Made by a program: the position numbers and the translations under genes. The notes under the pieces are model-generated. The model did no database searches. It was not told the origin of the DNA and worked only from the letters and a program-made list of their open reading frames with translations. Shown here in pieces: positions 1 through 64,000 of a stretch of 64,000 bases of DNA. Position 1 is the stretch's first letter. Every line of letters starts with the position of its first letter. The stretch comes from Octopus vulgaris. Lineage: Eukaryota. The stretch is from positions 78,926,001-78,990,000 of the forward strand of contig OX597821.1 in the NCBI GenBank assembly GCA_951406725.2. Direction: 5' to 3'.

Positions 1-2130
1 AGATGGCTTATTTTTTTATTGGCAATTTTATACCCATACCCTGTTCTGTTTAATTCACTTGTAAGGGGTATTAGGGCTATGCAGAATATTAAAGGTGAAA
101 GTGAGTCACCTTGAAAAATTCCACAGTTGATGTTTATATTTTCTGAGGCAAGTACTCCATTAGAGTGGTATAATTGGAGATTCGTATTCCACAACGACAT
201 ATTGTGCTTGAGGAAGTTTGAAATCACAGAGGAAATTTTGAAGATGTCCAGCGATCTCAAGATCTATGGATGCGGTATACTGTCGGAGGCCTTTTTATAG
301 TCAATCCATGCGGTGCTGAGATTTCTGCGCTTGTTGTGACAGTTCTCAAGGATCATACAATTGATTAGCAGTTGATCTTTGCATCCGTAAGAGCCTCGGC
401 GGCACCCTTTTTGTTCGATGGGGAAAATATCGTTCTTCTCCATGAATGCATATGTTTTCTCCGCCAGGATAGATGTTAGGATTTTATACGTGGTGGATAG
501 ACAGGTTATAGGCCGATAGTTTTTTGGAAGGTTGGTTTCGTTATTCTTTGGGAGTAGGTAAGTAATGCCACTTGCTAACCATTCTGGTGTTTTCTTTAGG
601 TCTCTCATAATTCCATTGAGCAGCTGAACTAGCTTACCGTGTGCGCATGGGAGCGATGCGAGCCAGAAATTCGGCACCCTATCTTTACCGAGGGATTTCC
701 AATTATGGGCCTTCGTGAGTGCCTTTCTTAGGTCTGCTATTGTGATGTCTTCCCATGCTTGTTGTTGTAAATTTTGGTAGGATCCTTCAGTTTGTATAAT
801 CCAGTCTGCATTTATGTTGTACGTCTTCTTGTCACTCCAAATCCTTTTCCAAAAGTTTTGAACTTCTTCCATGGGAGGGGGATCTTTAACGGTTACTTTC
901 TCCTTCCCTATTTCTCTGTAGAATTTTTTGGCATGGATGTGAACTGCTTATTTTGCTTGTAAAACTTGTTTCTCTTCTCAAATCTTCGTATTCTTTGGGC
1001 TTTTGCTTGGACTTTTTGTTTCAGCGTTTCTTTTATTGATATCAGTTCTTCTCTTGGTGAGGATCCACATTTTCTCTTCATCTTTCTTCCTGTTCTGGAT
1101 CTTACATCATTTCCACATATTAGTTCATTTAATATTGATATTTCCCCTCTCATAAATTCAATCTCTTTTTCAATTTTACTTCTCCAGGTTTGATTTCTTC
1201 CCAGGTTTTGTTTTCTTTGTTTTTTCGGGGGCATACAGCTGGTTTCAATTGCCCTAGCAGAAGCGTAAATAATTTCATTTAACTCAGTAAAATCAGGTTT
1301 TAATTCTCGTATTATTTCATTTGTTACATAGTTGCCAATTTGGATTTGTTTTTTACTTTGGTTTGTATTTGAGAGTTTATGAAGTGGTTCTCTATCATTC
1401 ATACTTATATGTCTTACAACTTCAAGCGTATTCAGGATTTTCTGCCTCATTTCTGCAATAGACTCTCTGTGTTCTTCAGCAAATGCGAGATCTTCAGTTA
1501 CTGTTGTTTTTTCGTTTTCCTGGCTATCTTTAACAGGTACAATAGAATTTCTTGTATCTTCAGGCCTTTGCGTACTTTGGTCAGATGGCAGTCTTTCAAT
1601 TAAGCCTCGTGGCGGGCTATGCTGTTCATCTGATTCTTCATTTCCTTTGTGTCTTATATTTTATGTCATTTTCCGTTGCGTGCTTGATCGCGTTTATTTC
1701 ACTGTCTGTGAGTCTGTTATTTCTAAGGATATCCCTCCTCACATTTGCTAATTTGTTCTCGTCCAAATAGGGCCTACTGTCTTGATTCCGTGTTCTCCAT
1801 ATACTGTAAGAGTTTGCGGTGTGTCTCTCTTGAGATGGCCTACCTAATGCATAGTAATAAGCGTATATTACTTCTTTATACTCTTCTCGGGTCCATTTGT
1901 TCCGCTTACATTTTTCTTTCTGTGGTTGTGGTGGTGAACTTGGAGGGCTCGAGTTGGAGGATTTCCCGTTCAAGTGACCATCCATGTCCGTATTCGGAGA
2001 AGAGTTTGTGCCAGTTGATGACTTTTCGATCCCAGGCTGACTCTTCCCTGGGGGACGCGCTTCCAGATTAACCATAGGACAAGCGATTTGGTATACTGAT
2101 TTAGTTTTCCTTTTAGTTTCCAAAAACATT
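1..2130 (-). mobile_element. R4/Dong-like non-LTR retrotransposon, 5' half, frameshifted; runs off the window start
   Basis: Successive minus-strand ORF pieces (1638-2129, 908-1450, 264-872) contain KWTREEYKEV, YLDENKLANVRR, NYRPITCLSTTYK, EQKGCRRGSYGCKDQLLIN and AWIDYKKA. RT motif GIFQGDSLSP lies near 95-125. Confidence 0.85.
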
Positions 2131-2732
2131 TTGGTGCTACGATAATGTTATCATTTTTTAGCTTTGATTGGCTCGTGGGGAGACGGCCATCATTGCCGTT
2201 ACAATTATAATCGTACCATTATAGCAGCCGTAGTCGGCTTATTATTGTTATTATCATCACCATTACCATCACTATCATCATTATCACCACCATTACCATC
2301 ATCATTATCATCATCACCATCACCATCACCACCATCATCATCAATGATATTGTTTTATGTGTAGTCACAGCAGTATCTTATTATTGTTATTTTTGTTTTT
2401 TTATCATTATCACCATCACAGTAGTGTCTGTCTGTCTCGTTGGCTGGCTTGGTGGTTGGCTGGCTGACTGTCTTCAACGCCAGAGTTCTTTCCTGCCAAA
2501 TAATACTTTCATATTTGGTTAACATTAGAGCGGAGGTGAGGTTTGTGTTGGTTGAACTCTTTGAGTGTGTGTGTGTGTGTGTGTAGATAGATAGATAGAT
2601 AGATTATCAGCACTATTACTATCATTATTATCATCATCACCATCAGTGATATTTTTTTTTCTTTTTAGGTGGGGTCCTTTCGGTCAAAAAAAGTTCAGAT
2701 GTTTACTACTATTAGGCTTAAGAAAAATTAAG

Positions 2733-3366
2733 GAAGGGATGTTCTGTATTGTTTGTGAATAGAGAAGTTGTGTTCGACCAGAGAGAATCTTAGCATCATC
2801 ATTTTTTTTCCATGTGCGTTTGTGTTATTGCAATAAAAAGTGTTTGTATAATATCGTGTAAGGTAATATTGTGGAGGTTGAAGTTGACTTATCTAGAGAT
2901 GTTTGTATGTCCAGTTAGAAGAACAGGTGTGTTTTTACAATAAAAAGTATATGTTTACATTTATATTTGAATATTCAGGGAGGAAGCAAAGAAGAGTCAG
3001 ATTTTCATAGAAAGTTTTAGGGTTTTGCAAGTCCACAAAAAGAAAAGCGTGATGTTTTTAGAGAGAAGAAAAAAAAAAGGATGTTTACAGAAGCAATTGT
3101 GGGTATCAAAGTTTTTAAAGCTGGTCGAATGTATGATTGAAAACTGTAGATATGTAAATTTGTAAATTTTCATAACTTATTTTGAAGGGCTGTTCTGTAT
3201 TGTTTGTGAATAGAGAAGTTGTGTTCGACCAGAGAGAATCTTAGCATCATTATTTTTTCCATGTGCGTTTGTGTTATTGCAATAAAAAAGTGTTTGTATA
3301 TTTCGTGGAAGGTAATATTGTGGAGGTTGAAGTTGACCCCTCTAGAGATGTTTGTATGTCCAGTTA
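2733..3366. repeat. Two ~185-bp direct repeats (2733-2917 and 3184-3366), probably within an old LINE fragment
   Basis: Near-identical text gaaggg.tgttctgtattgtttgtgaatagagaag...gtttgtatgtccagtta occurs twice. The spacer reads SYIRPAL on the minus strand. Confidence 0.8.
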
Positions 3367-3381
3367 TTATTATTATTATTA

Positions 3382-3432
<51 letters not shown>

Positions 3433-3572
3433 TTGTTATTATTATTATTATTGTTGTTGTTGTTGTTGTTATTATTATTATCATCATTATTATCATTTTT
3501 TTAATTATGTTTATTATTATTATTATTATTGTTATTATCATTGTTGTTGTTGTTGTTATAATTATTATTATT
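3364..3572. repeat. (TTA/TTG)n microsatellite
   Basis: Seen directly. Confidence 0.95.
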
Positions 3573-3839
3573 TAAGACGTCGCACAGCATCAAATATCGT
3601 GATGTTGTTGGTTGAAGCTATTGTGTCTACCGGGAATTTGTACTGCCTGTCAAGCCACACCAACGACCTCAGACTCACAGCACTTTACACAATATGCGTG
3701 CAGTTCAAAGAAATGCCGATTTCTGCAATATACCTTGAATGTAGGGTATTTCAAAAGTGTCCACGTTGGGCGGTATTGGGCGTTGGGCGATATTGAACAG
3801 AAGGCTCCGATGTCAACAAAGACAACGATACATAATGAC

Positions 3840-6800
3840 ATTTATTATTATTATCCGTTATTATTATCCTCTCATTATAACTTTATTTCAGCTGCCATAG
3901 TACCGGACATCCTATGGAGGCAAAGAGTTGCAAGGGCACTCTTTATTCCATTTTAAATGGAGAGTGCTTTCGTAGTATATGGGCTGCATCCATCAAGGTT
4001 ATCCTTTGTGGCCCAACGGAGACTGGAGTTACCAGAGAGTTGCTTAATATACTTCTCAGCTCTCTTCTTTATCAATCCCAATGCACCAATTACTACCGGA
4101 CTGGTTTATCATAGTACTAAGCTTCCGCATTTGCAGATCTTTATAGTGAGAAAGCTATTCGTATTCATTCCTTTCTTGAGACATTTTGATCTAGTGTGAC
4201 AGATATATCTATTAACAGACAGGTTCCACTGTTATAAGCCTTGATCACAATGTCTGTTCGATTGGAGTCAATTTTTGTGTTTGTTTGTATTGGAAAGTTC
4301 AAAAGGATGGTGACGCCCTTGCCATTTACTACTTCCTCTGGGTGGTGCCTGTACCACTTATCACGGGATTTAATTGTGTAGTATTTACAAGCATTCCGGT
4401 GCATGTACTGTTGTAGTCTGTCATGTCTTATGAGGTACGCCTTTTCAGCGAGGACTGGGCAGTCGGAAACAACGTGATTAATTGTCTTTGTGAAATTTCC
4501 GCAAAATCTGCACAAGGGGTCAGATCCATCTTTAAGGACATTTGCATGGTTTGTTTCTGGTAGGTAAACTCTGATCTTGCGCTACAATAACAAAACCCTT
4601 TATTTTCGCTTTCAGACCTGCCCCTTGCAGCCACCATTGGTGTGTTAGATTTTGATCAATATCTGGCTTTGACAGGCGGTTAGGATATTTTCCATGCAGC
4701 AGTTTAATTTTCCAGTTGTTTTTGATATTATTCATGCAATACTTCTTTGCTTTTTGTTTCATATTTATTGCATCAATGATACGTTTGACACTATTTGGGT
4801 GTCTTTGGTCATTCTTATTGTTAACTTGTAGGCCAAGAGACAATTTAAAATTTCAGACTAAGCCTCATGACTGAAGCTTGCTTGGAAGCTTCCTGCTTCA
4901 GTGAAGTTCGTAAAAGTACATCTTTTGTTGAATTCAGATACGTTTCAATGACCATTATTGCTGATTTGAAGGATTGTTCAAGCTGTATCTTCAACCTATT
5001 TTTCTTGTGAGATAAATCCTGTCTACATCTGATTTTGGATGGTGCATTCGCTACCATGTTAAGATTTTACGGACGTTTCCATTAATATTCTGCATGTCAG
5101 TGAGACTCCACTTAATAATACCAGCTATATGTGGTTACTGGTATGGCCAAAGAATTGATCACATTAATTCTGTTAGCAACACTTAAATCTGAGTTTAGAA
5201 CCTGTCTTGCCCTTCGGTAGCATTCCATGCGGATATTCTCTTTCATTTTAGAGTGCTGGATACCCTCACCTTTATTTGTTCCTAGATATGAATATACTTC
5301 TGATTGGTCCAGGTTTCGAGTAGCTGTCGTAGTATCAAGTTCTATGTTTTCTGCCTTTATCAACTTTCCTGCCTTGAAAGTAGCCTTTGCACATTTATCT
5401 AGTCCGAATTCCATAGCTTTATCACAGCTGAATTCTTTGATAATATTCAGGAGCTCTTCTAATTCTTTGTCGTTTTTTGCAAATAGTTTTAGATCATCCA
5501 AAAAGAGTAGATGATTAATGTTTTGGCCAAACATCGTATACCCTCTCTTAGCATTATTCAGTTGCGTGGATAAAGGAAACAGAGAGAGACAGAATAGTAA
5601 TAGTGATAATGAACCACCTCCAAAGATACCACAATCAATATTGATGTCTGGTGAGATGGTATATCCTTGTGTATAGTATAGAATGAGGGAATCTTATCTA
5701 TATCTGGGCTTTCCATTCCTTTGACTTGGTGAACGCTGCTTTCACTTCTTCAGTTGTTATATCCCACAATTCTTGAGTTGGGCATTGGCCTCTTCTATGT
5801 CCCTCATCCAATGTGCATTCTGATTAAACTCCTTTGGATTACTCCAAATGTTTTTCCTAAAATTTTCAGTTTGATGTTGGGAAGGAGGTGTTTTCTCAAT
5901 AATGGTATTTTCCCCCAGTTCCCTGTAGAATTTTTTGTGTTCTCCTTGAATAGAATGTTTTGTCTCTGGAATGCTTCGTGCCTTTTGTATCTTGCCAGTT
6001 GCTTGGTTTTTAATTGTAGTTTTCGTTTGAGGATTTCAATTTGTATATCATTTCTTTTCATATTTAGATCATGTTTAGCAATTATTCTTATCAGTTTGTT
6101 GTGTTTATTAGATTTCCCTTTGCTAGCTTCAAGTAGAAAACATATATCTGCTTTTTGTTGGATTATTTTCCGGTTTATCCTTTCCAGCCATGCACGCTGT
6201 TTGTGTACATTGCACTTTTTTGTCTATCTCAAATATTAATACCACATTTCTGAGTTGCAACATAAACAGCTGAGGAAAGGAGCAGACCAATCCCTCCGAG
6301 GCCATTTTCTCTACTATTCTCAAGATGTATCAGCTTTCCAAGTAATTGATCAACTTCTTTGATTATTTTCCTGTTCTTATTAGTATTAATAATTTTAGGA
6401 ATTGGGGCTCTTTCGTGGAAAGGTTGCTCTAGTTCTATTAGATATTGTTCTAGAATTCCATCTGCCAGTTCATTGCTGACGGGATCATTTATAGTGTTTT
6501 TAGTATCAACTGATGGTCCAGCTTCATAGGGTTTTGTGTACCCAGTTTAATAGTTTGTGTTAGTAATTTCAGAGCTTTTTACCAGTGGATATAAGTGAGT
6601 GTGTGTTATACTGAGCTGGATTTTGACTGATCTGACTAACACTTTACTGTCAGTTAGTCTTTCTTTTTTTAGGATATGACATCTCACAGCTCCTAGTTTA
6701 TTACTCTCAATGTACAGCCTGCTATGCGGGGTTTTGCACCTCCAGATATTGTAGGTCCCTTTTTGTGTGGTTGATGTTTCTAGGTTTAGTGTTGAATAAT

Positions 6801-7230
6801 AATAATAAGCATGTATAACTTCGATATATTCTACCTTAATCCATTTCTGTCTTGTATTTTATTTCCTTGAGACAGGTCTGGTAGTTGATTCAGAGCAAGA
6901 ATATCCCTGGTTTTATTTGCTACAGGTTCTAGAGGAGGTTGGTCCAGATTTAAAGACTTTTCGAATTCAGTCAAGGAACCTTAGGTCACTGATGAACCTG
7001 TTCTTCGAACGATACGGGTTCTAGGGGGTATTACCATGGTTAGTTTCCAGGGCCGTGCTAGAAGCGTACAAGGTTAACCAATTTTATGGTTCCTTGGGTA
7101 ACGTTCTGAGGTCCCAGGCATAATTTTCCGGGTGGTGGGATTTATTTTGAGAAGTTTTAAACTAGTTCGTGTCATGACCTGCCGCCTGGAAGGTATCAAA
7201 TGGCAAGCTTTCAGAATTCATATAGCGTCG
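3840..7230 (-). mobile_element. Degenerate R4/Dong-like non-LTR retrotransposon (RT, CCHC knuckle, RLE remnants)
   Basis: Fragments INHLLFLDDLKLFAK, FGLDKCAK, GKYPNR, VAQDQSLPTRN, CRFC..TINHVVSDC and NRTDIVI..CLLIDIS. The 3' end abuts a TTA-rich tract. Confidence 0.85.
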
Positions 7231-7399
7231 TAGAAAGAGGCAGATATTGAATTGACAGCCAGAGAGAGACAGGGACAGGGAGACAAAATACAGAACCCTC
7301 ATGCAGCCTCCAACTGGAATTACCCCCCAGCTATTTTCAGTAGGATGGTAATAGCTTTGGCGGCGGTGGTGCTAGAAGTGGTAATGTGGTTGTACTTGT

Positions 7400-7900
7400 T
7401 CTTCTCTACTCTAGGCACAAGGCCTGAAATTATGGGGGAGGGGGCCAGTCGATGAGATCGACCCCAGTACGCGACTGGTACTTAATTTACTGACCCCGAA
7501 AGGATGAAAGGCAAAGTCGACCTCAGTGAAATTTAGTCTCATGACGTCAAGACAGATGAAATACCTATTTCTTTACTACCCGCAAGGGGCTGAACACTGA
7601 GAGGACAAACAAGGACAGAAAAACGGACCAAGTCGATTATATCGACCACAGTGCGTAAGTGGTACTTATTTAATCGACCCCGAAAGGATGAAAAGTAAAG
7701 TCAACCTCGGCGGAAATTGAACTGAGAACGTAGCGGCAGACAAAATTCCCATTTCTTTACTACCCAAAAGGGCTAAACACAGAAGGGACAAAGAAGGACA
7801 GACAAACGGATTAAGTCCATTATATCGAACCCAGTGCGTAACTGGTACTTTATTTATCGACCCCGAAAGGACGAAAGGCATAGTCGACGTCGGCGGAATG
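7400..7900 (-). repeat. Three tandem partial copies (~185-bp unit) of a tRNA-derived SINE
   Basis: Repeated core atcgaccccgaaaggatgaaaggcaaagtcgacctcggcggaa, same family as 38146-38378. Confidence 0.8.
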
Positions 7901-8749
7901 TATGTGTTTGTCGCATGTATGTGTTTGTCTCCACGCAAATCGCTGTTATCATTGTTATTATTAGTAGCAGTAATGTTAGTAGCAACAGCAGCAGTAGTAC
8001 TGCTTGTGGTCAGCAGTGTTCAAATGTGTTTACTACTACAAGCGACCAATGCGAGGGCTGAAATTGGCCTTGGACAGGACCAACTCACCTTGTGTTTTAA
8101 TTGCAAATAGAAAAAATAACAATAACTTTCTCTCTCTCTCTCCCACCCACACCCACGCACGCGCGCACATATGTATATACACGTATTTATATTGATATTT
8201 ACATTGTTGAATTTGTATTGCCTTTTATTGGTTTTGCAGTAATTTAGTTTTCGAAATTGTGTTGTTTGTATATATTGACAGTTGTTTATGTTCAAAAGGT
8301 GATTAGATTTTGGAATTGATTCTGTACCAGACAAGGATTCTGGATTATGTGATATATTTATTTTACATGAAGTATTACGATCTTATGTTGACTTTCAAGT
8401 CTTTCTGTGACTATCTCCCTTGAAAGCACGCTCATGGTTTCCACGTACGTTACGCGGCGCAGCTGTTTCCAAAGTTTTTATGTTCGTTTCTCTATTATCA
8501 ACTTTACGCTTAGTAGAAACTGATGCATAAAGAAATCAAACTACTACAGTAAAACCGTTCAGAAATTATATAACGCTAACATATGCAGTAAGAATAATCA
8601 ATTTAATTTATCTCCGATAAATTTTAGTTTTACTAATTTTGTAGATATCGCTCCTGTTGAAAACCACTTACCTTCTTGACAGTTGCATTTCTAGCTCTGC
8701 CTTGAAGGAATTTTTACCTCTTGGACTCAGTTTCTGCGCACACCTATGT

Positions 8750-8900
8750 TGTTAAACTTCCGTTAACAGCACCGTATGCACATCCGTTCCGTTTTCCTTC
8801 ACGCACGGATAAACTTCTCACTATAGACCTTATGGTCGTAAAGATTATACCAGTGGATAGACTAAAAACGGCTTCTATTGAGAACATTGTTCCTACTGCC
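8750..8900 (+). mobile_element. Gypsy LTR-retrotransposon integrase C-terminal (GPY/F) remnant
   Basis: LTAPYAHPF...RTDK..TID...PVDRLKTA resembles the gypsy consensus LxPPYxGPF...RxDK.FTI...VSxDRLKPA. Confidence 0.55.
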
Positions 8901-9171
8901 GATGATACACACACATCATTACAAACACGGCCCGCACACCCACCTTCACAGTCTATGATTAATACTGGGATCGATCAGGTACCGGACAAGGATTCTGGAT
9001 TATTTTTCCAGTTTTTTAACTTAATTTTTGACAAAGGTCGGGTTCATTTCTAGTATTTTCGTTTGTCGGAGCAGTCGAGTTTATTTCAGATATTCTCATT
9101 TTAAAAATCATCTCTGGCTAATCGTTGAGAGGACGTTGGTGTTACCTTGGCGGAGGTTTGCGATCTCTGAG

Positions 9172-10210
9172 TATTATTATTACAATTTTTATTATTATTT
9201 TGGTTTGGCTCGGGTTCCGTCTTATTCCTGGTAAGAATAATGTGGGTAGTGGATTATTACTTGTAATCTTAGGTATCCACAAGTTTTCAACAGTCTTTTA
9301 GGTGCTTAGATCACTCTTCATAATCCTTGCTGTACCTAAGAGATAAACGTTCTGTCGGATCTCTACCCGGTATTCTATTTCATTCTCCTTCAGTCATTTG
9401 TGTATGTCTTTCCATACTGTTCCCAACGCTCTAGTTGTTATAGGCACCACGTTTGCAGTTCTTAATTCCCCCTATTTAAAATTTAAAGGATGTTTTTCTT
9501 CCTCTTTGTTTATGATCCTGCAATCAAACAGACATGATCGGTCGATAAGTAAACAACGTCGCTTTTCTTAATCGATAATCGTTATGCTTGGTCTATTATT
9601 TTTAACTCCTTGTCCGTTTGAATAGGAATGTCCCACAAAATCTTATGTGTCTCGGACTCCTGTACTCTTTTGATTCGATGACTGTGCCATGTCTTTCCAG
9701 CTTCAAAATCTCAAAATTCCCAGTGTATTCTTCTTGTGCCAACTTAAGGCATTCTTCCACAATGTATGTCACTGTCTTGAAAGTTCCACAGATCCTATAT
9801 TTTTTCTCACACATTCTCTCCATACATATTTTTCTCAAGTTGTTTGTTTTTATCGAATGATCTTCGGCTGCTACAATTAGGCTTTCGGAAACTTTTTTAA
9901 TTGCCATTTTTCTTTAAAAACCAAGTCCAGGATTTGATCCATATACGTCATTAGTGGCTCTCCATATTCGGTTCGATAAATTAAGTACCAGTTACGGACT
10001 GGAGTCGATATTATCGACTTAATCCGTTTGTCTGTCTTTGTTTGTCCTCTCTGGGTTTAGCCCCTTGTGGGTAGTAAAGAAATAGGTTATTCAGAGCTTT
10101 CTCTTCAATCTGTCTGACGCACGCTTTTTGCATTTCATTCCATCTGTACACGTTCTTCTACTGCTATTAAGTTTTTTCCACCCTGGTCTCACCTCAAGTA
10201 CAGCCGGTTG
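9172..10210 (-). mobile_element. 5'-truncated, degenerate R4/Dong-like 3' fragment, interrupted by a SINE piece (~9965-10087)
   Basis: ESLIVAAEDHSIKTN and YRICG..TVTYIVEEC.KLAQEEY. Flanked by TTA tracts at about 9172-9200 and 10245-10330. Confidence 0.65.
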
Positions 10211-10278
10211 ACATCAACTTATGGATGGTGGGCTCCATACAAGTATCATCATCATCATCATCATCATCCTCATTATCA

Positions 10279-10333
<55 letters not shown>

Positions 10334-10579
10334 ACATGGCTAAGGTGGTCGATTGGCGAGTGCGTCAAACAAAAATTCATTTCTCTATTGTAATACGTCT
10401 CTTTATGTTTTGTGTTGCAATTTATATTTTAATTTTCATCCTTCTGGGTTCAGTAATATGAAATATCAATCAATAACTGATGTCTACTAACTATATCCCA
10501 TCACTGCAAAACAATTTGTATTTGAGGTGATATATGTGTATGTTAGAAATTGTTGTTGTTGATGTTATTGTTATTGTAG

Positions 10580-10724
10580 GCAGTGGCTGCTCTGTTACAC
10601 TACTTCCTTCTGACATCTCTCATGTGGATGGCTATCGAAGCATGTCACGTTTGCCTTGTTACCGTAATTGTATTTAAAACATACCAGTCACATTTTATCC
10701 CGAAGAGTTCAATTTTGTCATGGG
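10580..10724 (+). pseudogene. Adhesion GPCR copy L, TM3-TM4 exon (AVAALLHYFLLTSLMWMAIEA...SWG)
   Basis: tgtag acceptor, gtaagt donor, 145 nt. Classic class B2 TM3 motif HYFLL..xxWM.xEA. Confidence 0.85.
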
Positions 10725-11215
10725 GTAAGTTAAATCTAGATTATAAAGAAATAGATTCTCAGATTGGCCATTAGGGCAACATAAGATTACTTTCATTTTC
10801 CCGCAAAGAGTTTCAGTCTAATCTCATCTCTAGAAAAAAAAGCTAAGAGTTATTCATTTTGTACTTTCACCTGGCGCAACAACTAATTTGAGAAGAGGTT
10901 CATGAGCACGACTTTTTGTTGTTTTTATTTGATTAACCAGAAATTGCAGTAATTTTAAGTTTTGTTTCCCAGTAAAACATATCATTGATAGAATCGAAGA
11001 TATACACCAGTCGTACTTACTAATAAAAGCCAAAGTAGTAAATTGTAAAAAGTGACCTGGGTACATCAAAATGAATATTGATATCTTTTGAAGTAGACAT
11101 TTTTCTCTAAATAAAACATGGTCAACTAAATCGATTTAAATGTCACTTATTTATGGGTTTAAATATTGACTAATATCTACATATGTTTCTTCCTTTCTGT
11201 AAATGTCCTTGCCAG

Positions 11216-11294
11216 GTCTTCCAGCTGTCATTGTCACAATTACTCTGGCAATTAACTACACAAACAATTACATTAGAATTGAACACGCACAAGT
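11216..11294 (+). pseudogene. Adhesion GPCR copy L, TM4-ECL2 exon (GLPAVIVTITLAINYTNNY...)
   Basis: ccag/gtaagt boundaries, 79 nt, phase-compatible with both neighbours (WG|LP, V|CWL). Confidence 0.85.
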
Positions 11295-11559
11295 GTAAGT
11301 ATTTATACGTTTTATTCACCAAATTTTCTCTGCTCTCCACAACTAATAATTTGCAAGATTTATTTATGATCTGAACAACGAGGAATGGTGGATACACTAG
11401 CATCAAGCTAAAGCAAGATCTCCATTGATGATAGGGGTAACATATACTAAAATGCATACACACACACGCACATACACATAGATACTACCTACACATACAC
11501 ACACGTATATTTATATGTGTGTGTGTGTAGATATATACTTAATGGCCCTCCACTCCTGA

Positions 11560-12347
11560 GCTAAAAAGACCATTTCTGACCTTCAGGAACATTGTACGAT
11601 CTAGGACTAACTTATAATTTGCATTTGAGGCTCCGTTTGTGGCTAATGAGCACTCTTGACAAGCATACACGACAGCAAACGTAGCAGAACAAACTTTCCC
11701 CATTCACTACACAGCAGTGCACTTTCGACCAGCACATTAAAGTACTTAATGCAGAATCTGTACTGTCTCAAAAGTGTCGACCCCTCCTTAACCTGCTTCC
11801 TCCATCTTTGGAGATGACAGGCATTGTTCTCCCAGTCAATCTCCTGCATATCACAGGCCTTTAATGAGAACATAGCACAGTCCTTAAGTCGAAGCCTTAG
11901 TTTCTGCCGGGGTCTCTTTCCATTCGCAAGTTCCCCATATAGCATCTGTTTAGGGATCCTGCTATCCTTCACTCTAATAAGATATGCTCAGTCCAATGTA
12001 ACTGGTGCTTATGCACCATCGCCACTCAAGATGTCATTTGTCCTCAGGACCTGTGTATCTGGAGTTTTTAAGGTCCAACCAACATTCAGAATGTGCCTGA
12101 GACATCTCTGGTGAAAGCGTTCAAGGATCATTACATTCTATCTTGGTTGAAAGAACGATTGTGAAAGTGGTAGACGAGTTCGTCTACCTGGGCAGCACAC
12201 TCAGTCGTTCTTGGCCCCTGGATGATGAAATATCTTTCAGGCTGCAGAGAGCAACTAACTCCTTCCGGTTTCTTAATTCTTGTGTTTCGGCTAAACATGG
12301 CATCGCGAAGCAAACAAATATTGCTGTGTACCGAGCATGTGTACTAA
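11560..12347 (-). mobile_element. Old RTE-clade LINE fragment with an inverted 5' segment (mirrored at about 38418-39200)
   Basis: Minus strand: ILERFHQRCLRHIL and RIPKQMLYGEL. Plus strand 12131-12347: VDEFVYLGS...IAVYRACVL. Confidence 0.8.
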
Positions 12348-12426
12348 CACACACACACATACACGCGCACAAATATATGTATTCATATATACATGCATAT
12401 GCATACATATGTATATATATTCAAAT

Positions 12427-12890
12427 ATAATAATAATAATAATAACAATAATAATACTAATAATAATAATTACAGCAATAATAATACTAATAATAACAAC
12501 AATAATATTACTATTAATAATAATAATAACAACAATAATAATACTACTAATAATAATAATAACAAAAATAATACTAATAACAATAATAACAACAACAACA
12601 ACAAAAATAATAATAATAATAACAACAACAATAATATTACTAATAATAATAACAACAATACTACTACTACTACAAATAATAATAATAACAGCAACAAGAA
12701 TAATAATAATATTAATAATAATAATAATAACAACAACAATACTACTACTACTAATAATAATAATAACAACAAGAATACTACTACTACTAATACTAATAAT
12801 AATAATAACAGCAACAAGAATAATAATACTACTACTAATAATAATAATAACAACAATAATAATATTAAGAGTAATCAGAGTAATAATACT
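12427..12890. repeat. Compound (AAT/AAC/ACT)n microsatellite, much longer than its counterpart at about 38006-38090
   Basis: Seen directly. Confidence 0.95.
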
Positions 12891-13257
12891 AGGATGGAAT
12901 TTGTAAACTTTTAAGATAATCCGTATTTCTGGAATGATTACAGCGTAGTCCGTCGTACCCGTGGGCATCCAGTTTATAAGAACCATTGATTCATTTCTTC
13001 AGGTGATACAGCATTAATAGGTAAACCATAGAGGGTTGTCTTTTCTTTTTATCAGTATGAATATTAAGTGCATTAAATATTCCTAACTTCCATCCCAGGG
13101 TTATTCTTCTTATCATTATGCATCGGTATAACTTGATGCAAAACCGTAAACCTATCTAACTAGTCAACATTATTAGACGGTGGCTGGCATAATATAATAG
13201 GAGCTGTATTTGCATATTAAAAGCGTTACCATAAAGAAATGTAATATATATACATAC

Positions 13258-13337
13258 AAATATAAACTTAGATAAACTTAGATGTGTTTCGACCAATGAT
13301 TGGTCCAGGCCATATCTAACTTAATAGCACCACCTGA
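13258..13337 (-). mobile_element. ~80-bp 3' stub of the CR1-like LINE family seen at 45374, 50274 and 59343
   Basis: ccaggccat.tctaacttaatagcaccacctg is shared with those 3' ends. It has a short tandem tail and sits in (TA)n. Confidence 0.75.
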
Positions 13338-13384
13338 TATATACCACCTATATATATACATATATAAAATATATGTATATATAC

Positions 13385-13465
<81 letters not shown>

Positions 13466-13512
13466 GTATATACATATATAATATATATATACATATATAA
13501 TATATATATATA

Positions 13513-13927
13513 GGCGCAGGAGTGGCTGTGTGATAAGTAGCTTGCTAAACAACCACATGGTTCCGGGTTCAGTCCCACTGCGTGGAATCTTGGGCAAGTG
13601 TCTTCTGCTATAGCCCCGGGCCGACCAATGCCTTGTGAGTGGATTTGGTAGACGGAAACTGAAAGAAGCCTGTCGTATATATGTATATATATATATGTGT
13701 GTGTATATGTTTGTGTGTCTGTGTTTGTCCCCCTAGCATTGCTTGACAACCGATGCTGGTGTGTTTACGTCCCCGTCACTTAGCGGTTCGGCAAAAGAGA
13801 CCGCTAGAATAAGTACTGGGCTTACAAAGAATAAGTCCCGGGGTCGATTTGCTCGACTAAAGGCGGTGCTCCAGCATGGCCGCAGTCAAATGGCTGAAAC
13901 AAGTAAAAGAGTAAAAGAGTAAAAGAG
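13513..13927 (+). mobile_element. Full-length tRNA-derived SINE (CORE-like domain, internal microsatellite, LINE-derived tail)
   Basis: A box tggctgtgtga, B box ggttcagtccc, ttgggcaagtg, internal (TA)(TG), tail ggcggtgctccagcatggccgcag...(gtaaaaga)n. Confidence 0.88.
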
Positions 13928-14103
13928 ATACATATATATGAGTGTGTGTGATTGTGTATAGAAGAATATATTAATAAAAGGAATTCCAACCTTGTCTGAT
14001 TTTCACGTTTTATTTACAATCTTACAATGATATATTATAAGATAATATATTATAATAAAATAAAATAAAATAAAATAGTAGAATGTTAAAGGATCATTCT
14101 GAT

Positions 14104-14148
14104 TGAACTAGTAATTTCATGCATTAAATCCTGCAATCTTCGGGTTCA
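14104..14148 (-). ncRNA. Degenerate minimal hammerhead-ribozyme-like motif
   Basis: Minus strand: UGAAC CCGAAGA U UGCA ggauuuaa UGCA U GAAA uuac UA GUUCA. The core has U4>C. Confidence 0.45.
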
Positions 14149-14175
14149 TGTAGTAGTGGTGACAGTCATGCTTCA

Positions 14176-14490
<315 letters not shown>

Positions 14491-14715
14491 CAAATTGAAT
14501 GATGGTGGTATTTTAAAGTGTCTGAATATCGAAATATTCGATTAGAATACCTTCATGAATGTTCATGACTATGTGACTCCCTGAAAGTTTGAGCTTTTCT
14601 TTTCCTTTTATTTTGGCTCAAAATCACTTCCCTTTAATTCCTCGGTGACTCCTCTATTTATTGACTGAACATTTGATAAATTTTCTTCCTCAATTGATTT
14701 TACATTTATTTGTAG

Positions 14716-15106
14716 TTGTTGGTTGTCGGAGATACCATTCTATGCTGCTTTCCTGGCTCCCGTCGTGACTATTCTCATCTTCAACATTATCATGTTTTTC
14801 TCGTTATCTTGCGTCTTATCGCAATGCAAAATAACAAGCTGCTTCAACACGAAACCAGAAGACTACGTTTTCTTGGAATATTTGGTTTGTTTTTCCTGTT
14901 CGGATTATCTTGGGTCTTTGCATTCTTCGCTGTTGGGGAAGCAGCAGAAGTGTTTCAGATTCTTTTCGTTACCTTCAGTGCCTTTCAAGGAACGTTTATC
15001 TTCTTATTCTACTGTATATACAAGAAAGATACCAGAGACATCATCTGCTCGTGTATATGTAAACAAAAGAAAGAGAAAGCCAGTAAAGTTTTAAGAACCT
15101 ATAAAA
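14716..15106 (+). pseudogene. Adhesion GPCR copy L, TM5-TM7 exon with a 1-bp deletion (T5 at 14795-14799)
   Basis: CWLSEIPFYAAFLAPV..., then LFGLSWVFAFF...FQGTFIFLFYC in a shifted frame. 391 nt versus 392 nt in the other copy. Confidence 0.85.
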
Positions 15107-15441
15107 GTAAGTGCAATTTGATCTTTCTTATTCTTACTACTCCCACAACCAGGGTCAATATGTTGTAATGGGTCTAATCACAAACACCACTTCTACCAAT
15201 ACAACCAATGTCAACGTCATCGCTCTTAGGACTGGAGAGACATCGTAATAAATACCAACTGCATTCTTGTCATCATCATCATCATCTGCATATATGCATG
15301 TATTTATTTACTTATGTATGTACGTACGCATGTGTGCATGTATGTATGTACGTATGTATATATATAAGTATGTATACACAAATATATATGTATATAGGTA
15401 CATATATCTATATATATATACATACATAAAGAGACGTAAGA

Positions 15442-15750
15442 AGGCGCGTAGCTTCGGAGTTAGGGCATTCAGCTACGATCGTAAAGTCCTGAGCTCGATC
15501 ACTAACGGTGCATTTTGATCTTGAGCAAGACACTCTATTTCCTGTTGCCCCAGTTCAATCAGCTGGCATAAGTGAGCTGTACCTGCATTTCAAAGGGGCC
15601 AGCCTTGCCACATCTGTGTCATACTGAATCGCCTTGATAACTACGTTCAGGTTACGTTTGCCTGTGCAGTGCTCACCCATCTGTGCGTTAGTTTCACGAG
15701 CAGTCTTTTCCGTTGATCGAATCAACTGGGACTCTTTTCGTTGTAACCGT
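15442..15750 (+). mobile_element. Old tRNA-derived SINE (mirrored at about 36270-36579)
   Basis: Head ggcgcgtagcttcggagttaggg...gagctcgatc with a cttgagcaagacact CORE-like motif. Confidence 0.6.
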
Positions 15751-16301
15751 TGCGAGACAAAGACAGAGAAAAGAAGAGGGGGATAGACAGTGAAGTGAGT
15801 TAGATGGATTGAGAGATCGTTGTGAAATCTATATGCCGCCACAGAGAGATCCTTGTGAAATTTACACAGTGGCAAAGATAGACTTATGTAAACTTTACAT
15901 ATTACTACAGATCAATGTGAAGTCTAAACACAAACATAAATAGGACCATGTAACACACGGCCACAGATGGATCTACGTAAAGCATACATCCACACAATAG
16001 AACTAAGAAGTCTCTCATATTTTCCCTCTCAAGTTGTCCAGTTGTTCTGGAAGATATTCCTGAACCAATATTGCCAATATTTTACGACATAGTCCTGATA
16101 ATTATATTCTCGCCATTAGTTTCTGTAATTAATGTTTTCAATATAAATTGTGTTGGTCATCCATGATTCATCCATGTAATAATATCTTAACGTATGGGAA
16201 AACAGTGGATGACAACTGGGGTTACATAAAAAATATAAGGGCTAGGGATATTTTACTTTGAAAATAAATATTTTATATAAGTTTTCTCATTGTGTTTTCA
16301 G

Positions 16302-16336
16302 GCTCTGGTGATGGAACAGCAGAAATGAACACATAA
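16302..16336 (+). pseudogene. Adhesion GPCR copy L, predicted terminal coding exon (SSGDGTAEMNT*)
   Basis: Polypyrimidine tract plus ttttcag acceptor. Phase matches the previous exon; ends in TAA. Confidence 0.6.
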
Positions 16337-17799
16337 ATAGAAACGTTAAAACAAACGTCTGTGAATTGACAGAAAAGACATTGATGAGAATAATAACGAG
16401 GATAATCCACAAAATATATAACTTATTTCGGATTATATGAATTAAAACATGATGGATATATAAAGATTTGCAAATTGACATTCCCCTTAACCATCAAATC
16501 ATGAATGGATCAACTGAAAGAAATGACAAAATTATATAAAGTAGAAAAACCTAGCGGAAATCCCGCAGGTGTCGCTACCGAGCATAATTACATATAAACA
16601 ACTTATTAAATTCATACTGTTCCTTCCAAAAATATAATCCTTTTTAACATAAGAGGTCCAGTAATTAAAAAAGGGCTCAATATATATTTTCTTTCATTAA
16701 TAACTATTGTTTAAATTAAAACACACATAGGCACATCATTAATGAAAACAATTTATTCAGACTTTACCGGGTTAAAATATAATTTATTTTACTCCCTATC
16801 ACTTACTACCGTATCTACGGTACCTTATTGCAATTGTAAGTAAAATTATATTTCCTGGGGCTAAATATTTAAATAAAAATAATACTGTTTATTTAATATA
16901 AACAGAAAACATTATTGTCAGTAAAATTTTTCTCCTTTCAAATGAAGTTTCTGGAATATGACACCAAACGTAAGAAGGAACGTATAATTTATATAAAGAT
17001 ATAGATTTGATAAACAACACGATCACCATTATGATGGGACTAATACAGCAACATCACAAAAGAATATATATAGATACATGAATAAATGTGTATAACATTC
17101 AGGATACATATATTTGTATAATCTATGATGGTGTGAGGAAACATTTTCTTTTATAGTTTGTGTCTATATGCATTTCTAGCATAATAAATATAATGTTATC
17201 ACTGATACATGAAAATACATTTCTCATCTATTTATACAATGACAAACATATTAATATCGTATTTTCCTCGCTCAGGAAATATCTTAGATGGGATGTATAT
17301 CTTACTATAGTTGACCTTATGTCCGTCCGTCTGTCCGTGACCATTTCACGGCCAAACGACTGATTAAACTTGCACGAAGGTTAACAGTCTTACTAAGGAC
17401 GTCTCGAGAATGGTTTGTATCATGTTTAAAATGTTTTATTGGAAACACTAGCCACACTGCTTCGATTCGGACGAAACTAAGGAAGCCATTTCCGTATCTC
17501 TTATTATAAAATGCAGATTTTATCTGCCTCCCTTTGTATCTTATAGAAATCTACAATATAGGATTTCTTCAATTACAATTTACCTAGCATTTTTAAGAGT
17601 AGAATGCATCGGGTCGTGCCAGGTCCACTTTTTAAAATTTCAACCCCAATTAAGCAACATTTAGAGAAAACTCACATTGTGGTGTATATGTCAAATGTTT
17701 TTCTTAGTGTGGGATACAGCACACGCAAACGCACACACACACAAACGGAGCGAACTGTTTCACTGACGCTATCACCCTTCTCCTCCTTTGTCTTTGCAA

Positions 17800-18474
17800 G
17801 TTTGCAGCTATTAAAGTGAAAACAGTGAATCCGACAGCGATTAAGAAAATGAATTGGTACCTGAATGGAGTGAAAATTTAAAAACTGCTTCTTTCGGTGA
17901 TTTTTCTGAAGAAACTGCACCAAGCCACAGACTTTCCCAGAAGAGTAAAGCCTTAAACTATTTCTTTTTACTTTTTCGAATGAGCCCATTTGAAATCATT
18001 ACGGCGGAAACGAAACGTTACGCTAAACGTAAACAAAACGAAAGAAAGGATAGTTTGTTATTTCCAACAACCTTAAATGAAATTAAGGCCTATTTTGCCA
18101 TAATATTATTATGGGTATCAGAAAGTTACCCAGAATAACAAATTCCATCGTAAAATGTTGTTGTATACCCAATTGAATATTAGCTAATAACCCATTTTCT
18201 ATAGCGATGTTTGAACAAAATTTTAATAATTTTATATATTGTTGAATTTACCTGTATCTACCTGCAATTAGAGTCACTTTGTGACGAAAATTATAGTATA
18301 GAATTGGTTGAGGACATTTCATTAAATTATCTTCCAAAAATCACATTAATATATTGATAAATAAAAAAGTTATAGTTGTTTAATGAAACCAGACTAAATT
18401 TATGATTACGTTAGAAATTAATTGAAACACATAAGGGTGTATTTTGGTCAGAAATATAGTAACGAAAGGGTTAA
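17800..18474 (+). mobile_element. piggyBac (PGBD4-like) transposase remnant with right terminus GGG-TTAA
   Basis: ALNYFFLLF...IITAETKRYA...PTTLNEIKAYFAI, and aaagggttaa at 18465-18474. Confidence 0.7.
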
Positions 18475-18582
18475 GAAAAACCAAAAAATATTTTATTCTT
18501 TATAAATGTTGTATTCAAAATAACATATTCTTTTAAGAATGTGTATATAACAAAGTATGTGTATATAACTACGTGACTTATA

Positions 18583-18977
18583 TCTTTATATATAGGAGTG
18601 AAGTTGTGTGTCTGTCTCCTACGATTTAGATTCCTAACTACTCCCACATTTTGCGGTGCAGTGTAATCAAAACCGGGTATCTTATAGTCGTGAGTCATAT
18701 CGAGCCCTTCTGGGTATTAGCGCGCGTCTACGATGAGTCTACGATTTAAAAAAATTTACCATCATATTTTTCTATTTTAATGCATTTTTTCGCTATTATA
18801 TAAGGGAAGTAACTCTCTAAAAATATCTACGATGTGTCAACGATTTAAAAAGAAATTTACCTTAATTTTTTTTCCATTTTTAATGCTTTTTTTCCTATTT
18901 TTTGGCTATAACTCTCTAAAAATGCTTATATAGTTATTTCCCTTACAAACCCGAGCAACGCCGGGCGATACTGCTAG
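18583..18977 (+). mobile_element. Nested non-autonomous Helitron
   Basis: A|TCTTTATATATA ... cccgagcaacgccggg hairpin ... CTAG|T. Confidence 0.85.
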
Positions 18978-20910
18978 TACATAAATAAAAATACATGAAA
19001 ATAAATTATACGAAAATCGGCCACAGTAGCTAAACAGAAACAAAAACCTAAATAGCATTTATGAATGTTCCAACAGTACTTTCAGATGTTCTTTCATTAT
19101 TATCTCTACAACGGTTCTGGATGTTGATGGTGTGAGCGACACACAAATTGTATGAGCGACACACTGACACACATAGACAAAGAGAGAAAGGCAGAGGCAG
19201 AGGAAAACAGAAACACACAGAAACAGAGAGAAAGACACTATGCGTGTGTGGGTGTGGGTGCGTGCGTTTATTTTAACCCTATCAACACACTTCCTCTACA
19301 GCGATTTCAATTTGGTACAGCACCCAGGACAAAAACTAAATAAATAAAAACAATAATGTTAATGAATACATGATTAACAACTTCCCAGAAGAAAGTTGAC
19401 ACTAATTAAATTCGGACATTATAGTTGATGGCAATTAGCAACAGTATCTACAGGATTTCCTTAACAACTTGAATCCATCGGGACTACCTAAGCATAGGAT
19501 CTCACTGTAAAAGTACTGTCCTATAATGCTCCTACGAAATTGTGACCCTGCCAATGGAAATTGCAACGGAACAAGATACACCCTCACGCAACTCAATTCT
19601 CACGTCATCGAGGCAGTGATAGCGAGTGGCCCTCACAGTGGTAAGCACCTGTTCACACGTCGGATACCACTGTTACCCTCCGACAACCAGTTTCCCTTCC
19701 AATTAAGATACAGGCAATTTCCCATCAAACTAGCCTTCTCATTCACAAATATCAAGTCTCAGGGCCAGACTTTAGATTATGTTGGTGTGTTTCCGCCCAG
19801 TCCGTTGTTTACACACGGCCAGTTGTATGTCTCTATGAGCAGAGCAGTGGACTCAGCTAATTTGAAAATTAGTGTTGATGAAACACAAAATATCTGTTAC
19901 AAAGAAGTATTGTAAACATAATAATATCATGAATATGTACTATATAAACTCTACATGAATATAATCGAAACCAACCGCTATTTATATTTTGTTAGATTTC
20001 CCATGCCCTATTTCAGTATAAATACATTTATACTGAAAGTTGTTATTATTTTCCATCCTCCTTTCATCTCCAATCGTAGATGGGTAGGTTTGCTAGTGAA
20101 TATTATGAAAGAACTTTCCACAATGTTACCAATGTAAATATTGATATGGTTATATAAAATAAAGTGTACAGCGGTTGTTATAACATACAGTTATATCTTC
20201 CCTCTTGTGTGGACACCTTTATTCTTATATAAGATATTTCTTTTATCAAATGGTTTTTGACATTGATACAATAGCCCACCTGCATAATTAGATACACCGA
20301 TAGTTAATCGTCTTTTCAATGATATTCCATGACATCAGTAACACATCTCTTCTTCTGCAGGAATATGTTTGTGTTTAGTTAAGGAACCATTCAGAGAGAA
20401 TGATTTACCGCAGACATAATACGGATAGGTTTTTGTCCTCCTGCATGAATGCTCTCAAGAATAGTTAAATTAGTGATTTGCTAGAATGAATTACCACAAA
20501 TGTCAAAGTGATATGGCATCTTCCCTTTAAGAGTACACGTGTGTTTACATTGGGCCAGAGCTTCTAGAGAACAATTTGCCAGAGATATCACAATGATATG
20601 ATTTCGCTTTCTGATGAATGAGATTACACTTAGTTAAATGACTTCTTACAGAGAATGATTTACCACAGATAGGAACGCTAATTTGGCTTCTCACCCTTCA
20701 GTACACTATTTTGAGAGAGACACATAACAACGGCTTCTCTCCTGTATGAATATATGTGTGTTGACTTATATATTATTATTGAGAAATGATGCACCACACA
20801 TATCACGCTGATATAGCTTCTCTCCTGTTTGAGTGCATTTATGTTTAGCTAAGTTACATTTTGCAGAGAATAATTTATTACAGTCAGCACAGCAATGAGT
20901 CTTCTCACCT

Positions 20911-21133
20911 CTATTCCTTTTACTCTTTTAATTCTTTCAGTCATTTGTCTGTGGCCATGCTGGAGCACCACTTTAAATAGTTTGAGTCGAAGAAATCGAC
21001 TCTAAGACTTATTTGTAAGCCTAGTATTTATTCGATCGGTCTCTTTTGCCGAAGTGCTAAGTTACGGGCGTGTGAACACAGCAACATCTATTGGGAGGTG
21101 ATGGTGGAGGGACAAACATAGAGACACTCATGC

Positions 21134-21173
<40 letters not shown>

Positions 21174-21188
21174 TTTTATACATATATT

Positions 21189-21251
<63 letters not shown>

Positions 21252-22501
21252 GGGAACGACGGTATGCAGGGAACAGTGCAGTTTGACGGATCGCCCTCGG
21301 AGTCGTTCCCCATCCAGAGTGGAGTGAAACAGGGTTGCGTTCTGGCGCCGACGCTCTTCGGAATTTTCTTCTCCCTTGTCCTGTCCTATGCCTTCAGAAC
21401 GTCGGACGACGGAGTGTTCCTCCACACCAGGGCTGATGGTGGATTGTTCAATCTTGCGCGCCTCAGAGCTAAGACCAAAGTCCGTCAGGTGCTGATCAGA
21501 GAGATCCTCTTTGCTGACGATGCCGCCCTAACATCACACAACCAGCCGGGTCTCCAGAGGCTGGTCAGCTCCCTGGCGGATGCCTGCCAAGAGTTCGGCC
21601 TTACCATCGGCCTGAAAAAGACAGAGATCATGGGCCAGGACGTCGGAGGGGTCCCCAGCATCAGTGTCGGCGACCACAGCTTGCAGGTGGTGAAGGAGTT
21701 CACTTACCTGGGATCGACGGTCTCCAGCAGCCTGTCCCTCGAGCCGGAGCTGAACAGACGGATTGGGAAAGCTGCTGCTGCCATGGCTAAGCTCTCCAGG
21801 AGAGTGTGGGAAAACAACATGCTCACAATAACCACCAAGATCGCAGTGTACCGAGCCTGCGTGCTGAGCACCCTACTCTACGGCAGCGAGAGCTGGACAA
21901 CATACACCCGGCAAGAATGCCGCCTCAGCGGCTTCCACATGCGGTGTCTTCGACGGATCCTTGGCATCTCCTGGAAGGACCGAGTACCAAACGGAGTCAT
22001 CCTAGAACAGACTAATATGCCAAGCATGCATGCCCTCCTCGTGCGGAGACGACTGCGCTGGCTCGGACACGTCTGCCGCATGCAGGACGGTCGCATGCCT
22101 AAAGACATCCTGTACAGCGAACTCACCACGGGATCCCGACCCAAGGGACGTCCACAGTTACGATACAGGGATGTGTGCAAGCGCGACCTGAGGACTGCCA
22201 ACATCTGTGTGGACACGTGGGAGGTAACAGCTGCTGACCGCTCTGCCTGGCGTCGGACTGTGAGGAAAGGCGTTTCCATGGCTGAAGAAAGGAGAGCACA
22301 GCTGTGGTCGGACAGGCGGGACAGGAAGAGGACAACTGCAGCAACACCCCACACGTACCCATCGATGTTCGTGTGCAGCAACTGTACCAGGGACTGCCAC
22401 TCTAGAATTGGACTGTTCAGTCACAGCAGACGCTGCTCATCATCAAAGTAGGCCCCACCCTTGGCGCGACCCATTGTCTATCAAGACAGACGGGAGAAGA
22501 A

Positions 22502-22538
<37 letters not shown>

Positions 22539-22675
22539 CAAATCCACTCACAAGGCTTTGGTCGGCCAGAGGCTATAGTAGAAGACACTTGTCCGGGGTG
22601 CCATGCATGGTTCTGTACACGGAACCATGTGGTTGAGGAAGAAGCTTTATATCACACAGCTACCCCTGCGCCTAT
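20911..22675 (-). mobile_element. tRNA-derived SINE split by an RTE insertion in its internal (TA)n
   Basis: Tail at 20911-21134 and head at 22535-22675, both on the minus strand, same family as 13513. Confidence 0.8.
21247..22503 (+). mobile_element. Young 5'-truncated RTE (BovB-like) LINE, open RT C-terminal ORF 21264-22451
   Basis: [36 protein letters not shown]-terminal CxxC..SRIGLFSH..RC, (GAA)n tail. GC-rich and flanked by (TA)n. Confidence 0.93.
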
Positions 22676-24004
22676 AAAACAAATACATTTCTAAGTAAAG
22701 TGGATACCTTTTTGAACGAATCCTGTTTAATAGATATCACAGTGGAAAGATCCTTTTACTTTATTACTTGGCATTTCATCATTGAAATCAATTCTTCTGG
22801 AGAGCTGCATACAGGCTTCTTTCCACACAATCCATTTCCCATAATCTTTCACTTTTCGCTACTACATATAGATATTCTTTAACTCCTGTGTCATCTACTA
22901 TTCTGGAATATCAGAGAAACATTAAAATCTTAAGACTTAGCAGTGGAAATTTGTCAACATTTCCATAATGATAAACAATAGATTTGATCCTTTAGCAGAA
23001 CAATTGCAGTTTAATCTTGGATTTTTTCAAATCAAATCTCATCACACAACAATCAAATCGATACATTTACACCTTCATGCTGTGTAACATTATATATATC
23101 AAACACCCAGCACAATGGACAATTACATTCTTCATAATTACCTCGTTGTTGTTTCGCCCCGAGTCAGCTCTTACTGACCAGACTTATCCTGAAAGACATT
23201 TCAGCTGTGACTATCGTGCCATGGCTGGAATCGCTTTGATGACTATGCCATAACTTTGCATTCGAATAACCTTTTTAAAAATATAAATATTTTAAAATAA
23301 AATTTCGCGAGTGTCTGTTTTTTAAAATGTTCTTTATGTCGAAAGAATTGAATAAGATAACGTTTTTGCAGAGATCCGGATCAGACACAGAAATTCGAGC
23401 TGCAAAGCTTTCATTGGAAAATATGCACCGTTGAGAGAGTTGTGAGGAAGTCATTGTAGGTTAGGGGTTCGTAAGAATAGATCCAAAACTCCACCAAACA
23501 TTATTTTTTTTTAAAGTTTTATCAACATAATCTTAACCTTCACCCTCAAAACCTTATCTCTGCAAAATTTCAATCGCATTTTAAAGAAACTTAACATTAA
23601 AGAAAACTCTATCGCAAAGCTCGATGTTTAAGTACAGATTCGACAAATGAGCCTACAATGTAATAATGTATAACAAGAGAGAAATTCCAGAAGATGATTT
23701 GTACCTGTTTTGAAGCATTTACACTTTGGATACGGTAATTCAGAGGAGCGAAGTCCACGTTTAGTCCTAATAAATCGGGATTATTCACCACGTGTTGTAG
23801 GAAAGTGAGCAATGCGTCCTGTTATGGCAATCCAAATGAGAATTATTATTATTTTCTATTTGAAAGCCAACTGAAAATTGAAGGAAGATCAGGAAAGCTA
23901 TTCTTTCATATGTGGTTGATTAAAACCACCCCTTTAAAATAACCACTGGCCTTTAAAATAAGGAACAACCGATTAACGAATTTATTTGTGGATTAAATAA
24001 AATA

Positions 24005-24648
24005 CGATTAATTTGGCACTGGTTGGTGACCATAGCTGAGAGCAATAGTCAAGGTGGTTTAGGACAAGTGTCCTCCAGAGGACCATCATGGTTTCCTGCT
24101 CTCTTGTTCTAAAATTTCTAAGAATGCATCCGGTCAGCCGCCAACATTTCATTGCCACTTTAGCAACATGCACATGAAAGGTTGCATCATTACTCATGTA
24201 AATGGCCAGGTCTCGAACTGATTGTGCCTCTGGGATTGCAATCCCTCCAGATCCAGTGTATGTATTGGATGTTGCATTTAGTTTTGCATGCTGATAGCAC
24301 AAACTTTTCAGCTTTGAACTGCATGTTATTCTTTTCGGCGCACTTGTATATTCTATCCAGCTCAAATTGCAGGTTCATAGCGTCTTCAGGATTCTGTATT
24401 ACCTGTGAAACTTGTGTATCATCTGCATAACTTGTGATTGTGTTTCTCTGTGTGGCTGAGTGCATGTCTGAGACGGCCATTATGAACAGTATTGGTCCTA
24501 AAACAGTGCTTTGCGGAACGCCACTCACTATTTGCGTGTCATTGGAGGTGAACCCATTGGCTACTATCACCTGACTTCTGTCCTTCAGAAAGCCATGAAG
24601 CCATTCTCCTAATTCTCCAACTATGCCAAGATCACTCACTTTGTGACA
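24005..24648 (-). mobile_element. CR1-like LINE RT fragment, same family as the 52731 element
   Basis: SGVPQSTVLGP, SYADDTQ, LDYCSQLWSP, with clear nucleotide similarity to 53310-53950. Confidence 0.85.
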
Positions 24649-24659
24649 TATATACACAC

Positions 24660-27600
24660 AAAGTAAGTTAGGGGTTATGGATTCAACCTACTAAGGGATA
24701 GAAATACAACCGTGTTTCGTGGTCTGCTACCACAACAGCTCCTTTATAGGATCCAGTTAGCTCAAGACATCATCAGGACGAACCACGTCCGGTTTCGGCC
24801 CCTACTCCTCTACCGTTTTGACGTGGCGGCCCTTCCCCTTCGGAGGTTTCTTCAGCTCCGGTGATGGGTGCATGTCTTCTTTCTTCTTCTTTCTTCTGTT
24901 TCCTGGCCTCTTCGATGTATCGTCAGCGAGTGTCAGCCGGTGACTGACTGACTTGTCAAATCTTTCGCTTTAAATACCTGCCGCTAGGCTCCAGCAGGCA
25001 GTCCCAGCAAGTTGTCACATGACACTGTCTCACCTTAACTGACTAGTGAAGGTGTGTAGTTTTTAGCCCGTGCTTTTTCTAAACGACCGTCACCTGTCAG
25101 TCAGCGAAGCTGATTCAGTGTCAGCTTGTCTCATCTAGTGATGTTATTTTCCGCCGGCATATTATGACTTTCAAGCCATTTTCGGTCTTCCCGCTTCAGC
25201 CATATATAGAAGCTGGCTTTTTCGACCGCCTCCTGTACACTCCTTATTAGTTTACGCAGCTCGGGGCTAGAAATAAACAAATTTTCTTTTGAAGAGCGTT
25301 GTCATTTTCCTTTCAATGAAGACTCTATCCCCCTCTGCCAGATGATAATATTCGACATTCCATCTCTGTTCTCTGCATTCTTCGATTAGCTTTTCATACA
25401 GTCTTCTCCTTTCGTTCCTCTGCATTGCCGATGTTCTCTTCCCAAGGTACTGTTAGTTGTAATAAAATTCCCATTCTCCGGCCTCTGTTCCATAGAACTA
25501 AATCCGGTCTTTTTGTTGTTTTTATTAGTGGAAATATTACTTGTCTTTCCAAGTCCGTGGCGACCTCCCAGTATCCCTCCCATCTTTCGTCTATCTCGTA
25601 AACTTTACTTGTAGGCCTGGTTTATATCCGTTTCCCTCCTTGTGGAAGTATACTTTCCTGCGCTTTTCTACTTTTGGGTACTCTCCCCTATTGTACCTCT
25701 CGATCTTATCCTTGAGTGCTGTGCTTATGACGCCGAGGACTTGATTATGCCGCCATGAATATCTTTCAATTGCTAGTCTGCAACCTGACAGAACATGTCT
25801 AACCATCGCTTTCTCTCCGCATCTACACTCATCGGTTGTGTTTATATTCCACCGGACTAAGTTCGCCGCTGAGGGTAGAACGTCGAAGGTAGACATGATC
25901 AGGAAGGATGTTCTTGCTTGTTCCCAAGCCCAAAGTTCCTTCCATGATATTCTGCGGTTGATCACATATTCCTCCCATCTCAGGCACTGTCCCTGTTGAC
26001 TGCATTGCACCAAATGTACATTTCGCCTTTCTTCTTCCTCCTTTCTCACTTAGTATATCACTGCCTCTTTCAAATCTTTTACACTGCTCTTGCAAAATGG
26101 CCTGAAATTTTGCGACCCTAGGCCGGTTCTAGCTTCTTGCGTCGCTCCGACTATATCTGCGTGCCTTAGTTTTCCGATCGCCCTGTTTACTGCCTCTTCT
26201 GCCTTCCTTTTCCTCCCTGTTCGTACCTTTGGAGGGTTTTCCCGGATGCTCTGATCGTTTGAATAGCATCATTAGTGTCCTTACCTTTCCTGCCTTATAT
26301 TCTTCGGCGATTGATGTTATTGGTAGTTGCAGTGCGGGTTTTCCATATAGTGCAGTTGTATTCAGTCGTTTCGGCAGACCAAGGCATTTTCTGATAAACA
26401 CACTGCATCTTTGTTCCATCCTTTCTACTCTACTCGAGGCTATTTCGTACATTTGCAATGGCCACATTATTCTTGGGTACAGCCCAAATTGCAGTATCCA
26501 ACATTTGAATTTTCCCGGCACGTTGTTCTGTCAATTGCCTTTAATCCTTGTTCAACTAACTCGTGCGTTTCTTTCCCTTGCTTCCTATCATTTAATAAAT
26601 CTCTATACCATCTGCCGAGACTCATTACTGGTTGTTCTTTCACCGTTGGTATGTCTTCACTTACTATCCTGAATTTCACTTCTTCTTGCCTTCCTTTCAC
26701 GAAAGCCACGCTTCGAGATTTTTTGACTTTGAATTTCATCCTTGCCCATCCTATCAGTTCGTCCAACCGCTCTAACGTTCCCTCTGCTGCTTCTCTACTT
26801 TCCGATAATATAGTTACGTCGTCCATAAAAGCCCTTAATGGTGTCTTTGTAACAGCTTTCTCAGTTTGTAGATCTAAGTAACATTTCCATGACTAGCACG
26901 AATAAGATGACTGATATCGTGCATCCGGCTGCAATACCTATTTCAAGCCGTTGCCACTCCGTTGTGAACTTTCCTGCTGTAAATCTCATCCTAAGGTTGT
27001 CGTAGTACGACGTGAGCATTCATTGAACATCTTTTGGAATCAAAAAGAAGTCCATCGCTGTTTTTATTATTGCGGGCGGAACAGATCCATAAGCATTGGC
27101 AAGATCTAGCCAAACAATATACAGGTTTTTCTTCATTTTTTTTGCACAGGTGATGGCTTCCTAGATAGAAAATGCGTGTTCTATGCACCCAGGGATTCCT
27201 GCTTTTTGAATCGCTTCATTAACATATCCGTTATGCTGCACGAATCTTATGATTCGTATAGCAATTATTCCAAACATGATTTTCCCGTCTATATTTAGTA
27301 GTGAAACCGGTCTAAATTGGCCTAGTGTTTTTGCCTCTTTTTCTTTAGGTAGATAGATACCTTCGGCTATACACCATCGATCCGCTACATCTTTCTTCTT
27401 CCACATTTCTCTTATCAGTGCAAACAGCTGCAAACGTAATTTCGGGCAATATTTATATACCTTGTAGCTCACTCCATCGTTCCCTGGTGCACTTTTTGTT
27501 CTTGCTTTTCTGATGAATTCATCCATTTCTTTCCGTTTGATGTCACTCGAATCAAATGGTACTCTTGGTTCAGGTGGTTTCTTCAGTCCGTGCATTTCTG

Positions 27601-27715
27601 GGAGTACTTCATTTCTGTTGGAGTCGCTGTATGTCTCTTTCAGATGTTGTTCGAGCTCGTCTTTCGTGCAATCCAATTTTCCACTTGTATATGGCATATC
27701 TTTCTCGCCTACGCT
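24660..27715 (-). mobile_element. HERO-like (RLE-type) non-LTR retrotransposon, 5'-truncated and frameshifted
   Basis: SAPGNDGVSYKVYK, FRPVSLLNIDGK, AFMDDVT, PGKFKCWI..PRIMWPL, CRCG..HVLSGC, YSWRHNQVL and RLE motif LTVPWEE. Confidence 0.85.
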
Positions 27716-27779
27716 CTAAGGAATAGAGTCTCAATTTCTTGAGTCTTTAAGTGTGTGCGCGTGCGTGTGTGTGTATGTG

Positions 27780-29040
27780 TGAGTCTTCATGTTTATGTGT
27801 GTCCTTATCCTACGATCGCAGCCTGGCACAGTGTTGCTTTGTTTATGTCTCTATAAAGCAAATTTTAGCTATACGTAGCAGAAGAATAAGGACAGAATAC
27901 AAATAAATAAATAAACAGATCCAGTTAACCCTACGGAAACGCTTCAAAGCGATGCCCCAGCATGGCCACAATCCAATGAATGAAAAAAATCCAAGATAAA
28001 AAGCACAGAACCCATTCTGTAAAGTGGTTGATGTTGGGAATGGTATCTAACCAGGAATAGGGGAACAAAACAGACTTTTTTTGTGCAGTCCTTGGATCCT
28101 GTCCGGCATATGCCAGAAAGGAACAGGGATGTATGTATGTTAGATGATGATGACAATGATGACGATGTGAATTACTCTGTTAATGATGAGATTCAAGGAA
28201 ATGACGAACATTATTGTAAGCAATTTAAAAATTGTTTTATATATGATTACATATATATATATATATACATAGTGTCTGCGTGTTAAGAAGCTTGCTAACG
28301 AACCACATGGTTCCGTGTTCAGTACCACTGCGTGGCACCTTGGGCGTGTGTAACTTAGCGGTTCGACAAAAGAAGTCCGATAGCATAAGTACGAGACTTA
28401 CCAAGAATATATCGTGGGGTCGATTTGCATCACTAAAGGCGGACCTCCAGCTTGGCTACAGTTAAATGACTGAAATAATTAAAAGAGTAGAGAGTAAAGA
28501 TTATATATATTTATATATATATTTATATATATGTATGTGTGTGTGTGTGTGTGTGTGTGTTTGGTAATAGATTAATAAATTGATTACATATTTCTTTTGT
28601 TATTTCATCAGAGCTTTCTTCGTCCAACAAATTCCTATATAATGAAGATCTATCTACACTATGTGAAGTCTATATATATATATATATATATATAGAAAGT
28701 TTTGCAAATTTACGAAATTCCTCGCTACCTCTAAGAAAATCTAAATACATACATAATGAAACATTCTTTAATGTTTCAGTCTTTTGACTGCGGCCATCCT
28801 GGGGCAACGCCTCAAAGGTTTCTTTTTTTTATGGGAAAATATCAGCCGAATGTCTTGCTCTTTGTAAGTGTTATCATACACCCCCCCACACACACACATA
28901 TGTATATATATGTAGGCGCAGGAGTGAGTGTGTGCTATATAGCTTGCTTACCATCCACATGTTTCCGGGTTTAGTCCCACTACGTGGCACCTTGGGCAAG
29001 TGTCTTCTACCATAGGATCGGGCCGACTAAAGCCTTGAGG
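27780..29040 (+). mobile_element. Cluster of degenerate SINE fragments (about 27790-28000, 28272-28500, 28915-29040)
   Basis: Recognisable pieces of the 13513 family (ccacatggttccg, cgtggcaccttgggc, ccccagcatggcc). Confidence 0.7.
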
Positions 29041-30409
29041 CCATCATATCATGAGTATTGTTATCAAGTTCCAACGATGATTTAATCAATTAAATGATGA
29101 TGATGCTGATTATGATGATGACGATGATTGTTTATCACCACATTGCACTGTTACGTCGCTCTTTATGCACTAAAATTCCAATACATTGTAGTTGGCGAGA
29201 CGTACAAGGCAGTGGCAGATTGTTAAATTATGTTCTAAATGTTAAGTCAAGTGAAACAGAAACATTCCATTGGTCTTAAAATAGTCACCAATCCTCTTTT
29301 CAAACTATTTCACACAACTTTTGCTCTCTCTCTAATAAAAGTTAGCATTATTCAACATTTTGATATTGCTGACGCAAGAAATCACGCACGCACATATACA
29401 TTCGTAATACATACGTGCATATATACGTGCATACACACATATATACATACATGAAGCCACAGAATGGTAGATGTAGTAGACATCCATAAGAAGGAGTACA
29501 CGAGGAATGTCCCAGTGAAAGCACTAATAAAAGGTAAACATAATAGACCGGACACTTCAGAGACAGAGAAGAGTATACGTGTACAGGTGTGAAACTCAAC
29601 TGAGCAGCGCATCTTAGCATAAAACTAAAGCTCAGCGAAAACGAAAATACCTACATTAAACTATTGTGATATGCAATTATGGGGGCATTGAGATAAGTAA
29701 CACACAGCCTAATCTTTATAAATTGGCTTCTTATAACCAGAAAGGAGAAAGCGGTTTCGAAAATTACAGACAAGCCATGACGGGAACTGTTAAAATCTAA
29801 AACCTTCCAGAAATTTAATCATTTTAGTGAACAGGCACATGTCTTGATATGTAACTATATGCATGCATGAGAATACATACATAAAACAATATATACACAT
29901 CTGCACCTATAGTGATTTCAAATACTGTGCATATACACATACGCTGGCAAAAATACTCCGTTGATGCTGAAATTCCAATGAATTTCGATCTAGGTTAGAA
30001 TCCTGTTCGCCCTCTACTGGCAAAAAATGTTGAAATAAAACTCAATAATCACATAAATAAAAAACATACATGATATACATACATTCTAGTATGAATATAT
30101 TCATACATGCATTCATTCACGAGATATGTGCGTATTTAATCCTTTGTATATTTTTATAATTAATGCTTTCGGCTGATATATTGAACACCGAGGTAAGATA
30201 TTTCATTAGTTTCTTACAGATTTTCAAACGTCTCCTGTACTCTGCATCACCTTCTAGCCAACTCTGCCGCGAGTATTAACACCTCCAGCCTTGAAGAAGC
30301 CTTGTCTCCCTCGGAAATAGGGATGCCGACAGGAAAGGCATCCGTGTGTAGAATATCTGGATACTGAACTCATTTCGGCTATGCAATTATGAATTAGTGG
30401 TCGTTATAA

Positions 30410-30424
30410 TAATGATGATGTTGT

Positions 30425-30490
<66 letters not shown>
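30410..30490. repeat. (GAT)n microsatellite
   Basis: Seen directly. Confidence 0.95.
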
Positions 30491-30491
<1 letters not shown>

Positions 30492-30624
30492 TGAAAGTGA
30501 ATTCTGTTCGTGATTGAACCCTACTACGTATTCTACGTTTCACTTTTGCCGAACTGCTACCTTATGTTTATACATACATACATACATACAGACAGACAGA
30601 CACTGATTAATACACATACACATA

Positions 30625-30790
30625 ACACAGGCATGGCTGTGTGGTAAGAAACCTTAGTCCCAACCACATGGTTTCTGATTCAGTCTCACTACGCAGCACC
30701 CTGGTTAAGTGTCTTCTCCCATAGCCTCGAACCGACCAAAGCCTTGTGAGTGGATTTGACAGACGGAACCTGAAAGAGACCTTAGTGTGA
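30625..30790 (+). mobile_element. SINE 5' half (13513 family)
   Basis: tggctgtgtggtaag...gccttgtgagtggatttg followed by (TA)n. Confidence 0.8.
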
Positions 30791-30852
<62 letters not shown>

Positions 30853-30928
30853 ATGAATATGATACTTAAGTTAGATGCTCTAGAATTTTGTATGGTGTTA
30901 TCCATATAAATCCATGGGGTGATTATAA

Positions 30929-31074
30929 TCAAAATAAGCAACAAGAATAACTATTATTGGCTGATGATTGCTCAACATTCTGAAACTGTTGTAATACTTA
31001 CAACATTTAATAAAATGATGTAGCGTGAAACGATCGTGCCAAATTACCGAAGTTATTCTTGTTGCTTATTTTGA
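30929..31074 (+). ncRNA. Hammerhead-ribozyme motif enclosed by a perfect 24-bp inverted repeat
   Basis: IR arms 30929-30952 and 31051-31074. Inside: UUGG CUGAUGA [long stem II] GAAA CGAUCG UG CCAA. Confidence 0.65.
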
Positions 31075-31094
31075 ATATATATATATACATATTA

Positions 31095-31229
31095 CTAGCA
31101 TAGGCACCCGGTGTTCCCTTATATACTGGAAGAAAAACGCAAAATATTTTGTATAGAAATTTGTTATTTTTAATTCAATTTATTCTTCAGTTGGAAAATC
31201 AGGTATGAATTCATAATCTAAAAACAGGA

Positions 31230-31297
<68 letters not shown>

Positions 31298-33000
31298 TAG
31301 TAATAAAAGCAAATTTTAAAAATTATCACTTTTATAACGTGAGGTAAATTCTATCGCATATGTTGAAGGAAATTATGTAACAGCTTCTGTGTGAACAGCA
31401 TTCTTTGTTTTCCGGTTTGGAGCAATGACAAATAAGTCTTGCAAACTACCAAACTTGGAGCAATTAACATAAAGTTGACCATGAGAAAAGCAAGGCTCAA
31501 TTAAGAGCAAGCCAGTAGATTTTAAAGTCTGACTTGGAGCTTTTTAATAAACATTGCAAAGCAAATTTGCACTGGGAATTGTGTTCGTTTGAACTCAAAT
31601 GGCATGTCTGTTGGTTTGATTGGAATCCTTGAAATGAAAATCTTTTCCATTGAGGCACATCGAGTGATGATAGTAGCTTCAATCAAATTAGGTGTTAATG
31701 CCTTCGCAATCAACCTTGTCCCATTGCATAATTTAGGAGGATCTAAATTACTTAGAAACACTACTATGATTCCTATCTTCAGAAAAAGTTTATGAAGAGT
31801 TCCAGGTGACTCAAGAGATTTAAGGATCTCTGTTGTGTAATTTGGGCAGCTTGATTTTCATCAGGCACTGAATCAATTGATTTACACACCTTAATAACTG
31901 TTGGAATCTTATTCAATAATTCATAGTTAATCCTTATTAGTGTCTCATCTTTTGGAGCATGAATTGCCCTTTCACACAACCATTTATGTGAATTATAATT
32001 ATTATTTAAGATTGGAAATACCCTGTTCTTCAGTTCATCTGGGAAATTCACCAAGATAGTAATATGAGCCAAATTGTACTTTCCCATTTCCTACTTCGAG
32101 GAGCCATATTGTAAACTGTTCTGCAAACTGGTCTCCATGTAATAACGCTCGCACGATATTACAAAAGTAGAATTCCAAGGGTGTGAAGAATTAATACATG
32201 ATTATATTTCATCAGATCTTGTTAATCTCGACATGACTGGCAATGTCTCTCTGAAGTCTCCTGATAAAACTAATATAACTCTTCCCATAGATTCATTGTT
32301 ACCTCATATCCTGCAAGGCCCTAATCAAGAGTTTATATTACACATCTATGGGACATAGTGCATTCATCCCAAATGACCCGGTGACTTTGGCGCAACGCTT
32401 CTGAACCTAAAACTTTGCTTATGTTATAAATTGGTCATTTGTGATCAGGTTTTGCGGTAATTTAAAAGCGAAATGAGCTGTTCGTTCTCCTGGCAGCAAT
32501 ACTAGATGAAGCTATAACAACTACAATTCATTTTGTTGCCTTACTTTGGAGAGAAGCAATGTTGTTACAAATGTTTTACCTGTGGCACTAGGAGCATCAA
32601 TAAAGAAAATTCCTCCCCTTTTTTTCCCTGACTGACGAAATAATTTTATCGTATGGACAACGAGGAGAAATTTAGGTTCATGTTCATCAACAACTGCAGC
32701 TAACTCTGTTATGTCATAATTTGCCTAGCTTGCTATGTTCTTTTTAAGTTAAAACATATTCTTACGAGTTTTTGTCTCCCCTGGCCAAAATTTGATCTTC
32801 AATTTGAACCAGTGACTCATTAAAAGTTGTTTCAGAGAACTGAATATTGATATCTGAGTTTGCTTGTTGAACTGCACACTTTAGGTTTTCAGTCATGGCC
32901 TCACGATACTTCATCTAAAACTGTAGGGGGACTGCCAAGTTGACACACGTTCAGAATAGTTGCAAAATGCGGTTGTTATTACAATGCATTGTTGTGCCAT
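31095..33000 (-). mobile_element. Degenerate Helitron (PIF1 helicase remnant, 3' CTAG at 31095-31098)
   Basis: GIFFIDAPSATGKTF (Walker A), WLCERAI.APK, NLDPPKLCNGTRL, QFPVQICFAM and SHGQLYV. Confidence 0.85.
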
Positions 33001-33429
33001 TCAAACCATATTAATTTTTACAAACAATACACAATGCTTCAAGCGAAATACAATACTCTCCTATCTCTACGTCTGGGCCAGGCCGAGTTGGCAACCGTTG
33101 GGAAGTATGATTAAATTTCAAGTTATTATAGTCCATTGTTGTGCCATTCAAAACATATATATATATACATATATGCATATATATATATATACATATATGC
33201 ATATATATTCATGTGTGTCTCTGTGTTTGTTTCCCCATCATCGCTTCACAACAGATATTGGTGTGTTTTCGTAACCTAGCGGTTCGGCAAAAGAGAGCGA
33301 TAGAATAAGTACTAGTCCTACAAGGAATAAGACTTACAGTCAGTTTCTTTGACCAAAACTCCTTAAGGCGGTACCCCAGCATGGCCACTGAAAATAACTG
33401 AACCAAATAAAAGAATAAAAGAAATACAT

Positions 33430-34074
33430 GAAGACAGACTCATTGCTGTTGGAAAAAGTAACTTGGGTAAACATAAATGCACTTAAAGAGGAGAGAAGTC
33501 ATAGCAGTGTGAAAACTGCGATGCATCATTTCTTAGAAATAGTACGTATGTAATCACACAAGAGAAAAGCCTCATCATTTTGTTATGTGTCTCTCTCAAA
33601 ATAGCGTTCTGTCTGTGATAAATCATTCTCTGTAAGAAGTCATTTAAATAAGCATAAATTCATTCATCGGAGAGCGAAATCATACCATTGTGATATCTGT
33701 GACAAATCGTTCTTTAGAAGCTGTGGCCTAAGTAAACACAAGTGCACTCATACAGGGGAAAGGGTATGTCGATGTAAAATTTGTGGTAAATCATTCTAGC
33801 AAATGACTAATTTAACTATTCTTAAAGGCATTCATACAGGAGACCATATCACTATGACGTTTGTGGTAAATCGTTGTCATCGAGTAGTAAAATAGCTATG
33901 CATATCTATACAGGCTCAGGAGTGGCTGTGTAGTAAGTAGCTTGCTTGCCAACCACATGGTTCTGGGTTCAGTCCCACTGCGTGGCACCTTGGCCAAGTG
34001 TCTTCTACTATGGCTTCGGGCCGACCAAAGCCTTGTGAGTGGATTTGGTAGACGGAAACTGAAAGAAGCCTGTC

Positions 34075-34169
<95 letters not shown>

Positions 34170-34500
34170 TTTGTATGTCTGTGTTTATCCACCCAACATC
34201 GCTTGACAACCGATGCTGGTGTGTTTATGTCTGTCACCTAGCGGTTCGGCAAAAGAGACCGATAGAATAAGTACTGGGCTTACAAAGAATAAGTCCCGGG
34301 GCCGAGTTGCTCGATTAAAGGCGGTGCTCCAACATGGCCGCAGTCAAATGACTGAAACAAGTAAAAGAGTAAAGAGAGAGTAAACATATTCACACACGAG
34401 GAAAAAACATATCACTATTATGTCTGCCGTAAATCATTTTCTCAAATGGTTCCTCAACTAAACACAAACATTCCTGCAAAAAAGAAGACGTGCTATTGAT
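33430..34500 (+). pseudogene. Decayed C2H2 zinc-finger gene, paralogue of 20300-20910, interrupted by a SINE
   Basis: YHCDICDKSF, HKCTHTGER..CKICGKSF*, with stops and frameshifts. Confidence 0.8.
33912..34380 (+). mobile_element. Full-length tRNA-derived SINE (13513 family)
   Basis: A/B boxes, internal (TA)(TG), tail ggcggtgctccaacatggccgcag...gtaaaagag. Confidence 0.9.
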
Positions 34501-35683
34501 ATCGTGGAATATCATTAAAAATAACAATTAACTATACTTGTATCTATTTATACAGATGAGTTACTGTATCAATGTAAATTATCATTTGATGAAAGAAATG
34601 TTATCCAGACAGGAAAGAAGATATAACTGTGGGTCAAACAAACGCTGTACACTTTATTTCATATAAACATATAGATATTTACATTGGTAACATTGCTTCC
34701 CATTGTGGTATTTTCAATTGGAAATTGTTCTTTCATAATGTTCATAAACATTCCATCTAAGATATGTCCTAGGTGAAGAAAAGTCATTATTGATATGTTC
34801 ATCATTGTGTGTAAAGGGACGAGAAAGGTTTTTCCATGTATCAGTGATAACATTATGGTTATTATACTGGTAATATAAAAATACGCAAACTATAAAAGAA
34901 AATGTTTCCTCACATTATCATATATTATACAAACATACGTATCATGAATGATACACGTTTTTTCATGTATCTATGTATATTCTGTAATAATATTTACTGT
35001 ATGTGTCCCATCATATTGGTGATCGTGTTGTTAGTCAAATCTATATATTCATATGATTATACCTTCCTTCCTAATTACATTTAGTGCCATCCTCCAGAGT
35101 CTTCATTTAAAAGGAAAAACATTTTACTTATAATAACGTTTTCTTTTGTATTAAATAAGCAGTATTATTTAATTTAAATATTTCGCTCCAGATATATTCT
35201 TTTATTCACAAATGCAATAAGGTATCGTGGGTATGGGTGTAAGTGAAAGGAAATAAAATAAATGATACTTTAACCTGAGAAAATCTGAATAAGTTGTTTC
35301 ATTAATTATGCTCCTATGTGTATTTTAATTTAAGCAATAGTTATTAATGAAAGAAAATATATATTGATCCCTTTTAATTACTGGGTCTCTTATGCTAAAA
35401 AGGATTATATTTTTGGAAGGGACAGTATGAATATAATAAGTTGTGAAGCCTGCAGAATTTCCGATAGGTTTTGCTATTTTATATAATTTTGCCATTTCTT
35501 TCAGCTGAGCCAAGCATGATTTGATGGGTGGTAAGGGGGATTTTATTTGCTGATCTTTATATGACCTTCATGTTTTTATTCATATAATCCGAAATAAGTG
35601 ATTTATTTTGTGGATTATCCTCGTTATTATTCTCATCAATGTCTTTTCTGTCAATTTACAGACGTTTGTTTTAACGTTTCTAT

Positions 35684-35718
35684 TTATGTGTTCATTTCTG
35701 CTGTTTCATCACCAGAGC
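35684..35718 (-). CDS. Adhesion GPCR copy R, predicted terminal coding exon (SSGDETAEMNT*)
   Basis: ttttcag acceptor, compatible phase, TAA stop. Confidence 0.6.
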
Positions 35719-36913
35719 CTGAAAACACAAAGAGAAAACTTATATAAAATATTTATTTTCAAAGTAAAATATCCCTAGCCCTTATATTTTTTATGTAACC
35801 CCAGTTGTCATCCACTGTTTTCCCATACGTTAAGATATTATTACATGGATAAATCATGGATGACCAACACAATTTATATTGAAAACATTAATTACAGAAA
35901 CTAATGGCGAGAATTTAATTATCAGGACTATGTCGTAAAATATTGGCAATATTGGTTCAGGAATATCTTCCAGAACAACTGGACAACTTGAGAGGGAAAA
36001 TATGAGAGACTTCTTAGTTCTATTGTGTGGATGTATGCTTTACGTAGATCCATCTGTGGCCGTGTGTTACATGGTCCTATTTATGTTTGTGTTTAGACTT
36101 CACATTGATCTGTAGTAATATGTAAAGTTTACATAAGTCTATCTTTGCCACTGTGTAAATTTCACAAGGATCTCTCTGTGGCGGCATATAGATTTCACAA
36201 CGATCTCTCAATCCATCTAACTCACTTCACTGTCTCTCCCCCTCTTCTTTTCTCTGTCTTTGTCTCGCAACGGTTACAACGAAAAGAGTCCCAGTTGATT
36301 CGATCAACGGAAAAGACTGCTCGTGAAACTAACGCACAGATGGGTGAGCACTGCAAAGGCAAACGTAACCTGAACGTAGTTATCAAGGCGATTCAGTATG
36401 ACACAGATGTGGCAAGGCTGGCCCCTTTGAAATGCAGGTACAACTCACTTATGCCAGCTGATTGGACTGGGGCAGCATGAAATATAGTGTCTTGCTCAAT
36501 ATCAAAATGCACCGTTAGAGATCGAGCTCAGGACTTTACGATCGTAGCTGAATGCCCTAACTCCGAAGCTACGCGCCTTCTTACGTCTCTTTATGTATGT
36601 ATATATATATAGATATATGTACCTATATACCTATATATTTGTGTATACATACTTATATATATACATACGTACATACATACATGCACACATGCGTACGTAC
36701 ATACATAAGTAAATAAATACATGCATATATGCAGATGATGATGATGATGACAAGAATGCAGTTGGTATTTATTACGATGTCTCTCCAGTCCTAAGAGCGA
36801 TGACGTTGACATTGGTTGTATTGGTAGAAGTGGTGTTTGTGATTAGACCCATTACAACATATTGACCCTGGTTGTGGGAGTAGTAAGAATAAGAAAGATC
36901 AAATTGCACTTAC

Positions 36914-37305
36914 TTTTATAGGTTCTTAAAACTTTACTGGCTTTCTCTTTCTTTTGTTTACATATACACGAGCAGATGATGTCTCTGGTATCTTTCTTGT
37001 ATATACAGTAGAATAAGAAGATAAACGTTCCTTGAAAGGCACTGAAGGTAACGAAAAGAATCTGAAACACTTCTGCTGCTTCCCCAACAGCGAAGAATGC
37101 AAAGACCCAAGATAATCCGAACAGGAAAAACAAACCAAATATTCCAAGAAAACGTAGTCTTCTGGTTTCGTGTTGAAGCAGCTTGTTATTTTGCATTGCG
37201 ATAAGACGCAAGATAACGAGAAAAAACATGATAACGTTGAAGATGAGAATAGTCCCGACGGGAGCCAGGAAAGCAGCATAGAATGGTATCTCCGACAACC
37301 AGCAA
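36914..37305 (-). CDS. Adhesion GPCR copy R, TM5-TM7 exon (intact)
   Basis: 392 nt, AG/GT boundaries. CWLSEIPFYAAFLAPV...LFGLSWVFAFF...FSAFQGTFIFLFYC. Confidence 0.9.
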
Positions 37306-37530
37306 CTACAAATAAATGTAAAATCAATTGAGGAAGAAAATTTATCAAATGTTCAGTCAATAAATAGAGGAGTCGCCGAGGAATTAAAGGGAAGTGATTT
37401 TGAGCCAAAATAAAAGGAAAGGAAAAGCTCAAACTTTCAGGGAGTCACATAGTCATGTACATTCATTAAGGTATTCTAATCGAATATTTCGATATTCAGA
37501 CACTTTAAAACACCACCATCATTCATTTTG

Positions 37531-37569
<39 letters not shown>

Positions 37570-38145
37570 ACGTATATATATATATATAATATATGTGTAT
37601 ATATATATATGTATATATGTATGTATGTATGTATGTGTGTATGTATATATATTACATTTCTTTATGGTAACGCTTTTAATATGCAAATACAGCTCCTATT
37701 ATATTATCCCAGCCACCGTCTAATAATACTGACTAGTAAGCTAGGTTTACGGTTTTGCATCAAGTTATACCGATGCATAATAATAATAAGAATAATCCTA
37801 GGATGGAAGTTATGACTATTTAATGCACTTAATATTCATACTGGTAAAAAGAAAAGACAACCCTCTATGGTTTACCTATTAATGTTGTATCACTTGAAGA
37901 AATGAATCAATGGTTCTTATAAACTGGATGCCCACGGGTACTACGGACTACGCTGTAATCATTCCAGAAATACGGATTATATTAAATGTTTACAAATTCC
38001 ATCCTAGTTTATTATTACTCTTATTATTCTTAATATTATCATTATTATTATTATTATTATTATTATTGTTGTTGTTATTATTATTATTATATTTGAATAT
38101 ATATACATATGTATGCATATGCATGTATATATGCATACTTATATG

Positions 38146-38378
38146 TGTTTCTTTACTACCCACAAGGGGCCACACACAGAGGGGACAAACAAGGACAGAC
38201 AAACGGATCAAGTCGATTACATCGACCCCAGTGTGTAACTGGTACTTATTTAATCGACCCCGAAAGGATGAAAGGCAAAGTCGACCTCGGCGGAATTTGA
38301 ACTCAGAACGTAGCGGCAGACGAAATACGGCTACGCATTTCGCCCAGCGTGCTAACGTTTCTTCCAGCTCGCCGCCTT
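38146..38378 (-). mobile_element. Full-length tRNA-derived SINE present in the right arm only, with a ~20-bp TSD
   Basis: Head aaggcggcgagctgg, B box gagttcaaattcc. Flanked by tatatgcatac(t/a)tatatgtg and absent at about 12380-12395. Confidence 0.88.
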
Positions 38379-39235
38379 ATATGCATACATATATGTGTGC
38401 ATGTGTCTGTGTGTGTGTTAGTACACATGCTCGGTACACAGCAATATTTGTTTGCTTCGCGATGCCATGTTTAGCCGAAACACAAGAATTAAGAAACCGG
38501 AAGGAGTTAGTTGCTCTCTGCAGCCTGAAAGATATTTCATCATCCAGGGGCCAAGAACGGCTGAGTGTGCTGCCCAGGTAGACGAACTTGTCTACCACTT
38601 TCACAATTGTTCCTTCAACCAAGATAGAATGTAATGATCCTTGAACGCTTTCACCAGAGATGTCTCAGGCACATTCTGAATGTTGGCTGGACCTTAAAAA
38701 CTCCATACACACAGGTCCTGAGGACAAATGGTATCTTGAATGGCGATGATGCATAAGCACCAGTTACATTGGACTGAGCATCTTATTAGAGTGAAGGATA
38801 GCAGGATCCCTAAACAGATGCTATATGGGGAACTTGCGAATGGAAAGAGACCCCGGCAGTAACTGAGGCTGCGATTTAAAGACTGTGTCATGTTCTCATT
38901 AAAGGCATGTAGTATGCAGGAGACTGACTGGGAGAACAATGCCTGTCATCTCCAAAGATGGAGGAAGCATGTTAAGGAGGGGTCGAAACTTTTGAGACAG
39001 CACAGATTCTGCATTAAGCACTTTAGCGTGCTGATCGAAAGTGCACTGCTGTGTAGTGAATGGGGAAAGTTTGTTCTGCTACGTTTGCTGTCGTGTATGC
39101 TTGTCAAGAGTGCTCATTAGCCACAAACGGAGCCTCAAATGCAAATTATAAGTTAGTCCTAGGTCGTATAATGTTCCTGAAGGTCAGAAATGGTCTTTTT
39201 TAGCTCAGGAGTGGAGGGCCATCAAGTATATATCT

Positions 39236-39268
<33 letters not shown>

Positions 39269-39483
39269 TATACGTGTGTGTATGTGTAGGTAGTATCTAT
39301 GTGTATGTGCGTGTGTGTGTATGCATTTTAGTATATGTTACCCCTATCATCAATGGAGATCTTGCTTTAGCTTGATGCTAATGTATCCACCATTCTTCGT
39401 TGTTCAGATCATAAATAAATCTTGCAAATTATTAGTTGTGGAGAGCAGAGAAAATTTGGTGAATAAAACGTATAAATACTTAC

Positions 39484-39562
39484 ACTTGTGCGTGTTCAAT
39501 TCTAATGTAATTGTTTGTGTAGTTAATTGCCAGAGTAATTGTGACAATGACAGCTGGAAGAC
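39484..39562 (-). CDS. Adhesion GPCR copy R, TM4-ECL2 exon
   Basis: 79 nt, cag/gtaagt boundaries, GLPAVIVTITLAINY. Confidence 0.88.
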
Positions 39563-40082
39563 CTGACAAGGACATTTACAGAAAGGAAGAAACATATGTA
39601 GATATTAGTCAATATTTAAACTCATAAATAAGTAACATTTAAATCGATTTAGTTGACCATGTTTTATTTAGAGAAAAATGTCTACTTCAAAAGATATCAA
39701 TTTTTATTTTGATGTACCCAGGTCACTTTTTACAATTTACTCCTTTGGTTTTTATTAGTAAGTACGACTGGTGTATATCTTCGATTCTATCAACGATATG
39801 TTTTACTGGGAAACAAAACTTAAAATTACTGCAATTTCTGGTTAATCAAATAAAAACAACAAAAAGTCGTGCTCATGAACCTCTTCTTAAATTAGTTGTT
39901 GCCTCAGGTGAAAGTACAAAATGAATAACTCTTAGCTTTTTTTTCTAGAGATGAGATTAGACTGAAACTCTTTGCGGGAAAATGAAAGTAATCTTATGTT
40001 GCCCTAATGGTCAACCTGAGAATCTATTTCTTTATAATCTAGATTTAACTTAAAAATATGACATCTTGTTTCAGCTACTTAC

Positions 40083-40227
40083 CCCATGACAAAATTGAAC
40101 TCTTCAGGATAAAATGTGACTGGTATGTTTTAAATACAATTACGCTAACAAGGCAAACGTGACATGCTTCGACAGCCATCCACATGAGAGATGCCAGCAG
40201 GAAGTAGTGTAACAGAGCAGCCACTGC
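40083..40227 (-). CDS. Adhesion GPCR copy R, TM3-TM4 exon (AVAALLHYFLLASLMWMAVEA...SWG)
   Basis: 145 nt, tgtag/gtaagt boundaries, class B2 TM3 motif. Confidence 0.9.
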
Positions 40228-40472
40228 CTACAATAACAATAACATCAACAACAACAATTTCTAACATACACATATATCACCTCAAATACAAATTGTTTTA
40301 CAGGGATGGGATATAATTAGTAGACATCAGTTATTGATTGATATTTTATATTACTGCCCCAGAAGGAGGAAAATTAAAATTGAAATTTCGCAACAAAACA
40401 TAAAGAGACGTATTACAATAGAGAAATGAATTTTTGTTTGACGCACTCGCCAATCGACCACCTTAGCCATGT

Positions 40473-40473
<1 letters not shown>

Positions 40474-40518
<45 letters not shown>

Positions 40519-40559
40519 TAATAATAATAATAATAAAAATGATAATAATGATAATAATG

Positions 40560-40596
<37 letters not shown>
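40474..40596. repeat. (TAA)n microsatellite
   Basis: Seen directly. Confidence 0.95.
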
Positions 40597-43500
40597 TGCC
40601 CGGAGATAAATCTAACAACAAAAAAAAATACAGACGAATACAGATCTGCTAGCCTTAAGAAGCTGCGCTACCAACAACGTTTACGTGCAGAGAATCCTAA
40701 ACTGACAGATCCGTCTCTTAATGTTAGAATCGAAGCTCGTCATGCTCCAACGTCAACAAAACAAACTACAATCTGCGATGGTCGGCGAGCGGATTACAAA
40801 AGACCACGTACCCGAAAATTGAACCAAAGTCTGATTGAAAAATCAGCTACTGGATCAAATCTTCCCGACACACAGGAGCTGAACGTACCCCACAACTGGA
40901 ATATTCCAACAGATGGCCATCCATGCTCGTCACCAAACACTCAAAAGAAACAGAAGATAAAATGGACTAGGGAAGATAATAAAGAAGTTCTTGCGGCCTT
41001 CTACCATGCCATATATTTCCCCACAGATAAATCTACATAAACTGGAGACAGAAACACCTTGAAGTAAGACCCTACATAGACAGTAACAAACTTGCCAACG
41101 TCAGAAGAAACATTATAAAAAAAATTACTGACTGAAGTAGAGATTGATCAAGTTAGACAAGCAGTAACGGATAGAATGAACGAAGCTGCAGTTAAAGAAG
41201 ATAATACAGAGGAAATAAGTATAGACCAGCCCAGAGCTGATAAAACCGAAGTAAGGATTGAAAGAGTTAGTATAAGTGATAGGCAAAGTGAAATACTCTT
41301 TGAACCCAAAATAAACACTAAGACAGATGAACATCAAATAGATGAAGAAAGTCACACAAATATTGACCCAACAGAACTACATGAGCTAAAAAGTCAAATC
41401 ATGATTGAATGGCCGAAAACTAAAGAAACCAGCATGGATGAACGTGATACACTCCCTAAAATCCGCAACTCTAACCAAAACATGAAAGTAACTGGTAAAA
41501 CCCGGCTTGCATTTAAGGATATAATTTCAGCTAATGATGTTGATATCACAGATCTCAACCACCTATACTATGCATCCGCGAAAATCTCAACGATCCTATG
41601 TGGTGAAAAGATTAGAAAACGGCAACGTTCCCACAAAAAGCCTTCTTGGCAAGAGCGTTTGCAACAACAAATTAAACTATTTAGATCTGACATTGAATAT
41701 TTGAAAAATCTTAAGGTTCATAAGACTACCAAACCTACAAAAACCCAAAATCTAATGAAAAAATATAATATAAAAACTATACGTGATATTGATGCCACCA
41801 TAAAAACCATCAAGCAAAAGGTATCTGCTAAAGCTGCTCGCATAGCGAGGTATGAAAAGCGTGTTAGATTCTTCAGGGACAACAACATGTTCAAAAATAT
41901 CCCCAAACATTTTTACAGGAAGATAGGAAAAACAGCAGTTACTGTAAAGTCTGTACCATCAAAAGAAGAAGTGCAGGGATTTTGGAATAAAATTTGGGCC
42001 GAAGAAAAAACACACAGCGTAAAGGCCCCCTGGATTGATAGAGTATCTACAGAACTGGATTCCTTAGAAGAGCAAAAGTGGGAGGGTGTCAAGGTAGAAT
42101 ATATAAGATCTGCTCTCAGGAGGTCAAGCAAATGGAAGTCTCCAGGACAGGATAAAATCCCTAACTTCTGGTTGAATGCCTTCCCAGAGAGCCATGAACT
42201 GCTAACAGAACTTTACAATGATGTTTTGCAACACCTTAGTAGGATGCCTCCTTGGCTAGTTAATGGGTTAACATTCCTGCTTCCAAAAAGTGAAGAAACA
42301 AATGAACCAAAAATTATAGACCCATAACCTGCTTAACAACTATGTATAAAACACTAACATCTGTCCTGATGGAATACACCTATAGTTTTTTGACAGACAG
42401 CAGCATATTCCCTAATGAACAGAAAGGATGTAAACGTGGATCCTACGGTTGTAAAGATCAACTACTCATCAATAAGATGATCTTAGAAGATTGTCACAAA
42501 CAACACAAAAACTTATCAATAGCCTGGATAGACTATAAAAAGGCTTTTGATAGCCTACCACTTAGCTGGATTAAGAAATGCCTAGAAATGTATAAGATAG
42601 CACCTATTCTGCGAAACTTTGTCTGTAAGTATGAGATCATGGAGAACCACACTAACTTTGAATAGTGACAATGAATCTCTAAATGCTGGTGATGTAAAAA
42701 TTTCATGTGGCATTTTCCAGGGTGACTCACTGTCACCACTCCTCTTTTGTTTATCCTTAATACCTCTCTCAAAACTGCTCAATGACGCGCAGTACGGATA
42801 TAAAATGTTTGATAAAAATATAAATCATCTCATTTACATGGAGGATTTAAAGCTCTTTGCAAAAAATGACCAACAACTCAAGGGCTTACTAGCGATTGTC
42901 AAACAATTCAGTGATGACATCAGAATGCAATTCGGCCTCGATAAGTGTGCAAAAGCTACCTTTATCAAAGGAAAAATGACAGAAACATCTAACGTTAACC
43001 TTGACCAGCAGAATGTCATAAAATAATTAGACCCAGCGGAGAACCTCAAGTATCTAGGGATAATTGAAGGAGACGGAATAAGGCATTCAGAGATGAAGGA
43101 AAGGATCAGGAGAGAATGTTATCGCAGAGTAAGAGTAATACTCAAGACAGAGCTGAATGCGAGAAACAGGATCGAAGCGATCAATGCATTAGCCATACCA
43201 GTCGTGACTTACAGTTTCAATATCGTTAACTGGTCAATTACTGAAATATGTAATCTTGACAGAAAAATACGAAAACTGTTGACAATGCATAGAATGCACC
43301 ACCCTAAGGCAGATACAGAACGACTTTATCTGCCAAGGAAAGAGGGAGGCCGTGGACTTTTATAACTGGCAATAACAATGAAGATTGCTACTATTGGCCT
43401 AGACACCTACCTGAAAAACTCTGAGGAATAGATGTTAAAACTTGTCTCAAAACATGAAAACGAGAAAGCATCATACTCAGTAACAAAACAGGCAAAGGAA

Positions 43501-43810
43501 TATCTAAGTGAATTCCGAATACAACAAATTTCGGAATTAGACATACAAGAAACAAGCACAGAAAAAGCTAAATGCATGAAAACCAGTGTTAAAACTGCTG
43601 CCTTAGATATTCTGAATGATAAATGACTAGAAAAACCTCTCTATGGCAAATACCCAAAGAGAGCGAATAATGCAGATGTTGACAAAGCCCTGACCCATCA
43701 ATGGCTAATGGCCTCTGGCTTAAAATCTGAAACAGAGGGGTTTATCATAGCAGCTCAAGATCAATGCCTACCAACAAGAAACTACCAGGCCAACATATTA
43801 AAGACCGGCA
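40597..43810 (+). mobile_element. R4/Dong-like non-LTR retrotransposon directly after (TAA)n; 3' RLE region missing
   Basis: KWTREDNKEV, WKSPGQDKIPNFWL, EQKGCKRGSYGCKDQLLINK, GIFQGDSLSPLLF, YMEDLK and ETEGFIIAAQDQCLPTRNY, with frameshifts. Confidence 0.9.
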
Positions 43811-43811
43811 G

Positions 43812-44310
43812 AATAAATGATAAACAGGAGAAGCCATGTCTGGCTAGAACATGGTTTCCCATTCAAACAGCTCCAACCTTTGGAATGTCATTCTCGATTG
43901 TATGTGGCCGAGTATTATCCTGATGGAAAACACCTTTCGTCTGGAAACCAAAAATGGTTCTTTTTTCGGCAGGCACTAAACTGAATGACTGGTTGAATGA
44001 AGAAATCCAAGATTCTCTGCTAGTTCTTCAGTAGTTACTATGGAATTTGTTCCACCAGAGTTTGCAGGACATCCTCGTCGAGCTCTATAGATCTTCTAGG
44101 TTGTAGATTCCGACTCGGAATTTCTGTAACCACCATTAAAACTAGCTTATGCTTATTGTCCGACCCTTATATACAGCATTAATATTCCTCGCACTTTCCG
44201 TTGTGTTGTTGTCTTTATAGTACTCATAAAGCAAAACATGCCGAATATACCCAAAACAATAAAATTCAAATAATGTTGAATAGAAAGCTAACATAGACAA
44301 GTTGAGTAGG
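43812..44310 (-). mobile_element. Mariner (Tc1/mariner) transposase remnant
   Basis: Minus strand: RHVLLYEY..NNTTESARNINAVY, ELDEDVLQTLVEQ and VFHQDNTRPH. Confidence 0.8.
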
Positions 44311-44619
44311 CACGATGTTTAATATATAGGCGAGGAGAATTATGGAAATTTTATACAAAATATAGCTTGACGAATTAAAATATATTTTCTCACTATCTGG
44401 TATTTTTTACCATAAAAATGTGGTCATCATCTGAAAATAAAGCAACAGACAAACACAAAAATACAATGACGAAACACACAAACATTAAATGCATTCAGTA
44501 ACGGTGGAAAAATTTGAATAGATTGGAACCTGGGCTATTACTGGGGAAAATCTATATGAGCTCGTTCATAGTGTTTCATATAAAACTATTCGAACTGGTT
44601 AAAATGTGTTGCCACTTAC

Positions 44620-44743
44620 CTTACAAGCAGCTGATACTTTTAAGGCATCAGGCTGCATCCCAGCAAGAAAGATAATATTAGTGATAGCCAAAGATATGCA
44701 CAAGTTTACTAAAATCTTTGAAGACATTAATTTCCTTAGTTTG
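44620..44743 (-). CDS. Adhesion GPCR copy R, TM2 exon ([28 protein letters not shown]...ACK); missing from the ORF track
   Basis: tttcag acceptor, AAG|gtaagt donor, 124 nt. Joins in phase 0 to AVAALLHY and carries the class B2 motif SKIL.NLC.SL. Confidence 0.9.
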
Positions 44744-44869
44744 CTGAAATAATGGAAAAAAGAATAAAAAATATTTCCCTCAATGAAGTAGAGGCAAAAA
44801 CAAGAAACCAGTACTTAAATAACAACTACAACTGTTTATATGATGATTACTTGAATATAAACGATATGT

Positions 44870-45247
44870 TATATCTATATCTATATATATATCTATATGT
44901 ATATATATCTATATATATATATATATCTATATATCTATATATATATATATCTATATATATATATATCTATATATCTCTATATATATATATATCTATATAT
45001 CTATATATCTATATATCTATATATCTATATCTATATATCTATATATCTATATATCTATATATCTATATCTATATATCTATATATCTATATATATATCTAT
45101 ATCTATATCTATATATATATCTATATATCTATATATATATCTATATCTATATCTATATCTATATCTATATATATATCTATATATATCTATATCTATATAT
45201 CTATCTATATATATCTATATATATATATCTATCTATATATATCTATA

Positions 45248-45313
<66 letters not shown>

Positions 45314-45373
45314 ATATATATATCTATCTATATATATCTATATAGATATATATATATATATCTATATATATAT
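44870..45373. repeat. (TA/TATC)n microsatellite
   Basis: Seen directly. Confidence 0.95.
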
Positions 45374-47330
45374 CTTAGAATAACTTAGAATAACTTAGAA
45401 AGGTTTTTGGCCAGTATTGGCCCAGGCCATGTCTAACTTAATAGCACCACCTGGCGAAGTCTTTCAGTTCAGGATTTGGGCACCAAGGCCCATTCGAGCA
45501 GAGAGTTATTGTTTGCGGAGACATATCCGGGTGTGGATGGTTTGTCCGGTACTGTTTGAAAGAATTTGTCCAAAGACTTCTTGAATTTTGTGTGGTCAGT
45601 TTCTTTTTTGACGTGTCCTGGTGTAATGTTGAAGAGAGCGGGTCCAATTGAGGTGAAATAGTTGTGCCGTATTGTCGTTATGTGATGCGATTTAGATTTT
45701 TGTTGTGGACGGATGGCACGTGGTCCAAGCCTTGGATGCATTTTGAAGGTGATGCCAACATCATTCGGACAGTGCTGATGGAATATTTTCCACATCATAC
45801 AGATAATGTAGCGTTCACGGCGTCGTTGGAGTGAATACAATTTCAGCTTCTCTAGTCTACCCCAGTAGTCAAGGTCTGACATGCCATCTATCTTTTTTGT
45901 GATTGACCTTTGGGGAGCTTCAATTCTCATAATATTTTGTTTTGTGTAGGGAGACCACAGTGGACAGCAGTATTCAAGGTGGGGTCGGGCAAAAGTGGAG
46001 AAGAGAAGGATAATAGCGTGGGAATCTCTCGACTGGAAGGTTCTGAGAATCCAGGAACACATTCTGCGGGCCATGTCAACTTTGCTGCTTATATGTGTAG
46101 CCCAGCTTATGTTGTTGTCCACTGTTACTCCCAGGTCTCTGATGTTGTTGGATGCCATGAGAATTTCTCCAGAAGGAAGAGAGTATGGGAGTTTCAGAGC
46201 GTCCTCCCTTCCAAAGTGGATCAGTTCGAATTTGTCTTCATTTAGCAACATGTTATTCTTTTCCGCCCATTGGACAACAGCCAGTATGTCTGACTGAAGG
46301 TTTATTCGGTCATCCACGCCATTGATGACCTTCTGGAGCTTGGAATCATCAGCGAAGGTTCTGATGTTGCTGTGTTTGATGGTGTCAGTAATATCATTTA
46401 TGTAGATGATGAAGAGAAGTGGGCCCAACACAGTGCCTTGTGGGACACCACTGCTGACTTTGGCTGGGCTGGATTTGACTCCTTCGACTACAACATGTTG
46501 GGTTCTGTTAGAGAGGAAGCACTTGATCCATTGCAGCAGCTTTCCAGTGACACCAATATTGGACAGCTTTCTCAGAAGGATCTTATGATCAACCCTGTCA
46601 AAGGCCTTGCTGAAATCAAGGTAGATGACATCAGTGTTGGAACCCTCTCCCAAGGCTCTCAAAATGTCATCAAAATGATGCAGTAGCTGCGTCAGGCAAT
46701 CTCTCCCATTACGGAATCCATGCTGGTTGGGGTTCAGCATATTATGACTCTCAAGGAAGTGAGTCATACGCGATCTCAGCACCCTCTCAAATACCTTGAT
46801 GATATGAGAGGTGAGTGAGATTGGACGGTAATTCACGGCAAGCGATTTGTTTCCTTTTTTGAAAACTGGGACAACAGACTGGGATAGAAGGTCTTCTGGT
46901 ATATATCCAGCATCCAATGAGTTCCGCCACAGATTGGCTAGAGGGGGTGCAAGTTGGTTTTGACACATCTTCAAGACACAAGCAGGGAACCTATCGGGAC
47001 CTACTGCTGAATTATGCTTCATTTCCTTTATTGCTGCTAAGACATCAGGAGCGCCAAATGTTATGTCCGATAAAGTGTATTGGGGAGTAACATCACTGAT
47101 ACAGCCCAGATCAGTCATATCAGGATTGCTGAAAACAGAGCAATATTGTTTCTGCAATATTTCTCCCATGGTTTTGGCATTGTCTTGAAGAATACCATTT
47201 TCATCAATCAGAGGGCCAACAGTAGAACCAGTGACTCTGTGTTTTTTTGCAAATGAAAAGAACACTTTGGGATTGAGTTTGATCTTCTCAATGGCCCAGG
47301 CCTCTTCAGCTCTTCGCTGACTATTGATGA
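45374..47330 (-). mobile_element. 5'-truncated CR1-like LINE with an open 598-aa RT ORF
   Basis: NYRPISLTS, YLDFSKAFD, GVPQGTVLGP, FADDSK and [11 protein letters not shown]. Tandem tail (ttagaataac)n on the + strand. Confidence 0.92.
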
Positions 47331-50273
<2,943 letters not shown>

Positions 50274-51287
50274 TACTTTGATACTTTGATACTTTGATAG
50301 GTTTCGGCCATTATTGGCCCAGGCCATGTCTAACTTAATAGCACCACCTGGTGAAGTCTTTCAAGTCAGAATTTGGGCACTATGGCCCACTCAAGTAGAG
50401 AGTTATTGTTTACAGAGACATATCCGGGTGTAGGGGGTTTATCCGGGATTTCTTGAAGGAATCTGTCCAAAGACTTCTTGAACCCTATAGGGTCAGTTTC
50501 TGTTTTAATGTGTTTTGGTGTAATGTTAAAGAGAGCGGGGCCAATTGAGGTGAAATAATTGTGCCGTATTGTTGTTATGAGATGAGAGTGCGATTTTTGT
50601 TTTGGGCGGATGGCACGGGGCCCAAGCCTTGGATGTACCTTAAAGGTGATGCCAACATCATTTGGGCAATGCTGATGGAATATTTTCCACATCATGCAGA
50701 TGATGTAGCGCTCACGACGACGTTGGAGAGAATAGAGTTTTAGCTTTTCTAGTCGACCCCAATAGTCGAGGCCTGTCATGCCATCTATCTTTTTTGTGAT
50801 TGCCCTTTGAGGTGCTTCGACTTTTATGATACCTTGTATTGTGTGGGGAGACCACAGTGGACAACAGTATTCAAGGTGGGGTCGGGCAAAAGTGGAGAAG
50901 AGAAGGATAATGGTGTGGATATCTCTCGACTGGAAAGTTCTGAGAATCCAGGAACACATTCTGCGGGCCATGTCAACTTTGGTGTTTATATGAGTGGCCC
51001 AGCTTACGTTGTTGTCCACAATTACTCCCAAGTCTCTGATGTTGTTGGACGCCGCGAGAGTTTCACCTGAAGGAAGGGAGTATGGGAGTTTCAGGGCATC
51101 CTCTTTTCCAAAGTGGATTAGCTCAAATTTATCCTCGTTCAGCAGCATATTGTTTTTTTCTGCCCATTGGATAACAGCCAGTAGATCTGACTGAAGGCAT
51201 GTCCGGTCACTCGCCTCATTTATGACCTTCTGTAGCTTGGAGTCATCTGCAAAGATTTTTATGTTGCTGTGCTTGATGATGTCATTA
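50274..51287 (-). mobile_element. 5'-truncated CR1-like LINE, near-identical to 59343-60481
   Basis: 260-aa RT C-terminus; tail (tactttga)n on the + strand. Confidence 0.92.
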
Positions 51288-51294
51288 TATCTAA

Positions 51295-52735
<1,441 letters not shown>

Positions 52736-52820
52736 TGATTGATTGATTGATTCTAGTTTCAGCTTATGAGCTGTGGCCATGCTGGGGCACCGCCATTTGG
52801 TGTTGCTACTTGGTTTCACT

Positions 52821-55800
52821 TCATGGAGGCTTTCTAGCAACTGCTATTTGGTGCATGAGAGAGTTCGATGCAGCTGCCCTCATCTGCCCCTCCTGCCGTG
52901 AAGTTGGTTCATCTGGGACACCTGACAGGAAGAGATCCAGCTTCATTTTAAAGACATCTGTATCCACCCCATGCAGGTCTCTCAGGTTCTTCGGGAGGAT
53001 ATTGAAGAGCTGTGGGCCTCGGAAGCCCAGGCTATCACAGAATCTTGTCCTACATCTTGATGGCAGGTTTGGAGTCCTAGGCACCACGCAGTGGCGCCCA
53101 GTTCTGGCATTTGCGTAACTCTCGATGCCAAAGTTCAGGACACTTCCCTCCAGGATCTTCCAGATGTATATTATGGCATATCTTTCCCGCCTACGCTCCA
53201 GAGAATATAATTTTAATCTCTTGAGTCTTTCCCAGTAGCTTACATTCTGCATAGAGGCTATCTTCTTTGTGTAGCTTCGTTGGATCGCCTCAAGTTCTGT
53301 GATCAACTTGACACTGGATGGTGACCATAGCTGAGAGCAATAGTCAAAGTGGCTTAGGACAAGTGTCTTCCAGAGGACCATCATGGTTTTTGTTCTCTTG
53401 TTCTAAAGGTTCTAAGAATCCATCCAGCCAGCCGTCTACATTTCATTGCCAGTTTAGCAACATGTACATGAAAGGTCGCGTCATCACTCATGTGAATACC
53501 TAGGTCACGCACTGATTGTGCCTCTGGGATTGCAATCCCTCCGGGTCCAGTGTATTCATTGGGTATTGCATTCAGTTTTGCATGCTGATAGTATAAAGCT
53601 TGAAACTTTCCAGCATTGAACTGCATGCTATTCTTTTCAGCCCACTTGTATATTTCGTCCAGCTCACATTGCAGGTGTTTAGTGTCCTCAGGGTTCTGTA
53701 TTGCCTGTGAAACTTTTGTATCATCTGCATAACTTGTGATCGTGGCTCTCTGCGTGGCTGAGGGCATGTCTGAGAGGGCCATTATGAACAGTAGTGGTCC
53801 CAGAACAGTGCCCTGCGGAACACCGCTCACTATTTGTGTGTTAATGGAGGTGGCCCCATTGGCTACTACCACCTGACTTCTATCCTTCAGAAAGTCATGA
53901 AGCCATTCTCCCAGTTTTCCAACTATGTTGAGATCACGCAGTTTGTGACATATCATTCCATGATCGACTTTATCAAAGGCCTTTGCAAAGTCGAGATATA
54001 TCACTTCCACATTTGAGTGGTTGAGCAGCCGTTTCAGCACCCAGTCATAGTGTTGTAGGAGCTGAGTTAAACAGCTTCTCCCTGGTCGGAAACCATGTTT
54101 GGTGTCGGGCAGCAAGTCATTCTCTTCAAGGAAGGTGATGAGTTTCCTTCTGACTATTCGTTCCATGACCTTGCTGATGTGTGAGGTCAGAGAGATAGGT
54201 CTATAGTTCTTGGCTTCCGCTCTGCTACCTCCTTTATGAATGGGGCATATTTTACCTTCCTTCAGTTTTCCTGGAAGTTTGCCAGCTGCAAGGAAGCTCT
54301 GAAAGAGGAACTGCAGTGGTCTTGCTAGGACTCTCTTACATGCTTTTAGGAGGATTGCCGGGAATCCATCGGGGCCAGTAGCTGAGTCTGTTTTCATTTC
54401 ATCTATAGCCTTGGTTACATCGTCTTCCTTTATATCGATGTAATCTATCGTCGCCGCCTCTGATTTTATATCTGCAGTGGTAAAAAAGTCAGTTGGATTG
54501 GTGATTTGGAGATGCCCAAGGGGTGGAGTGAAAACACTCTTGAATTGCTCATTCAGTATTTCACTTACCCTCATTGGTTTTCCTGTAAGTGTGCCATCCT
54601 TTTCGAGGAGTGGCCCTATTCTACAGTGCACTGTAGCTGTTTCTTTGGCATACCTGTAGAAAGCTCTGGGGTTAGATTTTATGTTTTCTATAGCCCAGGC
54701 TTCTTTGTCTGCTCTTTCTTTTTCATGGGAGAGTTGCAGACATTTTTCGATTTCCAACAGTTTTATTTTTAGGCGGGACTTTTCACTGCTTTCAATCTGT
54801 TTGTTTAGGCGATTTGAAAATTTCGTACGCCGTCTCATTAAAATTTTCCTCTCTCTGGGGATTTTGTTCTTGTGTACAGTGGCCTTTCTCTCTGGGACAC
54901 ATTTGTAGCATATGGCTTGCATTACAGACATGAATTGTTGAAGTTTCACGTCGATGTCTGGCGAGGAGAGACATTTAGGCCAGTTTTGTTTGAGGATCTC
55001 TTTCTCAATTTGTTTCCAGTTTGCCTTATGGTAGTTCAAGCTGGAAAGATTTTGAGGGTTTCTTGTAGGCTGCATGTCCGTGCTCTCTTTTGGCCCGTAC
55101 ATGGTCAGCTCTATCATGTTGTGATCCGAGAGTAGTGTCGGTGTCACTTTCACATTATGGATGAGATCCATGTCATTTGTGAAGCAGAGATCCAGTGTGT
55201 TACCTGCCCTGGTTGGTTGGAGTATTACCTGCTCCATGTACAGGGTGTTGATGAGGTTCAGGAGGGACCTCGCCTGTCCTCGTTCACATCTTGTCATTCC
55301 TGGGAGAGAAAGGCCCTCGGGCCATCTGACATTGGGCAGATTGAAGTCTCCCATAAGAAGCACACCTATGTGTTGTTCTAATGTGGTTAGAATTTCTTCT
55401 ATTTTTATAAGGCAGTCTTCAAACTTGCCCACATGGCTTGGGGCATCTGGAGGGCGATATGTAGCACACACAACTACATCAAGTTGCCTAATATGTACAA
55501 TTAGTGTGTCACACACCGAGTTTGAGTATGACAAGAGGACCTGGGGTGTGAGGTCCTCACGGATGTACATAGCAACACCTCCATGACTCCTTTCTTTCCT
55601 GTCGGTCCGTAGTACAGCATACTGTGGTATGTGTAACTCCGCATCTGCTATGTCCGGTTTCAGGTGCGTTTCTGTAAGTGCTATGCATAAGGCTTGATTG
55701 CATGCAACAAAGTCTCTCAGGAACGGGATCTTTGTCCTGTTACTGAGTGTTTGCAGTCCTCTGATGTTCAGTAGGAGTATCGAGGTGAGGTGTACGTTGT

Positions 55801-56128
55801 TGCCGGCGGTGTCCATCCTGTGTCTGTTTGCTGTGGTGGTCTGGTATATAGTGGGTAGTCCCACCTGCGGGCTTGGGTTTGATGAAGCCAGGTCAGCTGC
55901 TGTACAATCTTTTGTGCCATGCACAAAAAGATTGTTGCTCAGCAGCTGCTCTTTCGACAACATCATGTTGGCTGTTTGTGGCGCGCACAACATCTGCGTA
56001 CCTCCGCTTTGGGGCAGGTGGTGCGTGGTCCATCCCTTTTCTTTGTGTTGATGGTTTGTCCATCTGCCTCGTGTCTCTGTGGCAGGGTCCCCGATGTGCA
56101 AAGCGGCAGCCTGCACCTTCCTTTCCAT
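52821..56128 (-). CDS. LINE ORF2: AP endonuclease plus reverse transcriptase, single frameshift near 53385
   Basis: LNIRGL, LTETHL, GGVAMY, YRPP, GDFN, SDH (APE); LDFAKAFD, GVPQGTVLGP, YADD (RT). 915 aa plus 187 aa in two frames. Confidence 0.92.
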
Positions 56129-56678
56129 GCCAGCAGGAACCTCTCAGGTAGAACATACACACCCGTGTGCGCTGTTTGGTTCCATCCTTTGCGGTTCCAC
56201 TTCTATTTCTGGTTGTTTCACTCTTTGGTCCTGCTTGAGCTTTTTCTTTTCCTTTAGCTCTTCCAGTCCTTCTTTTAGTTCTACTTCCTCCCTCTACCTC
56301 TTCACCGGGTTCTCCGTCTCCATGGCCCTTGCTGCCGGTTGGAGAACTTGCACCTGGGTTCACTTCCCGGGCAGGTTTCTCATTCAAAACCTCCTCCCGG
56401 GCGTCCACCAGGTGGGGGTGACTTCTTTCATCGTCTCCATTCTTGCCATCTTTGCTCCGCTCGTTCTCAAAGATGGCATCAAGTGCGCCAATGTGCGACC
56501 GTACAAGCGCATATGAGCGCACGAATTCCTGTCTCTTTCGCTCCATCTGAGCCGCTGTCCTCTTGTAGCCTCTGCTCTTCAGCGCAGCCGCAATCACCTC
56601 CCTAGGGCTATCTCCGCCGGCGCACTCCCATGCTCGTACGAATAAATCCAGCTCGTCACGTCTCCATGCTCTGGACAT
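55893..56678 (-). CDS. LINE ORF1 (261 aa): Myb/SANT trihelix-like N-terminus and CCCH-type zinc finger
   Basis: WRRDELDLFVRAW...IAAALKSRGYKRTAAQMERKRQEFVRSY and CMFYLRGSCWHGKEGAGCRFAH. Confidence 0.75.
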   Translation of the reverse strand: MSRAWRRDELDLFVRAWECAGGDSPREVIAAALKSRGYKRTAAQMERKRQEFVRSYALVRSHIGALDAIFENERSKDGKNGDDERSHPHLVDAREEVLNEKPAREVNPGASSPTGSKGHGDGEPGEEVEGGSRTKRRTGRAKGKEKAQAGPKSETTRNRSGTAKDGTKQRTRVCMFYLRGSCWHGKEGAGCRFAHRGPCHRDTRQMDKPSTQRKGMDHAPPAPKRRYADVVRATNSQHDVVERAAAEQQSFCAWHKRLYSS

Positions 56679-56739
56679 GCTGGATAATCCGTCTATCCGT
56701 TTATCTATCTAATTATGTTCGAGAGAAGACAGGAAGATA

Positions 56740-57890
56740 TTAAGGCTAATTAGAAGATAGAGTACTTGAAAAAGAAATAGTAACAATATTAAAGTTTGTG
56801 TAAAAACGTTATTTGGGTAAAAACGTTATTTAATCTTAAGGCTAATTAGGGGATAGAGTATCTGAAAATGTATTAGCAATATTAATATTATATTAGAGTG
56901 TGGATAAAAACGTTGTTTAATCTTAAGGCTAATTAGGAGATAGAGTATCTGAAAATATATTAGCAATATTAATATTATATTAGAGTGTGGGTAAAAAAAC
57001 GTTATTTAATCTTAAGGCTAATTTGGAGATAGAGTATCTGAAAATATATTAGCAATATTAATATTATATTAGAGTGTGGGTAATATTAAACGTTATTTAA
57101 TTTAATCTTAAGGCTAATTAGAAGACAGAGTATCTGAAAAATTATATATACAATATTAAGCAATATTAACCGTTATTTAATTTAATCTTAAGGCTAATTA
57201 GACGTTATTAATATTAAACGTTATTTAATTTAATCTTAAGGCTAATTAGAAGATAGAGTATCTGAAAATATATTAGCAATATTAATATTATATTAGAGTG
57301 TGGATAAAAACGTTATTTAATCTTAAGGCTAATCAGGAGATAGAGTATCTGAAAATATATTAGCAATGTTAATATTATATTAGAGTGTGGGTAATATTAA
57401 ACGTTATTTAATTTAATCTTAAGGCTAATTAGAAGATAGAGTATCTGAAGAATTATTAACAATATTAAAACAATATTAAACGTTATTTAATTTAATCTTA
57501 AGGCTAATTAACAGTAATTATTAACAATATTAAACAATGTTAAACGTTATTTAATTTAATCCTAAGGCTAATTAACAATAATTATTAACAATATTAAACG
57601 TTATTTAATTTAATCCTAAGGCTAATTAGACGTTTTTAATATTAAACGTTATTTAATTTAATCTTAAGGCTAATTAGAAGATAGAGTATCTGAAAAATTA
57701 TTAACAATATTAAAACAATATTAAACGTTATTTAATTTAATCTTAAGGCTAATTAACAATAATTATTAACAATATTAAACAATATTAAACGTTATTTAAT
57801 TTAATCCTAAGGCTAATTTGACGGTATCAATATTAAACGTTATTTAATTTAATCTTAAGGCTAATTAGAAGATAGAGTATCTGGAAAATT
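56740..57890. repeat. Modular AT-rich tandem array (units about 38-80 bp) upstream of ORF1
   Basis: Recurrent core aacgttatttaa(tttaa)tcttaaggctaatta with optional gatagagtatctgaaaa and aatattaa modules. Confidence 0.9.
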
Positions 57891-58335
57891 ATTATATCGA
57901 GAACAGATATTGAAAATGTAAACAAACAAAATGACGATCGCAACTTTAACTAAGATGTGGGCCTAAGTGAAAGATAAAATAGAATAATAAATAAAATATG
58001 AAATAGATGAAATTGATACTTAATCCAACAATGTGGTCTGGATTATTTTTTTTGGTTTACGGGATTTTTTTCAGGAGAGATGCTTCTTTTTTCTTTCTTG
58101 CAGGAGATAACTTGATTCAGTTATTTTTGCACCATGTGCGTTTCGGCGAAAATGAAAATTACTGTGTATATGTATATATTTATATATATATTTTTTAAAA
58201 TATTTTAAAACCAAAGTGTTGTAGTGATCTCTATGACTTAGAGTTTTACGTTTTGCAACTACAGTGGGTTATTTCGCCGTTCTATGCAAACTTTTTCACA
58301 GAGCAAAGGCAATCACGTCTTTCTCTGCTATCGGT

Positions 58336-59342
<1,007 letters not shown>

Positions 59343-59345
<3 letters not shown>

Positions 59346-60481
59346 TTTGATACTTTGATAGGTTTCGGCCATTATTGGCCCAGGCCATGTCTAACTTAAT
59401 AGCACCACCTGGTGAAGTCTTTCAAGTCAGAATTTGGGCACTATGGCCCACTCAAGTAGAGAGTTATTGTTTACAGAGACATATCCGGGTGTAGGGGGTT
59501 TATCCGGGATTTCTTGAAGGAATCTGTCCAAAGACTTCTTGAACCCAATAGGGTCAGTTTCTGTTTTAATGTGTTTTGGTGTAATGTTAAAGAGAGCGGG
59601 GCCAATTGAGGTGAAATAATTGTGCCGTATTGTTGTTATGAGATGAGAGTGCGATTTTTGTTTTGGGCGGATGGCACGGGGCCCAAGCCTTGGATGTACC
59701 TTAAAGGTGATGCCAACATCATTTGGGCAATGCTGATGGAATATTTTCCACATCATGCAGATGATGTAGCGCTCACGACGACGTTGGAGAGAATAGAGTT
59801 TTAGCTTTTCTAGTCGACCCCAATAGTCGAGGCCTGTCATGCCATCTATCTTTTTTGTGATTGCCCTTTGAGGTGCTTCGACTTTTTGATACCTTGTATT
59901 GTGTGGGGAGACCACAGTGGACAACAGTATTCAAGGTGGGGTCGGGCAAAAGTGGAGAAGAGAAGGATAATGGTGTGGATATCTCTCGACTGGAAAGTTC
60001 TGAGAATCCAGGAACACATTCTGCGGGCCATGTCAACTTTGGTGTTTATATGAGTGGCCCAGCTTACGTTGTTGTCCACAATTACTCCCAAGTCTCTGAT
60101 GTTGTTGGACGCCGCGAGAGTTTCACCTGAAGGAAGGGAGTATGGGAGTTTCAGGGCATCCTCTTTTCCAAAGTGGATTAGCTCAAATTTATCCTCGTTC
60201 AGCAGCATATTGTTTTTTTCTGCCCATTGGATAACAGCCAGTAGATCTGACTGAAGGCATGTCCGGTCACTCGCCTCATTTATGACCTTCTGTAGCTTGG
60301 AGTCATCTGCAAAGATTTTTATGTTGCTGTGCTTGATGATGTCATTAATGTCATTAATGTAAATGATGAAAAGAAGTGGGCCCAGCACAGTGCCTTGCGG
60401 AACGCCACTACTGACTTTGGCTGGGCTTGATTTTACCCCTTCAACTACAACATGTTGAGATCTGTCTGTCAGGAAACACTT
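59343..60481 (-). mobile_element. 5'-truncated CR1-like LINE, near-identical to 50274-51287
   Basis: Same 3' UTR and tail. Extends about 130 bp further 5' and has a 1-bp deletion near 59887. Confidence 0.92.
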
Positions 60482-60730
60482 ATCTATATATATCTATATA
60501 TATCTATATATATATCTATATATATCTATATATATATCTATATATATATCTATATATATATCTATATATATATCTATATCTATATATATATCTATATATA
60601 TATCTATATATATATATCTATATATATATCTATATATATATCTATATATATATCTATATATATCTATATATATATCTATATATATCTATATATATATATC
60701 TATATATATCTATATATATCTATATATATA

Positions 60731-60771
<41 letters not shown>

Positions 60772-60783
60772 ATATCTCTCTCT

Positions 60784-60827
<44 letters not shown>

Positions 60828-60880
60828 ATATAGATCTATCTATCTATCTATATATCTATATATATATATATATATATATC
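60482..60880. repeat. (TA/TATC)n microsatellite
   Basis: Seen directly. Confidence 0.95.
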
Positions 60881-60907
60881 TTTATTTTAAGCAGCAGAAA
60901 ATTCAAC

Positions 60908-60955
60908 AAAATCTGTTACTCTGAGTTTCTCGTTGCCGTTCATCAGACAGTTTTT
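60908..60955 (-). ncRNA. Minimal type I hammerhead ribozyme (Penelope-associated)
   Basis: Minus strand: aaaaa CUGU CUGAUGA a CG gcaa CG a GAA ACUC a GAGU A ACAG a uuuu. Intact core, GUA cleavage triplet, AAUAAA about 25 nt downstream. Confidence 0.8.
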
Positions 60956-62023
60956 GCTAGAATGGAACTGATATATCAATTCAATCTATACTCTTACAAA
61001 CGCTACACCTTTAAAAAGAAATGGACTTGCTTGATTGGCCCTTTAGAAAAAACGGTCAATCTTCGAGCGATAAACAAAAAGGTCAAAAATATATGTATAT
61101 ATATATATAAAAAACTTATAAAAATTATAAAATCCGAGGAAAAAACCTTACATTGGATAAAATACATGTTGACGTTAATGAAGAAAGTGCAAATTAATGC
61201 ATAGAAATTAAACCTGTTATAAATATTACACTGCAATACATATTTATATTAAAATCTACATATATATATCAACATACACAAAATTATGCGTGCAAACGCC
61301 ATACATATACATACGTATGAATATAAATCTAAATATACACATAAAAGCATGTGTACATATATTCACGCAAAACCATCTCGCACGCAAGTTAAAAAAGATA
61401 TATGTAGCGATTCTCATATACTGAGTAAGGGGGGAACGAAAGAAAGGGAGAGAGAGAAAAAGGAATGAAGGAGGTGTGGGGAAAAAAACGAAATAAGAAA
61501 AAATTATGTATACAAGCAGTGTAACGGCATTATGCCATATATGGAGACAAGTATACATACATAAGTTTGAATGGATACAGTCGTGTATATGTGTGCTTAA
61601 GCACAAACATACTTTCACTTACACATACACAGATACGCATGCTTACAAATACATATGCTTTGCTATGCACATACTTATATCAACATTCTAATTTTGACAA
61701 CATTGCTTTTTTTTAAAAAAAACATTGCTTTTTTTTAAAAAGAATGGGTGCATTAATAAAAATATATACGAAAGACATATAAAATAAAAATATAACATCC
61801 TATTTTGGGTCATTTATAAATAATTAAGGTAATATAAATAATCAAGGTAATCCTATATAATACAATAACATGAAAACAAAAGTTGGAGGTTTTTCCTAAT
61901 ATATATGTAGAAACATAAGACTTTGCTATACGGATTAAGATCCGCATTCCTTGGAAACAAAATCCATCGTAGCGCTCATCGTTCAAGAGTCAAAATCAAA
62001 ATCAAAAATACAAAATATATACT

Positions 62024-63720
62024 CTATCCATATGGTATATTTATATTCGACATTTTAAATTTAACCGCGTGCCTACATAAGTTCATTAGCTCGCTTCTTT
62101 GATTCAAAGAATTATTGTCTTTGAATAAGATGTACATTTTTTCTAATAGACAAAGCTTGCACTTGAAATTATTTTTGTAAGCTCCATGCCTGTATGGTGC
62201 CGCCCTGTCCAGAATGCTCCATGTCACGTTGAAAGGTGGGGCTTCCTTTTCTTTTAGTTCCCAGACATATTTTGCTAGGCTGGTTTTCTTCCTATTCTCT
62301 GGGTATTTAAATGAATTTTTATGAGAATAAAATCTTGTTTTAAATGAATTTTCTGAAGCCCCTGTGTATGTCTTGTATTCCGATGAGCCTTCCACTTGCA
62401 CCTTGGCTCTATAAACTACTCCTTTCACCAGACATTTCCCTTCTAACGGACAGGAGCTTTCGTTTTTGAAATTACATTTCTTAATGGTCTCGGCACCATG
62501 TCTAATCTCAATTAGCTTCCTATTATGTTGGCTAATGTAAGAGGCGAAATTTCTGCAACAAGAATAGCTAACCTTCAGGGTTCTCCTGTTAAATATCCTA
62601 TAGAATTTATGACCCTGCTTAAAATGCTTAGAGACTAATCTCAAAAATTCCTTACCTATATTAGTCTTTACGGCCAAATTGAAAGCCGGGTTGAACCACA
62701 AAACTTTCCTGGTCCTAGTTCTTCGTGCAGCATTATTATCAGCATTAAGCTGGTTGAACTGGATCTTCTCAGAGAATCCACTATTCTCTAATGCGCTATC
62801 GTAATAAGGTGCAGCATTATGGAATGCTGCCTCGTCCGAAGAAATTGAAGATATTCTTCTACCTACATTGCTGACTAAGTTCCTAAGGATAACTGGTGGA
62901 TGGTTCGAATCTTTGCTAATATACGATAGCTTTTCATTGGGCTTACGGAAAGGTTTAAATCTATCCGATCCTACATTAAAATTTACGTCTAAAAAATCTA
63001 CACTATTCAGGTTAGCATCTATCGTAACCCGTAAGCCCATCCTTTGAAAGAAAGCTATGAGGTCCTTCCTAAGTCTATCTGATTCATGGCCGTTTAGATT
63101 ATGCGTGGCTATAAGGCCGTCATCCCTATATAAACCTGCATCTATAAATGGGAATTCTATTTTTAGATTATGGAGAATAAAGGCTCCTATGAGCATACAT
63201 AACTCAGCCCCGTCGTATGCCCCCATCGGTACATCGAAAAGAGAATCCTCAGTCTTCTTAATCCAGGTGGAATCCTCGAAAAAAAGAAGCGATTTCCTCG
63301 CATGCATAATAATATCAATTTCCGAGCTATCGATGTTGACATACTGCTTGGCGAAGTCCAATGCCCTTAGGAGCAACGTCCTAGATATTGACGGGTAAAA
63401 GTCAATAATGTCGAATTGTGTGAAACTACAATTATTCTTATAGCTAATACCTTTAAACCACTCTATAACTGACTTACTATTCTTCCAAATTCTCAAGTCT
63501 ACTTCACTATCTAACTTAACTAAAATACGGTCCAAAATATTTTTGCTAATAATTCCTATCTCAGTTTTAGCCGGATTTATCAATCTACATTTGGGGTTTC
63601 TACTAAAATTGGCTTTATGGTCTTTCAGAGTAATAAAAGCTGGTCGTGGGGAAAGGTATTCAATCCTATCGCTAATCTTAAGATCGTTAGCTATTCCTCT
63701 TGCTTCTAAGTTCACCTCTT
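62024..63720 (-). CDS. Penelope-like element ORF (RT plus GIY-YIG), Naiad-type, 5'-truncated
   Basis: CRLINPAK, FDIIDFYPSI, VPMGAYDGAE, LYRDDGL, SNHPP, linker CNFK..SCPLEGKC and VVYRAKV..YTGASENSFKTRF. Confidence 0.92.
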
Positions 63721-64000
63721 TGTATATATATAAAAAATAAGTATATAAAGATACAAAGGATGTCACGTAAAGGGTCAAAAATTCTAAAAATGTATTGTGA
63801 AAGTGTAGAAGGTACAATACATAAAGGGTAAGAAGTAAAATAAAAAATAACAAGGAAATAAAATTAAAATAAAGAAGAAAAATAAAAGGATAAAAGGATA
63901 AAAAAAATAAAAAAGTGAACTTAAAGATAAAGTGAGATAAGAATAAAGAGATACAGAAAAATACATGGCGGTTAGAGATGGCGGGTTGGGATTTTGACGT

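Follow-up and report, generated by a model that had tools for sequence, protein, structure and literature searches.

A 226-bp insertion of two opposed hammerhead-family pieces between TA runs in Octopus vulgaris, likely made by a Penelope-like enzyme

Inspection of the 64-kb window (the whole stretch of Octopus vulgaris DNA that was analysed) revealed a 226-bp insertion at 30849-31074 that is flanked on both sides by TA runs. A 55-nt (TA)n microsatellite at 30794-30848 lies to the left of the likely target site, and a 12-nt (AT)6 run at 31075-31086 lies to its right. The insertion consists of two arms in opposite orientation. The left arm (30849-30952, minus strand) corresponds to the 3′ part of a repeat family that is present in contigs of four organisms, and its outer end is situated 112 nt past hammerhead stem I (the long end). 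The right arm (30951-31074, plus strand) is a 5′-truncated piece of the same family that contains the hammerhead itself and terminates 32 nt past stem I (the short end). The two arms meet head-to-head at 30951-30952 through a 2-nt microhomology common to both, and loose ends of contigs were found before 30951 and behind 30952. An 80-nt extension, or tail (30849-30928, minus strand), is present in the left arm only, and summed depth across its bins in run X1 ranged from 32,000 to 517,000. Both outer ends of the insertion are family 3′ ends that face the TA runs, and TTTGA precedes each run when read in the family sense. TA-rich loose ends were also observed in contigs at other truncation points of the family.

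The original prediction described the interior of this insertion as a rod-folding element of 146 nt with inverted repeats as its two ends, lying between (TA)n tracts. A pair of 24-nt arms is indeed present, the copy at 30929-30952 (minus strand) being the exact reverse complement of that at 31051-31074 (plus strand), and pairing extends neither inward nor outward. This pair is the sole non-microsatellite perfect inverted repeat of at least 20 bp with arms no more than 500 bp apart in the window, and nothing comparable was obtained in any of 30 block shuffles. The TA runs do flank the insertion, but the left arm of the pair is separated from its TA run by the 80 family bases at 30849-30928, and the arms proved to be the overlap of two opposed family pieces rather than the boundaries of an element.

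Two further repeats adjoin the insertion. A SINE-like repeat at 30627-30795, of which the window contains four further copies that are 77-80% identical, enters the left (TA)n target with its tail. On the right, a broken helicase remnant (31093-33130, minus strand), which we take to be of Helitron type, has a CTAG 3′ end that lies ∼20 bp beyond position 31074, where the insertion ends. This remnant probably inserted independently into the same AT-rich site.

The right arm contains both cores of a type I hammerhead, CUGANGA and GAAA, and its helices I, II, and III follow the type I arrangement. Stem I is formed by UUGG at 30957-30960 (pair probabilities 0.61-1.0) and CCAA at 31039-31042 (assigned by folding). 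The catalytic core comprises CUGAUGA at 30961-30967 and GAAA at 31027-31030, and the cleavage triplet GUG occupies 31036-31038. All of these lie on the plus strand, exactly where they had been predicted. The conservation of CUGAUGA was seen in one loose end only, which belongs to the second subfamily described below, and GAAA showed no variant at 3% of depth or more in two DNA runs. The long stem II anticipated at ∼59 nt was measured at 59 nt (30968-31026, plus strand); in the predicted fold it has U·U at its base, a pair of helices, an internal loop rich in A and U, and, at 30987-31005, an apical hairpin of 8 bp. The closing mismatch of the domain is thus U·U (30968/31026), and a second mismatch, A·A, occurs at 30975/31018. 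A palindromic, dimer-type stem III had also been expected, and an 8-nt palindrome is found at 31030-31037 (plus strand). It gives a 2-bp helix III in the monomer and a predicted 8-bp helix between two copies, with a predicted homoduplex energy of −10.0 kcal/mol. Such a self-pairing palindrome fits the dimer model that Cervera and de la Pena set out in the accessible part of PMC4209133.

A search with a type I hammerhead descriptor returned one locus in the window, compared with a mean of 0.01 in 100 dinucleotide shuffles. Helices I and II were well predicted by folding and gain further support from covariation between subfamilies, and the pair probability of helix III in the monomer was 0.0. 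The active-like monomer had an energy of −10.5 kcal/mol, 8.7 kcal/mol above the minimum of −19.2 kcal/mol. The covariance-model scan that had been suggested failed to recover the motif: no hammerhead was present among the 40 Rfam matches at 28000-34000 with E values up to 10, likely because of the long stem II. The suggested folding check gave a mixed outcome. The 146-nt stretch as a whole folded strongly (−49.8 kcal/mol, z −8.8), but the interior alone scored z −2.5, and the arms therefore supply most of the fold signal. RNA in the family order had an ordinary fold, with z −0.82 and 59 of 300 shuffles folding as well, which argues against a rod-like fold as a property of the element.

The stretch 30849-31100 (252 nt) was compared with one DNA-type run from each of four organisms, which yielded 1,796, 1,598, 1,169, and 576 matching contigs. 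The family is thus dispersed and high-copy, with many copies. Summed depth, which is no copy number, rose to several hundred thousand, and single long pieces stood at 24-147 in the two deepest runs. Family cover reaches 30849, where the (TA)n begins, 80 bases to the left of the element noted originally. Parts of the stretch were present in 20 listed runs from 10 studies and four organisms, none of them with half of it. Within the window there is no second family copy. The table of joints shows that the family has undergone many private deletions and one local duplication. In run X11, one low-depth contig joined 30948 to 30849, with 30 other letters past the long end and then the family again, which hints that the unit may continue past 30849 or form partial tandems. 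Two family patterns gave no match in viral, prokaryote, and metagenome collections. Likewise, no published description of the hammerhead family, or of the editing of a Penelope-like element (PLE) hammerhead, was found in the open-access literature, to which that search was confined.

No run contains the head-to-head junction (best share of words, 0.44), which is thus known from the present assembly alone, and no junction-spanning contig occurred among the 32 longest pieces listed (of 5,207). Depth in run X1 was ∼1,400 at 30953-30957 compared with 37,000 at 30958-30962, and cover drops at 30952/30953. Contigs that follow the left arm run, behind 30948-30952, into the reverse complement of the 3′ side of the hammerhead, and contigs that enter the hammerhead from upstream have a different AT-rich sequence before 30951. 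It follows from these continuations that the family order is upstream sequence, hammerhead, 24 nt, and then 80 more nt. The 24-bp inverted repeat is a product of the junction at the locus (30849-31074) and no feature of the family.

Variants at 31024-31026 that account for 33-43% of depth mark a second subfamily. Its 5′ side, seen in a loose end of 6 contigs (agreement 0.92), has a G-C closure of stem II and an A-U pair where the locus has G-C; we infer this pairing, since the two sides come from different contigs. The apical hairpin showed no two-sided change, two common variants keeping a wobble pair and one breaking a pair.

According to the accessible text of PMC3138052, hammerheads need an NUH triplet, and GUG is not cut. 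The copy at this locus, with its GUG, departs from NUH. Seven rows of loose ends behind 30948-30952 cover the triplet; five were legible at the third base, all with A, and two were too mixed, these rows being among the 24 of 260 loose-end rows listed, with a possible bias toward reads unlike the locus copy. The three cleanest rows (24 contigs, agreement 0.88-0.89) read GUA, and the cleanest one that identifies a subfamily belongs to the second. The reads end at 31065, and the variant tables are blind to 31038 and to 30957-30981. The family is likely to carry an NUH triplet, and the GUG copy at this locus, already suspected of being inactive, would likely not cut and is predicted to be dead. 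The locus copy also has private substitutions at 30879, 30881, and 30982, where >99% of depth differs; because of these changes and the GUG triplet, it is likely both old and dead. An alternative short hammerhead that uses GAAAC at 30982 was rejected, as its G is private (99% of depth reads A) and no stem I was visible by eye. The high-copy contigs, the compensatory changes, and A at the third base of the triplet in the legible rows agree with those family checks of the original prediction that concern multiple copies, covariation, and a GUH triplet.

The same prediction had tied the motif to Penelope-like elements or retrozymes, a link that is supported by hammerhead features of the Hydra-clade type and by the PLE layout of the insertion. 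As far as the accessible text and supplement of Craig et al. (2021, PMC8557442) go, the locus resembles Hydra-clade PLEs in its type I hammerhead near the 3′ end and its (TA)n target, (TA)n insertion being found in nearly all families of the clade. Other common features are a U after the core, UGC as the first bases of stem II, as well as a U before GAAA. The ends lie at similar distances past stem I, where the clade consensus sequences end at 25-42 nt in 10 of 24 families, at 58-148 nt in 13 of 24, and at 350 in one. Stem I matches the xUGG/CCAx form of several Hydra magnipapillata families, and Penelope-13_HM also has an inverted 5′-truncated copy. The hammerhead near the 3′ end has a clade-typical closure, the comparison being confined to the Hydra clade: in the supplement, stem II closes with U·U, as at the locus, in 14 of 25 families and with G-C, as in the second subfamily, in 3 of 25. 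G at the cut base is found in 0 of 25.

By contrast, the stem II domain of 59 nt is unlike that of the 24 of 24 Hydra-clade families tallied, in which the loops measure 3-10 nt. The 59-nt arm is atypical for the clade because loop 2 there is 3-10 nt; the table tallied also lists two elements from spike moss whose loops are ∼30 nt long (PMC8557442). Helix III is an 8-nt perfect palindrome here, whereas a 9-nt form is commoner in the clade, and the hammerhead differs from that of Hydra-1_Obim. Five words from the hammerhead family had no sequence match in the accessible part of the PMC8557442 supplement. Furthermore, U·U closure is no proof of the Hydra clade, because the axolotl retrozyme HHR_Amex2 also has U·U at the base of stem II (PMC7229834).

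Animal non-LTR retrozymes (Cervera and de la Pena 2020, PMC7229834; Li et al. 2026, 10.64898/2026.07.22.740005), as presented in the accessible parts of both papers, likewise have a high-copy, AT-rich type I hammerhead in which a palindromic tetraloop caps a helix III of 2 bp. Unlike non-LTR retrozymes, the locus is a sub-monomer in a head-to-head insertion with no tandem array, and its stem II is much longer. Non-LTR retrozymes have been proposed in both papers to derive from PLE end repeats, and Li et al. argue that retrozymes derive from PLEs. For the putative parent, two identities are nearly evenly balanced, with a slight lean toward the second: an autonomous PLE, of which the family would be the 3′ end, or a retrozyme that is protein-free and relies on PLE enzymes; 30 letters of the upstream family sequence are visible.

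The window also contains an open, 5′-truncated PLE frame (62024-63718, minus strand) with RT and GIY-YIG-type regions, and Hydra-type enzymes therefore exist in the genome. By eye, its protein has long words in common with Hydra-1_Amil, Hydra-2_Amil, and Hydra-1_Obim, and its linker is without one cysteine of the clade motif. Pfam returned 0 families for this protein, and a search of viral and prokaryote contigs gave no match. At ∼1.1 kb past the PLE stop codon, a distance longer than the clade norm, lies a second hammerhead-like motif with a GUA triplet (60912-60955, minus strand; core 60946). Its stems I and III are like those of Hydra-2_aMil, its stem II is very short with A·A at the base, and it ends 33 nt before a (TA)n run.

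No sequence link between the window PLE and the hammerhead family passed a test. A Hydra-clade PLE would carry, upstream of its hammerhead, an RT frame with a C-terminal GIY-YIG region that has no CCHH; within the 30 visible upstream letters, no RT, endonuclease, or other protein-coding frame was tied to the family. A likeness between the tails of the locus hammerhead and the 60946 motif was rejected, as 388 of 5,000 shuffles and 568 of 18,276 real 37-mers scored as well, and a 13-nt tail word matched nothing in the window other than the two arms. A 10-nt word common to the upstream sequence of the family and the PLE 3′ untranslated region occurs twice in the window compared with 0.17 expected. 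This word was chosen after the fact, one occurrence is in an unrelated LINE, and it may be a weak hint of a link between family and PLE.

Microsatellites of the TA, AAT, and ATG types abound in the window, as do broken LINEs, and one SINE occurs there at least five times. RT-bearing LINE frames at 45469-60493 are broken by long (TA)n tracts, and LINE pieces at 50366 and 59427 have near-identical translations. An inverted segmental duplication (∼12000-16500 and 35518-38764, 93-97% identity) includes a frame that by eye resembles the last transmembrane helices of a receptor.

Taken together, it is likely that the two opposed family pieces at 30849-31074 came to lie head-to-head between TA runs when a (TA)n site was cut and a PLE enzyme, probably of the Hydra clade, reverse-transcribed a single RNA at each of the two ends. 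A GIY-YIG endonuclease would cut both strands of the TA tract, and each 3′ end would prime reverse transcription at its own internal site, one 32 nt and the other 112 nt downstream of stem I. Synthesis of the two cDNAs would stop after 124 and 104 nt, and they would be joined via the 2-nt microhomology. The long-end cDNA would pass the short-end start site by 24 nt, and these 24 nt would for that reason be present twice, in inverted orientation. Since helix III is predicted to be stable only between two copies, cutting by a GUA hammerhead in the parent RNA would take place mainly in dimers.

Several published properties of PLEs, as given in the accessible text of the papers cited, are consistent with this model. 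An inverted 5′-truncated copy with a one-sided tail is the standard PLE layout (PMC8557442; PMC3846280), and the locus has an inverted 5′-truncated copy with the 80-nt extension at one end only; against this, the tail measures 80 nt here, whereas the papers give 30-40 bp. With a purified PLE protein, both strands of AT-rich DNA are cut and then extended, synthesis begins at two sites within the RNA that delimit the tail, and RNA with a mutated hammerhead is still inserted (PMC11167929). For the Poseidon element PAc of Anolis (Frangieh et al. 2024, PMC11167929), two-strand cutting and two internal starts would give a short and a long end such as those seen here. However, PAc is of a different clade, its tail is 30-40 nt where that of the locus is 80, and it starts in the coding region without target homology, whereas the locus ends abut TA-like words, maybe by chance. 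LINE-1 twin priming (PMC9148063) is similar in that two target strands prime on one RNA to give an inverted segment, but LINE-1 primes at its poly(A) tail, whereas the locus is without poly(A) and both starts appear internal. The two-start-site reading concerns one locus, for which the compared family sequence runs from 30849 to 31065.

Other origins of the inverted arrangement were considered. The family might be PLE-linked and the inversion might have arisen after insertion, by template switching or repair in a direct copy, or as an assembly chimera. The absence of the junction from every public run checked is in keeping with such an origin, as are the frequent rearrangements of the family (private deletions and a local duplication) and the identity of the two arms in a copy with several private substitutions (30879, 30881, and 30982). 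At ∼2% divergence, however, identity at 48 positions is nothing unusual (a hand calculation gives roughly 0.4). A chimera of the fold-back type would mirror far more than 24 nt, which counts against an assembly chimera. Given also that a family 3′ end faces a TA run on either side of the insertion, with TTTGA before each run, and that the published PLE layout is matched (PMC8557442; PMC3846280), a later inversion or chimera appears unlikely.

A self-contained 146-nt element, a viroid-like RNA in which pairing of the 24-bp terminal arms encloses the hammerhead in a rod, would account for the strong fold of the stretch (−49.8 kcal/mol, z −8.8), and a transcript through the locus would form a rod. 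This stability nevertheless comes from the arms (z −2.5 for the interior, z −0.8 in family order), and other copies are without the left arm beside the hammerhead. In addition, the descriptor search returned no minus-strand hammerhead, and the two family patterns were absent from the viral, prokaryote, and metagenome collections, so that very little likelihood attaches to such an element. A MITE, meaning a non-autonomous DNA transposon that has terminal inverted repeats of 24 bp, a TA target, and hammerhead-like words arising by chance, would likewise show TA-rich flanks, a small size, and perfect inverted repeats at its ends. This identity is scarcely credible: the repeat family extends 80 nt beyond the left arm, that arm is flanked by family sequence instead of a target duplication, conservation of the hammerhead core goes along with compensatory changes in the stems, and the terminal repeats are not shared, the junction being unbridged in 32 of the 32 longest pieces listed.

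In run X13, A-to-G changes on the ribozyme strand were present at 31014, 31015, 31022, 31028, and 31030 at 9-21% of depth, and at ∼0.1% or less at the same five sites in two DNA runs. Two of the five are catalytic core bases. None of these changes was seen in run X7, which like X13 is only guessed to be RNA. The X13 signal comes from one or two contigs and is only a lead; the contigs of X7 and X13 (31 and 24, respectively) were not counted as evidence of expression. The locus copy differences at 30982 and 31038 are, on the ribozyme strand, both A-to-G. These changes would be explained if the family were a Hydra-clade-derived, protein-free retrozyme whose long stem II is targeted by a host A-to-I editing enzyme, with editing of the core switching the ribozyme off and dead copies being reverse-transcribed from edited RNA. 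We regard this as distinctly improbable; if true, the host would control a retroelement by rewriting its ribozyme core.

By itself, the locus is of little weight, being one decayed copy of a common repeat in which the rod is a by-product of insertion. The 59-nt stem II and the two differently closed subfamilies offer a natural test of how a long arm and a U·U closure affect cutting. If made as proposed, the locus is a clean, minimal record of a Penelope-type insertion, with two ends, one junction, and a 24-nt overlap in 226 bp, and its geometry matches the two-start-site mechanism that was shown in vitro for one element in 2024.
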